A stretch of DNA of 64,000 nucleotides from GCF_002087085.1 NZ_MWQY01000008.1:62001-126000, one strand, 5' to 3'. Shown: positions 1-64,000, counted from the first letter of the stretch. Translations and numbers: made by a program. Notes: generated from the letters alone by a model not told the origin.

Positions 1-3
1 CAC

Positions 4-1065
4 GTGGCGGCAATCTCCGTCAGCGATCCCTATGACTGGGTCACGTCCCGGGACTATAGCAGCCGGGAGAGGGAACAGTTGTCCGGGGAGCTGGAGATAG
101 ACATGGACCCCGCAGCGGAGGAACGCTTCCGGTCCTACCTCGAGCCTGTCCTGGCCGAAGCGGAGGGACCGGGGGAGAAGATCCTGGCTATTCTGAAGAG
201 TTTTGAGGAGCTCCAGTACGAAATCGGTTTTGACGAGGATGTCTCCGTGGCGGCCATGGAGCATTTTCTCTTTACCAGCAAGAGCGGCGACTGTACCGAG
301 TTCTCCAATACCGCCGCCATTCTGGGACGCCTCGCGGGAATCCCCTCCCGCGTGGTTACCGGCTACCTGGCTTCGGAGGGGCTGCAGACCATGTCACACC
401 TTCAGGGACTCATGCTGCTGCGGGAGAGCATTCCCAGCCTGAAGGATCATCCGCTGGAAGAGCTCTACCTGGTCACCACCGCCCACCGTCACTCCTGGCC
501 CCAGTTCTATCTGCCTGACTACGGATGGATCGACTTCGAGTCGACCCAGTATGCCATACCACCGCTTCCCGGGGGAGACCCGAACTCCCAGGACGTTGTG
601 ATTCCCCTTATCGAAAACCGGACTGTCGCCGGAAGAGATTTTCAGATCCCCTGGAATCTCCTCCGACAAGTGATGCTGAGCCTGTTTATTCTGCTCTTCG
701 CGGCACTGTATGCCTACCGCTACGGACGGGAGATTCTTCTCAGGCACCTGGCATCCCGGCCGGGACGAAAGGGACTCCTTTCCGCGGAAAAACTGCTGCT
801 GTCGCTGCTTGCCAACGAGGGCCTGCGCCTCAAGAAGAGATCCGAGACTCCCCGGGAATATGCAGAGGTGGTCCCTGAGCTGGGCCCCTTTGTCGGGATA
901 TACGAAAAACTCCGTTTCAAGCCGGGTATCAGCACGGAGGAGGAAAAGAAACTCCGAAAGGAGCTCCTGGATGAACTGCACAAAGCAGTCTCCTTACGAC
1001 GGCGCCGTGGATTGAAGGGGGCTCTCTACAGGCTGCTGAATCTGAAAGGAGTCGTCTTCCCATGA
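4..1065 (+). CDS. Transglutaminase-like (TgpA-type) membrane protein, probably 5'-truncated by window edge
   Basis: Cys-His-Asp triad GDCTEFS / RHSW / WIDFEST, GIPSRVVTGY motif, C-terminal TM helix. Confidence 0.85.
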   Translation: MAAISVSDPYDWVTSRDYSSREREQLSGELEIDMDPAAEERFRSYLEPVLAEAEGPGEKILAILKSFEELQYEIGFDEDVSVAAMEHFLFTSKSGDCTEFSNTAAILGRLAGIPSRVVTGYLASEGLQTMSHLQGLMLLRESIPSLKDHPLEELYLVTTAHRHSWPQFYLPDYGWIDFESTQYAIPPLPGGDPNSQDVVIPLIENRTVAGRDFQIPWNLLRQVMLSLFILLFAALYAYRYGREILLRHLASRPGRKGLLSAEKLLLSLLANEGLRLKKRSETPREYAEVVPELGPFVGIYEKLRFKPGISTEEEKKLRKELLDELHKAVSLRRRRGLKGALYRLLNLKGVVFP

Positions 1066-2312
1066 GAAAGCTTGCACGTGCGGTATTCTGCCTGCTTCTT
1101 GCCATGTCGTCCATGATATCCTGCAGCAGGGAAGCCCACTGGGTAATGTTCCGGGGAGAACAGAGCAAGGGATATACATCCGAAAAGGTCTACCCTCCCC
1201 TGGCGGTAAAATGGAAGCTGAAGCTACAGGAAAGTCCCGGAGAGAAGCGCAGCTTCAATCCCCCCATTGTGGTGGACGATACCATTTATTTCGGATCCAA
1301 CGACGGAAACTTCTACGCCCTGGATGTGGAATCCGGCTACATGCGCTGGGTTTTCAAGACCCTGAGCCCCATCAACTCCCTGCCCTACGCGGATGATGAG
1401 AAGGTCTACTTCGGCTCCTCCGACGGCTACCTCTACGCCGTGGACAGGGAAAGCGGAGAAAAGGTCTGGGACTTCAATACACGCTCACCGGTAAACTCCA
1501 CGGTTATCGGCTACGAAGACGGAATCGTCTTCACCTCCGATGTGGGGGCCAGCTACTTTTTCAGCGCCGAGGGGGAACTGCAGCACCAGATCCCGAATCC
1601 CGTATGGCTCTCCCACAGCTTCCAGATCCAGGACCACATCATGTACTTCGCGCCGGGACCGGAAACAAACCCGCACAGCTTCGGAGCCTACGACATCCGG
1701 GCCAGGGACTACCTCTGGTTCATCGACACCTGGGACGATGCTCCCACCTGGTACTCCTTTCCGGCTAAAAAAGGGAAGATCCTCCACTACGCCACCAGCA
1801 GGCTCTACGTTGACGGCTGGCTCCTCTCCTATTACGGGATTAACGCCCGAAACGGAGAGATAGAGTGGCTCCGGGAAGAGCCCGCGGTGCTGCCGGTCTG
1901 GCAGGACATCGATCACTACACCCTCTTTGAAGACTCCCTGGAACTCCTGGATTATCTTGCCCCGGCCCTCTGGAGAGACCTGGTTATCTATTCCTCCGGC
2001 GACAATGTACTACGTGCTTTCAAGGGAAAAACGGGGACCAGCGCCTGGCGGCGGGAGTTTCTTCAGCCCGCCTCCTCATCTCCCATCGTCGCCGGCGACC
2101 GGGTGTATGTGGGCCTCCGGGGCTCCCTGGACGAGGAGACCCTGGAAAAGCCCTACCCGTCCCTGCTGGTCTGCCTCTCCGCAAGAACCGGCAAGGTGCT
2201 GTGGGAGTTCGAAACCGACGGGGATATCCTGTCGGCCCCGGTAATCGCCGGGGGCTGGATTATCTTCGGGACCGACAACAGCTATTTTTACGTACTGGAA
2301 GAGGTATTCTAG
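1062..2312 (+). CDS. PQQ-like beta-propeller repeat lipoprotein (BamB-like)
   Basis: Lipobox-like MISC; repeats of YFGSxDGxxYAxDxxSG..W; ATGA overlap with upstream gene. Confidence 0.85.
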   Translation: MRKLARAVFCLLLAMSSMISCSREAHWVMFRGEQSKGYTSEKVYPPLAVKWKLKLQESPGEKRSFNPPIVVDDTIYFGSNDGNFYALDVESGYMRWVFKTLSPINSLPYADDEKVYFGSSDGYLYAVDRESGEKVWDFNTRSPVNSTVIGYEDGIVFTSDVGASYFFSAEGELQHQIPNPVWLSHSFQIQDHIMYFAPGPETNPHSFGAYDIRARDYLWFIDTWDDAPTWYSFPAKKGKILHYATSRLYVDGWLLSYYGINARNGEIEWLREEPAVLPVWQDIDHYTLFEDSLELLDYLAPALWRDLVIYSSGDNVLRAFKGKTGTSAWRREFLQPASSSPIVAGDRVYVGLRGSLDEETLEKPYPSLLVCLSARTGKVLWEFETDGDILSAPVIAGGWIIFGTDNSYFYVLEEVF

Positions 2313-2818
2313 GGACGGCCGGTGTCGAAGGAGAACTGGATGCCCGTCCGGATCCTTGTGGAGGTATTGATCCAGTCCGGCGGTCCGATCAGGAGGTCCT
2401 GCTGGGCTTCGATTATCCACTGCATGAACTCATGGGTCCTGATCCGTATGCCGCCCTTGATAAAGGGCCCCACGTAGGTCCGGTTTTCGTCGGCAAAGAG
2501 AAACTGGGGTGTTACGCCGGCCCCCAGAAGATAGGAGACCTTTTCGTTCCCGGGAAAGAGAAAGTTGAGCCCCAGGTCCAGGGGAATATAGAACCTGGCG
2601 TCGTTCGAACCGGAACCCTCCTCGGGCCACAATCCGAAACCGGCCCCCAGACTGAGTTCGAGATCGCTGTGCAGCGGGACAATGTAGGCACCGCCGATAT
2701 CGAGAAAGCCATCCTCATAGTTGAAGAAATCGCCCCCAAGGGTGGCAACAAAGGACGGGGCCGCCCAGGCCGACGCTGCCAGCAGCATCAGGATCAAGGC
2801 AAGATGTACACGCTTCAT
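2309..2818 (-). CDS. Putative small outer-membrane beta-barrel protein
   Basis: Signal peptide (AWA), alternating amphipathic strands, GIQFSF near C-terminus. Confidence 0.65.
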   Translation of the reverse strand: MKRVHLALILMLLAASAWAAPSFVATLGGDFFNYEDGFLDIGGAYIVPLHSDLELSLGAGFGLWPEEGSGSNDARFYIPLDLGLNFLFPGNEKVSYLLGAGVTPQFLFADENRTYVGPFIKGGIRIRTHEFMQWIIEAQQDLLIGPPDWINTSTRIRTGIQFSFDTGRP

Positions 2819-2930
2819 GAGTTGTCCTCCGAATGCATTTAAAATTGTGTTCTGACCTAGTTTCGGTCAGTTTTTCCGCAGCATATAGCTTCATTCCATA
2901 AAAATATCGCATGAGAGGCGGGAATACAGC

Positions 2931-2955
2931 AAAAGCGGCACCGAAGCGATGCCGC
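2931..2955 (-). terminator. Intrinsic terminator after OMP gene 2980-3552
   Basis: Minus strand GCGGCATCGCTTCGGTGCCGC hairpin followed by TTTT. Confidence 0.6.
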
Positions 2956-2979
2956 GTTCCTTCATTTCCTGGTTTTATA

Positions 2980-3552
2980 TCAGAACCCGTAGGCAGCGCC
3001 GAAACTCAGATACATTATCGGAGCCCAGGTTATGTCTGCGTAATCATTGCCCCCTGTGGGCTGGCTCAGGAAACCGATATCGAGAAAGGGGATGACGGGG
3101 CTGTTCGCAAGGTGATACTGCCCCTCGATACTCAGGTTGACCGCAAGACCGTCAACATCATCCCCGTAATCACTGTCCGACGAGAGTGAACGGTATCCGA
3201 TGTTCAGTCCCGGCTTGATGGATATCTCGGGACTTATAAAGAACCGCGGTTTTATGCCCATCCCGATTTCGGCGAAACTCCCGTCTACACCTTCAACTTC
3301 AGCCGGGCCATAATTTACATACGCCCCTACGGCGAATTTCGGTGTGACATACATGTCCGCAAAGGCCCGCAGCAGAAAGCTGCCGTCTTTGTCAAGGTCC
3401 GCTCCATCAGCATCAATAGTTCCCGATAGCCAGAAACCCGCCGACGCACCGACTTCGTAATTTGCGTCTTGAGGAGCTGCGGTTACGACTGAAGCGATTA
3501 ATCCAAGGAGAAGAGCAACGAGAACACCTGTTGGAAATTTACATCTACTCAT
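2980..3552 (-). CDS. Outer-membrane beta-barrel (OmpA/OmpW-like) protein
   Basis: Signal peptide, Gly/aromatic alternating strands, terminal Phe (AAYGF). Confidence 0.7.
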   Translation of the reverse strand: MSRCKFPTGVLVALLLGLIASVVTAAPQDANYEVGASAGFWLSGTIDADGADLDKDGSFLLRAFADMYVTPKFAVGAYVNYGPAEVEGVDGSFAEIGMGIKPRFFISPEISIKPGLNIGYRSLSSDSDYGDDVDGLAVNLSIEGQYHLANSPVIPFLDIGFLSQPTGGNDYADITWAPIMYLSFGAAYGF

Positions 3553-3666
3553 CCAAGTGCCTCCTAAGGACAGCGTTCCTGCCCTGTATTCAGTATAGCC
3601 GAGTTTCAGGGGACATGCAATTTTTTAGAAGTACCTGTGGTTCAGTTCTTTCCCGGGGTCTCCCCC

Positions 3667-3695
3667 TTGACCCGGCAACCGGGGGTGGCTACTCT
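3667..3695 (+). promoter_or_regulatory. Putative sigma70 promoter of sppA
   Basis: TTGACC-17bp-TACTCT. Confidence 0.5.
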
Positions 3696-3779
3696 GAATT
3701 AAACGCCCGGGCCTGTCAGACGCACCAGCGGCGAAGTATTCAGGGTCCCGCCCGTTATTCCAGTCGAGGAAGCGCCGAT

Positions 3780-6113
3780 ATGAAAAAAAGATTCCTTTCA
3801 ATCCTGATTCTGATTTCTCTTTCCCCTTTTCTGTTTTCCCTGGATTATCCCGGTACGGCTATGGGGGATGATTTCCTGAGTCTCCGGGTCAACCCCGCTG
3901 CCATGGCCTTCGGCAACGCCGGCGGAATAGCCCTGATTCACCCTTTCCTTATCGATGAAGACGAAGGGGAGCGGCCGGACCTTTTTAACGAGTACTCCCT
4001 GCAGCTGGCCTTCACAAACCTGGGATATTACTTTGACAGGCAGGATACCGATTACACCCATAACCTGCTGGCTGCGTTTCCGCTGCTTCCCAATTTCTAC
4101 CTTGGATGGCGGGGAGACTGGCAGAATGCGGACCTGGACGGTATGGACAGCACCCTGGGTGTTCTGGCGCGTCCGTCGGACTACCTCTCCCTGGCGGCAA
4201 CGGGGGAGAAGCTTTTTACCGGAGAGGCCTCCGGTACTGTGGGATTCGGCCTGCGCCCCCTCTTTCTGACCGGTGACAATCCCTCCCTGCTGACTGTGGG
4301 ACTCGATATTCCCTGGGACCGGGAGCTCCGGCGTCCGGTACTTCAGGCAAGCAGCGAACCCATCGATGCGCTGCCGGGCTTTGCCTTCAACCTGGCGTAC
4401 AACATGGAGGACAAGCGTCTGACCGCAGGGCTCTCCTACAGCCTGGGGACCCTGCGGAGCGGGTTCCTGATGGACGACCGGACCAGGGGAGCCGCTTACG
4501 TGCATCTTGGAGTGCGGAAATACTCCTCCCCGGCCGTTCCCATGACGGATCCCTACGTGCGCTTTAATCCCGGTCCGGTTATCGCCGAGGAGTCGACCCC
4601 GGGATTCTTCTTTTTCGATCCCCCGGCCCCCAGTCTGTTCGAAGTTCTAGAAGCGCTTAAGGATCTTCAGGAGGACCCTGCTGTCAGTGGAATCGTGATC
4701 GAAAATCAGAACTTCCAGACCAGCTGGGCGGGATACCTCGAACTGATCAGCGCCCTGAACCGATTCAGGGAGGCCGGAAAAAAGGTGGTGTATTACTACG
4801 AGAACATAAGCCTCTGGAACTACATCCTGGCTTCCTCCACGGGGGACGCCATTTACCTGAATCGACTGGGGCGGGTCGATCTTACCGGGCTTGGAGGAAC
4901 CCGGCTCTACTTTGGAGGACTTCTGAACTCCTTCGGTATCCGGGTGCATAATATCCGGTCCCACCCCTACAAGAACGGGGCGAATTTTGTTTCAGAACCG
5001 GGAATAACCCCGGAGGAACGGGAAATGCTCGAGGTATTCTACCGGGACATACTTGATGAAGTTATCAAACTGGTCCGTTCCGGACGGGGCGAAATACTCT
5101 CCGGAGACCTGGAAGAACTCATAGCCGCAGGCCCCTACCTTATCAGCGACGAGGCTCTGGAAGCAGGCCTCGTGGACGGGCTTATCTATCAGGATGAGCT
5201 TACTGACAAACTGAAGGAGTTCCATCAGCACCCGGTTATCAGCAACGGAGATTTCCGTGAACCCTTCCGCCGGGACTGGAGTGATCCCTTCGCGAACCAG
5301 ATAGCCCTGATCTACGCCGTGGGAAACATAACTTCCGGAAAAGGGGTGCCGGGCTCAAGCATAGGCGCGGAAAGCCTGGGTGCCTCGATCCGTGCAGCCA
5401 GGGAGAACCCCTTCGTAAAGGCCATTCTCCTGCGCGTCGATTCCGGGGGAGGATCCTCCCTTGCATCCGACGTGATCGCCAGGGAAGTCCAGCTCTGCAG
5501 GGAGGCGAAAAAACCCTTTATTGTCTCCATGGGCGGGGCGGCCGCTTCGGGGGGCTACTATATTTCGGCTTACGCCGACAGAATTGTGGCTTCCCCTTTG
5601 AGTATTACCGGATCCATCGGGGTATTCATCGCAATGCCGGAGTTCGCCGGGCTTCTGGAAAAGTACGATGTAGGCAGCGCGGAGCTTGGGACATCGGAGA
5701 ACGCCAGTTTCGGGAATCCCTTCAGGCGGCTCGACGCCGGGGAGCGGGAAAAACTCTCCGGGCTGGTTTCCCATACCTACGGACTTTTTATCGATACCGT
5801 GGCCCGGGGACGAGACATGGAAAAAGAGGCTGTTGATGCGGTTGCCCAGGGGCGGGTATGGACCGGACGCCAGGCTCTGGAACATGGACTGGTGGACAAG
5901 CTGGGAGGTTTTCAGGATGCCATAGATGCGGCGGCGGAAGCTGCGGGTATTCGGGGACAGTACATGCTGGTGGATTATTCCAACCGGGACATTCCCCTAT
6001 CACTGCGCATGGCGGAGAGCTTCAAGTCTCCCCTGGAAGGACTGTTTCTGCCGGAACTGCTGCTGAAGGAGAAGGGGCCCCTTTATATGATGCCCTTCAA
6101 TCCGGCGGACTGA
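3780..6113 (+). CDS. sppA: Signal peptide peptidase SppA (S49) with extra N-terminal domain
   Basis: LRVDSGGGS, AASGGYY, TGSIGV, QGRVWTGRQA motifs; start at ATG 3780 (MKKRFLSILIL signal peptide). Confidence 0.9.
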   Translation: MKKRFLSILILISLSPFLFSLDYPGTAMGDDFLSLRVNPAAMAFGNAGGIALIHPFLIDEDEGERPDLFNEYSLQLAFTNLGYYFDRQDTDYTHNLLAAFPLLPNFYLGWRGDWQNADLDGMDSTLGVLARPSDYLSLAATGEKLFTGEASGTVGFGLRPLFLTGDNPSLLTVGLDIPWDRELRRPVLQASSEPIDALPGFAFNLAYNMEDKRLTAGLSYSLGTLRSGFLMDDRTRGAAYVHLGVRKYSSPAVPMTDPYVRFNPGPVIAEESTPGFFFFDPPAPSLFEVLEALKDLQEDPAVSGIVIENQNFQTSWAGYLELISALNRFREAGKKVVYYYENISLWNYILASSTGDAIYLNRLGRVDLTGLGGTRLYFGGLLNSFGIRVHNIRSHPYKNGANFVSEPGITPEEREMLEVFYRDILDEVIKLVRSGRGEILSGDLEELIAAGPYLISDEALEAGLVDGLIYQDELTDKLKEFHQHPVISNGDFREPFRRDWSDPFANQIALIYAVGNITSGKGVPGSSIGAESLGASIRAARENPFVKAILLRVDSGGGSSLASDVIAREVQLCREAKKPFIVSMGGAAASGGYYISAYADRIVASPLSITGSIGVFIAMPEFAGLLEKYDVGSAELGTSENASFGNPFRRLDAGEREKLSGLVSHTYGLFIDTVARGRDMEKEAVDAVAQGRVWTGRQALEHGLVDKLGGFQDAIDAAAEAAGIRGQYMLVDYSNRDIPLSLRMAESFKSPLEGLFLPELLLKEKGPLYMMPFNPAD

Positions 6114-6814
6114 TCCCGGAGCGGCGGATCTTCCCGGCGGTAGATCTCCAGTACGAGATTCAGGTGCCTTCGCATACGGGTGGAGGCCTCTTCAGGCTTT
6201 CCCGTGACGATGGCATCGTAGATTTCCTTGTGCTGCTGGTACAGTTCCGCCGGGTTCTCCGCCCGTTCCAGCACCAGGCGGCGGCGGCCCTTGATGGAAA
6301 CTTCAAGAAAGGTGGTTACAAACTCGGCGCTTTTCTGCAGAACAAAATGGTCGGCTATCTCGAAGATTCGCTCGTGAAACTCCATATCCGCCTTGGCGCT
6401 TAAAGCCGGATTCTCCTCCGATACGGCCCGCTTCATCCGCTCAATGGGCTCCATAAGATAAGAGGCTTTTACGGGGGTCATCTTGATGGCCGCCAGTTCA
6501 GCGGCCTTGAGTTCAAGAAGAAAGCGAAGGTCCAGGAGTTCAAAGGTAAGTCCCTGACGCTCCACGAAAAGGGGAGCCAGGGTAGAGAGAAAGGGAATAA
6601 TATTCAGCCCCGTTATATAGGACCCCCCGCCCCGCCGGGTTTCGATCAGACCGAGAATCTCCATGACCCGCAGGGCCTCCCGCACCGAAGCCCGGGAAAC
6701 ACCGAACTTTTCAGCAAAGTCCCGTTCAGGAGGCAGCCGGTCTCCAGGGGCCAGATCCTGGTCGCGGACGGAGTTGATAATATCCGAAATAATCTCTTTA
6801 TAAACCTTTTTCAC
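6083..6814 (-). CDS. FadR/GntR family transcriptional regulator
   Basis: PGDRLPPERDFAEKFGVSRASVREAL HTH plus FCD domain; likely GTG start at 6814. Confidence 0.9.
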   Translation of the reverse strand: MKKVYKEIISDIINSVRDQDLAPGDRLPPERDFAEKFGVSRASVREALRVMEILGLIETRRGGGSYITGLNIIPFLSTLAPLFVERQGLTFELLDLRFLLELKAAELAAIKMTPVKASYLMEPIERMKRAVSEENPALSAKADMEFHERIFEIADHFVLQKSAEFVTTFLEVSIKGRRRLVLERAENPAELYQQHKEIYDAIVTGKPEEASTRMRRHLNLVLEIYRREDPPLRDQSAGLKGII

Positions 6815-6972
6815 ACCTTTACGTCTACCTTGGATGGGTCTGTTTGAATATACGGAAAGATACGGCCTACCCAGAGTATTTTTCACAAAATCCCGCTGCG
6901 TTTCAAGCGCTATTTTCTGGTGCGGAAAAAACCGTAATTGCCATTAACCCCCGGTCCCGGTATAGTTAATTC

Positions 6973-7362
6973 ATGAACACCTACACCATCGTACGTATGG
7001 AGCATCTGAACCACCATGGAAATCTCTTCGGCGGCCAGATGCTTAAATGGGTCGACGAAAATGCCTGGCTTGTGGCAGCCAAGGAGTATCCCGGCTGCAT
7101 GCTGGTGACCCGGGCCATGGACGATATCTCCTTCAGGCATCCGGTTCCCGTGGGGTCTATCCTGCGCTTCGATGCCCGGGAAACCCATCATGGACAGACA
7201 TCCCTGAGCTACAGCGTGGATGTATGGTCAGACGAACCGGGGGCTACAGAGGAAAAACTGGTTTTCTCCACCTCCGTGACCTTCGCCTGCGTCGACTGCG
7301 AAGGGAAGAAGGCTCCCATTCCTCCCAGGGGGGGTACAAAACCCGGAGCCTGCGGGGATTAA
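6973..7362 (+). CDS. Acyl-CoA thioesterase (hotdog fold)
   Basis: HLNHHGNLFGGQMLKWVD motif. Confidence 0.9.
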   Translation: MNTYTIVRMEHLNHHGNLFGGQMLKWVDENAWLVAAKEYPGCMLVTRAMDDISFRHPVPVGSILRFDARETHHGQTSLSYSVDVWSDEPGATEEKLVFSTSVTFACVDCEGKKAPIPPRGGTKPGACGD

Positions 7363-8624
7363 GTTCCGATACTGCCCCGCTGATCGTCCAGGGCGATCAT
7401 CTCTTCCGTCAGCTTTCGTATTTTGGATCGCAGAACAAAGACGCAGTCCGTCTCCTTTCCCCTTCCCTGAACAATGTCTTCCGCCAGGGCCCTGCAGTTG
7501 GGGGCCCCGCAGGAGCCGCAGTCCAGGGCAGGGAGGTCCTCCGTGAGGGCTTCCAGGCGTTCGAGCTTTTCCAGGGCCCGGGCAGGATCGGCATCCAGGG
7601 CCATCACCCTGTTTTCCCTGGTCATGACCCTGGTCTCCAGCAAAAATTCCCGCTTTTCCGTCCGGGAGGCTTCACTGCTTTCCCTGCCCGCCTGTTCCGC
7701 CCTTGCCGCCAGCCGGGACCTGGCCATGAAGGGATTTTCCACCTGAAGTGCCCCGCCCACACAGCCTCCGGGACAGGCCATGGCCTCGATAAAGCTGATT
7801 CCTTCGCTGTTTCCCGAATCGATCTTCTCCAGCAGAAGAGAGACATTCCGTATTCCATCCACGGCGATCCCCTCCCCCGGAGCAACCGAGCGGCTTTCTC
7901 CGCCGCTTCGTCCCCAGAGGATCCCCGTCTTTCCCGCAGTGGAATCGACACGCCCCCTGCCCACGGCCTTTACAACAGCCGCGAAGAGATCCCGCACCGG
8001 CACGGCTGCAGCGACACTCGAGGCTGAGGCGAAGAGAGGATGTCTGGAATCGGTGATCTTGGCGGGACAGGGGGTTATGAACACCGGAGAAGCCGATTCA
8101 CCGTAATGCCTCTTTATCAGCCGGGCGGCAACCTCCATGGGTGAGGGCAGAGGGACCAGACTGGACAGAAGCGCAGGAAAACGAACCTCCACCAGGCGCA
8201 CCACGGCCGGACAGGACGAGGAGATTAGAGGACGGGGAGCATCTTCACCTTCCAGGATTCGGGCTGTAGCTTCCGTCACTATCTCCGCCCCCAGGGCCAC
8301 CTCTTCCACACCGGCAAAGCCCAGGGACTTGAGGGCCCCCAGCAGGTCCTCCACGGGAATGGCGGATTTAAACTGTCCGTAAAAACTGGGGGCCACCATG
8401 GCCACAGGAGTCTCCAGGGCAAGGGCCGCCTCCAGGGCATCGGAGCGAACGCTCTTGGCATGATGGGGACACACCCGGATACATTCGCCGCAGTCGATAC
8501 AACGCTCGGTTATGATAAAGGCCTTACCGCCCCTGACCCGGATAGCCTCGGTGGGACAGCGGGTAACACAGAGTGTACAGCCCTTGCAGCGCTCCTCCAG
8601 GAGCATCACTGAATGCCGTGTCAT
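7359..8624 (-). CDS. [FeFe]-hydrogenase-like protein (putative sensory/ancestral type) with 2x[4Fe-4S] and C-terminal FeS domain
   Basis: CKGCTLC..CP and CIDCGEC..CP ferredoxin motifs; H-cluster motifs SSSCP, TPCPAK, EAMACPGGCVGG; C-terminal CGSCGAPNC. Confidence 0.85.
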   Translation of the reverse strand: MTRHSVMLLEERCKGCTLCVTRCPTEAIRVRGGKAFIITERCIDCGECIRVCPHHAKSVRSDALEAALALETPVAMVAPSFYGQFKSAIPVEDLLGALKSLGFAGVEEVALGAEIVTEATARILEGEDAPRPLISSSCPAVVRLVEVRFPALLSSLVPLPSPMEVAARLIKRHYGESASPVFITPCPAKITDSRHPLFASASSVAAAVPVRDLFAAVVKAVGRGRVDSTAGKTGILWGRSGGESRSVAPGEGIAVDGIRNVSLLLEKIDSGNSEGISFIEAMACPGGCVGGALQVENPFMARSRLAARAEQAGRESSEASRTEKREFLLETRVMTRENRVMALDADPARALEKLERLEALTEDLPALDCGSCGAPNCRALAEDIVQGRGKETDCVFVLRSKIRKLTEEMIALDDQRGSIGT

Positions 8625-9049
8625 TGCGGTGCATCTCCGTTCAGAAAGACGGTAAAGGAGACGGTCGTTCCGGAACCCGGGGAGGATTCCAGGGTAAAGA
8701 TGTCGGCGGAACGCTTCATGTTGGGAAGCCCCATACCGGCGCCGAAACCGAGCTCCCGGATATACTCATTGGCGGTGGAGTATCCCTCCTGCATGGCAAG
8801 ATCCACATCCGCAATCCCCGGTCCCTGGTCCTTCAGGACCGCGCTGATTCTCTTCGGGCTTATATCGATCTCCGCAGTCCCGCCCCCGGCGTGTACCGCC
8901 ATGTTGATCTCTCCCTCGTAGAGAGCCACGGAAAATCGACGTATCGCTTTCTGGGAGACCCCGAGCTGCAGCAGAAGCCGTTTCACCTTGGTAGAGACCT
9001 CTCCCGCGGCATGGAGAATATCGGGAGTAACAGTATAGAGCTTTTTCAT
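8621..9049 (-). CDS. RsbT-like anti-sigma regulatory Ser/Thr kinase (HATPase_c)
   Basis: YEGEINMAVHAGGG, DQGPGI, GFGAGMGLPNMKR; start at ATG 9049. Confidence 0.88.
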   Translation of the reverse strand: MKKLYTVTPDILHAAGEVSTKVKRLLLQLGVSQKAIRRFSVALYEGEINMAVHAGGGTAEIDISPKRISAVLKDQGPGIADVDLAMQEGYSTANEYIRELGFGAGMGLPNMKRSADIFTLESSPGSGTTVSFTVFLNGDAPQ

Positions 9050-9155
9050 TGCTTGAATCCACCGGGGTTTTTCACGCCGGAAGTATATCACGGGGTCGGG
9101 ACAATTGAAACAAATATCACTTTTCTGCGAGTATTGCGGATAAGGAGGCCAGACG

Positions 9156-9980
9156 ATGATTTCCGCCAGGGATGTTCTTTCTTTGCGAACAGGTATATTT
9201 GCCCATCGAGGCAATTCCGCCGCCTACCCCGAGAATACCCTGCCGGCCTTCCGCAGCGCCTTTCAGCTGGGCTGCCCCATGGTGGAGACGGACCTTCACC
9301 TGACGGCGGACGGAGAACTCGTCCTGTGGCATGATGAACGGACAGGAAGAAACACCGACCGGGACCTCGTTATCGAGGAATCGAGCCTGGCGGAGCTGCG
9401 GAGCCTTGATGCCGGCTTTACCCGTCCCGCCTTCAGGGGGATGGGAATCTACATGATGACCTTGAACGAACTCCTGGAGGAGTTTCCCGAGGGGGTCTTC
9501 AACATCGACCTGAAAAGCCCGGATCCCATGATCGCGGTCCGCTATGCCCAGGTTCTGGCGGCTCACCGTGCCTGGGAACGGGTTGTAACCGGGAGCTTTC
9601 ACGGTAATGTTCTGCGCCGCTTCCGTCGTCTGGCTCCTGCCTGCCTGACCTCCATGAGCCCGGGGGAAGTCCGGGCGGCGGTAATCATCAACCGGCGGGG
9701 ACTCAGGTGGCTGCGGCCCCTGGCGGCGATTCTTATCAAAGGCCGGATCTTCCAGGTACCCGAGGTTCACGGGAATATACGGGTGGTAAACAGGGGCCTG
9801 ATTTCCTCCTGGGCAAAGTCCGGAGTCCCGGTACAGGTCTGGACCGTCAACGAACCGGAGGAGGCAAAACGTCTGTTCCGGTCAGGGGTCCGGGGAGTCT
9901 TTACGGACGCCCCGGAGACGATGCTTCAGGCCCTCAGGGGCTTTGACCCCGACGGGGAAAGTCCCCCGTATCGAGACTAG
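9156..9980 (+). CDS. Glycerophosphodiester phosphodiesterase
   Basis: [23 protein letters not shown] motifs; SD AAGGAGG. Confidence 0.92.
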
Positions 9981-10972
9981 AGATTCCCGATGCTGGCGGC
10001 CATGACCGCTTTGATGGTGTGCATCCTGTTTTCCGCCTGATCAAAAACCACGGAATTCCGGCCTTCAAAGACCTCGTCGCTGACCTCCATGGCATCCAGG
10101 CCGAACTCCTGGTGAACGGCTCTTCCGGTTTCGGTGTTCAGGTCGTGAAACGAGGGCAGGCAGTGAAGAAAGAGCACATCCGGGTTGCCCGTCATTTCCA
10201 GCATCTCGGAGGTTACCTGGTAGTCCTTTAAGAGGGCGATACGCCGGGCAAACTGCTCCTCCTCACCCATGGAGACCCAGACATCGGTATAAATAGCATC
10301 CGCTCCGGCAACACCCCTGGGAATGTCTTCACTGAGCTCGATGACAGCGCCGCTTTGGGCAGCCACCTCCTGCATCTCCTCAAGCAGAGCTGGATCAGGG
10401 AAAAGCTCCCTGGGAGCAACGGCGGTAAAATCGATCCCCATCTTGGCGCAGCCGATGAGCAGGGAGTTTCCCATGTTGTTGCGGGCGTCCCCCACATAGG
10501 CGAGCTTCATATGGGAAAGGGGTTTCGGGACCATCTCCTCCAGGGTCATCAGGTCAGCCAGTACCTGGGTCGGGTGGTAGAGGTCGGTCAATCCGTTCCA
10601 GACGGGAACCCCGGCATGGGCAGCCAGTTCCTCCACGGTTTCCTGATGAAAACCCCGGAACTCAATGCCGTCGTACATCCTTCCCAGCACCCGGGCGGTA
10701 TCTTTAATGGACTCTTTTTTACCCATCTGGCTGTTGGTCAGAAAGGTTACCCTGGCACCCTCGTCGAAGGCGGCGACCTCGAAGGCACAGCGGGTACGGG
10801 TGGAGGTCTTTTCAAAAAGAAGGACGATATTCCGCCCCTCCAGCAGGTTTCCCCGGATACCGGCGCGTTTTTTCCGCTTGAGGTCCAGAGAAAGATCAAG
10901 AAGATAGCGGATCTCCGCTGGGGAAAAATCCTTTAAGGTGATCAGACTGCGACCCTTTAGATTTACCGGCAT
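9977..10972 (-). CDS. argF: Ornithine carbamoyltransferase
   Basis: STRTR, HPTQ, DVWVSMG, HCLP, QAENR motifs; could equally be catabolic ArcB type. Confidence 0.93.
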
Positions 10973-11062
10973 ACAGACCTCCGTCAATTCAGATTTCGAA
11001 AAAAGGAAAAAACCAGTATAATCAGAGAGCAACACCCAGGGCAAGAGTTTTTCTCTCCCAGG

Positions 11063-12205
11063 TCACGCCCTGAATCCTCCGCCTTTCCTGCGGAACTGCG
11101 CCGGCGTCATTCCGGTCTGTTCACGGAAACGGAAAAAAAACCGCTGCACCGACCCAAAGCCGGACTCCCCGGCAACGGCCTCCATTGTCTTGTCGGTACT
11201 TCGCAGGATTCGGCCGGCAACCCGAATCTTCTGGACAGTCAGTGCCTGATGCAGGGTCTGTCCGGTTTCCCGTTTAAAACGGGTTTCCAGACTCCTTCTT
11301 CCCGAGGCAAGTTCATCAACCAGATCGGCGACCTTCTTACGGTGCCCATCACTGCCGCGGATAATGCGAAGGGCGGAGACCACCAGGGGATCGCTGCTGG
11401 CATACGAGGAGGTGGATTCCCTTTCAATGATATCCCCGGGCGGGACCTCAACTGTATTCACCCCCGGGTCTGCCCTCTCCCCGGAATCCATGAGCTGATC
11501 AAGCTGTGCAGCAGCCAGGGCACCAATTCTTTCCAGGTTCAACGCTATGGAGGAGAGGGAGGGATTTGCCAGTTCACAGGGGATGTCCTCGTTATCGACA
11601 CCCAGAATGGCTATCTGCCCAGGTACATCGAATCCTTCAGCGGCGCATACGCTGCTTACCCTGAGTCCGACCTTGTCGTTACAGGCAAAGAGTCCCACCG
11701 GGCCGGGAAGCCCTTCCAGAAAGGAAGCGAGCTCTTTACTGAAGTTTTCCAGGAGCCACCAGCGAAGGGGCCGCAAAAAAACCGGCAGATCCGGCTGCCC
11801 GGTCTCATGCATGAAACCCGACAGACGCTGCCGTGACCACTCTCCCGGCGAGGTTCCGCAGTAGGCAAAACTGGAAAAACCCTTCTCCATAAAATGCCGC
11901 CCCGCCAGCCTGCCGGTCTGATAGTCATCGTTGGAAACCCTGCGGACCCGGGGCATCACGAAGGCATTGGCAACATCCACCACCGGGCATGTGAGTCCCG
12001 ACAGGCCGGATACCTGTTCCGCAAATTCCAGGCGGGTAATAACACCGTCGCCGTCCCATGCAGGAAGATCCTCCAGGGGAGAGAACATCCAGCCCTGCCC
12101 GTAGAGCCGCCAATCCGGTTTATTCCTGGCATATTTTACAATGCCCCGGGCAACGCCGTGATCATAATAGTCGGAAAGCCCCATCCCCAGGGCGATGCGT
12201 TTCAT
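11063..12205 (-). CDS. XylR-type regulator (periplasmic-binding-like fold plus AraC HTH)
   Basis: GLFACND, VPGQIAILGVDN, C-terminal AraC HTH (GFGSVQRFFFRFREQTGMTP). Confidence 0.88.
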   Translation of the reverse strand: MKRIALGMGLSDYYDHGVARGIVKYARNKPDWRLYGQGWMFSPLEDLPAWDGDGVITRLEFAEQVSGLSGLTCPVVDVANAFVMPRVRRVSNDDYQTGRLAGRHFMEKGFSSFAYCGTSPGEWSRQRLSGFMHETGQPDLPVFLRPLRWWLLENFSKELASFLEGLPGPVGLFACNDKVGLRVSSVCAAEGFDVPGQIAILGVDNEDIPCELANPSLSSIALNLERIGALAAAQLDQLMDSGERADPGVNTVEVPPGDIIERESTSSYASSDPLVVSALRIIRGSDGHRKKVADLVDELASGRRSLETRFKRETGQTLHQALTVQKIRVAGRILRSTDKTMEAVAGESGFGSVQRFFFRFREQTGMTPAQFRRKGGGFRA

Positions 12206-12306
12206 TTCATGAGTATAACAGGAAATCCGGTTTCTTGCGTTATTCGGTATGAGCTATGCGCATTTTGCGCATTGCCGGGAGGAGCCGGGGGATTCATAAT
12301 TGCAGA

Positions 12307-13356
12307 ATGAATACCAGAAAGCTGCACCACAGCCTTGGAAAAACCGGGATCCGCGTACCCGAACTGATCTTCGGTACCAGCGCCCTGGGAAACCTCTATC
12401 GTGAACTCGACGGCGAGTCCAAAGAGCAGATCGTTGAAGGCTGGTTCAAGGCGATCCCCTCCCCGGTCTGCATCGACAGCGCCGGAAAATACGGCGCCGG
12501 TCTGGCCCTGGAAGAGATCGGCAAAGCTCTCCGACGCCTGGGAAAACAGGCCCGGGATATCGTCATAAGCAACAAGCTCGGCTGGAAGCGGATTCCCCTC
12601 CGGGAGACGGAACCGACCTTTGAGCCCGGGGTCTGGAAGAACCTGCACCATGACGCGGTGCAATCCATCGGCTACGAAGGAATCCTGGAGTGCTGGGAGC
12701 AGGGGAACACCCTGCTGGGAGAGGGCTGCAGGGCAGAGCTGCTTTCGGTCCATGACCCTGACGAGTACCTGGCGGCCGCAGCATCAGAGACGGACAGGGC
12801 AGAACGATTTCGGGATATCCGGGAAGCCTACCGTGCCCTGGAAGATCTTAAACGCTCCGGTGATGCCGCCGCCATCGGAATCGGATCCAAGGACTGGAGG
12901 GTAATCCGGGAGGTCCTGGAAAAGGTTGAGGTCGACTGGATCATGCTGGCCGACAGTCTGACGATATATACCCATCCCGGGGAGCTTCTCAGCTTTATTG
13001 CGGAACTGGATAAGAACGGGGTCTATGTAATCAACTCCGCCCTCTTTAATTCCGGCTTTCTGGTGGGGGGAGCCTACTTTGACTACAGACCGGTTGATCC
13101 ATCGGGATCTCCGGAGCTGTTTCGGTGGCGGGAGAAATTCAACCGGGTGTGCCGGCAGTATGCGGTAAGCCCCGCGGAGGCCTGCATCGAGTTCGGGCTG
13201 GCTCCAAAGGCGGTCAGGTCAGTCGCTCTGAATACGACACGACCTGAACGTATTGCAGAGAATGTGGCCAGCCTGGAGAGTCGGGCACCCCGGGAGTTCT
13301 GGGATACCCTTCTTGAACAGGGCCTGATCTCCGTAACGCCGGAGCAGCTCAGATGA
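12307..13356 (+). CDS. Aldo/keto reductase, D-threo-aldose/L-fucose 1-dehydrogenase-like
   Basis: FGTSALGNLY, DSAGKYGAG, VHDPDEY, FNSGFL; fucose gene context. Confidence 0.8.
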   Translation: MNTRKLHHSLGKTGIRVPELIFGTSALGNLYRELDGESKEQIVEGWFKAIPSPVCIDSAGKYGAGLALEEIGKALRRLGKQARDIVISNKLGWKRIPLRETEPTFEPGVWKNLHHDAVQSIGYEGILECWEQGNTLLGEGCRAELLSVHDPDEYLAAAASETDRAERFRDIREAYRALEDLKRSGDAAAIGIGSKDWRVIREVLEKVEVDWIMLADSLTIYTHPGELLSFIAELDKNGVYVINSALFNSGFLVGGAYFDYRPVDPSGSPELFRWREKFNRVCRQYAVSPAEACIEFGLAPKAVRSVALNTTRPERIAENVASLESRAPREFWDTLLEQGLISVTPEQLR

Positions 13357-14204
13357 GCAGGGTCATCGATTCCCACCACCATCTCTGGAACTTTTCCGAA
13401 GCGGAGTATGACTGGATACGCCGGGACATGAGCGTACTGAGACAGGATTTTACCCCCGAAATGCTCTATTCGGAGCTTGCCGCCTCGGGTATCGACGGAT
13501 GCGTGGCGGTGCAGGCCCGGCAGAGCCTGGAAGAGACCGACCGGCTGCTGGCCCTGGCGAAGGACTCCCCCTTCATAAAGGGCGTTATCGGCTGGTTCCC
13601 CTTACAGAACGACAGCGTGGAAAAGGAGATAGCATCCAGAGTCGAAGGCGGACCCGACAGACACCTGGTGGGTGTTCGACACGTGGTAGAGGATGAGCCG
13701 GACCCCCGCTTCATCCTGGGGGAGAGTTTCAACCGCGGTGTAGGTCTTTTGGAGAATTACGGGCTGGTGTACGATATCCTCGTAAACGAGGGGCAGCTTC
13801 CGGAGGTCCTTGAGTTCGTGGACCGCCATCCCCGGCAAATCTTCGTTCTGGACCACCTTGCCAAACCGCGCATCGCCGCGGGAGAGCTCCACCCCTGGAA
13901 AAAAAACCTGAAGGCCCTTGCCGGGAGGGAGAACGTGTATTGTAAAATCTCCGGGCTGGTCACCGAGGCCGACTGGCACAGCTGGACCCCCGATGACCTC
14001 AAGCCCTACCTGGATACAGCCTTTGAAGCCTTTGGTGCCCGACGGCTCATGTTCGGCAGCGACTGGCCGGTCTGCCTGCTGGCCTCCAGCTACCGGAAAT
14101 GGTACCGGACACTGGCCGTTTACTGCGCCGGGCTGAGTTCCGACGAGAAGGAAGCTGTATTCTCCGGGAACGCGGAGAAAATATACAGACTGGGGCTTTC
14201 ATGA
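13353..14204 (+). CDS. Amidohydrolase_2, L-fucono-1,5-lactonase-like
   Basis: DSHHHLW, VLDHLAKP, CKISGL, MFGSDWPV. Confidence 0.85.
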   Translation: MSRVIDSHHHLWNFSEAEYDWIRRDMSVLRQDFTPEMLYSELAASGIDGCVAVQARQSLEETDRLLALAKDSPFIKGVIGWFPLQNDSVEKEIASRVEGGPDRHLVGVRHVVEDEPDPRFILGESFNRGVGLLENYGLVYDILVNEGQLPEVLEFVDRHPRQIFVLDHLAKPRIAAGELHPWKKNLKALAGRENVYCKISGLVTEADWHSWTPDDLKPYLDTAFEAFGARRLMFGSDWPVCLLASSYRKWYRTLAVYCAGLSSDEKEAVFSGNAEKIYRLGLS

Positions 14205-14297
14205 GAAGCATCCGGAATGCAGAAAGCCCGGGGACCGCAGCGGGCCCGGGGCGTATTTTTCTTGAGGCCACAGAAAAGCCGGGATATACTGCTTTCG

Positions 14298-15863
14298 ATG
14301 TATAGACTGATTCTTGTGGATGACGAGGCAATAATTCGCGACGGCATCTCCTCCTGCCTGCCCTGGGAAACGAACGGTTTTATACTGGCGGGGATGTTCG
14401 AACACGGTGTTCAGGCCCTGGATTACCTGAAAAACAACCATGTGGACGTGGTAATCTCGGATATAAACATGCCGCGAATGGACGGTCTGGAGCTGAGCGG
14501 CCACATCTCCCGAACCTTTCCCGAAACCGAGGTGATTATACTTACCGGTTTCGATGATTTCGAATACGCCCAGGAAGCGGTAAAATACCATGTCCGGGAC
14601 TTTCTGCTGAAGCCGATAACCGCCGCAGAGCTGGGAACGGCCCTGGAAAAGGTAAAAAAGGAGCTGGACGAAAAAAAAGCCGCCAGAGCTCTGCAGGAAC
14701 AGATGAAGGAGAAACTCGAGCAGAGCTTTCCCCTGCTGCGGGAGCGTTTTCTCTACCGTCTTGCCTCGGGAAAGCTCGAAACGGAGATCATACAGAGGAG
14801 GAAGGAGTACTTCCAGTGGGAGGATCTTGGCTGCTTTTATCAGGTTCTGATGCTGGAGATCCCCGTATTCTGGAGTGAACTGGAGCGGATCGCCCTCTCC
14901 GAATCCGTCAGATCGGATATAGCCGAATATGATGAAGTTTTTACCGACCAGGAGGAGAACCTCGTCCTGCTTCTTCAGGAAAAGGATGAAGAAGCCATGA
15001 CCTTCAAGACCCGAGAAATTGCCCAGGGTGCGTACAGGGAGGTATCACGGCTTCGGAAGGACCAGATCGCCGCAGGATGCGGTCGTATTGTCAGCTCCCT
15101 AGCGGATCTTCCGGGGGCCTTCGAAGGCGCCCGGAACGCCCTGGATTACTCCAGGGTACTCGGTCTTTCCCAGATAGTATTCATTGACGAGGTACGGAAC
15201 AGAAAAACCATCTCCCCCGAAGGCTTCACCCTGTATTCCGGCAGAATCCTCGATCAGCTCAAGGCCGGGTGCGAGCGGCAGACACGGGAAGCGATGGATG
15301 AACTCTTCCACTATCTGGAAAACCACTATCTGACCATGAACGAGGCGGCATACTATTTTATCCGGCTCCACTCCATTCTGCTCTATTTTCTGCAGGAGAT
15401 GGATCTTTCCCCGGAGGATCAGTCCCTCCTCTCCTATCAGCCGGACTGCTTCCATTCCCTGCGGGATGCCCAGGGCTTCTTCAATCGCATGATCGAGGAG
15501 ATAGAACGCTGTATCCGAAAGCGGCGTCACGAGATGATGCTTTCCCGGGTGGAGAAGGCGAAGAAGATAATCGCCGAGGAGTATACCGATCCGGCTTTTT
15601 CCCTGAGCAGGATGTGTGATCAGCTCTACCTTTCCACCAGCCAGTTCAGCGTGCTCTTCAAGGAGGGGACGGGACAGACCTTTGTGGAATACCTGACCTC
15701 CTTCAGGATCAATGCCGCCAAACAGCTTCTCAAAACCACCGACCTGAAAAGTTACGAGATCGCCGAGCGAACAGGATATACCGACCCCCGGTATTTTTCC
15801 CTCCTGTTCAAGAAAAACACGAACATGACCCCCATGGAATACCGGAAGAGTCTTGAACAATGA
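14298..15863 (+). CDS. YesN-type response regulator (REC plus AraC)
   Basis: LVDDE, SDINMPRMDG, FLLKP; C-terminal AraC HTH. Confidence 0.92.
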   Translation: MYRLILVDDEAIIRDGISSCLPWETNGFILAGMFEHGVQALDYLKNNHVDVVISDINMPRMDGLELSGHISRTFPETEVIILTGFDDFEYAQEAVKYHVRDFLLKPITAAELGTALEKVKKELDEKKAARALQEQMKEKLEQSFPLLRERFLYRLASGKLETEIIQRRKEYFQWEDLGCFYQVLMLEIPVFWSELERIALSESVRSDIAEYDEVFTDQEENLVLLLQEKDEEAMTFKTREIAQGAYREVSRLRKDQIAAGCGRIVSSLADLPGAFEGARNALDYSRVLGLSQIVFIDEVRNRKTISPEGFTLYSGRILDQLKAGCERQTREAMDELFHYLENHYLTMNEAAYYFIRLHSILLYFLQEMDLSPEDQSLLSYQPDCFHSLRDAQGFFNRMIEEIERCIRKRRHEMMLSRVEKAKKIIAEEYTDPAFSLSRMCDQLYLSTSQFSVLFKEGTGQTFVEYLTSFRINAAKQLLKTTDLKSYEIAERTGYTDPRYFSLLFKKNTNMTPMEYRKSLEQ

Positions 15864-17644
15864 GACGATTTATCAGCTTCGGTACCCTGGGTTCCCGCAT
15901 ATATATCACCTTTACGGTAATGATCTTCGCCACCATCTTTATCATGCAGCTGGTTGCCTTCCGCTTTACCCTGACCACAGTTCGTAACTCGACCCTGGAA
16001 ACAAATCAGGCCATGCTGGGGCAGCTCACCCGGCAGATAGACTCTTACATCCAGGGGATGGAAAAGATCGCTTCGGCGGTTCTGGAGAATCCTGAACTTC
16101 AGCGTCTGCTGGAGGGAGATGGGATCGAAGGAGACCGCAGCGCAGTGGAGACAATGCTGGCTCATTATATACAGGCCCGGGACGACATCTCTGAAATACT
16201 CATTTTTCCCCCCGGGGGTTCCGTTATATCCAGCGATCCGGATATGGAGATAAACCCCTGGACTGACTATACCCTCCGCCCCTGGTATGTAAAGGCCCTT
16301 GCCGCCGAAGGAAAAACCGTTGTATCCGGTTCCTACGTCCAGAATCTGGTCAGGGGACAGTACTCCTGGGTGGTTTCCCTGAGCCGGCAGATCAATACCA
16401 GACACAGGGCAAGCACCCCCGGAATACTCCTTGTAGACCTCAAGTTCAACAGGATACAGGAGCTGTGCCAGTCCATGGTTATCGGCAAGAAAGGATACAA
16501 CTTCGTTATAGACGAGCAGGGAAATTACGTCTTCCACCCGACCCAGCAGCTGGTCTACAGCGACCTGAAAAACGAACCCATCGACCGGATAATAAACCTG
16601 GTCGAAGACAGTGAACGCATAACCTACAGTGACGGGGAACGCTACTTCATGGTGGACACATCTCCCCTTACCGGCTGGCACATGGTGAGCGTCCTCAGAT
16701 CCGACGACATCATCACCGAATGGCGGAACGTTCAGGCCGGTTACGCCATAATAGGACTTGTACTCTTTCTTATCGTAGGAATCGCCACCAACACCGTCAC
16801 CCTGGGAATTACCAAGCCTATCAGGCAGCTGCAGGAAACCATGAAGAGCGTCGATACAGGAGATTTTCAGCTGGTCGGCCGTATCAGGGCAACGGATGAA
16901 ATCCAGGAGCTTGCCCGGGAGTACGACATAATGGTAACAAGAATCCGGGAACTGATGCAGGAGAACATTCAGGAGCAGGAGCTCAAACGGAAGAGCGACC
17001 TGAAGGCCCTGCAGGCCCAGATAAATCCCCACTTTCTCTACAATACCCTGGATTCAATCATCTGGATGGGAGAAATGCAGCAGAATTCAGCGGTGGTTCT
17101 CATGACCTCCGCCCTGGCACGACTCTTCCGCATCAGCATCAGCAAGGGACGGGAGCTGATCTCCATAAAGGACGAAATAGACCATGTACAATCCTATCTG
17201 ACCATCGAGGAGATGCGCTATCGGAACAAATTCGACTACGTGATCGATGTGGACCCCGGCCTCTACGAGTTCGAGATACTGAAGATAACCCTTCAGCCCC
17301 TGGTGGAAAACGCCATATACCACGGCATCAAGGAGATTGATGAAAAGGGCCGCATAAGCATCCGGGGCAGAAAGGAGGACGAGACAATCGTGTTTACCGT
17401 CCAGGATAACGGCAGAGGTATGGCACCGGAGCAGCTCCGGCTTCTGAACTCGGCCCTGCAGCACCCCTTCATGGAGCAGGGGCGTCATGCCCGGGGCGGC
17501 ATGGGGGTGGGAATCCGGAATGTACACGCCCGGCTCAGGCTCTACTTCGGTGAGGATTTCGGTATCTCCTGCAGAAGCCGCCGCGGAGAGGGAACCACGA
17601 TAACAATTGTTTTCCCGGCGAGAAAAGGAGAGTCCACGGTATGA
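15860..17644 (+). CDS. YesM/LytS-type sensor histidine kinase (Cache-HAMP)
   Basis: LQAQINPHFLYNTL, LQPLVENAIYHG, DNGRG, GVGIRNV. Confidence 0.93.
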   Translation: MRRFISFGTLGSRIYITFTVMIFATIFIMQLVAFRFTLTTVRNSTLETNQAMLGQLTRQIDSYIQGMEKIASAVLENPELQRLLEGDGIEGDRSAVETMLAHYIQARDDISEILIFPPGGSVISSDPDMEINPWTDYTLRPWYVKALAAEGKTVVSGSYVQNLVRGQYSWVVSLSRQINTRHRASTPGILLVDLKFNRIQELCQSMVIGKKGYNFVIDEQGNYVFHPTQQLVYSDLKNEPIDRIINLVEDSERITYSDGERYFMVDTSPLTGWHMVSVLRSDDIITEWRNVQAGYAIIGLVLFLIVGIATNTVTLGITKPIRQLQETMKSVDTGDFQLVGRIRATDEIQELAREYDIMVTRIRELMQENIQEQELKRKSDLKALQAQINPHFLYNTLDSIIWMGEMQQNSAVVLMTSALARLFRISISKGRELISIKDEIDHVQSYLTIEEMRYRNKFDYVIDVDPGLYEFEILKITLQPLVENAIYHGIKEIDEKGRISIRGRKEDETIVFTVQDNGRGMAPEQLRLLNSALQHPFMEQGRHARGGMGVGIRNVHARLRLYFGEDFGISCRSRRGEGTTITIVFPARKGESTV

Positions 17645-18639
17645 AAAAATGGTTCGTTCCCCTCCTCAGCCTGATGGCGGCGCTTGTTCTGTTCATGACC
17701 TTTTCCCTCTTCTTCGACCAGAACATCCCGGAATTGCCGAAACTGGAAAAGCCCGTTCAGATAATCATGAAATCCCGGGAACGGAAACCCATGGACTTCT
17801 GGGAGGTCGCCACCCGGGGAATAGTCGAAGCCGCCCGGGAGTACGGCCTGGAATACGAAATAAGCGGACCCCACTTCGAAAAGGAGATAGACCTCCAGAT
17901 CGAGATCGTCAATAAAATCATCGAACAGCGCCCTCCGCTTATCCTGCTGGCAGCCACTGATTACAAGCGCCTGGTCCCCTCCGTTGAGCGGGCCAGCGAG
18001 CTCGGTATACCCGTAATCACCTTCGACTCCGCTGTGGATTCCACCATCCCCGTCTCCTTTGTCGCCACCGACAACATCGAAGCGGGGGAAAAGGCCGGCA
18101 GGGAGATGAAAAGACTCATAGCTCCGCGGACCAGAAAGGAGATCGCCATCGTCAGCCATATCAAGGAGACCGCTACGGCCATTGACCGGGAAGCGGGGGT
18201 AAGAAATGCCCTGGAGGGGGAAACCATAATCGGAACCTGGTTTATCGATGTGGAGCAGGAAAAAGCCTACAGGACAACCCTGGAACTTCTGAAAAACAGC
18301 AAGCTGGGAGGCATCGTCGCCCTGAACGAAGCCGCGGCTCTGGGCGTCGGGGATGCGATCGCGGAGAAGGGAGCGCAGGACGAGGTACTGGTGGTGGGCT
18401 TTGACAATGCCACGCAGGAGCTTGCCTATCTTGAAGCGGGAGTCATTGACGCCCTGGTGGTCCAGAGACCCTACAATATGGGCTACATGTCGGTAAAAAG
18501 CGCGGCGGAATTCCTTCTTGGAAATCCGATTCCTTCCTTTATAGATACCGGATCCATCCTGATAACCAGGGAAAACATGTTCAGCAGGGAATACCAGGAG
18601 CTCCTCTTTCCCGTTCAGAACGCGGGGCATCCGGAATAA
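17641..18639 (+). CDS. RbsB-like sugar-binding protein (likely sensory partner of the kinase)
   Basis: N-terminal TM anchor, IPVITFDS, VATDN, VVGFD; overlaps the kinase stop. Confidence 0.85.
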   Translation: MKKWFVPLLSLMAALVLFMTFSLFFDQNIPELPKLEKPVQIIMKSRERKPMDFWEVATRGIVEAAREYGLEYEISGPHFEKEIDLQIEIVNKIIEQRPPLILLAATDYKRLVPSVERASELGIPVITFDSAVDSTIPVSFVATDNIEAGEKAGREMKRLIAPRTRKEIAIVSHIKETATAIDREAGVRNALEGETIIGTWFIDVEQEKAYRTTLELLKNSKLGGIVALNEAAALGVGDAIAEKGAQDEVLVVGFDNATQELAYLEAGVIDALVVQRPYNMGYMSVKSAAEFLLGNPIPSFIDTGSILITRENMFSREYQELLFPVQNAGHPE

Positions 18640-18732
18640 CCGGAATATATTCAACATAGTCCGTAAAATTCTCGATTTCGCGATCCCGGAAACGCTGTGA
18701 CAATTGTCATACGATTCCAAGGAGCGCGAGTT

Positions 18733-20235
18733 TTGAAAAAAGAACCAATCCTGTCAATGAAAAATATCGACAAGCGATTTGCAGGAGTCCATGCCCTCAA
18801 GGGGGTGGATTTTGACCTCTACGCGGGAGAGGTACACGCTCTTGTGGGTGAAAACGGAGCCGGAAAATCCACCATGATGAAGGTGCTTACGGGTATTCAT
18901 CCGAAGGATTCCGGTGAGATTTTCTACATGGGGCAGCTCTTCAATCCTTCCGACCCGAAACACGCCCTGGAAATGGGAATCGGGATAATCCATCAGGAAC
19001 TGAACATGATGGACCATCTTACGGTTGCCCAGAACATCTTTATAGGACGGGAATCCACAAAGGGCCGGGGATTGTTCCTGAGCGAGAAAGACCAGAACCG
19101 GCGCACCGAGGAGCTCTTCCGGCACCTGAACATGAAGATTGACCCCACCGAACGCCTGGGAAACCTGACCGTAGGCAAGCAGCAGATGGTGGAAATCGTC
19201 AGGGCAGTATCCCACGACCTGAAGGTCCTGATTCTCGACGAACCGACAGCGGCCCTCACCAACGCGGAAATCGACGAGCTCTTCAGCATTATGCGGGATC
19301 TGGCCTCCCGGGGGGTGGGAATGATCTACATTTCCCACCGCATGGACGAAATCGCCCGCATAACCGACCGGGTAACAGTACTCCGGGACGGTGAATACGT
19401 GGGCACCCGAAATACCACGGAGACCAGCAAGGAAGAGATCATCAACATGATGGTCGGACGGGTCATCTACGAGGAGCCGAAGCAGAAGAGCAACGTGCCG
19501 CAGGATGCCGAGGTTGTGCTCAGGGTACGGGACCTGAACTCCGGCAGGATGGTCAGGAACGTCAGCTTTGAGCTGCGCAGGGGAGAGATCCTCGGTTTCG
19601 CCGGACTCATGGGAGCAGGCAGGACTGAAACAGCCCGGGCCATCTTCGGTGCAGACAGCATCGACAGCGGTATTATCGAAGTCAAGGGGCGGCCGGTAAC
19701 AATACGCTCCCCCATGGACGCGGTCTCCCACGGCATAGGCTACCTTTCGGAGGATCGTAAACGTTACGGCCTCGCCCTAGGTTTGAGCGTGAGCGAAAAC
19801 GCCATACTCCCCACCTATGAATCCTTTGTCAAGAACCTTTTCGTACAGAGCGGCCGGATAGACAGAGTGGTTGGAGAGTACGTGGACAAATTGAACATAA
19901 AAACCCCCTCGTTGGAACAGCTGCTCAAGAACCTCTCCGGAGGGAATCAGCAGAAGGTGGTCATCGCGAAATGGCTTATACGAAACAGCGATATCCTCAT
20001 CTTCGACGAACCGACCCGGGGTATCGATGTCGGGGCCAAGAGCGAAATCTACACCCTTATGAACGAACTGGTTAAGAGCGGGAAGTCCATCATCATGATC
20101 TCTTCGGAACTCCCGGAGATTCTGCGCATGAGCGACCGCATCCTGATCATGTGCGAAGGAAGAAAAACCGGCGAGCTCGATATAAGCGAAGCGAACCAGG
20201 AAGAGATTATGAAATACGCAACCATGCGTAACTGA
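18733..20235 (+). CDS. Sugar ABC transporter ATPase (RbsA/MglA type)
   Basis: GENGAGKST, LSGGNQQK, DEPTRGIDVGAK; TTG start after AAGGAG. Confidence 0.95.
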   Translation: MKKEPILSMKNIDKRFAGVHALKGVDFDLYAGEVHALVGENGAGKSTMMKVLTGIHPKDSGEIFYMGQLFNPSDPKHALEMGIGIIHQELNMMDHLTVAQNIFIGRESTKGRGLFLSEKDQNRRTEELFRHLNMKIDPTERLGNLTVGKQQMVEIVRAVSHDLKVLILDEPTAALTNAEIDELFSIMRDLASRGVGMIYISHRMDEIARITDRVTVLRDGEYVGTRNTTETSKEEIINMMVGRVIYEEPKQKSNVPQDAEVVLRVRDLNSGRMVRNVSFELRRGEILGFAGLMGAGRTETARAIFGADSIDSGIIEVKGRPVTIRSPMDAVSHGIGYLSEDRKRYGLALGLSVSENAILPTYESFVKNLFVQSGRIDRVVGEYVDKLNIKTPSLEQLLKNLSGGNQQKVVIAKWLIRNSDILIFDEPTRGIDVGAKSEIYTLMNELVKSGKSIIMISSELPEILRMSDRILIMCEGRKTGELDISEANQEEIMKYATMRN

Positions 20236-20252
20236 AACAGGAGTCTTGTGCA

Positions 20253-21485
20253 ATGAAAAAACTAGTCAGTGAAAAGAGTCTGCAAAAACTTATGGCCCCT
20301 GCAGCGCTGGTAATCCTTTATCTGTTTTTCGGATTCTTCGGGCGGAACTTCTTCTCCTATGCCACATTGGTAAATATCTTCGATGCCTCCTATTATATCG
20401 GGTTCATAGCCATAGGAGTAACCTTCGTAATAATAACAGGCGGCATAGACCTCTCCGTGGGAACCGTGATGATGTGCGCATCCATCATCGGCGGTACCGC
20501 CTACGTCACATGGGGCTGGCCCATGTGGGCTTCCCTTCTGCTGATCCTGCTGATCGGAACCCTCTTCGGCGTTTTCAACGGTATTATGGTCTCCCGGCTG
20601 AAGCTTCCCCCCTTTATTGCAACCCTCGGGACAATGATGATCTCCATGGGTATCGGTTCCATCGTATCCAACGTCAGAAGCGCGACCTTTCCTACCCGTG
20701 CCGGCGAAGACGGCTGGTTCAAGAACATATTCAAGATAATTACCGAGGACTATCAGTCGATTCCCACCGGAGCCGGGGTCCTTCTGCTCGTCGCATTGAT
20801 TGCCTACATCATCCTGACAAAAACCAGAATGGGCCGCTACATCTTCGCCATCGGCAGCAACAAGGAAGCCGCCCGGCTTTCCGGGATAAACGTAAAGAAA
20901 TGGGAGATGATGGCCTATGTTACCAGCGGGGTCTGTGCAGGCATAGGAGGGATCGCCTTCCCTGCGGTCTATACCACCGTCATGCCCGCCCAGGGCCAGG
21001 GATTCGAGCTCTACGCCATCGCCGCTGCGGTAATCGGCGGCACCTCCCTCTCCGGCGGGATCGGGTCGATCTTCGGAACCCTTATCGGTGTGTACATCAT
21101 AAGCGTGCTCCGTTCCGGACTTCCGTCAATGGACCTGCAGGCCCATTACCAGACCTTCTTTACCGGGGTCGTTGTAATCGGCGCCGTTCTGCTGGATATC
21201 TACCGCAATAAAAAGGCCTCGGAAATCCGCATCCTCTCCGCAGCGGACAGGTATCGGGCAGACATGAACGAAAAAATAAAAGCCCTGAAGCAGCGTCTTT
21301 CCGCAGTCGCCGGGGACGAAGCGGAGGGAATCAAAAAAGAGATTTCCCGGCTGAAACATGAACGGAACCATGAATTCAGAAAAATGAAACGTGAACAGAA
21401 ACATACCCAGACGCAGATAAAACGGGAAGAGCGTCTGGCTGAGGAAGAACTGAAGCGCCGGCTGGAAGAAGAGGCCGGAGAATAA
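20253..21485 (+). CDS. Sugar ABC permease (RbsC type) with C-terminal coiled-coil tail
   Basis: GGIDLSVG, PPFIATLG, GSNKEAARLSG, IAAAVIGGTSL. Confidence 0.92.
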   Translation: MKKLVSEKSLQKLMAPAALVILYLFFGFFGRNFFSYATLVNIFDASYYIGFIAIGVTFVIITGGIDLSVGTVMMCASIIGGTAYVTWGWPMWASLLLILLIGTLFGVFNGIMVSRLKLPPFIATLGTMMISMGIGSIVSNVRSATFPTRAGEDGWFKNIFKIITEDYQSIPTGAGVLLLVALIAYIILTKTRMGRYIFAIGSNKEAARLSGINVKKWEMMAYVTSGVCAGIGGIAFPAVYTTVMPAQGQGFELYAIAAAVIGGTSLSGGIGSIFGTLIGVYIISVLRSGLPSMDLQAHYQTFFTGVVVIGAVLLDIYRNKKASEIRILSAADRYRADMNEKIKALKQRLSAVAGDEAEGIKKEISRLKHERNHEFRKMKREQKHTQTQIKREERLAEEELKRRLEEEAGE

Positions 21486-21534
21486 GGTTGATACCCTGAA
21501 CGTGTATTCAGGAAAAAATAACAGGAGGAATTTC

Positions 21535-22638
21535 ATGAATCTATCCAAGAGAGCATGTATCGCAATCCTTGCACTGATCATGCTGACAGTCTTTTCCCTG
21601 GGCTCATTTGCCGCAGGACAGAAAGACAGCGGAACCCCCTACATCGCCGTTGTATCCAAGGGTGAACAGCACGACTTCTGGCAGCAGGTAAAGCTTGGAG
21701 CCACCGCCGCTGCTGCAGAATTGGGAGTAAGCATGACCTTTGAAGGTCCCGCTTCGGAAAGCGACGTGCAGGACCAGGTGGAGATGCTCAATGTCGCCCT
21801 GGCCAAGGCCCCCGCGGCCATAGCCCTGGCGGCCCTCGATACCAACTCGGTAATCGACCAGCTCATCGAGGCCAGAAACCGGAAGATTCCGGTAATCGGT
21901 TTCGACTCCGGCGTTCCCGAAGCCCCGGAAGGATCGATCTACGCCAACGCCTCAACCGACAACTACAATGCCGCCGGTGTGGCTGCGGAAAAGATGTTCG
22001 AGGTGATCGGTGACAAAATCAAAGGGGCAAGCGCCGCCAATCCCGTTAAAATTGTAGTCATGAACCAGGATGCCTCCGGCGAATCCCTGCTGAGCCGCGG
22101 ACGCGGATTCCGGGACCGGATGGTGGAACTCGTTGTGTCCAAGGCCGGAATGGCAAAAAGCGATATCAAGGTTATGGGAAACCCCGCCTACATCGCCTCT
22201 GACAGCCCCACCTCGGGCAACAAGGTCATGATCGAGATGGTCGTGCCCGCATCCGCCTCGGCCAGCGACTCAATGGCCGCCTCCACCGCTGTTCTGAACA
22301 AGGTGAAGGAGCAGAACATTCTCGGAATCTTCTGTTCCAACGAAGCGACCGTTAAGGGCCTTCTGGCAGCCACCAACGACGGTTCCGCCCTTCCCCAGCA
22401 GTATCCGAACCTGGCGGTTGTGGGATACGACGCCGGCGCTGGACAGAAAAACGCCGTACGGAACGGCTACTTCCTCGGTTCCATAACCCAGGATCCCTAC
22501 CAGATCGGGTATAAGGCAGTGGAACTGGCCGTCAAAGCATACAAGGGCGAGCCCGTATCCGATGTTGATACCGGCGCAAAATTCTACAATGCCGACAACA
22601 TGGATGATGCCGACATCAAGGGTCTCCTGTACGATTGA
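21535..22638 (+). CDS. Sugar ABC substrate-binding protein
   Basis: Signal peptide, FWQQVKLG, IPVIGFDS, ITQDPYQIGY; SD AGGAGG. Confidence 0.92.
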   Translation: MNLSKRACIAILALIMLTVFSLGSFAAGQKDSGTPYIAVVSKGEQHDFWQQVKLGATAAAAELGVSMTFEGPASESDVQDQVEMLNVALAKAPAAIALAALDTNSVIDQLIEARNRKIPVIGFDSGVPEAPEGSIYANASTDNYNAAGVAAEKMFEVIGDKIKGASAANPVKIVVMNQDASGESLLSRGRGFRDRMVELVVSKAGMAKSDIKVMGNPAYIASDSPTSGNKVMIEMVVPASASASDSMAASTAVLNKVKEQNILGIFCSNEATVKGLLAATNDGSALPQQYPNLAVVGYDAGAGQKNAVRNGYFLGSITQDPYQIGYKAVELAVKAYKGEPVSDVDTGAKFYNADNMDDADIKGLLYD

Positions 22639-22682
22639 TCCGAAAGTACACGTGTAAAATGTTCATAAGCTAAAGATACAAG

Positions 22683-22714
22683 CAGGTTGCCGGATAATCC
22701 GGCAGCCTGTTTTT
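22683..22714 (+). terminator. Hairpin plus U-tract after the binding-protein gene
   Basis: CAGGTTGCCGGA-TAA-TCCGGCAGCCTG-TTTTT. Confidence 0.7.
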
Positions 22715-22732
22715 AGTATACGGAGGAAGAAA

Positions 22733-23056
22733 ATGCAGCGTCATGGTCAGATTATTAAACTGAAGCCCGGCGTTCTGGAAAGTTATGCCAAGTATCACAG
22801 TGAAGTCTGGCCCGGAGTTCTCGCGACAATCCGGGAGTGCAATATACGCAACTACTCCATCTTTCACAAGGATGGTTTCCTGTTCGCCTATTTTGAATAC
22901 GTGGGAAACGACTTTGATAAGGACATGCAGAAGATGGCGGATGATCCGCTGACCCGGGAGTGGTGGAAGATCATGGGGCCCATGCAGGAGCCCCTGAAGA
23001 CCAGGAAAGAAGGAGAATGGTGGGCCGAGATGGACGAGGTCTTCCACCTCGAATAG
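22733..23056 (+). CDS. L-rhamnose/L-fucose mutarotase (RhaM family)
   Basis: YAKYHSEVWP, IRNYSIF, REWW, MDEVFHLE. Confidence 0.88.
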   Translation: MQRHGQIIKLKPGVLESYAKYHSEVWPGVLATIRECNIRNYSIFHKDGFLFAYFEYVGNDFDKDMQKMADDPLTREWWKIMGPMQEPLKTRKEGEWWAEMDEVFHLE

Positions 23057-23077
23057 GGTCCCCCGGGCAGGACTGTT

Positions 23078-24559
23078 CTATTCGGGGTAGAGCCTGCAGA
23101 AGCGGCGGAAATCATCGTCCCACCCGGTCCGTGTCCCGGGCTCGTAGCGTTCCGGTTTGACCGCCGAAGCCACCAGACGGCGTCCTGCGGCCAGATCGGA
23201 AATCAGGCCCTGCCCCGCTGCCTGAAGGATGATATTCCCCAGGGCGGTGGCCTCCGCAGGGCCTGCTACAACCGGACGTCCTGTCGCCTGGGCAGCCATA
23301 CGGCAGAGAAGGCGATTCCTGACTCCCCCGCCGACAATGTGTATCACCGGATACTTCTTCCCCGTGAGTCCTTCGATTCCTTCCATGGTCCTGCGATACA
23401 CCAGGGCAAGACTTTTGAAGATGCAGCAGGCTATCTGGCCCTCCTTCCGGGGAACCTCCTGCCGGGTCTCCGCCGCGGCAGCGCGTATTTCCTCCGGCAT
23501 GTTTTCAGGCGCGGTAAAGCGCTGATCCATGGGATTTATCAGCGTCCCGAAGGACAATTCCGACTCCGCCATCTCGACCAGCCGGCTGTAATCGAAGACC
23601 CTCCCCTCCCGGTCCCAGATACGCTTGCATTCCTGGATGAGCCAGAGCCCCATAATATTGCTCAGGAGGCTGATTTTCCCTCCGGCACCGATCTCATTGG
23701 TAATCCTGAGTTCCGCCGCCCGGGTACTGAGGACCGGTTCATCGGTCTCGACCCCCATAAGACTCCAGGTACCCGAGGAGAGGTAGATAAAATCCTCTTT
23801 TTCCGCGGGAACAGCGGCTATCGCCGACTGGGTGTCGTGGGAGCACGTCGCGAATACCCTGGTACCCGACAGACCGGTAAAGGCCTCCACGTCGGCGCTG
23901 ACGGGCCCCAGCTCTTCCCCGGGCTTAATTATGGGAGTAAAAAGTCCCTCCGGGTACCCGAGTTTCCTGATCAAGGGCCGGTTCCAGTCACGTTTCCGGG
24001 GATCCACCAGGGCGCTGGTGGAAGCGATGGAGAGTTCGCTCCGCAGTTTACCCGTCAGAAAATAATTCAGCAGATCCGGAGTCATGGCAAGCGCCCGGGC
24101 GGATTCGAAGAGTTCCCGGTTCTCCTCCCGCTCCGCAAAGAGCTGAAAAACCGTATTGATGCTCATCATCTGGATCCCCCCGGCGGCGTAGAGCTCGTTT
24201 TCCGGAACGAGGGCAAAGAGCTTTTCCGGTATCCCCTCGGTTCGGACGTCCCTGTAGTGACGGGGGTTCGACAGGAGCCTGCCGTCTTTCCCGATAAGCC
24301 CGTAGTCCACTCCCCAGGTATCCACTGCAAGGGAGAGAATTCCCCCGCCGAAATCCCGCCGGTGGATTATAAGAGCCTCCAGGATCTCCCGGTAGAGGGC
24401 CAGGATGTCCCAGTGGAACCGTCCGTTCAGCCTGACCGGACGGTTCTCGAAACGGTGAAGGGTTTCGACCTCCAGGGAATCCCCCTCCAGACGTCCTGCA
24501 ATGCAACGTCCGGAGGAGGCTCCGAAGTCGAAGGCGAGAATGTCGCCTTTCGGTCTCAT
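23078..24559 (-). CDS. Rhamnulokinase-family FGGY kinase (probably fuculokinase)
   Basis: DFGASSGR, DTWGVDY, HDTQSA, SSGTWSL, GPAEATALGN; follows fucI. Confidence 0.88.
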   Translation of the reverse strand: MRPKGDILAFDFGASSGRCIAGRLEGDSLEVETLHRFENRPVRLNGRFHWDILALYREILEALIIHRRDFGGGILSLAVDTWGVDYGLIGKDGRLLSNPRHYRDVRTEGIPEKLFALVPENELYAAGGIQMMSINTVFQLFAEREENRELFESARALAMTPDLLNYFLTGKLRSELSIASTSALVDPRKRDWNRPLIRKLGYPEGLFTPIIKPGEELGPVSADVEAFTGLSGTRVFATCSHDTQSAIAAVPAEKEDFIYLSSGTWSLMGVETDEPVLSTRAAELRITNEIGAGGKISLLSNIMGLWLIQECKRIWDREGRVFDYSRLVEMAESELSFGTLINPMDQRFTAPENMPEEIRAAAAETRQEVPRKEGQIACCIFKSLALVYRRTMEGIEGLTGKKYPVIHIVGGGVRNRLLCRMAAQATGRPVVAGPAEATALGNIILQAAGQGLISDLAAGRRLVASAVKPERYEPGTRTGWDDDFRRFCRLYPE

Positions 24560-24561
24560 AA

Positions 24562-26346
24562 TCAGACTCCATAGAGGGATCCGAAGTTGCCGCAGGCCCG
24601 ATAGTCGGCGCCTTCCTTTTCCATACCGAAGGCGTTCCAGGAGCTCGGCCGGAATATCCTCTCTTCGTCCACATTATGCATGCAGACCGGAATCCGCAGC
24701 ATGGATGCCAGGGTAATCAGATCGGCCCCGATATGGCCGTAGCTGATGGCTCCGTGGTTGGCGCCCCAGTTGGCCATTACCTGATAGACATCCCGGAAGG
24801 CACCCTGCCCGGTAAGACGGGGGGCAAACCAGGTGGTGGGCCAGGTCGGATTGGTGCGGTCGTCCAGGGTCCGGTGGACATCATCGCTCAAGCGTACGGT
24901 CTCGCCTTCGGCAATCTGGAGTACCGGGCCCAGCCCCTTGACGATGTTGATTCTGAACATGGTTACCGGCATCCCCCCCCGGGTAAGGAAGTCGGTGGAA
25001 TATCCGCCTCCCCGGAAATACCCGGCATCGGCGGGACAGAACTCCGTGGCCGCAAGACAGGCCTGAACCTCATCTTCATCTATCTCCCAGAAGGGTTTGA
25101 TCGCCGGCTTGCCGTCCTTCAGCTGCTCCCCCGTTCCGTCAAGGCAGGTTGAGCCGGAGTTTATCAGGTGGATAAGACCGCCGGCGGCGGCGCCGCTCAT
25201 CTTCTGTCCGGTAACCCGCTCAATTGCCTCGGGACTCCAGTAGGTACGCACGTCGGAAAAGATCTGTGCCGTATTTGTCAGCAGATGCCCAAAGAGCATG
25301 GCTGCACCGTTGAGGCTGTCGTTCTCGGTGGCGACAATATAGGGCTGACGGGGACCGTTCCAGTCGAAGGAGGTGTTCAGTATCGTCTCCATGAAGTCAC
25401 CGTTGGGAAAGTGATCGGTCCACTGGCGCTGTCCCTGGAAGCCGGCCACCAGCGCGTTATGACCCATGGCTTCCTCGCCGAAACCGAGTTCCGCCAGCCT
25501 GGGATTTCCGTTCATCAGGTCCTTTGCAATCAGGCACATCTTGACGACAAACTCCCAGTCCTGCTCCTTCTGCTCAGGGCTGCGCTGCTGGTCCGCAGGA
25601 TTTGGATCCTGCCCTGTTTTGCAGAACTTCTTGGTCCAGGCCAGGGCCTTTTCGAACTCTTCCTTGTCGTAAATCTCCTCGTCGATCCGCCGGATAAACT
25701 CTGACATGTCGATGTATTCGTTTCGCATTCCCAGGTAGTCCTGGAAGAAACTGTCATTCACGATGGAACCGGCGATACCCATGGATACCGATCCCATGGA
25801 GAGGTAGCTTGTGCCGCGCATCATCGACACAGCAAGTCCTGCCCTGGCAAAGCTGAGGATCTTTGCCCGGACATCCGAAGGAACGGAGGTATCGTCAGCA
25901 TCCTGAACCTCCCGACCGTAGATACCGAAAGCAGGCAGACCCTTCTGGGAATAGCCTGCCAGTACCGCCGCAAGATACACCGCCCCCGGACGCTCAGTCC
26001 CGTTGAAGCCCCAGACAGCCTTGGGAATAAAGGGGTCCATATCCATGGTCTCCGTGCCATAGCACCAGCAGGGGGTCACCGTCAGCGAGACGCCTACCCC
26101 CTGGTCGGCGAACTTCCGGGCGCACATGGCCGATTCGGCCACCCCGCCGATGGTCCTGTCGGCGATAACGCATTCCACGGGATCGCCGTTGGGATAACGC
26201 AGGTTTTCACTGATCAGTCTGGCCGCTGATTTGGCCATGTTCATGGTCTGCTCTTCCAGGGATTCCCGGACACCCCGCTGCCTGCCGTCTATGGTGGGCC
26301 TGATTCCTACTTTGGGAAATGCGTTAAATAGTCGTTTTTCTGCCAT
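24562..26346 (-). CDS. fucI: L-fucose isomerase
   Basis: [42 protein letters not shown]. Confidence 0.97.
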
Positions 26347-26386
26347 TTTTATCTCCTTGCTTCCTTCGGATTGATAGCTTTTATGG

Positions 26387-26406
26387 GCATGTAATCGATT
26401 ACATGC
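26387..26406. promoter_or_regulatory. LacI-type operator upstream of fucI
   Basis: Perfect 20-bp palindrome GCATGTAATC|GATTACATGC just downstream of minus-strand TTGCGT-17-CATACT. Confidence 0.85.
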
Positions 26407-26448
26407 ATAAATAGTATGACAGAGCTTTCCCGATAACGCAACTACAAA

Positions 26449-27450
26449 TTACGGGGAGATGCTTTGATGGGTAATAATGCCCGTTGGAAGACGCCGGATA
26501 CGGGGGGGACCCTCGTATTGCCGGCGAATACGTCTGAGAAGGAGCTCCGCGGCGGTCTGCCCCATCTCCCGCATGGGCTGAGACAGGGTAAAGGCGGAAA
26601 AACCCAGCAGGGGCACAAGATCCATGCTGTCAAAACCGGCGGTCTGGATTCCCCGCACCGTACCTGTACCGCTCTGCAGAAGATAGCGGGTTGCCCCGAC
26701 GTGCATGAAGTAGTTGGCAATAAAGAGATGCCTGGGAGGATCGGACAGGGCCATCATTCTTCCGGCCAGCTCGTAACCGGAATCAACGTGGAAATCGCCG
26801 AAACAGACCAGCTCCGGATCAATTTTAATATGATGGTCCTCATGAGCCCTCCGGAACCCCTCCCAGCGCTCCTGGGCGGTGGTCAGATCCTGGCGTCCCC
26901 CGATAAAGCCAATACGCCTCACCCCGGCCTCGAAAAAGCGCAGAGCTGCAGAATAACTGCCGCCGATGTTATCCACCAGCACCGCATCGCAGTCGAAGCC
27001 GCCGACCATCCGGTCAACGACTACTGCGGGAATGTCCCGTTCGCTCAGTGCGGCATAGTGTGCTCCGGTGTTGCCCGCGGGGATTATGATAACCCCGTCG
27101 ACCCGCTGATCGCTTAAGAGGTCTATCCGCTTCTCCTCGATCTCCGCCTTTTCCGCGGTATTGCAGATGATCAGGCTATAGCCCTCCGCCTGCAGTCTCT
27201 CTTCCACCCCTTCGGCTATGTACATGAAAAAATCGTTGGCAATCTCCGGAGTCAGAAATCCCACAGCATGGCTGCGACTGGTTTTCAGGGACCGGGCAAT
27301 TGTGTTGCGGCGGTACCCGGATGCGGCGATTACCTCGCTTACGGACTTGAAGGTCTCCGGCGCAATCCGGCGGTCATGGTTGAGAACGCGGGAAACGGTA
27401 GCGGTGGAGACCCCGGCAAGACGGGCAACATCCTTGATGGTAACTGCCAT
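26449..27450 (-). CDS. LacI family transcriptional regulator
   Basis: MAVTIKDVARLAGVSTATVSRVLN; start at ATG 27450. Confidence 0.93.
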   Translation of the reverse strand: MAVTIKDVARLAGVSTATVSRVLNHDRRIAPETFKSVSEVIAASGYRRNTIARSLKTSRSHAVGFLTPEIANDFFMYIAEGVEERLQAEGYSLIICNTAEKAEIEEKRIDLLSDQRVDGVIIIPAGNTGAHYAALSERDIPAVVVDRMVGGFDCDAVLVDNIGGSYSAALRFFEAGVRRIGFIGGRQDLTTAQERWEGFRRAHEDHHIKIDPELVCFGDFHVDSGYELAGRMMALSDPPRHLFIANYFMHVGATRYLLQSGTGTVRGIQTAGFDSMDLVPLLGFSAFTLSQPMREMGQTAAELLLRRIRRQYEGPPRIRRLPTGIITHQSISP

Positions 27451-27463
27451 GGAAATATTCTGC

Positions 27464-27477
27464 TGTAAACGATTGCA
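27464..27477. promoter_or_regulatory. Second LacI-type operator (autoregulatory)
   Basis: TGTAAACGATTGCA resembles TGTAATCGATTACA and lies in the spacer of minus-strand TGGACA-17-CAGAAT. Confidence 0.7.
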
Positions 27478-27543
27478 TTTGTCCAGTAAGACGCCAGCCT
27501 GCCTTGCATCCCCGGCCCCACCCCGGGTATGCTGACGATAAAT

Positions 27544-28062
27544 ATGGACACCGAAGAAAAACTCTACTTTACCTATCAGCACATACATCATACCGTAGCC
27601 GGCCTTGCGGACCAGGTCCGTGCTTCGGGATTCAAACCTGACCTGATTGTCGCCATCGGTACCGGGGGTTTTATACCCGCCCGTATCCTGAAGACCTATA
27701 TGGACCTGCCCATCCTGACGGTAGGGTTGCGGCTCTACGGCCCGGACAACAAGCCGGCGGAGAGCCCCCAGAAGATCCAGTGGATCGACGAGGTTGAAAA
27801 AAAGCTCACCGGGCGCAATATCCTCCTCGTGGACGAGATCGACGATTCCCGGGTCACCCTGGAATACTGTCTTAAGGAACTGCTTTCCCACGATCCACAG
27901 GAGATAGCCGTGGCGGTACTTCACAACAAGCTCAAGGAAAAACGGGGAGAGTATCCGGCGGAGGTCACAAAGATCTTCTTCGGCGAGGAACTCGAGGACC
28001 TCTGGGTGGTGTACCCCTGGGACGCCGAAGATATAGACGCCCACGACCGGGCGGCCAAATAA
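27544..28062 (+). CDS. Purine phosphoribosyltransferase (Hpt1/Xpt1-like)
   Basis: AIGTGGFIPARIL, LLVDEIDDSRVTL PRPP loop, WVVYPW. Confidence 0.88.
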   Translation: MDTEEKLYFTYQHIHHTVAGLADQVRASGFKPDLIVAIGTGGFIPARILKTYMDLPILTVGLRLYGPDNKPAESPQKIQWIDEVEKKLTGRNILLVDEIDDSRVTLEYCLKELLSHDPQEIAVAVLHNKLKEKRGEYPAEVTKIFFGEELEDLWVVYPWDAEDIDAHDRAAK

Positions 28063-28072
28063 AGGAGGTTTT

Positions 28073-28777
28073 ATGCCGATTGTATTGCCCATTGCAGACA
28101 GCAGGGAGACGTACACTATTAATCCGGGAAAAATCATTGCTGTTGGACTCAACTATGTGGACCACGTAAAAGAGAGCAACATCTACGACACAAAGGAGCT
28201 GGACATTCCCAAGGAACCGGTCATCTTCGCAAAAACCCCGAACGTACTCATCGGACCGGGAGAGGAGATTGTAATCCCCGCTTTCCTGAAGGAGTACAAC
28301 TTCCCTGAACTCAGGGTCGATTATGAAGCCGAACTGGCGGTGATAATCGGGAAGGGGGGTAAAAACATTCCCGAAGAGTCCGCCCTGGACCACGTTTTCG
28401 GCTTCTGCTGCTTCAACGACGTCTCCGCCAGGAACATCCAGAAAACCGACACCTCCGGCTGGTTCCGGGGAAAATCCCTGGACACCTTCGGCCCCATTGG
28501 CCCGGTGGTCGTGCCGCGGGAAAAGATCGCGGACATACAGAACCTCACTGTACAGTGCCGCCTGAACGGCAGGGTCGTACAGAAGGCATCGACTTCGCAG
28601 ATGATCTTTCCCGTGGCCCGCCTGATACACTACATCAGCCGTAACATGAGCCTCAATGCGGGAGACATTATCGCCACGGGTACCCCCTCCGGCGTGGGAC
28701 CCATCAGGCAGGGAGATACGGTGGAGATCGACATAGAAGGTATCGGCATCCTGAAAAATCCGGTTGTGGAGGAATAG
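28073..28777 (+). CDS. Fumarylacetoacetate hydrolase family protein
   Basis: VGLNYVDH, DYEAELAV, NDVSAR, GKSLDTFGPIGP, TGTPSGVG. Confidence 0.92.
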   Translation: MPIVLPIADSRETYTINPGKIIAVGLNYVDHVKESNIYDTKELDIPKEPVIFAKTPNVLIGPGEEIVIPAFLKEYNFPELRVDYEAELAVIIGKGGKNIPEESALDHVFGFCCFNDVSARNIQKTDTSGWFRGKSLDTFGPIGPVVVPREKIADIQNLTVQCRLNGRVVQKASTSQMIFPVARLIHYISRNMSLNAGDIIATGTPSGVGPIRQGDTVEIDIEGIGILKNPVVEE

Positions 28778-28857
28778 TCCTCCCCCGCCAGGCTTGATCA
28801 AAGAGGCCCCGCCCTGTTAGACTGAATCAAGAAACTTGTTGGATAAGGAGGTGTTCC

Positions 28858-28902
28858 ATGAAGAGGAACCGTTTCCGCCCCAACACAGCTAAGGCCGGCT
28901 GA
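28858..28902 (+). CDS. Putative 14-aa small protein MKRNRFRPNTAKAG
   Basis: Strong SD TAAGGAGGT 6 nt before ATG; upstream promoter-like and downstream terminator. Confidence 0.5.
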   Translation: MKRNRFRPNTAKAG

Positions 28903-28923
28903 GTGCCGGCATAAATATATAAC

Positions 28924-28961
28924 GCCGGTGGCCTGCAAAGCGGGGGACCGGCATTTTTTTT
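28924..28961 (+). terminator. Intrinsic terminator
   Basis: GCCGGT-GG-CCTGC-AAA-GCGGG-GG-ACCGGC followed by ATTTTTTTT. Confidence 0.75.
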
Positions 28962-28971
28962 ATGGTCACCC

Positions 28972-29451
28972 TCAGGTATAGTCCCCTGTCCTGGTGTCCC
29001 TGTCGACGGCGTACTTTTTCGGGGCGTACAAAAAGCTGAAGGAGACCGCTCCCTCCCTGGTTGCCGTGGAATGGTGGGTCCGGTGGGCATTGATTATCCG
29101 CTTCATATAGGAGTTCTTCGGCCGGTACCGCAGCCGCTTGATTCGCCGATGGAACATGATGTCATGAAACAATACATATCCCGCACCGTACAGAGCGACA
29201 CCGAATCCCGAAGCCGCCATAAGGTAGATCCCCTGCTTTAAACCATTATAGATCAGCAGAAACGAAATAAAGGCAAAAACCAGAGCATAAACGTCATTCT
29301 TCTGCAGCCTGTGCCGTGGGCGGTGGTGATCCTCATGGAGAAACCAGCCGAATCCATGCATAACGTATTTGTGCATGAACCAGGCCACGAATTCGAAAAA
29401 TATCGCGGACGCAAGAAAAACCACGGCGTAGCCGAGCCATCGCAGTATCAC
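28972..29451 (-). CDS. crtZ: Beta-carotene hydroxylase
   Basis: His boxes HKYVMHG, HEDHH, HDIMFH, HRTHH; NDVYAL; SFSFL. Confidence 0.85.
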   Translation of the reverse strand: MILRWLGYAVVFLASAIFFEFVAWFMHKYVMHGFGWFLHEDHHRPRHRLQKNDVYALVFAFISFLLIYNGLKQGIYLMAASGFGVALYGAGYVLFHDIMFHRRIKRLRYRPKNSYMKRIINAHRTHHSTATREGAVSFSFLYAPKKYAVDRDTRTGDYT

Positions 29452-29463
29452 AACATTACCTCC

Positions 29464-30342
29464 TTAATCCCCCGTCCCGCCGAGCCCCCAGAAGGCACTC
29501 AGGGTGGGAGACTGTATCGCAGCCTTTCTGACGCACATTCCGACGGAATAGGGCTTCAGGGGCGGTCGTACCTTCAGAATCCTGATCTTCCGCGCCACGG
29601 GGCTCTTCTCCACCACCAGACGGGGAACCACTCCGACCCCGCAGTTGAGAGATACCAGGGCCAGGATGGCCTCGTTTCCCGCCACCTCGGCGTAAACCTT
29701 CGGGGATTCCCCCCTCTCCCGAAACCAGCGGAGGACCCGCTTCCGCATGAGTCCCCGTTCGGGAAGAATCATGGGAATCTCCGACCAGGGTATGAACTCC
29801 TTCTCCAGGGTTTCAGTATACTGCCACTCCTGCCGGGGGGCGACAAAAACCAGGGGCGTAGTGGTCAGTTCCTGAAACAAAAGTCCCGGCATGGGGGTAT
29901 CCGGTCTGGCTATAACCGCCAGATCCACATCCCCGGAACTGACGGTCTCCACAGCATCGGAGGCCGCCCCGGTATGCAGCTTGATGCTTATTCCCGGATA
30001 GGCCTCCCTGAAGCGGGACAGGATTGAGGGAAGAACGGAGTAACAGGCGGTAACGGAACAGTAAAGACGGATCTCCCCCGTCAGTTCCGCGGAATGAATG
30101 CTCCTCTTGAGCTCTTCCAGGCCTTCGATCGATCCCCTGGCATATTCGCGAAAGCGGCGGCCGGCATCCGTCAGCCGTACTCCTTTGCGATCCCTGACAA
30201 AGAGGGCCTCGCCGATCTCCTCTTCTATGCGCTGAATCCCCCTGCTCAAGGCCGAGGGGCTTATGTTGCATACCTGGCTGGCCCGGCCAAAGTGGAGGGT
30301 ATCGGCGGCGGCCAGAAAAAAGCGCATCTCATATATATCCAT
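29464..30342 (-). CDS. ilvY: LysR family regulator, IlvY-like
   Basis: HFGRAS..SPSALSR HTH; CSVTACYSVLP, IKLHTGAASDA, YAEVAGNEAI resemble E. coli IlvY. Confidence 0.78.
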   Translation of the reverse strand: MDIYEMRFFLAAADTLHFGRASQVCNISPSALSRGIQRIEEEIGEALFVRDRKGVRLTDAGRRFREYARGSIEGLEELKRSIHSAELTGEIRLYCSVTACYSVLPSILSRFREAYPGISIKLHTGAASDAVETVSSGDVDLAVIARPDTPMPGLLFQELTTTPLVFVAPRQEWQYTETLEKEFIPWSEIPMILPERGLMRKRVLRWFRERGESPKVYAEVAGNEAILALVSLNCGVGVVPRLVVEKSPVARKIRILKVRPPLKPYSVGMCVRKAAIQSPTLSAFWGLGGTGD

Positions 30343-30448
30343 AGTGAAAATCCTTATAACAAAATACCACGAGTTCAGGAGTCCCTTAAAAAAAGTTTTT
30401 TCCTTTACCTGCTTTTCTCCTGTGATATACTCTTATCCGGTAAGCACA

Positions 30449-31930
30449 ATGGCTCTGGATATACGAAGAGTAATCGATTCTATCGAAAGATACGAACCCG
30501 TAGACCTGACCGCCTACAAGGTTCCAGCCTCATCCATTGCGGGAATCGGCAAGATCCTCGAATTATACCTGCGAAAGATCAAGCTGCAGAACTATTACTT
30601 TCAGTTCTTCTACGCCCTTCGGGAACTCATAGAAAACGCGAAGAAAGCAAACCTCAAAAGGGTGTATTTCAAACAGAACAATCTGGATCTGAACAATCCC
30701 GAACATTATGAGCAGGGAATGCAGAGCTTCAAGGGGGAAGTCTATTCCAGAATCGGTGAATACGAGAATCTCCTGAAGGAATCTGGACTCTATGTCCGGA
30801 CTACCTTTGCAGTGGACGATACCCACTTTTACATTACCATAACCAACAACGTGCATATATCCCCGGCGGAGGAGGAGCGGATAAACGAACGACTTAACCG
30901 TTCCCAGGGCTTTTCCAGCGTCGAGGAGGCCTTCCAGACGGTCCTGGATTCCAGCGAAGGGGCAGGCCTAGGTATTGTCATGCTGGTGCTGATGCTGCGC
31001 AAAATCGGGCTTGACCGGAATGCCTTTTCAATTCAGGGTTTCAACGGCGCAACCGTGGCCAGGGTCAGTATTCCCCGGCACGACCTGGTGGTCCGGCATC
31101 TTTCCGATCTTACCGGGCGTATTCGTGAAGAGCTTCAGCAGATTCCCCAGTTTCCCGAACATATTCTTACCCTGCAGCGCCTTATTGAAGATCCTGAGGT
31201 AGCTTTCAACAGGATTGAACATACCATCAGTATGGACCCTGGCCTTGCGGCAGAACTTTTGCGAATGGTCAACTCCGCGGCCTTCGGTATTCATCGGAGG
31301 GTCAAAACCATATCGGAAGCAATTTCCCTGATGGGACTGAAGGGAATCCGCGACCTTATTACCGCTTACGGAACGGTAAAGATCATGGTGGAACGCTATG
31401 GCGAAATGGAAGAACTCTGGAACCACTGCTACAGGGTTGCAGTCTACGCCTCATCCATTGCACGCCGGTATTCCCTCCGGAAAATCTACGAGATAGTCTA
31501 CTCATCAAGCCTGCTCCACGACCTGGGCAGGGTACTTGTGGATTTCCTGAGTCCCGAGTTCTTCAACAAACTGAGGAGATTCAGCACGGAGAAGAAAATA
31601 CCCCCTGAAGAGTTCGAACGCTTTGCCATCGGTACCCATCATGCAGAGGTCGGCGCCCTGATGGCTGAAGGCTGGGAGTACCCCGAAGCAATCACCGAGA
31701 CCATCCGGCACCATCATACTCCCGATGCATGCCCAAAAAAATACACGGATCTGGTTCAGACGGTTTATCTGGCGAACTTTCTCGACGATCTGGACCGGGG
31801 AAGGGCCTCCGCGGACCAGCTGTCTCCGGAGGTTATGAATCGATTCTCCCTGCACAGTACGGATTCACAGCAGGAACTGCTGCAGAAACTCAAGGAGGAG
31901 TTCGAAGGGCTGTCAAAAGTGCAGGACTGA
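30449..31930 (+). CDS. HDOD domain protein with N-terminal HATPase-like domain
   Basis: LRELIENAKKAN ... GAGLGI; DPGLAAELLRMVNSA, LLHDLG, HAEVGALMAEGW, IRHHH. Confidence 0.85.
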   Translation: MALDIRRVIDSIERYEPVDLTAYKVPASSIAGIGKILELYLRKIKLQNYYFQFFYALRELIENAKKANLKRVYFKQNNLDLNNPEHYEQGMQSFKGEVYSRIGEYENLLKESGLYVRTTFAVDDTHFYITITNNVHISPAEEERINERLNRSQGFSSVEEAFQTVLDSSEGAGLGIVMLVLMLRKIGLDRNAFSIQGFNGATVARVSIPRHDLVVRHLSDLTGRIREELQQIPQFPEHILTLQRLIEDPEVAFNRIEHTISMDPGLAAELLRMVNSAAFGIHRRVKTISEAISLMGLKGIRDLITAYGTVKIMVERYGEMEELWNHCYRVAVYASSIARRYSLRKIYEIVYSSSLLHDLGRVLVDFLSPEFFNKLRRFSTEKKIPPEEFERFAIGTHHAEVGALMAEGWEYPEAITETIRHHHTPDACPKKYTDLVQTVYLANFLDDLDRGRASADQLSPEVMNRFSLHSTDSQQELLQKLKEEFEGLSKVQD

Positions 31931-31975
31931 TCATACAGCATTGTCAGTCTGCCCTCTTACGGGTAGACTGACCTC

Positions 31976-32293
31976 ATGGTACGTCTGGAGCTTGATCCCG
32001 GTATATGCGGTTTGAAAACACGAATAGAGGCTTCTTCTGAAGACGGACGCCTGGTACGCCTGGGCATAGAGTCCCAATGCCCGAGTATCCAGGCTCTGGG
32101 AGAATCCCTGGGAGAAGTCGACGCGTATCAGGTCTGTTTCGCCGGTTTTCGGGAATCCCCCGTCTACAGAGCCGCAGGAGAACACTTCAAACACGCAGCC
32201 TGCCCGGTTCCTTCGGCAATCATCAAAGCCGTGGAGGCAGCGGCGGGCCTGGCCCTGCCGAAGGACGTGCGTTTTACATTCGAGCACAACTGA
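31976..32293 (+). CDS. Small Cys-rich conserved hypothetical protein (DUF6951-like)
   Basis: PGICG, SQCP, HAACPVPSAIIKAVEAAAGLALPKD. Confidence 0.7.
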   Translation: MVRLELDPGICGLKTRIEASSEDGRLVRLGIESQCPSIQALGESLGEVDAYQVCFAGFRESPVYRAAGEHFKHAACPVPSAIIKAVEAAAGLALPKDVRFTFEHN

Positions 32294-32331
32294 AGCGAAC
32301 AAACAGTCAGGCATTATGCCGGGTGGAACAG

Positions 32332-33093
32332 GTGGAATACGTAACAACTTTTCAGGTACTGCTTCTGGTTACCGGCGCATTCTTCGCCGGCTTTGTGGAT
32401 TCCATCGCCGGGGGCGGCGGCATCATTACCCTGCCCCTCTTTCTTTCTGTCGGGATACCTCCCCACCTTGCTCTGGGAACCAACAAGCTCCAGGCCAGCT
32501 TCGGCAGCCTTACCGCCTCGCTCCGCTACCGTCACAGCGGCCTGATCTCCTTCCGCAAACTGAAGACGGGCATTGTCTTTACCCTTGCAGGTGCCGCCGC
32601 GGGAACGGCCGCCATACAGAGTATTCCGGCAGACTTTCTGAACATGGTTCTGCCGGTCCTGCTGCTGGGGGTTTTCCTCTATACCCTGTTCAGCCCCCGG
32701 ATGGGGGAGCTGGATGTGGAAGCCCGAATACCTGTCTTCAGGTTTTACCTGCTCTTCGGCCTGGCCATCGGATTCTACGACGGCTTCTTTGGTCCCGGCA
32801 CCGGGTCCTTCTGGACCATAGCCCTGGCCACCCTGCTGGGTATGAACCTGAAGCGGGCCACCGCGACCACCAAGGTAATGAATTTTACCAGCAATATCGT
32901 GAGCCTCACGGTCTTTATCCTGGGGGGCAAGGTGTTGTTCCTGCTGGGTATCCTGATGGGCATTGGACAGCTGAGCGGGGCATGGCTGGGCACCCACCTG
33001 GTGGTTAAGAACGGCACCCGTTTTGTCAGGACCATCTTTCTTATCGTTGTCGCCGCGACTATCGCTAACCTCGTGGTACGGCGCTTCCTTTAA
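32332..33093 (+). CDS. TauE/SafE (TSUP) family membrane transporter
   Basis: AGFVDSIAGGGG, ALGTNK, GFYDGFFGPGTG; start approximate. Confidence 0.9.
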   Translation: MEYVTTFQVLLLVTGAFFAGFVDSIAGGGGIITLPLFLSVGIPPHLALGTNKLQASFGSLTASLRYRHSGLISFRKLKTGIVFTLAGAAAGTAAIQSIPADFLNMVLPVLLLGVFLYTLFSPRMGELDVEARIPVFRFYLLFGLAIGFYDGFFGPGTGSFWTIALATLLGMNLKRATATTKVMNFTSNIVSLTVFILGGKVLFLLGILMGIGQLSGAWLGTHLVVKNGTRFVRTIFLIVVAATIANLVVRRFL

Positions 33094-34166
33094 TCCGCTT
33101 CGATGTCCTCAGTGGAGAAGCTGTAGCGCCGGGAGGCTATAGTCCCCACAGGAATATCTCCGCCTCCCAGGTCCCGCACAATTCCTGCGGCGTGGTAATG
33201 ACTGGTCCCGATAAAATCCTTGTAGCGCTGCCGTGCACCGGAAACCGCGGTGCCCGCAAGGTAGACCCCGGGAACCGCACTCTCCATGGTCTGAGGGTCA
33301 TAGAGAGGGACCCCCTCCTCGTCCAGAGGAATTTCAAGATCTGTAAAAAGAGACAGATCCGCATGGTAGCCCGTGGCAAGAAGCACAAAGTCGGCGGGAA
33401 CAAACAGGGTGCTGCCGTCGCTTCTGGAGAGTTCGACCCCCTCTTCAGTTATACGGGAAGGGAGGGTTTCCGGGTAGAAGGGAATTACCCCCTTCGCGGT
33501 CAGAATGGAAAGTTCGAGATACAGGCGCGAGTTTACCCGTTTTCTGTCAAAGCCGCTGCGGCGGTAACTCAAGGATACCGAGACCCCCGAGCGGAAACAG
33601 CGGAGGGCGGCCTCGAGGGCGGAGTTTTTGCCTCCCACAACAAGGAGCCGGTTACCGAAGTAGAGATGGGGATCCTCCAGCACGTGGGATACGTGGGGCA
33701 GGTCCTCCCCGGGGATTCCCAGTCGGTTGAACTCTCCCATATCTCCCGTTGCAAGGATCACATTTTCACAGTTTACCTTCAGTGAGTCCCGCAGAGTCTC
33801 GGCTCGAAGGGTAAAACTGCCCTTTTTTCCCCTGATTTCCGTTACCCTGTGGTAACTGAGGATCTTCAGGTCCAGGGTCTCCACTACGCCGCGGAGGTAG
33901 GCCAGATAGTCTTCCCGGGCAGGCTGCTCCTGGTGGGGCGAACTGAAGGGGATCCCCGCAATGGCCACCCTCTCGGGGGAACTGAAAAACCGGGCATGCC
34001 GCGGCCAGCGGTAGATAGTCGAGGCTATCGGGCCTTTTTCCAGCTGCAGATAATCGATACCCGCCCGTTTCAGACCCGCGGCCACCTCAATGCCCACAGG
34101 CCCGGCGCCGACCAGAACAACCCTGGTGGAAAGTTCTCTGCTTTTATTCTGATTCATTTTCTCCAT
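33090..34166 (-). CDS. YpdA-like FAD/NADPH disulfide oxidoreductase
   Basis: VGAGPVG, FFSSPER, REDYLAYL, LGIPGEDLPHVSH, VGGKNSA, ATGY. Confidence 0.8.
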   Translation of the reverse strand: MEKMNQNKSRELSTRVVLVGAGPVGIEVAAGLKRAGIDYLQLEKGPIASTIYRWPRHARFFSSPERVAIAGIPFSSPHQEQPAREDYLAYLRGVVETLDLKILSYHRVTEIRGKKGSFTLRAETLRDSLKVNCENVILATGDMGEFNRLGIPGEDLPHVSHVLEDPHLYFGNRLLVVGGKNSALEAALRCFRSGVSVSLSYRRSGFDRKRVNSRLYLELSILTAKGVIPFYPETLPSRITEEGVELSRSDGSTLFVPADFVLLATGYHADLSLFTDLEIPLDEEGVPLYDPQTMESAVPGVYLAGTAVSGARQRYKDFIGTSHYHAAGIVRDLGGGDIPVGTIASRRYSFSTEDIEAD

Positions 34167-36048
34167 CCAGTCTGAAACGTCGTACCTGATGTGTAATCCC
34201 TTCAATATGCCGGATATTTTCCCCGCTCACCGCATCCATTCCGCGGATGGCCTCCTCCATCTGCTCCGTTCCGTCGCCGACTTCGGTAAGTGCATCGTGG
34301 AGGGCCCGGCTGATCTCCGCAAGGGCTTCCATGTGCTTCTTTACCGTACCCGCATCATCAGCTATTTCTCCGGCGGAGCTGCTGACCGAAGAGGTTATCT
34401 GGTTGATCTCCGTCAGGGTCGCGACAATCTCGTCACCTCCGATGCGCTGCTGCTCCAGGGAAGAGAGCATCTCCCGCTCCAGGGAATGAAGCCGCTCAAC
34501 CAGCTCCTGAACGCTGGTGAAGGCCGATTTGGTCTCTTCGACGGCGGAGACAACCGATTGGATGGTCGCCACGGTTGTCTTCAGCTGCCCTTGGATCTCC
34601 CGGGAATGGTTGGCCGAGTTCTCCGCCAGGCTGCGAATCTCCGCCGCGACCACGGCGAAACCGGCCCCATGCTCCCCGGCGTGGGCGGCTTCAATGGCGG
34701 CATTCATGGCCAGAAGATTGGTCTGTTCCGCAATGGACGAGATGAGGGTATTCGCCTCGTTCAGCTTCTCAGCCTGCTGTACCACCTTCCCGACCTGGGC
34801 GACCGCGATCTCGATCTTCTCCCTGCCTCCGGCGGCGAATCCGACCAGGGAAGAAAAATCTGCTTCCAGCTCCTCGAAACTCCGGTTTATCTCCACTATT
34901 GTTCCGATCATCTGACGTACGGCCGCTGAGGACTCCTCGACTCCGGCGGCCTGTTCCTGTATGGACCCGTCCAGATGCCTGATATTATCCAGAATATGAA
35001 GGACAGAGTCCGTGGCTTCCTTGAGGGTATCGGCATGAACGATGGTCCTCTCATTCAGGGAGCTCACGAGTCCCCGGACATTCTCCATGATTCGGGAACT
35101 TTCTCCCGCAGCTACCGAAAGCTCTCCCCCGGAGGAGGAGAGTTCCTGAACCAGCTGCCTGATTTTTCCGATCATGCTGTTCAGTTTATGGATAAAGGCG
35201 TTTGTTCCGGCGGAAATCCTGCCCACATCGTCAAAATTCACCAGGGGGATCAGGCGGGTAAGGTCGCCCTCGGCGGCATTCAACTCCTCCAGACGTTCCC
35301 GGATCCTCCTCAGCTGAAAACGGTCGACCCGGCGGGAAAGGGAAAACATACGCAGGGCTATTCCGGTAAAAAGCAGGCTCATCCCGCAGAAGCTGAGTAC
35401 CGGGGATGGAAAAGCAGCGGGAATCTGATCCGCAGTCCGGTAAAACTCGGAGACGATAAACAGAAAAGCCCCAAGGGCAAAGGCGGAGGAGACGAGGATC
35501 AGGTAATCCTTCATTACAAGAAAGCGGTCAATCTCGCCCTGGGCTATCTCGGTCATCCTGAGCCGCTCTTTTGCGGGAAACAGCACATTGTTCACCGTCA
35601 GGGCAGTCCAGATTCCCGTGACAAGCCCCATGGAAACCGCGCTGAACAGCGCAACAGGATAGGGATAGCCGCCGGGAGACTGCCATTTGAAAACGAAAGC
35701 GTACATCAAGGTAACACCGACCAGCCAGAAAACAGCATGAATGCTGATCAGGAACCAGTTGATCCTGAGGGCTGCATGGCGGGCCGCGGGAGTCTGCACC
35801 CCGGTCTCCAGAAAACGCAGCAGCGGCTGCAGCATACGGCTTATTACCCCCGCCGCAATGATGCCGAATCCAAGCACCATAAGATAGGTCGTGGGACGAA
35901 TCCCCAGAAGCAGCCTTCCCTGCAGATCGAGTACCTTGTAGGGGTTATAAAGCGCGACCAGCAATTCCCTGAGTATTCCACCGAGCAGCAGGGGAATAAT
36001 CAGGTTATAGAAGAAAACTTTCGTCAAAATGGAGGACTTTTCTTTCAT
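34144..36048 (-). CDS. Methyl-accepting chemotaxis protein with multi-TM sensor
   Basis: IAEQTNLLAMNAAIEAAHAGEHGAGFAVVA hairpin; several N-terminal TMs and HAMP. Confidence 0.93.
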   Translation of the reverse strand: MKEKSSILTKVFFYNLIIPLLLGGILRELLVALYNPYKVLDLQGRLLLGIRPTTYLMVLGFGIIAAGVISRMLQPLLRFLETGVQTPAARHAALRINWFLISIHAVFWLVGVTLMYAFVFKWQSPGGYPYPVALFSAVSMGLVTGIWTALTVNNVLFPAKERLRMTEIAQGEIDRFLVMKDYLILVSSAFALGAFLFIVSEFYRTADQIPAAFPSPVLSFCGMSLLFTGIALRMFSLSRRVDRFQLRRIRERLEELNAAEGDLTRLIPLVNFDDVGRISAGTNAFIHKLNSMIGKIRQLVQELSSSGGELSVAAGESSRIMENVRGLVSSLNERTIVHADTLKEATDSVLHILDNIRHLDGSIQEQAAGVEESSAAVRQMIGTIVEINRSFEELEADFSSLVGFAAGGREKIEIAVAQVGKVVQQAEKLNEANTLISSIAEQTNLLAMNAAIEAAHAGEHGAGFAVVAAEIRSLAENSANHSREIQGQLKTTVATIQSVVSAVEETKSAFTSVQELVERLHSLEREMLSSLEQQRIGGDEIVATLTEINQITSSVSSSAGEIADDAGTVKKHMEALAEISRALHDALTEVGDGTEQMEEAIRGMDAVSGENIRHIEGITHQVRRFRLDGENESE

Positions 36049-37370
36049 TCAAGTATCCTTTGATAAATCCGGGAGTTTCTCCGGCGGTCGTAGCGCTCCC
36101 GCCGCTCCGGAGGGATCTGATCCAGATCGGCGTCCACAAAACCCAGGCGCTGGAACCAGTCGGAGGTCTGGGTGGTCAGCACAAAAACCCGTTTGAGGCC
36201 TTCCCTGCGGGCCACCTCGACCAGGTAGGATACGATCTTGAATCCGATACCCAGGCGGTCGTAACGGGTATCCACGGCGATGCCGGCGATCTCCCCGGAT
36301 CCGTCGGAGTAACGGTGCAGGGCGCCGCAGCCGTGGATGGAATCGTCCATCTCGTAGACGACGTAATCCCCGGCGGCGCGTTCCAGGTCCGCCCCGGTGC
36401 GGCGGATCAGGATCTCCCGTTCAACGAAGGGTTCCATAATGCGCAGCACATCGGTAATGTCCTCCTCCCGCATGGGCCGGAGGGAATCGTAATCGTTACC
36501 GTGAACCATGGTCCCGACACCAAGGTTGGAGAAGATCTCCTTCAGAATGACCCCCTCCACCCTGCCGTCCACAATATGGACACGGGGCACACCCCTCCGG
36601 CAGGTTTCACAGGCCAGCTTTACGTACTGCAGGCGGGGATCGCTGCTCGAAGCGTTGATATCGAGAAAGGCTTCGGCGGTATGGATATCCAGCCGCGAGA
36701 TGCGCCCTTCCGGATTGAAGGTGATGCCCTCGGGAAAGGTAAAATCCCCCGCGTCCAGGCGCTCTTCCGGAAGCAGGAGAAAGAGTTTTTCCGCCTGCAG
36801 CTGGGAGGAAACGACCCTGGCCAGCTCGTTGGAAGAGATGTTGTAGGGGGTTCCCACGGCATTCCAGCCGATGCAGGGCAGAATGGGGATAAGCCCTTCG
36901 TCGAGGATCTTGTTCACCAGTTCAGTGTCGATACGCTCGACTACCCCGGTTGATCCGTAATCGACTCCTTTTATTACCCCCATGCTGCGGGCCCTGACCC
37001 AGTTTCCCACCACCGCGTTGGCTCCGTGGGCGGCCAGCAGGGTCATGACCTGGTTTGAGACGTCAAAGGCAGCCATTTTAATGAAGGGTATCGCCTCGGG
37101 GGAGGAAATCCTCACGCCCCCCACCGATTCGGTGGCGATACCGTAGCGCTGAAGCACCTCGTTGATGCGTCCTGTGGCACCTGGAATAATCACCGTCCGG
37201 ATTCCCATCCCGTGCAGGAGGGCAAGGTCCTTGACCAGCACCGGGAAAAGCGGATGCTCGGCAACCTCGTATTCAACCTTGAAGACAAAGGTTGCACCTG
37301 CAAAGCGGTGGACATAGCTGAAAACCTCACGGATCAACTCAACATGTTCCTTGATATCGTTGTTTCTCAT
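36045..37370 (-). CDS. argA: Amino-acid N-acetyltransferase (AAK plus GNAT)
   Basis: GVDYGSTG, GVPRVHIVDG, EIFSNLGVGTM, VFVLTTQTSDWF, RNSRI. Confidence 0.92.
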   Translation of the reverse strand: MRNNDIKEHVELIREVFSYVHRFAGATFVFKVEYEVAEHPLFPVLVKDLALLHGMGIRTVIIPGATGRINEVLQRYGIATESVGGVRISSPEAIPFIKMAAFDVSNQVMTLLAAHGANAVVGNWVRARSMGVIKGVDYGSTGVVERIDTELVNKILDEGLIPILPCIGWNAVGTPYNISSNELARVVSSQLQAEKLFLLLPEERLDAGDFTFPEGITFNPEGRISRLDIHTAEAFLDINASSSDPRLQYVKLACETCRRGVPRVHIVDGRVEGVILKEIFSNLGVGTMVHGNDYDSLRPMREEDITDVLRIMEPFVEREILIRRTGADLERAAGDYVVYEMDDSIHGCGALHRYSDGSGEIAGIAVDTRYDRLGIGFKIVSYLVEVARREGLKRVFVLTTQTSDWFQRLGFVDADLDQIPPERRERYDRRRNSRIYQRILE

Positions 37371-37593
37371 AGTCTTTTCGTTATGGCATTGTACCATACT
37401 CCCCATTGTTTGCGTATCAGCACTCCGGAGCCGGATATTTCCCTGTTCGTACCTTTCGGTACCTTTATTGCATTTCTCCTACCCTCCTGTAGGATACGGA
37501 GAAAGTATCCTGAAGTACAGGAAAACCAGTGATTCCCCGCTAACTGATTATCGGTACAATAATTACCACGCTGTATCACGATTTGATCAGGAT

Positions 37594-37609
37594 AGGCACG
37601 GATATTGCT
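37594..37609 (+). promoter_or_regulatory. Putative sigma54 -24/-12 promoter of the EAL gene
   Basis: AGGCAC-GGATA-TTGCT matches GGCAC-N5-TTGC. Confidence 0.55.
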
Positions 37610-37624
37610 TGATAAGTGGACATC

Positions 37625-38866
37625 ATGAATATTGCACTCTCCATAAAGGACAACCTGACAACCAGCGTCCGGGTTTTCACCCGTTTTCACCCCATCTATT
37701 CGGTGCGGGAACACTGCGTTATCGGTATAGAAGCCCTCTCACGGGGATATGCCGGAATTTCAGCGGAAGAGGTTCAGCCGGAGGAGCTCTTCCGACGGGC
37801 CAGGGATAACGGCCGCTTTACCCAGCTGGACCGCCACGCCCTCTGCACAGCGGTTCAGAGCTACGCCTCGCTGCCTGAAGGAAGCTCCGCGGCTCCCCTG
37901 CTGTTCCTGAATATTTCCACTGAAATGATCGAAAGGGGGCTCGATGACATCCGTCTTCTGAATGAGTCGATACTCAAAGCTGGGGTATCCCCCGACCAGG
38001 TTGTCCTGGAGATCATTGAATCCCGGGTCGAGAATATCGACGCTCTCTCGTACTTCGTTCACCATCACCGGGATAGAGGATTTCTGATTGCCCTGGATGA
38101 TGTGGGGGCCGGACATTCCAATCTGGAACGGATATCCCTTCTGAAGCCGGACATCATCAAGATCGACCGCTCCCTGGTCAGCGGTATCTACCGGGGCTAT
38201 CACAAGCAGGAGGTCTGCAAGGCGCTGATCCTGCTGTCCCACCGTATCGGTGCACTGACCATCGCCGAAGGTATCGAAGAGAAGGAGGAAGCCCTTACCT
38301 GTCTGGAGCTGGGTGTTGACATGCTGCAGGGATTCTATTTTTGCCGCCCCCTGAGCCTTGCAGAATACCAGGACTCTGAACACCTGGAAATAAAGGACCT
38401 TGCCGAAACCTACGCCCAGCGTTCCATTGAACGCAAGGAGCAGGAACGTCTGCTGGCGGAAACCCACCGGGCATTGGCGGGCCGCCTGACCGAACGACTT
38501 ATGGCTGCGGACAGGCCTGATTTCACCAGGATTCTGAAAAGTTCTCTCAGGTCCACCCGCTTTGCCCGCTGCGCCTATCTTCTCGATTCCAGGGGACATC
38601 AGATAACCGGAACCATCGTACAGAAGGGATTCACCAAAAAAGAGCACCGGCTTTTCGCCCCGGCACCGGAAGGAACCGACCACTCCCTGAAGAGCTACGT
38701 ACTGCGTCGGGGAGAACTTGATACCTGTTACATAACCGAACCCTACATATCCAAGGCCACGGGGGAGCTCTGTATTACCGCATCCCAGGGCTTCCGCGGT
38801 AAATCGGGGGAGGAGTTCATTCTCTGTATCGACATTGATTACGGCGGCAGCCGGGACCCGAGATAG
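37625..38866 (+). CDS. EAL c-di-GMP phosphodiesterase with C-terminal YkuI_C-like domain
   Basis: EALSR, LFLN, LEIIE, DDVGAG, KIDRS, AEGIE, QGF; YITEPYISKATG. Confidence 0.88.
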   Translation: MNIALSIKDNLTTSVRVFTRFHPIYSVREHCVIGIEALSRGYAGISAEEVQPEELFRRARDNGRFTQLDRHALCTAVQSYASLPEGSSAAPLLFLNISTEMIERGLDDIRLLNESILKAGVSPDQVVLEIIESRVENIDALSYFVHHHRDRGFLIALDDVGAGHSNLERISLLKPDIIKIDRSLVSGIYRGYHKQEVCKALILLSHRIGALTIAEGIEEKEEALTCLELGVDMLQGFYFCRPLSLAEYQDSEHLEIKDLAETYAQRSIERKEQERLLAETHRALAGRLTERLMAADRPDFTRILKSSLRSTRFARCAYLLDSRGHQITGTIVQKGFTKKEHRLFAPAPEGTDHSLKSYVLRRGELDTCYITEPYISKATGELCITASQGFRGKSGEEFILCIDIDYGGSRDPR

Positions 38867-38937
38867 ACAGGAGAGTTGAGTCGTCCCGCCATTTTCCTGT
38901 AGACTGACGGTATTCATACAAGGCAGGAGATCAAAAC

Positions 38938-39804
38938 ATGGACCGGGAAATACAAAGCCGAATTCTGGCGATGCAGAAAAACGAGATAACCGAATACCAT
39001 ATCTATACCAGACTGGCGAAGATGCTGGAAAAAACCGAAAACGGACCGATTCTCAGGACCATAGGCGAGGAAGAGAAGAAGCACCATGACTTTCTGAGCA
39101 AATTCACCGGAAAAAGTGCCCGGCCGAAGGGTTTCAAGGTAGTTTTTTTTGTTCTGATCGCCCGCATTCTGGGGATTACCTTCGCCCTGAAACTGATGGA
39201 ACGGGGAGAAGAGGAGGCCCAGGAGATCTACGACGCCATGAGCCGCCAGGTTCCCGAGGCAAAGCAGATCATTGAAGATGAAGACGCCCACGAGGAGAAA
39301 CTCCTGCAGATGCTCAAGGAGGAGCGTCTCGAATATGTGGGCTCCATCGTGCTGGGACTCAACGATGCCCTGGTCGAGTTGACCGGAGCCCTGGCGGGAC
39401 TCTCCTTTGCTCTGCAGAATACCCGGCTCATCGCCGTGGCCGGACTTATTACCGGAATCGCCGCCTCTTTTTCCATGGCAGCTTCGGAATACCTTTCCAA
39501 CCGCACCGAAGGAAACAGCGAGGGAGCAGTAAAATCCGCTGTCTATACGGGAATTGCCTACATTCTGACGGTGGGGCTCCTGATTCTCCCCTATCTGCTC
39601 TTCAGCCACTACATGGTCTGCCTTGCCGCAACCCTGGGTATCGCGATTTTTATTATCTTCTTTTTCAACTACTATGTCGCCGTTGCAAAGGACCTGAAAT
39701 TCTGGCCCCGTTTTACCGAGATGGCCCTCCTGAGTCTCGGAGTCGCGGCGATCTCCTTCGGAATCGGCGTTCTTGTGCGAAGTACCATCGGAATCGATAT
39801 TTAA
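38938..39804 (+). CDS. Rubrerythrin-like plus VIT1/CCC1 membrane protein (MbfA-like)
   Basis: EEEKKH and EDEDAH ExxH motifs; VLGLNDALVE, SMAASEYLS. Confidence 0.88.
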   Translation: MDREIQSRILAMQKNEITEYHIYTRLAKMLEKTENGPILRTIGEEEKKHHDFLSKFTGKSARPKGFKVVFFVLIARILGITFALKLMERGEEEAQEIYDAMSRQVPEAKQIIEDEDAHEEKLLQMLKEERLEYVGSIVLGLNDALVELTGALAGLSFALQNTRLIAVAGLITGIAASFSMAASEYLSNRTEGNSEGAVKSAVYTGIAYILTVGLLILPYLLFSHYMVCLAATLGIAIFIIFFFNYYVAVAKDLKFWPRFTEMALLSLGVAAISFGIGVLVRSTIGIDI

Positions 39805-39824
39805 ACGGAAGGCTGTGAAGATAT

Positions 39825-40475
39825 ATGGGACACCTTGAAGCTGTACTCTTTGATATGGACGGCGTACTGACCGACTCGGAGGAGCTGATCGCCGAGGCCG
39901 GGGTGCGTATGTTCGCGCAAAAAGGTTACGCAGTCACCCATGACGACTTTTACCCCTTCCGGGGTTACGGTGAAAACCGCTTCCTCGGCGGGGTGGCACA
40001 GAAGTACGGAATTCCCTTCGATCAGGAGCAGGACAAGGCCCGTACCTACGATATCTACTGCTCCCTCGTCAAGGGCAATCTGGCTCCCCTGCCCGGAAGC
40101 ATAGACTTTGTCCACCGATGCCGCAGCCTGGGGTTCAAAACTGCCCTGGTTACCAGCACCGATTACATCAAGATGAAGGCCAATATCGACGAGATCGGTC
40201 TGGCCGACGGATCCTTCGACGTAATGATAAACGGCCTGGACGTTACACGGCGTAAACCCTATCCGGATATGTACCTGCTCGCGGCACGCCGTCTGGGGGT
40301 TCCGCCGGAGAACTGCCTTGTGGTCGAAGACGCAATAGCAGGAGTCGAGGCTGCCGTGGCGGCAGGCTGCCGCTGCCTTGCCCTTACAAGCAGCTTCAGC
40401 AGGGATGAACTCTCGGCGGCGGACTGGATTATAGGAAGCCTGGAAGAAGTTCCGGAGGAAGTTCTGCAGTGGTAG
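39825..40475 (+). CDS. HAD family phosphatase (beta-PGM-like)
   Basis: FDMDGVL, KPYPD, VVEDAIAG. Confidence 0.9.
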   Translation: MGHLEAVLFDMDGVLTDSEELIAEAGVRMFAQKGYAVTHDDFYPFRGYGENRFLGGVAQKYGIPFDQEQDKARTYDIYCSLVKGNLAPLPGSIDFVHRCRSLGFKTALVTSTDYIKMKANIDEIGLADGSFDVMINGLDVTRRKPYPDMYLLAARRLGVPPENCLVVEDAIAGVEAAVAAGCRCLALTSSFSRDELSAADWIIGSLEEVPEEVLQW

Positions 40476-40678
40476 AGTGGGAGGACATGACTCCGGAAGA
40501 ACGGGACCGTTTTATCTACCTCTCCCTGAGCGAAAACGCCCTCAAGGCGATCGTCATGATCATGCAGCGCAAGCATGGTCCCGATGTTTCGACGGAGACG
40601 ATTATGCGATATGCCTTTAAAATAGCCCGGGACCGCATGACGCCGAAGCATCTGAAGAAGAAATCCGGAAAAGCTTAA
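40469..40678 (+). CDS. Small hypothetical protein
   Basis: Coding-like 69-aa ORF overlapping the HAD stop; start uncertain (GTG 40469 or a nearby ATG after GGAGG). Confidence 0.6.
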   Translation: MVEWEDMTPEERDRFIYLSLSENALKAIVMIMQRKHGPDVSTETIMRYAFKIARDRMTPKHLKKKSGKA

Positions 40679-41784
40679 GCACCGGCAAACGGAGGCTGTA
40701 ATTCCCTGTCCCGCCAGGGACGGTGACGCAGGCTCAGACTGTCATCCTCACCACCGGTCTCTTCCAGCCCCGCAATCTCCGGGAGAATAAGGTCGGTCTC
40801 CTGAGCGGTGATTACCGGAAGGTCATAACAGGTGTTCCGGTGTTTTAGCTCACCCTTTCTTGTTCTGTATTCTTCAACAAAGCCGAGGTGTTCCTTCATG
40901 CGCCGCCGGTTGATGCTGTGGGCGATTTTCCCGGGGGAACACTGTTCGCGGAGGGAAGTAGCAGCCGATTCCGCGAGAACGGGATCTATCTCCGTACCAA
41001 TAGAAGAGCGGCCCGCGGCAGCGGCGGCCAGGGCCGTGGTCCCCGTCCCCAGGAAGGGGTCGGCCACCAGGTCCCCCTGCACCGAATACATGCAGATCAG
41101 GCGGTATGCCAGTTCGAAGGGATAGGCCCCGCTCCTCTCCCGGGCAGCCCTCCCCTTCAGGAGCTGACGTTCCCCGGCAAGGTCCCAGAGATCGGAAAAC
41201 CAGCGGTTCCGCTCCTCCCAGAAGTAGGCACTGCGCCGGCGAAGGGCCTTCTGATCCCCCGTAAATACCCGTTTTCCCCCTTTACGGAAGATAAGGATGT
41301 GCTCATGCTCCAGGGTCACATAGGCTCCCGCCGGAAGCATTCCGGAACCCATGAACTTGTTCGGTGCGTTGGTACTCTTGCGCCAGATAATACGGGGCAG
41401 TACGGAAAATCCCAGATTCGAGAAAGCCGTCACTATACGCTCGGCGTTCGGGTAGAGCATAAAGGTTCCGTCCACAGTCCTGAGGGCGTCTCCCACATTG
41501 ATGCAGACAATCCCCCCGGGCATTACCAGAGGCGCCATGATCGCCCAGACCCGGTCAAGCACATCATGCATGGCACGAAAGGCCTTCCAGCCCTGATTCC
41601 CGGAGAGAAGCTCCCTGATACGTCCGTCCTGGAGGGAAAAGGTCTCATCCCACATGGAGATCATCGGGTAAGGCGGAGAGCTGAGCACGAGGGCAAGGCT
41701 GTCGGGATTCAGGGAACTCAGGACAGAAGCATCCTTCGGCAGAATCCTGTGCCGGGTAGTAAATTCCAGGGGAGCATCTTCCAC
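40675..41784 (-). CDS. Beta-class N4-cytosine DNA methyltransferase, M.MthZI-like, orphan
   Basis: SPPY before DPFLGTGTT; KFMGSGMLP.AYVT.EHE.ILIFRK and AYFWEERN.WFSD as recalled for MthZI. Confidence 0.88.
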   Translation of the reverse strand: MEDAPLEFTTRHRILPKDASVLSSLNPDSLALVLSSPPYPMISMWDETFSLQDGRIRELLSGNQGWKAFRAMHDVLDRVWAIMAPLVMPGGIVCINVGDALRTVDGTFMLYPNAERIVTAFSNLGFSVLPRIIWRKSTNAPNKFMGSGMLPAGAYVTLEHEHILIFRKGGKRVFTGDQKALRRRSAYFWEERNRWFSDLWDLAGERQLLKGRAARERSGAYPFELAYRLICMYSVQGDLVADPFLGTGTTALAAAAAGRSSIGTEIDPVLAESAATSLREQCSPGKIAHSINRRRMKEHLGFVEEYRTRKGELKHRNTCYDLPVITAQETDLILPEIAGLEETGGEDDSLSLRHRPWRDRELQPPFAGA

Positions 41785-41830
41785 AAGCGGATTGTACCAT
41801 AGATTTTTTCAAGAAACAGCCTGTTTTTTC

Positions 41831-41860
41831 TTGTCCTTTATTGTCACGTATTGTACACTA
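41831..41860 (+). repeat. Three tandem 10-bp direct repeats overlapping a promoter
   Basis: TTGTCCTTTA-TTGTCACGTA-TTGTACACTA; contains TTGTCC-17-TACACT. Confidence 0.7.
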
Positions 41861-41865
41861 TTTAT

Positions 41866-42564
41866 ATGAAAAGGACAGAAGATTCCTTAATGACCCTCAG
41901 TGAAATGGCTGAGTATCTTCAGGTGGCGGAAAAAACGGTCATGCGCATGATCAACCGCAAAGAGATTCCCGCGATAAAAATCGGCAGCCAGTGGCGCTTT
42001 TCCCGATCCATGGTGGACGACTGGATTATCTCCAACATGCAGGTAGTCCCCCGCAATGATCTGGCAAAACTGATGGAGGACAGCCACGATCTGGTACCCC
42101 TCTCACGGCTGGTGGATACGGGATCCATTATCATGAACCTCAAACCTGGAACCAGGCGGGAGGTGCTGGCCCAGCTGATCCGCCCCCTCGAAGCGATGGA
42201 GAAGATCACCGATTCGGCGGCATACCTGGACATACTTCTGGCCAGGGAGGAGATGATGACCACCGCCATCGGTCCCATCGCTTTTCCCCATGCCAGGAAT
42301 CCCCGGGAAAACGAAGGAGCAGAACCCCAGGTCATTGTCGGAATCTGCCGGGAAGGAACGCAATTCGGTTCCCTGGACGGGAGCCCTACCTACCTGTTCA
42401 TGCTCCCCTTTACCGACAGCGAGATCATTCATCTGAGGCTGATGGCCAAGATGGCTGTCCTTTTCAAGGAAGAAAAGAACGTTCGCAGGGTGCTTGAAGC
42501 TAAAAGCGGCGAACACGTTGTGGGCGTACTGATCTCTCTGGAACAGCAGCACCGTAGTGAATAG
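41866..42564 (+). CDS. HTH_17 (BldC/Xis-like) plus PTS EIIA(Ntr/Fru) fusion
   Basis: MTLSEMAEYLQV..IPAIKIGSQWRF; AREEMMTTAIG.IAFPHAR, FGSLDG, HLRLMA. Confidence 0.88.
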   Translation: MKRTEDSLMTLSEMAEYLQVAEKTVMRMINRKEIPAIKIGSQWRFSRSMVDDWIISNMQVVPRNDLAKLMEDSHDLVPLSRLVDTGSIIMNLKPGTRREVLAQLIRPLEAMEKITDSAAYLDILLAREEMMTTAIGPIAFPHARNPRENEGAEPQVIVGICREGTQFGSLDGSPTYLFMLPFTDSEIIHLRLMAKMAVLFKEEKNVRRVLEAKSGEHVVGVLISLEQQHRSE

Positions 42565-42584
42565 AAAATAAGGAGGCGTCCGAA

Positions 42585-43400
42585 ATGACCCTAAGCAGAC
42601 ACCTGAAGCCGGAATGCATATCGATTATCGACCCGCCGGAGAACAAGGATCAGTTACTCAGAAAAATAGCCGCCCTGAGCGGTAACACCGAAGAACTCTC
42701 CTCCATCGGGGAAGAGGAAATTTATCAGAAGCTTAAAAAACGTGAAGAACAGGGAAGCACAGCCTTCGGCTCCGGAATTGCGGTTCCCCACTGCAGTTTC
42801 AAGGGTCTCGAATCCTTCGTGCTGGGACTCCTGATTCTGAAAGGAAAAGGGACATCCTTCGATGCCCCGGATAAAAAACCGGTAAATCTCTGCTTTTTCA
42901 TAATCGGCCCCGAGGAAGCGCGGAACGAACACATCCAGATCCTCTCCGGAATCACCCGTCTGCTGAATACCACGGAAGCGGCAAAACAGCTGCGCCAGGC
43001 GCGCTGGCCCGATGATGCCTATTCCATTCTGGTTGGTTCGATTGAGCTCGGCAGGGCGGCAAGCGCGCAGGTTCCCGCCTCCCAGATAAGCGTTGCAGTT
43101 CAGGACGAATCAGCCTTCATCGATATCCTGGAACTCTTTACCGCGGAACCGGACTGTCACATCGCCGTTTTTGAAGGTACCAGTGCGGGCAGATACCTCC
43201 ATCACCTGCCCCTCTTTTCCTCGTTCTGGACGGATGAGCAGAATACCGAGGTAAAGCTGATTCAGGCAGTATTGAAGACCAGTGCCTGCAACAACATGAT
43301 TCGCCGGATCAACACCATCCGGGACACCTCCAAACCCGATTCGGGGGTACTGATCAGCGTTAACGAGCTCTCCTACTGGTGCGGCAGTCTCTCCTACTAG
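42585..43400 (+). CDS. PTS EIIA domain plus C-terminal PII-like domain
   Basis: REEQGSTAFGSGIAVPHC, FDAPDKKPV, HIQILS; ~105-aa C-terminal ferredoxin-like pattern (PII-like call is inference). Confidence 0.8.
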   Translation: MTLSRHLKPECISIIDPPENKDQLLRKIAALSGNTEELSSIGEEEIYQKLKKREEQGSTAFGSGIAVPHCSFKGLESFVLGLLILKGKGTSFDAPDKKPVNLCFFIIGPEEARNEHIQILSGITRLLNTTEAAKQLRQARWPDDAYSILVGSIELGRAASAQVPASQISVAVQDESAFIDILELFTAEPDCHIAVFEGTSAGRYLHHLPLFSSFWTDEQNTEVKLIQAVLKTSACNNMIRRINTIRDTSKPDSGVLISVNELSYWCGSLSY

Positions 43401-43410
43401 GCAGGTGCAT

Positions 43411-44655
43411 ATGGACAATCTACAACTACCCATCCTGGTCGTAGCCGGGATAATAGCATACCTTTCGCTGTACGCCGGAAAGCTCGCAAACAGGATAAAA
43501 CTCCCCTCTCTTATCGGTTTCATGTTCGTGGGCGTATTCCTTGGCCCCTCCCTGGCAGGACTCCTGAGCTCAGAAATACAGGACTCCATGCAGTTTATTA
43601 CCAAAATTGCCCTGGGTTTCGTGGCCCTCTCCATCGGAATGGAACTCCATATCAGGGAACTCAGGCGCCAGGGACCGGGAATCATGCTGGTTATTCTGAC
43701 CGAGTCCTTCGGAGCTTTTCTGGTGGTAGGCCTCGCGGTCTTTCTTTTGACCGGCGACCCTGCACTGGCTCTGATATTCGGCGGCATTGCTCCGGCTTCC
43801 GCACCGGCGGGAACCGTAGCCATTATACAGGAGTACCGCGCCCGCGGCCCTCTTACCAAAGCGCTCTACACAGTCGTCGGTTTTGATGACGGACTGGGAA
43901 TCATAATCTTCGGCTTTGCCTTTGCCGTAGCCAAGGCCATAATATCCAGCCGTACAGGACTTGAAACCATGACCCTCTCGGCGGCGGTAATCAGCCCCTT
44001 GAGGGAGATCGGCCTCAGCATACTGGTTGGTCTGGTAATGGTCCTGGTCTATACCCTTCTGTCCAGGCCCCTTGATTCAGCACGGGACCGGTTTATTCTG
44101 ACAATAGCCACGGTGCTGTTTACCACCGGGCTCTGCGAGTATTTTCACCTCTCCGAAATTCTTACCAACATGATTGTCGGTATGGCCTTTACCAATACCC
44201 AGCCCACAAAAACGACCCGGGAAATAGACGAAAGTCTCAGGGGCATCATGCCGCTGCTCTTTCTCTTTTTCTTCACCCTCGCCGGAGCAAATCTGCATGT
44301 AGGAGCCCTGCCCTCCCTGGGGCTGCTGGGTCTGGTTTACATAGCAGCACGCACCGCAGGGCTGATGGGAGGCGCCTGGTTCGGTACGACCATCGGAAGG
44401 ATGGAGGAAAACCTGCGGAAATATCTGGGGATGGGCATCCTTTCTCAGGCAGGGGTCGCCATCGGTCTGTCCCTGGTGGTCAAGCAGGACCTGTCCGAGA
44501 TGGGAGGCCCGGGAGTACAGCTGGGTGCCATGGTAATAACCTCGATTACCGCCACCTGTATTTTCTTCGAGATAATCGGCCCCATTTTGACCAAGATAGG
44601 CCTTACAAAGGCGGGGGAGATATCCCTGCCCGATTCCGGCGAACAGGTACCCTAA
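43411..44655 (+). CDS. Cation:proton antiporter (CPA2-like)
   Basis: About 12 TMs, ASAPAGT, GFDD, FFTLAG, SQAGVAIGL. Confidence 0.9.
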   Translation: MDNLQLPILVVAGIIAYLSLYAGKLANRIKLPSLIGFMFVGVFLGPSLAGLLSSEIQDSMQFITKIALGFVALSIGMELHIRELRRQGPGIMLVILTESFGAFLVVGLAVFLLTGDPALALIFGGIAPASAPAGTVAIIQEYRARGPLTKALYTVVGFDDGLGIIIFGFAFAVAKAIISSRTGLETMTLSAAVISPLREIGLSILVGLVMVLVYTLLSRPLDSARDRFILTIATVLFTTGLCEYFHLSEILTNMIVGMAFTNTQPTKTTREIDESLRGIMPLLFLFFFTLAGANLHVGALPSLGLLGLVYIAARTAGLMGGAWFGTTIGRMEENLRKYLGMGILSQAGVAIGLSLVVKQDLSEMGGPGVQLGAMVITSITATCIFFEIIGPILTKIGLTKAGEISLPDSGEQVP

Positions 44656-46889
44656 ACCAGCTCCCGGTCAAAGTTGAAGGTCGTGGTGGAGGATTCTCCG
44701 GGTTCGGCGTTCAGGTAGTCAAAGCAGTCCGCGGTTCCTGGTACCCCAGGCACCTCCATGGCCTGGGCAGGGTAAAGAACGGTGAGCCCGGCCTCATCGG
44801 CTTCGCTTACCCGGAACTGTCCCCCCCGGCTGTCGCTTATGGGACCGGAGACTGGAATCCGGGCGCGGGTAATCAGAAGGGGCGGGCGGCCGTAGCGGTA
44901 CACTTCTACAACAAGCGGAGAGGCATCCCGCAGGGCCTCAATGGCCGGCCTCTCCAGTTCAAGCCAGGCCTGAATCCTGCGGACACCCCGCTGGTAAAGT
45001 TCCTCCGCTGCCAGGGCGTTTGCCACCGGCAGGGGATACGCCGCCGTCAGGGTAAGACTTTCCGATGTCAGTTCCTCGAGCAGGGACAGCTGATAGAGGG
45101 AGCTAATCCGGAAACGGCGGCAGCCCGCTTCGAGGGCGGAACCAAGCTGCTGTTTCAGCATATCCAGGTCCTCCTCTGAACAGAAACCCGGCAGTACATA
45201 CTCATGTTCCGGAAACCAGGGGGCCCCGTTCAGCGGCCGAGCGACAACGGCGGCCCGGACTCCTGCGGTAACAGCCTTCCCGCCCTTCTTAATAATCACC
45301 GGCTGGAGTTCCTGCTCCGTAAAATTCCCCGTTTTTCCGGAGGACCGCCGGAAATATCCCGACGGACCGTCCTCTTCAGGTTCCGGGGACAGATCCCCTT
45401 CAAACCAGGACCAGAAATCCCGTCGCAGCTGTTTTAACCTGGCGGCGGGAACAAAGGGGTTTCCCTCAACAGAAACCCGGCAGAGGGCAGCACCGACAGC
45501 GGGATTGCGGCTCCGGCGGAACTCCTCCTCAACCTTCTCCCTGTCCAGGGGATGCCTCAGGGCTTCATCGAATTCTTCAGAGCTCTCCCAGGTCCGTCCG
45601 TCCGCGAAGACCCGGATGCCCCGCCTGGAAAGGTGAATCTCCAGATCAAAGCGCCTGACCGGCTGATAAAGGGGGAGGCCTGCACCGTCGAAATTCACCC
45701 CTTTTACGCTGGACCCGACACGGTAGACCCGCCCGGAGGCGGGGACCTCCCGGTCATAGGGAATAAAGACCTCCCTGCCTTCCGTTGCGGTGGAAACCGG
45801 GTGTTTGCCGTCCCGCATGGCGGTTACGGTAAAGGAGGGTCCCTCGTCGCCGGAGGCAGGCTGTATTCGCAGCCGGTCCCCCAGGCGCAGCCTTCGGGAA
45901 ACCTTCAGGGCAAAGCCGCCTTTTCCGGCACTTGCCACAGTCCCCACCAGCTGACCGGAAACCCCCAGGGAATCGTACTGGACCAGCTCCGCCATATCCT
46001 TCTCCGTGGCAAAACCGTGGGACCAGCGACGCCCATAGGATGACGAAAGAATCTTGCGGGCCTCTCCCAGGACCTGGCCGCGGGAGCCGGAAGGAGCGTC
46101 CAGCACCATTCTGTAGGCCTGCACAACCTTGAAGACATAGTCCGGCTGTTTTAAGCGCCCTTCAATCTTCAGGGATTTGACCCCCGCCTGCTGAAGATCA
46201 TCAATCATGTCCAGGGTGTAGAGGTCCTGGGTAGAGAAAAAGAAGCCGCTTTTGGGGCTGCCCTCTTCGGTGCCGTGAAAACGGCGGCGGCAGGGCTGTT
46301 TGCAGCGCCCCCGGTTGCCGCTCCAGCCTCCCATCCAGGAGGAGAAAAGGCAGTTTCCGGAGAGGGAACAGCAGAGGGCCCCGTGGATAAAGACCTCTAT
46401 ATCCAGAGGCGACGCCGGGACCATCCTCTTGAGTTCCCGGAGGGTAATCTGCCGTTCAAGGATTACCCGGGATATTCCCATCCTTGCCGCTTCGAGTATG
46501 CCCGGGGAGTTGTGAATTCCCATCTGGGTCGATGCGTGAAGCTCCAGCTGAGGATACCGGGTCCGGAGAAATCTGGCCACGCCGATATCCTGAAGGATAA
46601 CGGCATCGGGATCCAGCCTTGCAATCTTCTGCACGGTTTCGTCGAAGGCCTCCCACTCAGTCTCTTTGACCAGGGTGTTCAGGGTAAGGTAAAAACGTTT
46701 CCCCAGGGTCTTGGCCTTCTGCGAGAGGCGGGAAAGGTCGTCGTAGCTGAAGTTGGTGCCCATCTCACGGGCATTAAAGCGGCCGACGCCGCAGTAGACG
46801 GCATCAGCCCCGGCGGCATAGGCGGCGAGGGCCGTGCTCAGGGTACCCGCCGGGGCAAGCAGTTCAGGTAAGTTTGTGGAATTCTTCAT
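44652..46889 (-). CDS. U32-family protein (RlhA-like RNA hydroxylation)
   Basis: ELLAPAG, HASTQ, HGALC.S.SG.C..S....NRGRCKQPCR, LKIEGR. Confidence 0.88.
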   Translation of the reverse strand: MKNSTNLPELLAPAGTLSTALAAYAAGADAVYCGVGRFNAREMGTNFSYDDLSRLSQKAKTLGKRFYLTLNTLVKETEWEAFDETVQKIARLDPDAVILQDIGVARFLRTRYPQLELHASTQMGIHNSPGILEAARMGISRVILERQITLRELKRMVPASPLDIEVFIHGALCCSLSGNCLFSSWMGGWSGNRGRCKQPCRRRFHGTEEGSPKSGFFFSTQDLYTLDMIDDLQQAGVKSLKIEGRLKQPDYVFKVVQAYRMVLDAPSGSRGQVLGEARKILSSSYGRRWSHGFATEKDMAELVQYDSLGVSGQLVGTVASAGKGGFALKVSRRLRLGDRLRIQPASGDEGPSFTVTAMRDGKHPVSTATEGREVFIPYDREVPASGRVYRVGSSVKGVNFDGAGLPLYQPVRRFDLEIHLSRRGIRVFADGRTWESSEEFDEALRHPLDREKVEEEFRRSRNPAVGAALCRVSVEGNPFVPAARLKQLRRDFWSWFEGDLSPEPEEDGPSGYFRRSSGKTGNFTEQELQPVIIKKGGKAVTAGVRAAVVARPLNGAPWFPEHEYVLPGFCSEEDLDMLKQQLGSALEAGCRRFRISSLYQLSLLEELTSESLTLTAAYPLPVANALAAEELYQRGVRRIQAWLELERPAIEALRDASPLVVEVYRYGRPPLLITRARIPVSGPISDSRGGQFRVSEADEAGLTVLYPAQAMEVPGVPGTADCFDYLNAEPGESSTTTFNFDRELV

Positions 46890-46907
46890 ACAGGATGAAG
46901 CATACTA

Positions 46908-47288
46908 TCAGACAGTGCGTCCTCCGACCACCCAGTAGATCCACGCAGCCACGGCAAAAAAAGCCCAGAGCACAATTACCAGAATACCCAGAGAGTTCAT
47001 CAGTCCGTTCAGGTATCCCATGAGGCTGACAATCAAGCCCAGCGTATCGGCTATCGCAAGGGCAAACATGGTATTGCGGACAGCCAGGGAGGATTCGCTG
47101 TTGCTTGAAAAGAGACAGATCAAGGCTATGCCTGCAAACAGGGCACCGGCCATCTGGACCATCAGACTCCCGTAACGGGAGACCTCGATCCCGAACCATG
47201 ATGGGGACAGGGTGGGCAGAAAAATCATGAGAACCGCGAAGACGGCGGAAACCAGGGCTTTAATCCAGAAAAAACCATAAACTTTCAT
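46908..47288 (-). CDS. Small 4-TM membrane protein
   Basis: Four hydrophobic helices; SD AAGGAG before ATG 47288. Confidence 0.7.
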   Translation of the reverse strand: MKVYGFFWIKALVSAVFAVLMIFLPTLSPSWFGIEVSRYGSLMVQMAGALFAGIALICLFSSNSESSLAVRNTMFALAIADTLGLIVSLMGYLNGLMNSLGILVIVLWAFFAVAAWIYWVVGGRTV

Positions 47289-47433
47289 CGTATTTCTCCT
47301 TGTCCGTATCAGAATCTCAGGCAAATAGTGCCCTATAAATAATAGCACCTCCCGGGGGTGGATGTAAAAGGAAGTGGAGGAAATCTTTCATCTTTGCTTG
47401 AAATACGCTCCCCCAAATTCTATAATTCCTCCA

Positions 47434-49056
47434 ATGAGAGCCTTCCACAGGTATGTGCACCGTTTCCTTTTCACCATAACCTCCGCGGCAGTGATACTTT
47501 TTCTAGCCTTTGGCCTGTTTCTGTTCTACGACAGATCGACACGGATAAATTCCGACACCCTCCGGGACGAACTGGGCTTTATCAATGTCCTTATCCGAAG
47601 CGTTCATGATCATGCCAGACTGGGAAATCGGGAATCCCTGGAAGCGATGAACAAGGCGGCGGAAGAGGCGCGCCGGGCACTGCCGCCGCGGTTCTTTGAC
47701 AGCGGCACTGAGACCTTCCTCCACCAGCTTGCGGACTCCCCCAGCGAAGAGGAACTGCGGGCGGCGGTTACGGAACTCGGCGGTATTGCCCGCAGGATCA
47801 GCGCCTCCTACTACGAGAACCGCGAACAGAGCAGGCTAGTATTCATCGGCTTCGGCCTTTCCATGATGGTGCTTGTGGGAATACTCCTGGCCCTGGCCCT
47901 GCGCTTTCACCTGGAACACACCCGCTATGTAGGAAGAGGCGCGAAGCTTCTGGAATCCCTGGAGAGGATACTGAATTTTGAGTCCGAGAACATCGACTTC
48001 AGCCCCCGATGGCTGGAAGAAGAGGAACTCCTGAGACAGGTAGAGGGGATAGCCGCGGCCCACCGTTCCAACAGGGAGCTTGCCGAACACAGGGTCTACG
48101 GAACCCTGGAGGCTTTTATTCCCCGCATGCGGGAGATCCTCTCCCACAGCGTCCCCTGCGACCGCCTGGCCGTCGCCTTTGTGGACACCGCCGGACATGT
48201 CATCGCGGAATCCGCCTCCAGCGTACTGCCCGTAACCCATCTTGAGCCGGGCTTTATCGAAGAGCTGAAGGATACCAGCCTGGGATCGATTCTGACCAGC
48301 AGGAAAACCCGTATAATCAACGATCTTCCCCGGCACTACGAAGAGATACACCAGTCCGAATCTACTAAACTTATCCTGGAGGAAGGAATCAGGGCCAGCA
48401 TCACGGTACCTATCGAGATCCAGGAGATTATGGCCGAAACCACCCGGGCCTTTGTTTCTCTAATGGAGCGCAAGGACAACGAGACCTCCCTGCATATTAT
48501 CAGGATGTCCCGTTATTCCTACATCCTGGCCCGGGAGCTGGCGAAGAGCGATTCATCCATTACTCCCATGATGCTGCGGGAGATCCTCTGGTTCGCCCCC
48601 CTCCACGACATAGGCAAGATCGGGATACCCGACAGGGTCCTGCAGAAAAACGGTCCCCTCGACGGCAGAGAGAGGTCGCTTATCGAGGACCATGTCAATA
48701 TAGGCCTTTCGGTCATTCACAGCATGAACTCAGGGGTAAACAGGATCATAGACCTGGAACTCCTGAATACCGCGGAAAACATCATAGCCAGCCATCATGA
48801 ACGCTTCGACGGCACCGGGTATCCCAGGGGACTCGCAGGCAAGGATATTCCCGTCTCCGGACGTATCGTCGCCCTGGCGGACGTTTTTGATGCCCTCACC
48901 TCAAAACGGCCGTACAAGGAGGCCTTTTCCATCGATAAGTCCATGGGAATCATCGAGGCGGGCCTGGGCAGCCATTTCGATCCCGACGTATACGCGGCCT
49001 TCCTGAAGGCCCTGCCGGAAATCCGCCTTGTGTATGACAGATACAAGGAGATTTAA
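47434..49056 (+). CDS. Membrane HD-GYP phosphodiesterase with partial GAF domain
   Basis: Two TMs; PLHDIGKIG, HHERFDGTGYP, ADVFDALTSKRPYK. Confidence 0.9.
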   Translation: MRAFHRYVHRFLFTITSAAVILFLAFGLFLFYDRSTRINSDTLRDELGFINVLIRSVHDHARLGNRESLEAMNKAAEEARRALPPRFFDSGTETFLHQLADSPSEEELRAAVTELGGIARRISASYYENREQSRLVFIGFGLSMMVLVGILLALALRFHLEHTRYVGRGAKLLESLERILNFESENIDFSPRWLEEEELLRQVEGIAAAHRSNRELAEHRVYGTLEAFIPRMREILSHSVPCDRLAVAFVDTAGHVIAESASSVLPVTHLEPGFIEELKDTSLGSILTSRKTRIINDLPRHYEEIHQSESTKLILEEGIRASITVPIEIQEIMAETTRAFVSLMERKDNETSLHIIRMSRYSYILARELAKSDSSITPMMLREILWFAPLHDIGKIGIPDRVLQKNGPLDGRERSLIEDHVNIGLSVIHSMNSGVNRIIDLELLNTAENIIASHHERFDGTGYPRGLAGKDIPVSGRIVALADVFDALTSKRPYKEAFSIDKSMGIIEAGLGSHFDPDVYAAFLKALPEIRLVYDRYKEI

Positions 49057-50435
49057 TCCAGCACTTCGTACTGGCCCATCATTCCGGCATCTTCATGTTC
49101 CAGCAGATGACAATGGTACATGTAAATCCCCGGATATTCGCCGAACTCCATGAGAAGCCGGACCCGGTCCCCCGGCCAGAGCAGCACCGTATCCTTGAAT
49201 CCCGACAGTTCCGGAGGCGGCGGATCTCCGTTTATATCGATAATCCTGAACTGAAGCCCATGTACATGAAAATTGTGAGGGGTGTTCATCATCATTCCGG
49301 CGGTGCTGACCTCCCACACCTCGGTACTCATGGCGGCAACCCGTTCATCCACCCGGGCCATGTCCATTCTCCGGCCGTTTATTGTAAGGCTCCCACCGGG
49401 TCCCATGGTGGACATTACGAAGGAGCGCCTCCCCGCAGCCCGGGGAATCTCCGCCGCCGGCAGTGACGCGAGCCGGGAAGGAAGCTCTCCATTATTCCGC
49501 AGTTCATCGCCGGGATTCACAAGCAGGGCAGTATAAACTGCCCCAAAGGAGGACTCCGCCTGCAGGACTGTATTCCGCCCCTGCTGCTCCCTGAGGTCGA
49601 GGATCACTTCCGCCCGCTCTCCGGGAGAAAGAACCAGGGTTTTCAAGGGCACAGGTCTGGAAAGAAGCCCTCCGTCGGAAGCAATCTGGATGAACTCGGG
49701 ACCTTCGGGAAGACTCAGTCGCAGTATGGTGGAGTTGCTGCCGTTCAACAGCCTCAGGCGGAGCAGGCGGGTTTGGGCCCTGAAAACCGGTTCAATCCCT
49801 CCGTTTGTCAGCAGAACGTTGCCGCCGTACCCGTGTATTATATCCGGCATACGCGGTTCGTAGCGAAAGCCGCCGTCCCTGCTGAAACGCCGCTCCTGCA
49901 GTACCAGGGGGATATCATCGATCCCGTACTCATCCGGAAGACCTGCAGGGCCCGATGGATCAGTTACAATCATCATCCCCGCCAGTCCCCGGTAGACCTG
50001 TTCGGCCGTAGTCCCCATGCGATGAGGATGATACCAGAGGCTGGCCGCAGGCTGGTTTACGGTAAACTCGGCTATCCAGGTTTCCCCCGGTCCAATCGGC
50101 TGTCGGGGTCCGCCGTCCGCTTCAGCGGGAAGATAAGCACCGTGCCAGTGGACGGTGGTCGTTTCCCTCAGGCTGTTTCGTACGCGGATCGAAACCCTCT
50201 CCCCCTGTCTGAGATGAAGGGTGGGACCGAGATAATCGCCGTCATACCCCATGGTGGGAACAGGAATACCGGAGAAAAACTCCAGCTCCCCTTCAGATGC
50301 CGTAACAGTATATTCCCTGACTCCGTCGCTGCGAAGACGTCCCTCACGGAGGGGAGGAACAATCAGCGCCTCCCCCGGTTCAGCCTCCAGGGAAAAGAAG
50401 GTCAACAGGAACAGAATGAGCCATCGCCATTTCAC
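49053..50435 (-). CDS. Multicopper oxidase (CueO-like)
   Basis: HWHG, WYHPH, HNFHVH, HCHLLEHEDAGMM copper ligands. Confidence 0.93.
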   Translation of the reverse strand: MKWRWLILFLLTFFSLEAEPGEALIVPPLREGRLRSDGVREYTVTASEGELEFFSGIPVPTMGYDGDYLGPTLHLRQGERVSIRVRNSLRETTTVHWHGAYLPAEADGGPRQPIGPGETWIAEFTVNQPAASLWYHPHRMGTTAEQVYRGLAGMMIVTDPSGPAGLPDEYGIDDIPLVLQERRFSRDGGFRYEPRMPDIIHGYGGNVLLTNGGIEPVFRAQTRLLRLRLLNGSNSTILRLSLPEGPEFIQIASDGGLLSRPVPLKTLVLSPGERAEVILDLREQQGRNTVLQAESSFGAVYTALLVNPGDELRNNGELPSRLASLPAAEIPRAAGRRSFVMSTMGPGGSLTINGRRMDMARVDERVAAMSTEVWEVSTAGMMMNTPHNFHVHGLQFRIIDINGDPPPPELSGFKDTVLLWPGDRVRLLMEFGEYPGIYMYHCHLLEHEDAGMMGQYEVLD

Positions 50436-50532
50436 ACAAAACCTCCTGAAAGGCCTGAATCCGGTTCAGCCCCTTCAGGATAAATCTAATCACATTTGGC
50501 GTACCAGTCTAATATGAGGGCCCATGAATTGA

Positions 50533-51402
50533 TCAGGCGGATCTTCCCCTCTGCAGACGCAATCTCCGGAGAAGACTGCGGAGGCTCAGGGCCGCTACAT
50601 AGATTCCGCCGCTTACCAGGATGGTCATGGCACCGGTAGGGACATCCAGGGTGTAGCTGCTGTAGAGCCCTGCCGCATTGGAGACCGCGCAGATAATCCC
50701 TCCATACAGCATCATTCCCGACAGCCGCCGGGCAAAAAGACCCGCGGTGGCCGCAGGCAGGGTCAGCATGGCTATAACCATGACGATCCCCACGGTTGAT
50801 ACCATGAGCACCACAGTTACTGCGGTCAGGGTTACCAGAAGGATCATGAAGAACCCGGTGGGTACGTTTCTGGTTCTGGCATAGGGTTCGTCAAAACAGA
50901 CCGCCTGAAGCTGGGGGTAAAAGAGCAGAACCATGACTACCACCAGCAGATTGAGGACCATAATGAGCAGCAGGTCCCCCTTCCCTATCAGCAGTATGTT
51001 TCCGAACAGGTAACTCATGGGGTCCATGTACCCCGGGGTCTTTGCAATGAAGAGGAGACCGATGGCCATGCCCACCGCCCAGATGGCTCCAATTATGGTA
51101 TCCTCCCGCTCCGCTGCATAGAGGTTCACCAGGGCAATAATCCAGGCGGAGAGCAGGGCCGCCACGGTGGCCCCGAAAAGAGGAGAGACCCAGGAAATTT
51201 CATGAACCACCTTCAAATAGAGGGAGCCCCCCAGTCCGGCCAGGGCTGCATGGCTGACGGCGCCGGCGATATAACTGATTCTGCGGACAACTACAAAAGA
51301 GCCCACCATGCCGAAGGCCGCTGAGGAAAGGAGCCCTGCGATAAGGGCATAGCGGATAAAGGGCATGGAAGGATTGGTAAGGGCTTCAATAAATGCGCTC
51401 AC
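50533..51402 (-). CDS. znuB: Zn/Mn ABC permease (ZnuB-like)
   Basis: SHAALAG, YLFGNIL, FDE, LTLPAATA. Confidence 0.88.
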   Translation of the reverse strand: MSAFIEALTNPSMPFIRYALIAGLLSSAAFGMVGSFVVVRRISYIAGAVSHAALAGLGGSLYLKVVHEISWVSPLFGATVAALLSAWIIALVNLYAAEREDTIIGAIWAVGMAIGLLFIAKTPGYMDPMSYLFGNILLIGKGDLLLIMVLNLLVVVMVLLFYPQLQAVCFDEPYARTRNVPTGFFMILLVTLTAVTVVLMVSTVGIVMVIAMLTLPAATAGLFARRLSGMMLYGGIICAVSNAAGLYSSYTLDVPTGAMTILVSGGIYVAALSLRSLLRRLRLQRGRSA

Positions 51403-52166
51403 CGCTGTGCCTCCTCGCCGGGGTGGGGAAGTTTAATATCGTGACGGACAGCCCTTACGGACTGGCCGTAGGAGGCATGCACCAGATCGGCCCCGGCATC
51501 TTCGGCGGGATGCTCCTCAAGTCCCCGGTTCACACAGAAGACCCGGTCAGTAATCCCGGAAACATAGCCCGTATCGTGGGTCACCAGCAGCACGGTCCGC
51601 TCCTTTGCCAGCTCCGAAACCAGCTGAATAAAACGCTCGCTCATAAAGGCGTCCACGTTGGCGGTGGGTTCGTCAAGAAGCAGAATGCGGGGGTCCCCCA
51701 CAAGGGCCCGGGCGATCAGCACCCGCTGGCGCTGCCCCCCGGAGAGGGCGGAGAAGGAGTTTTTAGCCAGATCCTCCATGCCTACCCGTTCCATGGCCTC
51801 CCGGGCATGGCTGCGGTCTCCGGCGGAATAGAAGCCGAAGCGGGGCTTTATGCGCCCGCTTAAGACGACCTCCTCCACGGTTATGGGAAAACGCTCGTCG
51901 AAGCGGGCGTACTGGGGAACATACCCGATCAGGTGAAGGGCTTCCCTGGAGGGTTTTCCGAGGATTTCCAGGCTGCCGCTCCGGGGTTCAAGGATACCCA
52001 GGAGGATTTTCAGCAGGGTGCTTTTTCCCCCTCCGTTGGGACCCACAATGGTCACCATTTCGCCCGCCTGTACCTGGAAACTGACATCCTTGAGGACCGG
52101 CTTGTCATCGTAGGCAAAGGAGATGTTCCGGGCATGGATAACACAGCAGGGTTCGGGTTTGCTCAC
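51399..52166 (-). CDS. znuC: Zn/Mn ABC ATPase (ZnuC-like)
   Basis: GPNGGGKST, GYVPQ, LSGGQRQR, DEPT, VTHD. Confidence 0.88.
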   Translation of the reverse strand: MSKPEPCCVIHARNISFAYDDKPVLKDVSFQVQAGEMVTIVGPNGGGKSTLLKILLGILEPRSGSLEILGKPSREALHLIGYVPQYARFDERFPITVEEVVLSGRIKPRFGFYSAGDRSHAREAMERVGMEDLAKNSFSALSGGQRQRVLIARALVGDPRILLLDEPTANVDAFMSERFIQLVSELAKERTVLLVTHDTGYVSGITDRVFCVNRGLEEHPAEDAGADLVHASYGQSVRAVRHDIKLPHPGEEAQR

Positions 52167-53071
52167 CGGGAGACCCCCTGTGCTACTTCCCTGGCCAGGG
52201 ACCGCAGGGTTTCCATATAGTCCTCCGCCAGGGGAGCGACAGGTACGACAGCACCGTCAATGGCGTCGGCTACGGCCCGGGCGCTCTTTTCCGGAAATTC
52301 CGGCTGGACAAAGATCACCTTCACCTTCTCTTCCCGCGCCTCCATTACAACCTGTTCCAGAAGAGCGGGGCTCGGTTCCTTTCCTCCGGTTTCGATGGCT
52401 TCCTGGCGCAGTCCGTAACGGTCGGCAAAATAGCCGAAGGCAGGATGATAAACAAAGAGGAGGCTTCCCTTTGCGGGAGCGAGGATTTCCTCAAGCTCTT
52501 CGTGGAGACTGTCCAGATCGGCGGCGAACTTCCGGTACCCCTCACGATACGCGTCAGCTTTCCCGGGATCCAGTTCAATAAGCGCGTCCCTCATGACAGC
52601 CCCCTGCTCTTTGACAAGCAGCGGATCCATCCAGATATGGGGATCGGGTTCACCTTTCTCCTCCCCGTGTTCGTCCCCATGGTCATCATCATGGCCATGG
52701 GCCTCGAGGTAACGCTTGGTAATTCCCCGGTCGGTGGCCACTATCCGCAGGGACGTAAGGGTCGATGAGACCCTCTCCAGAAAGGCTTTCTCGAAGGAGA
52801 CACCTATAGTAAAAAAGAGGTCGGCCTTTCCCAGGGAGACCATCTGCCGGGGAGAAGGTTCGTAGGTTGCAGGGCTCTTTCCCGGGGGCACCATGACCGA
52901 GACATCCACATTTTCGCCGCCTATACTCTCTGCAAAATACTTTTGGGGCAGGATTGAGACAAAAACATTGATCCTCCCCCTCTCTGAAGAAGGAGCGTCC
53001 TTCTGGCCGCCGGCGGACAGAAGGGTCACTGAAGAAATTACAAGCACAAGAACTCTGAATAAACGGTTCAT
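52163..53071 (-). CDS. znuA: Zn ABC substrate-binding protein with His/Asp loop (ZnuA-like)
   Basis: YEPSP, HGHDDDHGDEHG, DPHIW, YHPAFGYF. Confidence 0.88.
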   Translation of the reverse strand: MNRLFRVLVLVISSVTLLSAGGQKDAPSSERGRINVFVSILPQKYFAESIGGENVDVSVMVPPGKSPATYEPSPRQMVSLGKADLFFTIGVSFEKAFLERVSSTLTSLRIVATDRGITKRYLEAHGHDDDHGDEHGEEKGEPDPHIWMDPLLVKEQGAVMRDALIELDPGKADAYREGYRKFAADLDSLHEELEEILAPAKGSLLFVYHPAFGYFADRYGLRQEAIETGGKEPSPALLEQVVMEAREEKVKVIFVQPEFPEKSARAVADAIDGAVVPVAPLAEDYMETLRSLAREVAQGVSR

Positions 53072-53074
53072 CTG

Positions 53075-53359
53075 TTACTCCTTGCCGTTTCCGGATTTTA
53101 GGGAAGCCTGATAGTCGCAAAAAAGAATTGATTCTCCGCAGCCGTCACCGCACTGTCCAACCCGATGGTGCCTGGAGAACTCCTTCCAGTGTTCCCGCTG
53201 GGAGGGACTCAGAATACCCGAACCCTGACAGAGGGGACAGGTGCTGTCCAGGGCTTCGAGCAGAGCCCTGCGGATAAACTCGGAACGGTTAGGCAATGCA
53301 TGCAGGAGTTCTGCAAGTCTCTCATCCGCCTTGAAGGTAACCACACTCTCTTTTTTCAT
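53075..53359 (-). CDS. Ribbon-helix-helix (CopG-like) regulator with Cys/His-rich C-terminus
   Basis: VVTFKADERLAELL..NRSEFIRRAL then CPLC...H..HH...CGDGC...C. Confidence 0.8.
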   Translation of the reverse strand: MKKESVVTFKADERLAELLHALPNRSEFIRRALLEALDSTCPLCQGSGILSPSQREHWKEFSRHHRVGQCGDGCGESILFCDYQASLKSGNGKE

Positions 53360-53380
53360 TTCGTACCTCTCGGGACCCTC

Positions 53381-53435
53381 GTATTACTTTGTATTACACT
53401 TCTTTAGATATACGTACATTGAGCATTACGGTCAA
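53381..53435 (-). promoter_or_regulatory. Promoter with GTAATRC boxes upstream of the RHH-znu operon
   Basis: Minus strand TTGACC-17-TATATC; GTAATGC next to -35; two GTAATAC boxes 10 bp apart downstream. Confidence 0.6.
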
Positions 53436-53566
53436 GAGGAAAAGGGGAAAATCTGTTTTATGACCATTTTTATAATGTTGCTGTTCCCTTTTTCCCCGGC
53501 TGGTTGTATTTTCTCAGTATGACTATGGGCAATGGACACGAAAACTTCTTCCGGAGCCGCTGAGCT

Positions 53567-54742
53567 ATGGCGGGAACCTATTTCGACTATGTAATCGTAG
53601 GCGCCTCCCGGGCAGGGGTAAGCTGCGCCGAAGGAATTCGCAGTCTTGACTCTTCCGGATCGGTTCTTCTGATCTCCCGGGAAAAGGTACTCCCCTACAA
53701 GCGTACCAAACTGAGCAAGGAGCTTCATAACAATTACGGGGACCAGGACTTTCTGCTCCATCCTCCCGGGTGGTACGAGGAACAGAGAATCACCGTCTAT
53801 CTGGGGGCCGAAGCGGTTGATCTGGCACCCCATATCTATACCCTCTTCCTGGCGGACGGGAGGAAGATCGCCTATGGCCGGCTGTGCATCGCCTCCGGAG
53901 CCTCACCCCTGGAAATTCCGGATCCTGCCCCTGTCCGGTACCTCAGGGAAAAAAGCGAAGGTCAGAGTATCTTCCGGGAGGCCCGGGACTGGCAACGGGT
54001 CTGTGTTGTGGGTAACGGTATTCAGGGCGTAGAACTCGCGGAGCAGTTCAAGCTCATGGGCAAGGAGGTCGACCTGACAGGACCGGATTCCCGACCCATG
54101 GCTTCCCGGGTCGACCCGGCCATGTCGAAGCTGATAGAGCAGGACCTCCTGGACCATGGCGTCCATGTCCGGAACCGCTATACCCTGAACGAGACCGGGG
54201 GCAGGTCCGAATGGGACGGTATCGTAGCCTCCGTGGGAATAAATCCCGCTGCCCTCTGGCTAAATGACTCAGGAATAGAGACATTGAGCGGGGTCGTGAT
54301 CGACACCCGTTGCAGAACATCCGAAGCTGAGATCTACGCCGCCGGAGACATCGCCGAGCCGGTATTTCCCTTTACCTCCGGTCTCTGGCACAGCGCTGAA
54401 TATCAGGGTTTTACCGCCGGTATCAACATGGCCGGGGGAGAAGCGGAACTCGAACAAAAACCCTTCCGATTGAAACTGGACCTTTTTGACCGGCACTTTT
54501 ACGCCCTCTGGTACAACCCTGCCCTGGAAGCAGATCCGGGAGTTGAATCAGTCAAACTCCAACAGGACCGGGATATGGAGTATTGTCGCATTTTTCACAG
54601 GGGAGATGATTTTGTCTCCGCACTCTACTGCGGCGACCCCTCCATAGGAAAAACAATCATCACGCCGCTGGTACGTCAGGGGGCAGCTTTCAGAGAGATT
54701 GTTGAGGGAATAGAAAAGCGACACGCAGTCCGGCCGGTTTAA
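53567..54742 (+). CDS. FAD-dependent pyridine nucleotide-disulfide/ferredoxin-reductase-like oxidoreductase
   Basis: VIVGASRAG, PYKRTKLSK, IASGA, IYAAGD. Confidence 0.85.
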   Translation: MAGTYFDYVIVGASRAGVSCAEGIRSLDSSGSVLLISREKVLPYKRTKLSKELHNNYGDQDFLLHPPGWYEEQRITVYLGAEAVDLAPHIYTLFLADGRKIAYGRLCIASGASPLEIPDPAPVRYLREKSEGQSIFREARDWQRVCVVGNGIQGVELAEQFKLMGKEVDLTGPDSRPMASRVDPAMSKLIEQDLLDHGVHVRNRYTLNETGGRSEWDGIVASVGINPAALWLNDSGIETLSGVVIDTRCRTSEAEIYAAGDIAEPVFPFTSGLWHSAEYQGFTAGINMAGGEAELEQKPFRLKLDLFDRHFYALWYNPALEADPGVESVKLQQDRDMEYCRIFHRGDDFVSALYCGDPSIGKTIITPLVRQGAAFREIVEGIEKRHAVRPV

Positions 54743-54814
54743 CAGACGCTGTATTTACCCGGCTTTCCACCTCTCCTCGATTGACTTGTCAGACACATTA
54801 TCAGATACTGAAAC

Positions 54815-55993
54815 ATGATGGACAACTACCGCTTTTCCGCCGATTTTCCCAGGGTATTCCGCTTTATCGTCATGATGTTTTTTGCAGTCTTTCCGAGACT
54901 GCTTCTTTCTCCCCTGCTCCTCCGCATATCCGCTGATCTTGGAATCAGCTACGACCAGGCTTCGAGCTTTTTTCTTACAAGTGCCGTCGGTTTTTCCCTG
55001 GGCCTCATAACTTCGGGATTCATCGCCTGCCGCCTGACCCATCATTACACCATATTAAGCGGTGCCCTGATGACGGGAATCAGCCTGTTTCTCCTGTCCA
55101 CGGTAACAAGCTTCCCGCTGTTTCACCTGTTCATGGGGCTACTGAGCTACTCCAACGGTCTGTACCACGGATCCGGTTTTGCGTCGGTTACCCGGATTGT
55201 TCCCGACAGATTCCGGACCAGGGCACTCTCCTTTCACGAGATGGGACCCAACGCGGCCTTCATTCTGGCCCCCATATTCTCCGCCCTCATGGCCCCCGTA
55301 CTCGGCTGGCGGGGAGTTCTCTGCGCTACCGGAATCGCGGCCTTCGGCGCCGCCCTGTTTTTTCTCCTGTCCGACAAGGGGCCGAACGACTGCGGAGCCC
55401 CGCCCAATTTTGCCAGCATCAGGCTTTTTGCCTCCGTACCGGAATACTGGATACTCCTGCTTCTGATAGCCATAAGCGTCTCCCTGGCTACCGGGGTTTT
55501 CTCTGTCCTTCCCACCTATCTGCAGGTGGAACACAATCTGCCGGAAAGAATGCTGAACACCCTGATCGGGTTTTCCAGGGTAACGGGATTCGCCTCCATC
55601 TACCTGGCAGGTCACCTGGCGGACAGGTTCGGATACAGGATAGTCCTGGCATCGATCCTGCTGTTTACCAGCGTACTTACCGTGCTCATCGGTTTTGTCT
55701 CCGGCCCGCTTTTGCTGGTGGTGGTTTTTCTGCAGCCCGCGGTAACCCAGTCCTTTTTTCCCGCCGCCCTCAGCGCCGTTACCAGGATAGCGAAACCGGA
55801 AGCCAGGAATCTTGCGGTATCCCTGGCCATTCCCCTGTCGAACATCCTGGGCGGAGGGCTTACCCCCATGGCCTTCGGGACTGCCGGAGCGGCGGGCTAT
55901 TTTTCCATCAGTTTCATCGTACTCGGGAGCCTGGGGATACTCAGCGTCCTTCTGCTGAGATCCCTTCCCGCGACCATACGGGAGCGCTGCTGA
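54815..55993 (+). CDS. MFS transporter
   Basis: About 12 TMs; GHLADRFGYR motif A. Confidence 0.9.
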   Translation: MMDNYRFSADFPRVFRFIVMMFFAVFPRLLLSPLLLRISADLGISYDQASSFFLTSAVGFSLGLITSGFIACRLTHHYTILSGALMTGISLFLLSTVTSFPLFHLFMGLLSYSNGLYHGSGFASVTRIVPDRFRTRALSFHEMGPNAAFILAPIFSALMAPVLGWRGVLCATGIAAFGAALFFLLSDKGPNDCGAPPNFASIRLFASVPEYWILLLLIAISVSLATGVFSVLPTYLQVEHNLPERMLNTLIGFSRVTGFASIYLAGHLADRFGYRIVLASILLFTSVLTVLIGFVSGPLLLVVVFLQPAVTQSFFPAALSAVTRIAKPEARNLAVSLAIPLSNILGGGLTPMAFGTAGAAGYFSISFIVLGSLGILSVLLLRSLPATIRERC

Positions 55994-55995
55994 GA

Positions 55996-57426
55996 TCAGG
56001 GAGATGGCGCATAGGGAAGAATTCCCTTCAGGTCGTTATCGGTAAAGCGCAGTCCAAGTCCCAGGAAATAGTCCCGGTCGGAGGTCAGGGCGTTGTCCAC
56101 TCCCCCGGCCAGGTAGAGCCAGTTCAGAGGGTTGTTACTCCGGGGATCGTAAATCGGGTAGAAAGTCCCGTAGCCCCTCAGGTAAGGACCGCCGTCCTGG
56201 CTGAAACTGAACACCTCGGAGGCAAGGTTCAGCTTTTCAATGGGAGAAAATTCAAGTCCCAGACCGACGCTGTTCTCGATAACGCCTCCGCGCAACGTGA
56301 GGGGACCGTATTCCCGGGCGAGCTGTGCGGAAATTTTCAGATCATCATCGTCATCGTCATCTGAGCCGGAATCGCTCATCCCGGCCATGGAACTGACCAG
56401 TCCCACGCTGTAGTATTTGCCCTTGTCCGCATATGCAAGCCGAACATCCGCATGGTTTTTCGTGCCCTGATCGATGGTCATGTACTCGGACCTGAATCCC
56501 ACCTGAACATCCATGCCCAGGGCCGAATCAATGAATTCATCCACCCCGGTAACCACTTTGTCTATCTTGACATAAAGGTCGTCTTCGTTGACCAGTTTTC
56601 CCAGATTGCCTTCGCCCCGTTCTATTTTTGAGGTTACGTTCTTTATATTCTCCAGACTCTCATTCAGATTCTCGATACTCGCCTGCAGAGATACCATGGT
56701 ATCTGCGATTCGTCCATCCTGCTGAGCAAGCAGACGGTCTACCCTTTCGGTAATTCCCGCGGTATGCCGCAGAATCGACGAAAGGTCCTGAAGGTCCGAG
56801 ACGCTGTTGCCTTCCAGTCTTTCAGTGACTACTGCGATATTCTCCAGGGACTCCTGCAGCAATGCCAGGTTGACCTCCACCATACGGCTGGTATTGGCCA
56901 CGGTATCCCGGGAAATGGTCAAAATATCCCCTATCGCCTCATACCCCCCCTTCTCGTCCATAAGGGAGTTGAGTTTCTCCATAAAGGACCTCATCTCTTT
57001 GGCCAGTTCATCTATCGAACCAAAGGCCTGTTCCATCCCGGAGCTGCTGACAACGTTCTGAATAACACCCCCGTGCGGTATGGGAACCGACTGGGGGGTA
57101 CCCGGATCCAGAGCCACTATGGCGTTTCCCAGCATGGACTGGGTCTGCTTGCGTATAACAGCGTCGCGGTACACCGGAACGATCGAGGAAAGCTCCATCA
57201 TCAGGCGGGCCTGCCCCTGTTCAAGATCGATTTCCCGTATCCGGCCCACATCGACACCCGCAACCCAGACCTGGGTGCCCGGCCGAAGCCCGGAGGCGTC
57301 TTTGATATAGGCCTGTACCTGATAGGTTGAAGGGGCATCAAGACTGTCGGCGGTCTGCACCACGTAGTAGATACTCCCCGCACCTGTAATCAGAACAAAA
57401 AGCCCGATTTTTACCAACCTATTCAT
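55996..57426 (-). CDS. mlaD: MlaD/MCE family protein with coiled-coil and C-terminal beta-rich domain
   Basis: DASGLRPGTQVWVAGVDVG; GEGNLGKLVN. Confidence 0.85.
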   Translation of the reverse strand: MNRLVKIGLFVLITGAGSIYYVVQTADSLDAPSTYQVQAYIKDASGLRPGTQVWVAGVDVGRIREIDLEQGQARLMMELSSIVPVYRDAVIRKQTQSMLGNAIVALDPGTPQSVPIPHGGVIQNVVSSSGMEQAFGSIDELAKEMRSFMEKLNSLMDEKGGYEAIGDILTISRDTVANTSRMVEVNLALLQESLENIAVVTERLEGNSVSDLQDLSSILRHTAGITERVDRLLAQQDGRIADTMVSLQASIENLNESLENIKNVTSKIERGEGNLGKLVNEDDLYVKIDKVVTGVDEFIDSALGMDVQVGFRSEYMTIDQGTKNHADVRLAYADKGKYYSVGLVSSMAGMSDSGSDDDDDDDLKISAQLAREYGPLTLRGGVIENSVGLGLEFSPIEKLNLASEVFSFSQDGGPYLRGYGTFYPIYDPRSNNPLNWLYLAGGVDNALTSDRDYFLGLGLRFTDNDLKGILPYAPSP

Positions 57427-58207
57427 TCTCTTCTCCCTTTGCAGCCTCCGAGTCCTCAGAGCCAAAGGAAAACTCGAAAAATCGCTGTAAGACCGGGTGG
57501 TCCACACAACGCATGGATTCCGGTTCCCCCTGGGCCAGTACCCTGCCTTCGTGTAAGAACGCGATCTTGTCGGCCATACCGAAACTCCCTGCAATATCGT
57601 GGGTAATTACTATGCACGTCATGCCAAGCTCGCGATTAACCCGCTCGATCAGTTTATGTACATTATCACTGAGTATCGGATCAAGACCGGTGGTCGGCTC
57701 GTCAAAGAGCATGATCTCCGGCTCCGAAGCCAGGGAACGCGCCAGGCCGACCCGCTTTCGCATACCTCCGGAAAGCTCACCGGGCATCTTTGATTCTATC
57801 CCCGGAAGCTGGACCCATTCAAGAAGCTCGCTGACACGCCTTCTTATCTTCAGCTTGTCCCTGATATTGAGTACCTCCACCAGGGGGAAAGCGATATTCT
57901 CGCCCACATTCATGGAATCGAAAAGGGCCGCATCCTGAAACAGGTATCCCAGACGACGACGGATTTTCCTCTTTTCGTCCGGGGACATGCCCACCACATC
58001 CTGACCGTCGATGAGGATTTCACCCTCATCCGGATCAAGAATCCCGATCAGGTTCTTCATCAGAACGCTTTTGCCGGTGCCGCTCTGTCCGAATATGGCG
58101 GTTATTCTTTTCCTGGGAAAGGTAACATCCACCCCGTCGAGAACGACCTGCCCCTTGAAGGCTTTTTTGAGACCCCGTACCTCCAGGATCGTATCTTCGT
58201 TTTTCAT
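57419..58207 (-). CDS. mlaF: MlaF-type ABC ATPase
   Basis: GQSGTGKS, LFQDAALFDS, LSGGMRKRVGLAR, DEPTTGLDP. Confidence 0.9.
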   Translation of the reverse strand: MKNEDTILEVRGLKKAFKGQVVLDGVDVTFPRKRITAIFGQSGTGKSVLMKNLIGILDPDEGEILIDGQDVVGMSPDEKRKIRRRLGYLFQDAALFDSMNVGENIAFPLVEVLNIRDKLKIRRRVSELLEWVQLPGIESKMPGELSGGMRKRVGLARSLASEPEIMLFDEPTTGLDPILSDNVHKLIERVNRELGMTCIVITHDIAGSFGMADKIAFLHEGRVLAQGEPESMRCVDHPVLQRFFEFSFGSEDSEAAKGEENE

Positions 58208-58980
58208 GGAAGCACCTGCAGCAGAATGGTTGCCATAAGGTAGTCGGCAAGCAGTATGCTCACCGAAGATACCACCACCGACCTGGTCGCGGTATCTCCC
58301 ACCGCTTTTGCCCCTCCGCTTACGTGGTAACCGAAAAAGCAGGAGATGATACTGACCATAAATCCCATGACCGTGGCCTTGATAAGTCCTGCAAGAATAT
58401 CCTGGGGGTCCACCAGTTCAAAGAGGTAGTGCTGAAAGGCGGCGCTGTCGACGCCCCGGAAAAATACGGAGACGATATAACTGCCCGCGACACCTACAAC
58501 ATTCGCCATGGCTGTCAGTATGGGAAAAGCCACCGTACAGGCCCACACCCGGGGGACGACCAGGTATTGTATCGGACTGACGGACATGGTTTCCATGGCA
58601 TCGATCTGTTCGCTTATGCGCATTGTCCCCAGTTCCGCGGTAATGGCGGAGCCGTTTTTGCCGATCAGCATCAGGGTCGTCATAATGGGAGCCAGTTCCC
58701 GGGCAAGGGTTATGCCGACTCCCGCACCGGCAAAGGCATCGGAGTTGTAGAATGCGAGTACGTTGATCATCTGAAGGGACATGATCATCCCCGTTGCCAT
58801 ACCGGAAAGCAGAATTATGGGTATTGAACCGACACCGATATGATCCAGATGATGTACAAACAGTCCGGGCCTCAAGGGCCGGCGAAAACTCCAGCGCAGC
58901 ACGTCAATCACGAACAGAGTGAAACGTCCGAGTTCTTCGAGAAGTTGTACTGTTTTTAACTCAGAAAACATTTTCTTCAT
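58204..58980 (-). CDS. mlaE: MlaE-type ABC permease
   Basis: RELAP, AELGTMRISEQIDAM, LVVPR. Confidence 0.92.
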   Translation of the reverse strand: MKKMFSELKTVQLLEELGRFTLFVIDVLRWSFRRPLRPGLFVHHLDHIGVGSIPIILLSGMATGMIMSLQMINVLAFYNSDAFAGAGVGITLARELAPIMTTLMLIGKNGSAITAELGTMRISEQIDAMETMSVSPIQYLVVPRVWACTVAFPILTAMANVVGVAGSYIVSVFFRGVDSAAFQHYLFELVDPQDILAGLIKATVMGFMVSIISCFFGYHVSGGAKAVGDTATRSVVVSSVSILLADYLMATILLQVLP

Positions 58981-59156
58981 GGTGCGCACCAACAGCTATC
59001 CATCTTTTAACACGTTGCAATGAGAAAATCTATAATCCACGTATAAACTATAGATAAACAGACAGTTTTTGTGCAGCTCCAAAAACTGCTCTTTTTTCTT
59101 TGCAGAAGGACGGAGGATGTGCAATACTCTATCTGTACGTACAGAACGGGAGGCTT

Positions 59157-60008
59157 ATGTCAGCACGCCGGCACAGTATTGCGGATAATTTTGACCGCAA
59201 CACACGCAGACCCGGCTTTTCGGGAAAAAGAGCGGGACGCCTCAGCGAGCATCGCGCAGTATGGGCACCGGGGGTAAAAAACAGGACCCAGGCGGCCCTC
59301 TACATCAATAAGCGCATAGAGGAACACGCCCTGGCCCTTGACGCCGGAAAGGTCCTGGATCTGGGCTGCGGAACAGGCGCGACACTGATCGACCTGGCAA
59401 AGGCCCGGGATGCCCGCTACTCGGGTCTTACCCTCAGCAGGACCCGAAAACAGGCGGCGGACGAGCATATACTCAGGCAGGGACTCCAGGAAAAAATCCG
59501 TATATTCGAGGGCGACTTCCGGGATCCCAAGGTTTTTCGTCTTTTTCCTGACCATGACCTCATGTACGCAGTTGAGAGCACCTCCGGTCTCCCGGAAGAG
59601 GCGGACATCGCCCCGCTGGTCGCGGAAAGCCTTGTTCCCGGCAGAAGAATGATTCTCTGCGACTACATGCTGAAGGACGGGGAAAAGAGCCTCCCTCCAA
59701 AGGACAGGAGCCTCCTGAGGACGCTCAGGGAATACGGATACGCACCGGGGATCCGTTCCGCCCGGGACTGGATCGGCAGCTTTGAGGACGCGGGCCTCGA
59801 AACAATCGCTGCAGAGGATTTTACCGGATGGCTCAGGGTGTCACCCTTCTTATCCGTTACAGCCGGGGCGGTCTCACTGTTTGCCGGAAAAATCCGACTG
59901 TTCAGGGCGGAAACGCTGGCAGGTAAAACCGCTCTCTCTTCCATGCTCAGGCGCGGAAGCATGCAGTACCGTTTTCTCGTTTTCCAGAAAAGCAGAGAAT
60001 CCGCCTAG
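59157..60008 (+). CDS. Class I SAM-dependent methyltransferase
   Basis: VLDLGCGTG, GLTLS, EGDF. Confidence 0.8.
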   Translation: MSARRHSIADNFDRNTRRPGFSGKRAGRLSEHRAVWAPGVKNRTQAALYINKRIEEHALALDAGKVLDLGCGTGATLIDLAKARDARYSGLTLSRTRKQAADEHILRQGLQEKIRIFEGDFRDPKVFRLFPDHDLMYAVESTSGLPEEADIAPLVAESLVPGRRMILCDYMLKDGEKSLPPKDRSLLRTLREYGYAPGIRSARDWIGSFEDAGLETIAAEDFTGWLRVSPFLSVTAGAVSLFAGKIRLFRAETLAGKTALSSMLRRGSMQYRFLVFQKSRESA

Positions 60009-60721
60009 TCCGGCAGGGTCTGAAAAGTAGGCTCCTTCATGATATTCTCCCGGCTCTTCATCAGGTGGGAGTCTATTACATCCAGGGCCTCGGAAGAGTG
60101 GGCTTTCAGGTACTCCACAAGCCTGCGGTGTTCCTCGTAGGTCGCCGAAGCGCCGTGACAGACTCCGCAACCGTAACTGAAGCTCATGCTCAGATGGATA
60201 TTTACTATGGTATAGAACTGACGCACATAGTCATTGCGGGAAAGATTGCATAACTCCCTGTGAAACTCCCGGTCAAGATCAATGTACTCCTGAAGATGGT
60301 CCGCAGCTCCCCCGCTGATATCCTCGGCGGCAATGGATTCCATACGGGCGAGTAAGGAATCCAGAAGGCTGAGTTCGTTCAAACGGACATGGCGGTGAAC
60401 CAGCTCCACCGCAAAATGCTCAATCATGCGCCGGGCATCTATGGCATCAAGAACATCCTGCTTGGTGGGAGTCCTGATAAGGCAGGTACTCCGGGGATTT
60501 ACAACCACGACCCGGTCCTGTTCAAGACGCTTGATGGCATCCCGGATCGGCATGCTGCTGACCTGCAGACGCGACGCGATCTCCTTGATATTCAGACGGT
60601 CACCGAATTTCAGTTCTCCGGTGATAATTTTATTCGTTAAATACGCATATACCTGATCACTCAGGCTTGTACCGTTGGCAATGGAAAACCTGGGAGGATC
60701 TACAACCTGTTGCTCGCTCAT
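60005..60721 (-). CDS. GntR family regulator (FCD)
   Basis: GELKFGDRL..VSSMPIRDAIKRL; DREFH, EEH. Confidence 0.9.
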   Translation of the reverse strand: MSEQQVVDPPRFSIANGTSLSDQVYAYLTNKIITGELKFGDRLNIKEIASRLQVSSMPIRDAIKRLEQDRVVVVNPRSTCLIRTPTKQDVLDAIDARRMIEHFAVELVHRHVRLNELSLLDSLLARMESIAAEDISGGAADHLQEYIDLDREFHRELCNLSRNDYVRQFYTIVNIHLSMSFSYGCGVCHGASATYEEHRRLVEYLKAHSSEALDVIDSHLMKSRENIMKEPTFQTLPD

Positions 60722-60941
60722 ATATTTCTCTCCTCAAGCATATCAGAAAAAGGGTGTCTTTACAAGCAAGCAGCCTGATATCTGATATATTTGATTAAAA
60801 ACGCTTAAAGCCTTTGCTGTTATATCACCGTAATTTTTATGCGTATCTACCCATAATATCATCTGAAAACAGGAATAGTTACAGTTTAACCCCGGATTTC
60901 TTATTGACAGCTCCTGATATGGGGTGTAAGGTTAACATATC

Positions 60942-60957
60942 ATCTGATATATCAGAT
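60942..60957. promoter_or_regulatory. Putative GntR operator upstream of the TRAP operon
   Basis: Perfect palindrome ATCTGATA|TATCAGAT downstream of TTGACA-17-TAAGGT (60904-60932). Confidence 0.75.
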
Positions 60958-60968
60958 AGGAGGATATT

Positions 60969-61988
60969 ATGAAACACACTGCAAGAACAGTCGTATGTCT
61001 GCTGGCAGTACTGCTGCTGGTTTCGGCACTGCCTCTCTTTGCCGGAGGGGAAGGAGAAGAGGGAGGACAGAAGAAATATGTCCTGCGCTTCAACCATGTA
61101 CTCACCGAAAAAGACCCCTACCACCAGGCCTACCTGGAGTGGGCGGACGCCGTAGCCAAAAGAACCGACGGAAATCTGACCATCGAAGTATTCCACAGCT
61201 CCCAGCTGGGTGTGGAAGAGGACATCATCGAACAGATCCGTCAGGGAGCGAACGTGGGTCAGAACACCGACTCGGCACGCCTGGGTAACTACGTTCCCGA
61301 TATCGCCGTCATGAATGGCCCCTACTTTGCCGATACCCTGGAAGAGGTACAGACCCTCAACACCCTGGCCACCGTTGACGGATGGAAGAAGCAGCTGGAG
61401 GAGCAGTACGGAATCAAGGTTCTTTCCTTTTCATGGGTTCAGGGCTTCCGGAACATGCTCACCAACAAGCCGATCTATTCTCCCGCGGACATGAAGGGAC
61501 TTCTGATCCGTTCCCCCAATGCTCCCATCTGGATGGAGTCCATCCGCTCCCTGGGTGCAACTCCTGTTGCCCTTAACTACGGAGAGGTATACAGTGGTGT
61601 TCAGACCAAGGTAGTTGACGGTGCCGGCAACGTGTACCCCGCGACCTACAGCACCCGGATGTACGAGGTACTGGACTACCTGAGCGAAACCCAGCACATC
61701 ATGCTTATCAACTTCGCCATCTGCAGCGCCGACTGGTTCAACAATCTTCCCGCAGAGTACCAGACCATTCTGGAGGAAGAGTGCGAAAACGCCGGGCTCC
61801 GGGTTTCCAGACGCATCATGGGAGAACTTGCCGACGATGCCAAGGTTAAACTTCAGGAAGAGGGCATGACCATCATTCCCCATTCCGAGATCGACATCGC
61901 AGCCTTCAAGAAGAACTCCATCGCGGCCTACGAAGCCCTTGGCCTGCTGGATGTACGGAACCAGATCTTCAAGGAAATGGGAAAGTAA
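60969..61988 (+). CDS. dctP: TRAP transporter substrate-binding protein
   Basis: FHSSQLG, GFRNM, GLLIR, LGATP, EVYSGVQTKVVDG. Confidence 0.92.
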   Translation: MKHTARTVVCLLAVLLLVSALPLFAGGEGEEGGQKKYVLRFNHVLTEKDPYHQAYLEWADAVAKRTDGNLTIEVFHSSQLGVEEDIIEQIRQGANVGQNTDSARLGNYVPDIAVMNGPYFADTLEEVQTLNTLATVDGWKKQLEEQYGIKVLSFSWVQGFRNMLTNKPIYSPADMKGLLIRSPNAPIWMESIRSLGATPVALNYGEVYSGVQTKVVDGAGNVYPATYSTRMYEVLDYLSETQHIMLINFAICSADWFNNLPAEYQTILEEECENAGLRVSRRIMGELADDAKVKLQEEGMTIIPHSEIDIAAFKKNSIAAYEALGLLDVRNQIFKEMGK

Positions 61989-62011
61989 ACGTATCGTAAG
62001 GAGGTCCTACA

Positions 62012-62521
62012 ATGAGGCAGTCTTCATCCGACAACAACATGAATCGCTTAAAGTATCTATCCAAAAAGATCGAGGACGGAGAATCTGTGGTGGCGGGCGT
62101 CTGCCTCATTGCTTCGACCTCCCTTATCTTTCTGGCGGCGGTTGTACGGTCGTTCTCGCGGCCCATCAACTGGTCGCTGGATATATCCCTTTTTCTGTTT
62201 TCCTGGGCCGTATTTTTCAGTGCCGACGTGGCTTACCGGGACAACAAGCTGGTCAACCTTGATTTCTTTCAGGCCAGACTCTCTGACAACATGCGGCGCA
62301 TCCTGTCGCTGGTCATCCATCTGATCATCCTTGTATTCCTGCTGGCCCTGGTCTACTACGGAATCATCCTGGCCTATAAAACCCGGGAACGGGCGTTTCA
62401 GGGAATTCCCAACTTCAGCTACTCCTATATAACCATGAGTCTTCCCGTGGGGGCATTGCTTCTGCTTCGTTCCACGGTGGAGAAGATTATTACACTCTTT
62501 CGTAAAGACGGGGGTCAGTGA
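62012..62521 (+). CDS. dctQ: TRAP small permease
   Basis: 4 TMs between dctP and dctM; INWSLDI. Confidence 0.88.
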   Translation: MRQSSSDNNMNRLKYLSKKIEDGESVVAGVCLIASTSLIFLAAVVRSFSRPINWSLDISLFLFSWAVFFSADVAYRDNKLVNLDFFQARLSDNMRRILSLVIHLIILVFLLALVYYGIILAYKTRERAFQGIPNFSYSYITMSLPVGALLLLRSTVEKIITLFRKDGGQ

Positions 62522-63804
62522 TGCTTGTAGTAGCCGTCGTATTTCTGTTTTTCCTGGCCATCGGCATGCCCGTGGCCTTTGCCATCGGCATTTCCGGGGT
62601 CATGTTCTTTCTGCAGCACCCGGAACTCCCCTTTACCATGATTGCCCAGCTCCCGGTATCCCAGACCCAGACCGTGCCCATGCTGGCAATCCCGCTTTTC
62701 ATATTTGCCGGGAACCTGATGAATGCCACCGGAATCACCTCCAGGCTCGTGAAACTCTCCACCCTGCTTACCGGACATATGAAGGGCGGCCTGGCCCAGG
62801 TGAGTGTCGTTTTGAGTACCCTGATGGGGGGAGTCTCCGGATCGGCCACTGCCGACGCGGCCATGGAAGCCCGTATACTCGGTCCAGGCATGCTCAAGCG
62901 GGGATACTCCAAGGGCTATACCGCCAGTGTAATCGGCTTTACATCTCTTATAACCGCGACCATTCCCCCGGGAATCGGCATAATCATATACGGTACCGTA
63001 GGAGAGGTATCCATCGGCCGCCTCTTTGCTGCGGGACTCATGGTGGGATTCCTGATGATGGTCGTAATGATGGGAACAGTCGCGGTAACAGCAAGAATCC
63101 GTAAATGGAAGCCCGAGAGGGAAAAAAAGGCAAGCATCAGGGAGATATTCGAGTCCCTGGCCGATACGATCTGGGCCCTCGTATTCCCTATCCTGCTCCT
63201 CGTGGGTATCCGCTTCGGACTTTTTACACCTTCGGAGGTCGGCGCCTTCGCCTGCGTATACGCGGTTCTGGTGGGAGTTTTCGTCTACAAGGAATTTACC
63301 TGGGAACGCCTCAAGGAGACCATGCATCACACCATTCGCGACATCGGTGCCATAATGTTTATCATCTCCCTGTCGGGGATCTTCGGCTACGGCATCCCCA
63401 TAGACCGGGTTCCGCAGATGCTGACCAGGTTCATCTCCGGCGTATCCCTGAACCCCTCGGTGGTACTCCTCATGATAATCGGTTTCCTGATTATCGTCGG
63501 AATGATAATGGAAGGCTCCGTGGCCATTCTGCTTTTGACGCCCATTCTTCTGCCCATGGTGGAGGAACTCGGTGTCGATCCGGTTCACTTCGGACTGATC
63601 ATGTGCTCGGTTATAACCATGGGACTTCTTACCCCGCCCATCGGTATATCCATGTACACGGTCTGCTCCATTCTGGAGTGCCCCACAAAGGAGTATCTGC
63701 GGGAGTTCATGGTCTTCCTGGTGGCCTTCGTAATCTACATTGTGATTCTCGTCTTTTTACCTGATGTGGTACTTTTTGTACCAAGGATACTGTATGGCAG
63801 CTGA
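62521..63804 (+). CDS. dctM: TRAP large permease
   Basis: LAIPLFI, GVSGSATADA, IPPGI, FTPSE, GVDPVHFG, TPPIG. Confidence 0.93.
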   Translation: MLVVAVVFLFFLAIGMPVAFAIGISGVMFFLQHPELPFTMIAQLPVSQTQTVPMLAIPLFIFAGNLMNATGITSRLVKLSTLLTGHMKGGLAQVSVVLSTLMGGVSGSATADAAMEARILGPGMLKRGYSKGYTASVIGFTSLITATIPPGIGIIIYGTVGEVSIGRLFAAGLMVGFLMMVVMMGTVAVTARIRKWKPEREKKASIREIFESLADTIWALVFPILLLVGIRFGLFTPSEVGAFACVYAVLVGVFVYKEFTWERLKETMHHTIRDIGAIMFIISLSGIFGYGIPIDRVPQMLTRFISGVSLNPSVVLLMIIGFLIIVGMIMEGSVAILLLTPILLPMVEELGVDPVHFGLIMCSVITMGLLTPPIGISMYTVCSILECPTKEYLREFMVFLVAFVIYIVILVFLPDVVLFVPRILYGS

Positions 63805-64000
63805 TACAATTGCCGAAGCAAAATTGCTGGCAGAAAAGATTACAATCGTTACCGGCGCGGCCCGCGGAATCGGGGCCGCCATTGCCAGACGCTTTGCCGC
63901 CGCCGGATCGCTGGTTATTGCAGTCGACCTGGAAGAGCCCTCTGAGCTTGTCTTTTCCATCGAAGCGGAAGGGGGACAGGCGGTTCCCGTGGCCCTGGAT
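63794..64000 (+). CDS. SDR oxidoreductase (partial, runs off the window)
   Basis: Own translation: MAADTIAEAKLLAEKITIVTGAARGIGAAIARRF (TGxxxGIG). Confidence 0.85.
   Translation, partial: MAADTIAEAKLLAEKITIVTGAARGIGAAIARRFAAAGSLVIAVDLEEPSELVFSIEAEGGQAVPVALD

Follow-up and report, generated by a model that had tools for sequence, protein, structure and literature searches.

A conserved EIIA-PII-like protein encoded beside a membrane-only cation/proton antiporter: a candidate PTS-controlled unit in a marine spirochaete

The genome of a marine spirochaete (GCF_002087085.1) encodes, on one strand and in close succession, two proteins with PTS EIIA domains and a cation/proton antiporter. We analysed this locus within a window of 64,000 nucleotides (NZ_MWQY01000008.1:62001-126000), and all positions are counted from the first letter of that stretch. 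The features that concern us are the following.

40675-41784, minus strand: N6_N4 DNA methylase gene (Pfam), head to head with g1
41831-44655, plus strand: the three-gene unit
41831-41877, plus strand: hexamer array at 10-bp spacing, a candidate operator of g1 that overlaps possible g1 start codons; units TTGTCC at 41831, TTGTCA at 41841, TTGTAC at 41851, a weak TTTATA at 41861 and AGGACA at 41872
41851-42564, plus strand: g1, 237 aa from TTG, a predicted HTH_17-EIIA one-component regulator
42585-43400, plus strand: g2, 271 aa, a PtsN-like EIIA with a divergent PII-like C-terminal domain
43194-43229, plus strand: β2-β3 loop motif YLHHLPLFSSFW, g2 residues 204-215, the conserved equivalent of the PII T-loop
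43405-44655, plus strand: g3, 416 aa, a membrane-only cation/proton antiporter (Na_H_Exchanger)

The three genes are separated by gaps of only 20 nt (g1/g2) and 4 nt (g2/g3), and an AAGGAGG stands ahead of g2. A first-pass annotation made from the sequence alone had described three co-oriented, tightly spaced genes coding for an HTH_17-EIIA protein, an EIIA with a further C-terminal domain and an antiporter; the ORF list and the Pfam matches agree with it on both counts, and the phospho-histidine motifs that it recognised, IAFPH and IAVPH, are both present as His147 of g1 and His69 of g2. The start that it gave the unit, 41831, precedes the longest g1 ORF by 20 nt. RNA libraries from three sediment studies yielded contigs that agree with parts of all three genes at 99% identity or more, and one of these contigs spans the g1/g2 junction; the contigs are short, gaps remain and DNA carry-over is possible. 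They hint weakly at expression of the three genes, with level, strand and transcript ends not readable from them.

In g3, the Na_H_Exchanger domain (PF00999) covers residues 20-388 of 416, with an E-value of 3.2e-30 and 105.7 bits against a cut-off of 26.2. The protein ends 28 residues past this domain, and no RCK, KTN or CorC domain was detected in it by Pfam. At least 2853 homologues are found at E <= 1e-20, their source names being cation:proton antiporter or KefB-type. Two aspartates at the ion site mark the CPA2 branch of these transporters, and Asn-Asp the CPA1 branch. Residues D161-D162 of g3 (nt 43885-43890), unchanged throughout an alignment of 76 sequences, fall opposite the ND of PaNhaP (4cza); this makes the CPA2 label given in the first-pass annotation plausible. 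However, the closest solved sequences to g3 are NhaP-type (CPA1) proteins, so we keep that label as tentative. By sequence, g3 is an antiporter of the CPA superfamily that consists of the membrane part only and carries a DD motif at the ion site.

The EIIA half of g2 matches PTS_EIIA_2 (PF00359; Pfam) over residues 7-149 (E 9.5e-24, 84.4 bits, cut-off 27). Its putative phospho-acceptor His69 (nt 42789-42791) is invariant in 101 sequences, and a second histidine, His116, is conserved in at least 90% of them. Matches to the PtsN structures 3urr, 2a0j and 4gqx, at E about 3e-15, are confined to residues up to 151. The same Pfam domain occupies residues 88-226 of g1 (nt 42112-42528, E 1e-20, 74.6 bits, cut-off 27), where the predicted phospho-acceptor His147 (nt 42289-42291; position 134 when numbered from Met14) and a second histidine (position 181 in that numbering) are invariant in a family alignment of 15 sequences. 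Against the PtsN equivalog TIGR01419, g2 scores 79.1 bits and g1 49 bits, both below the cut-off of 138.7, and g2 reaches 61.5 bits on NF008145, for which the cut-off is 221. By these scores both proteins are PtsN-like and not PtsN orthologues.

The C-terminal domain of g2 comprises residues 160-271 (nt 43062-43397) and has no Pfam match at E <= 1. The first-pass annotation had proposed a PII/GlnB-like domain of about 105 residues here; the PII-like fold holds, with a length of 112 residues. Modelled alone, the domain has a pLDDT of 90.5, a pTM of 0.82 and the topology β-α-β-[long β2-β3 loop]-β-α-β. The Foldseek comparison suggested at the same time gave canonical PII or GlnK proteins as its top PDB matches, at a probability of 1.00 (4usi, E 3.5e-5; 2gw8, TM 0.62/0.69). 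A wider fold search with VIA was led by the DUF3240 protein 3ce8 (Z 10.5), 3m05 (Z 9.8), SbtB 6mm2 (Z 9.1) and CPII 5d4l (Z 9.1), with generic ferredoxin-like folds such as EF-G domains and de novo designs at Z 8-9, 1-2 units under the PII-like matches. GlnK and SbtB chains occur among the fold matches.

Sequence comparison places the domain far from canonical PII. Aligned by hhalign with 20 spirochaete canonical PII proteins, a set of 103 domain sequences gave a probability of 1.9%, and the domain profile searched against PDB sequences returned only chance-level rows (E >= 0.15). A split paralogue in this genome, described below, does match Pfam P-II (PF00543) over nearly its full length (residues 5-103, E 0.0017, 19.1 bits, cut-off 25), and the domain of a second fused paralogue does so at E 0.034; the g2 domain may be weakly linked to P-II in this transitive way. 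In the protein atlas the best matches are "hypothetical protein" clusters (0.84-0.86), followed at rank 11 (0.82) by a cluster with P-II in 29% of its members; all of these lie below 0.9 and serve as leads only. With the 112-aa domain as query, an exhaustive phmmer search returned 209 representatives of clusters at 50% identity (E <= 1e-3), and 113 of the best 150 of these are 252-281 aa long with the domain at the C-terminal end. P0134 (693 aa), considered as a long carrier of the domain, is an MBG/fn3 repeat protein and its match is spurious. A search for longer fused forms (476-2000 aa) turned up one protein, an arginyl-tRNA synthetase with an EIIA domain, and no fusion to an antiporter, which is weak evidence. 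Judged mainly by its modelled fold, we assign the C-terminal domain of g2 as a divergent PII-like domain.

The best-conserved part of this domain is the aromatic β2-β3 loop. In YLHHLPLFSSFW, P209 is invariant and L205, L210, F211 and W215 are at least 90% conserved across 101 sequences; PLF..F is invariant in all three paralogous modules of this genome. In the model the loop forms two short helices at lower pLDDT. The first-pass annotation proposed that a PII-type ligand and the PTS phosphorylation state jointly control the activity and the transcription of the antiporter. On such a reading the domain is mainly a small-molecule sensor in the manner of GlnB, SbtB or PstA/DarA, with c-di-AMP, 2-oxoglutarate, a cation or an adenine nucleotide as its possible ligand, and ligand occupancy would set antiporter activity together with EIIA phosphorylation. 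The best fold matches are indeed ligand-binding PII and PII-like proteins, the split paralogue retains its weak resemblance to P-II, and the genome encodes an EIIA-diadenylate cyclase fusion, which would link the PTS with c-di-AMP signalling in this organism. However, the domain has no sequence homology to canonical PII by hhalign, the arginine after β2 (AGRYL in g2) is not conserved across the family alignment, and PstA/DarA chains are absent among the Foldseek and VIA matches listed. GDGK-type B-loops form the canonical ATP/ADP-binding motif of PII; none was seen in alignments read by eye, where the α2-β4 loop is DTSKPDSGV with one glycine kept. The hydrophobic, aromatic character of the most conserved segment is more like that of a protein contact surface. 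We consider a primary role in ligand sensing possible but rather improbable, and prefer to see the domain as a contact element.

The PII-like domain is found in 15 of 401 Spirochaetota genomes. At every type-A Spirochaetota locus outside this genome (13/13), a g3 orthologue of 49-58% identity lies directly downstream of g2, and g1 lies directly upstream at 10 of the 13, one of the three misses falling at a contig edge. Eighty metagenome loci, a biased sample picked up with motifs from type-A spirochaete orthologues, have the EIIA fused in 76/76 testable cases, g3 directly downstream of g2 in 71/74, and g1 upstream in 31/56. Counting only loci less than 90% identical to each other, the corresponding figures are 45/45, 41/44 and 16/29. 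Where g1 is missing, the upstream genes are unrelated housekeeping genes. The synteny that the first-pass annotation proposed to check is thus firm for g2-g3 and partial for g1. On this evidence g2-g3 is the conserved core pair, the only part kept where g1 is absent. Because g1 is missing from 25 of the 56 testable metagenome loci, we regard it as an add-on, a frequent yet dispensable upstream partner.

The same genome holds two further modules, making three, beside two unrelated antiporter types. One is a second fused pair in reversed order, the antiporter (31% identical to g3) preceding the EIIA-PII-like gene (29% identical to g2) with a 1-nt overlap and with no g1. The other is split: separate PII-like (112 aa) and EIIA (154 aa) genes are followed by MrpE/F/G, MbhE-like, MnhB, 4L and Proton_antipo_M genes, all abutting or overlapping. 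These arrangements bear on whether g2 and g1 might regulate other targets, such as K+ uptake, sensor kinases or enzymes, and be merely co-expressed with an antiporter that they never touch. PtsN itself has many unrelated partners (TrkA, KdpD, PhoR), which makes this conceivable. We think it unlikely, given that g2-g3 persists in nearly all testable loci while all other neighbours change, that two gene orders occur with overlapping or abutting stops and starts, that each g2 subtype is paired with its own antiporter subtype, and that the split form stands first in the operon of an unrelated Mrp antiporter.

Upstream of its EIIA domain, g1 carries an HTH_17 domain (PF12728) at residues 13-60 (nt 41887-42030, E 1.6e-16, 60.8 bits, cut-off 27; Pfam), and it also exceeds the cut-off of the NCBIfam excisionase domain model TIGR01764 (54.7 against 28.8 bits). 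Three start codons are candidates, TTG at 41851 and in-frame ATGs at 41866 and 41890. The position of the inner methionine is CTG in two g1 orthologues (L039 and L040), so the repeats of the array probably overlap the first g1 codons. Across 12 loci the array region matches itself best at lags 10 and 20, with means of 42% and 43%; other lags give 26-33%, and a control region gives 24% at lag 10. In orthologues, units of the form T[AG]G[AT]CA stand at positions -61 to -21. The repeat units of L038 and L042 differ from those of other lineages, and in L038 the lag-10 signal is absent within the region scored. The triple-unit pattern, which was taken from this same site, occurs once in the 4.2-Mb genome against 0.017 expected. 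A promoter scan found no σ70-like site upstream of g1; a promoter read by hand, TTGTCC-17 nt-TACACT, agrees at just 8 of 12 positions, and we place no weight on it. We propose the array as a candidate operator of g1, in which case it would be a first such candidate for HTH_17-EIIA regulators, which are widespread.

A locus search with a single protein recovered one full-length relative (L001). In 11 other loci the match is confined to residues 3-150 of the query, its EIIA part, and four of these 11 (L006, L008, L010 and L012) are HTH-EIIA proteins. The PII-like domain alignment found no match in the genomes behind those four loci, an empty answer that says little. At L012 the g1 relative has Proton_antipo_M and NADHdh genes downstream, and such relatives thus appear from their neighbourhoods to head other ion-translocating operons. 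The divergent DNA methylase gene offers g1 a different association, with methylation-associated defence in place of the antiporter unit. Besides the head-to-head arrangement, the best NCBIfam match of g1 is antiphage_MADS1 (MAD1, NF047737; E 7.4e-19, 67.7 bits). That score falls under the cut-off of 80 and covers the generic HTH only, a methylase relative occurs at one of the 80 metagenome loci (L078, 95% identical) and, besides the locus itself (L029), at none of 15 short Spirochaetota loci, which cover about 300 nt or less upstream of g1, and g1 accompanies g2-g3 in the proportions given above; we find this association highly improbable.

Potential phosphoryl donors are encoded in the genome: a GAF-EI (PtsP-type, 758 aa) and three further EI-like matches, making four EI N-terminal matches, together with four HPr-like matches. 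The genome has a single PTS_EIIC match, which lies on a different contig (C65). That g1 and g2 are ordinary sugar-PTS EIIA proteins serving a fructose- or mannitol-type transporter whose genes lie elsewhere is hardly credible: PTS_EIIA_2 does include sugar EIIA, and fruA subfamily models give E 1.8e-19 and 7.3e-14, but every sugar-EIIA model in NCBIfam lies far below its own cut-off for g1 and g2, the C65 EIIC locus carries its own EI, HPr and EIIA matches, and the conserved synteny of g1-g2 is with antiporters, from which we conclude, as the first-pass annotation had, that the unit does not serve sugar transport.

We lean towards reading g1-g2-g3 as a self-contained regulated cation/proton antiporter unit, set by the PTS, in which g2 gates g3 and g1 tunes transcription. 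The PTS relay would phosphorylate, as the metabolic state dictates, His69 in g2 and His147 in g1. At the cytoplasmic face of g3, g2 would dock and gate the transporter, its PII-like domain serving in trans as the contact or clamp element, the role that the CorC/RCK domains have in E. coli YcgO, and its EIIA domain setting whether the clamp engages. By binding the phased repeats cooperatively, g1 could adjust g1-g2-g3 transcription to the same signal. Such a unit would probably tie the salt and pH balance of the cell to its metabolic state. PII proteins are trimers and CPA antiporters dimers, so docking of g2 on g3 in the PII style would involve a symmetry mismatch. An alignment-based complex prediction for g3 and g2, run without controls, gave two scores of 0.00, where the mark is 0.32, and is no evidence either way.

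A broader view, which we offer tentatively and with considerable doubt, is that EIIA and the PII-like domain, whether in one protein or two, form a widespread, portable switch for cation/proton antiporters of unrelated families, CPA-type exchangers as well as multi-subunit Mrp complexes, through which the PTS governs ion and pH homeostasis. The invariant aromatic loop, PLF..FW, would clamp or plug the transporter, EIIA phosphorylation would decide on engagement, and the matching transcriptional arm here would be the HTH_17-EIIA protein on its phased repeats; a c-di-AMP link through the EIIA-diadenylate cyclase is possible. If true, the PTS would exert general metabolic control over ion and pH balance across many uncultured lineages.

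Cation/proton antiporters determine the pH of the cytoplasm and its Na+ and K+, and to our knowledge few cases are known in which their activity is switched once they are in the membrane: through RCK domains, through glutathione in Kef and through PtsN in YcgO. In the family described here, a bare antiporter is coupled with a signalling protein of two domains that is dedicated to it. The family comprises 209 clusters and is thus large, steadily paired with an antiporter and present as three modules in one genome. In a search of mainly open-access literature we found no paper describing an EIIA-PII-like fusion or module. With its three small genes, the unit is a compact system for asking how PTS phosphorylation and a PII-like fold act jointly on a transporter.

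Regulators of the MtlR, LicR and LevR class bind DNA with an activity set by PTS phosphorylation of an EIIA-type domain. They carry PRD domains and other HTH types, whereas g1 is a minimal excisionase-type HTH with an EIIA. Bare antiporters with an adjacent gene for a cytoplasmic regulator, as in g2-g3, are seen in KhtT-KhtU of B. subtilis and in KefF-KefC and KefG-KefB of E. coli, which are separately encoded regulators of membrane-only CPA2 antiporters. KhtT, which binds c-di-AMP, is RCK-type and KefF/KefG are quinone-oxidoreductase-like; unlike g2, neither is EIIA or PII-like. Kef ancillary proteins are described in PMC11808508.

GlnK-AmtB (2ns1) and SbtB-SbtA (6mm2) share with g2 a small β-α-β-β-α-β protein with a long β2-β3 loop, whose gene adjoins that of the transporter to be gated. 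The g2 domain differs in lacking detectable sequence homology, in its aromatic loop motif and in its fusion to an EIIA; it would act on a cation/proton antiporter, presumably dimeric, and not on a trimeric channel or symporter. The SbtB-SbtA complex papers are cited in PMC10710835, which also describes LacS of streptococci, a transporter with a fused EIIA(Glc)-like domain whose phosphorylation by HPr tunes transport. As is presumed for g2, this is a PTS EIIA dedicated to one non-PTS transporter; unlike that of g2, the EIIA is Glc-type and fused to the transporter itself, which carries sugar and not ions.

The closest precedent is in E. coli, where the K+/H+ antiporter YcgO (CvrA) is inhibited by unphosphorylated PtsN, which binds to it through the CorC domain of YcgO (PMC11808508; bioRxiv 10.64898/2026.08.14.744764). 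In the light of this, the statement of the first-pass annotation that no characterised example of the combination exists was too strong. As in our proposal, a PtsN-type EIIA with a phosphorylatable histidine controls a cation/proton antiporter by contact, and its phosphorylation state decides; in g2-g3 the contact is putative. YcgO is a CPA1 protein with its own cytosolic RCK and CorC domains, the site of PtsN binding, whereas g3 has no cytosolic domain. Compared with E. coli PtsN, g2 falls below the PtsN equivalog cut-off, has its EIIA fused to a PII-like domain and is encoded beside its presumed target.

The unit consists of three co-oriented genes, here g1, g2 and g3, whose tight spacing in the first-pass annotation agrees with the ORF listing: 20 nt separate g1 from g2 and 4 nt separate g2 from g3, and g2 is preceded by a strong AAGGAGG. 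By Pfam, the unit and its flanks read as follows.

40675–41784, minus strand: N6_N4 DNA methylase, divergent from (head to head with) g1
41851–42564, plus strand: g1, HTH_17 at residues 13–60 and PTS_EIIA_2 at 88–226
42585–43400, plus strand: g2, PTS_EIIA_2 at residues 7–149, then about 120 residues without a Pfam family
43405–44655, plus strand: g3, Na_H_Exchanger at residues 20–388 of 416, with no second domain
44652–46889, minus strand: U32 peptidase, convergent with g3

For the EIIA domains of g1 and g2, the nearest NCBIfam models are PtsN and FruA-type, with scores far under the cut-offs; among PDB sequences, the g2 matches are PtsN structures and end at residue 151. Close relatives are found in an uncultured Spirochaetaceae MAG (locus L001), whose encoded g2 is 92% identical, and in a Marispirochaeta sp., with a protein 88% identical to g3 (P0168). 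Relatives of the flanking methylase and peptidase were found, among 80 metagenome loci, only at the nearest relative, L078, besides the window's own locus. No restriction enzyme gene was seen adjoining the N6_N4 methyltransferase gene. Also near the operon are genes for an EAL-domain protein (37616–38866) and a GAF plus HD-GYP (HD_5) protein (47374–49056), which may serve c-di-GMP turnover, and for a rubrerythrin-like/VIT1 fusion (38938–39804), which may serve iron handling.

The C-terminal domain of g2 (residues 160–271) belongs to a sizeable family. A word-indexed search with g2 returned only 15 full-length relatives; exhaustive phmmer with the domain gave 209 cluster representatives at E ≤ 1e-3, 89 of them at E ≤ 1e-10. 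Counted by hand, 113 among the 150 listed matches are proteins of 252–281 residues with the domain at the C-terminal end, and most of the shorter matches look like fragments. One metagenome protein of 432 residues (P0045) carries an N-terminal REC receiver, an EIIA and a PII-like domain. The full-length g2 model, from 16 sequences, has a pLDDT of 82.7, and the domain-only model, from 121 sequences, a pLDDT of 90.5 and a pTM of 0.82. The latter comprises a strand (6–13), a helix (16–28), a strand (33–40), a loop with two short helices (42–55), a strand (63–72), a helix (73–86) and a strand (96–103), a predicted order that is the PII topology. In Foldseek against the PDB, canonical PII and GlnK chains came out on top (4usi, E 3.5e-5; 2gw8, TM 0.62/0.69), and the list includes GlnK of the AmtB complex 2ns1, with NIF3, CutA1 and S10-like ribosomal proteins interspersed. 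An independent fold search placed DUF3240 first (3ce8, Z 10.5, rmsd 2.9, 87 aligned), followed by 3m05 (Z 9.8), SbtB 6mm2 (Z 9.1), CPII 5d4l (Z 9.1) and TM0021 (Z 8.8), with unrelated ferredoxin-like domains close behind the PII-like ones at Z 8–9.

At the sequence level the tie to PII is weak. Pfam gave nothing for the window's domain at E ≤ 1, the domain profile had no match among PDB sequences, and hhalign against 20 spirochaete PII proteins returned a probability of 1.9%. A transitive link does exist: the domain profile reaches a stand-alone 112-residue protein of the same genome (E 7e-7), which in turn matches Pfam P-II over residues 5–103 (E 0.0017, under the cut-off). The first-pass description of a PII/GlnB-like domain therefore holds for the fold but not for canonical PII sequence homology, and we name it a divergent PII-like domain rather than a PII protein. 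Its most conserved part is the β2–β3 loop, Y204–W215 (YLHHLPLFSSFW), in which P209 is invariant and L205, L210, F211 and W215 are each at least 90% conserved.

The pairing of g2 with g3 proved highly conserved. The domain occurs in 15 of 401 Spirochaetota genomes, the window's own counted, and a g3 orthologue (49–58% identical) lies directly 3′ of g2 at all 13 window-type Spirochaetota loci. At two more Spirochaetota loci, one of them in the window's own genome, the antiporter gene comes first and the EIIA–PII-like gene second. A metagenome scan with two domain motifs confirmed 136 relatives, and the analysis kept the best 80 loci; since the motifs came from spirochaete orthologues, this sample is biased towards the window's subtype. 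Within it, EIIA is fused to the PII-like domain at 76 of 76 testable loci, and at 71 of 74 the same strand carries a g3 relative that starts within 200 nt of it on the downstream side. The three others are L118, where a g3 match lies farther off, L133, where a type I methylase gene comes next, and L156. The neighbourhood check suggested in the first-pass annotation was thus borne out for g2–g3, and in part for the full three-gene order: g1 precedes g2 at 10 of 13 window-type loci (L031 ends at a contig edge; L034 and L035 have no g1), and its HTH is found upstream at 31 of 56 testable metagenome loci. Collapsing the metagenome loci at ≥90% identity left EIIA fused at 45/45, g3 downstream at 41/44 and g1 upstream at 16/29. 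Loci that lack g1 have unrelated genes upstream of g2, among them genes for tRNA synthetases, an aldose epimerase and HypF; in two cases another antiporter gene is there. Metagenome loci L151 (1222–2994) and L144 (880–2118) have an extra antiporter gene just 5′ of g2, one of the two encoding a CBS domain, and L151 has yet another 3′ of g3.

The window's own genome holds three EIIA/PII-like modules, the first being g1–g2–g3. The others are:

L045:6542–8619 (contig C2), minus strand: 416-residue antiporter, then 275-residue EIIA–PII-like protein, stop and start overlapping by 1 nt
L077:2004–6815 (contig C19, about 14503–19314): PII-like protein of 112 residues, then EIIA of 154 residues

The C2 antiporter shares 31% identity with g3, and the C2 EIIA–PII-like protein 29% with g2; no HTH–EIIA gene lies near them. 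On C19, the EIIA gene is followed by MrpE, MrpF, MrpG, MbhE-like, MnhB, 4L-type subunit and Proton_antipo_M genes, every junction abutting or overlapping; the pair is a split form of the g2 fusion heading an Mrp-type Na+/H+ antiporter operon. All three modules keep the PLF..F loop motif and a C-terminal Gly unchanged. That EIIA and the PII-like domain are fused in one place and separate neighbours in another argues that they act together, and their occurrence next to antiporters of two unrelated families points to antiport as their target.

The same genome encodes 10 EIIA_2 matches, 4 HPr-like and 4 EI-like proteins (one a 758-residue GAF–EI), 3 canonical PII proteins and a single EIIC, so that a regulatory PTS branch is available. 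Elsewhere in it, a 501-residue protein (L019:1300–2802, contig C1) joins a PTS EIIA domain (69–206) to a diadenylate cyclase domain, DAC (370–496), a fusion that suggests c-di-AMP synthesis under PTS control; its gene adjoins two of the chromate-transporter family. At L015:229–1920 (contig C8), a lone EIIA gene lies directly 3′ of genes for V-type ATPase subunit D and a universal stress protein. In the precomputed Pfam list, a 739-residue metagenome arginyl-tRNA synthetase (P0290) bears a PTS EIIA domain.

Homologues of g3 number at least 2853 at E ≤ 1e-20 and are named cation:proton antiporter or KefB-type at source. A single-sequence search of PDB sequences gave nothing at E ≤ 0.01. The Asp-Asp pair is the signature of the electrogenic CPA2 antiporters, and g3 has an invariant D161-D162, aligned onto the Asn-Asp of PaNhaP. 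The CPA2 label first given to g3 is backed by this pair, while the family-profile matches in the PDB are PaNhaP (4cza, E 4e-8), MjNhaP1 and plant NHX7/SOS1; "CPA2-like" is reasonable but not proven.

Orthologues of g1 retain the HTH, the phospho-His and a second His. Distant HTH_17–EIIA proteins head other units, containing an EIIA gene (L006) or, in two Cloacimonadota, purE (L008, L010). In a Riflebacteria MAG (L012:4665–8929), one stands directly before a complex-I-like membrane module made up of Proton_antipo_M, NADHdh and 4L-type subunit genes. Upstream of g1, hexamers recur every 10 bp:

41831: TTGTCC
41841: TTGTCA
41851: TTGTAC
next, a weak unit
41872: AGGACA

Orthologous loci carry T[AG]G[AT]CA units at −61, −51, −41, −31 and −21 from a conserved Met, and some lineages have other 10-bp units. 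Over 12 loci, the 75 nt before g1 have a mean self-match of 42% at lag 10 and of 43% at lag 20, against 26–33% at other lags and 24% at lag 10 in a control region 125–200 nt upstream. Per-locus lag-10 z-scores are 1.3–3.4, except at L038 (0.0), where the repeats lie farther upstream. The window's three-unit pattern, derived from the site itself, has a single genomic occurrence, with 0.017 expected. At L039 and L040 a CTG codon takes the place of the inner Met, which puts the translation start at an upstream ATG within the array, so that the array probably spans the 5′ UTR and the first codons. A promoter scan upstream of g1 found no convincing promoter. Lambda Xis, with its excisionase-type HTH, is a model for cooperative binding, and direct repeats in helical phase would fit such binding by g1.

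The domain architecture, conserved histidines, fold, gene pairing and phosphoryl donors are all present. A conserved g2–g3 module is well supported, and by analogy with PtsN–YcgO we infer that g2 gates g3 by contact, with EIIA phosphorylation as the switch. Two reports describe how unphosphorylated PtsN inhibits K+/H+ antiport by YcgO through binding to its CorC domain (PMC11808508; bioRxiv 10.64898/2026.08.14.744764). PtsN there contacts YcgO's own CorC domain, whereas g3 has no cytosolic domain, and we therefore propose that the PII-like domain supplies the contact element in trans. Its aromatic loop would form the interface with g3, as the counterpart of the T-loops that GlnK and SbtB extend into the transporters they regulate. 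The PII-like domain might also take a small-molecule input, given its modelled fold, and g1 would respond at the promoter to the phosphorylation signal that switches g2. We found no description of an EIIA–PII-like fusion or of this module in a search of literature mostly from outside subscription journals. Each ingredient has a known counterpart: PtsN–YcgO, the PII-like transporter regulators, and the detached regulators of the Kef/Kht systems.
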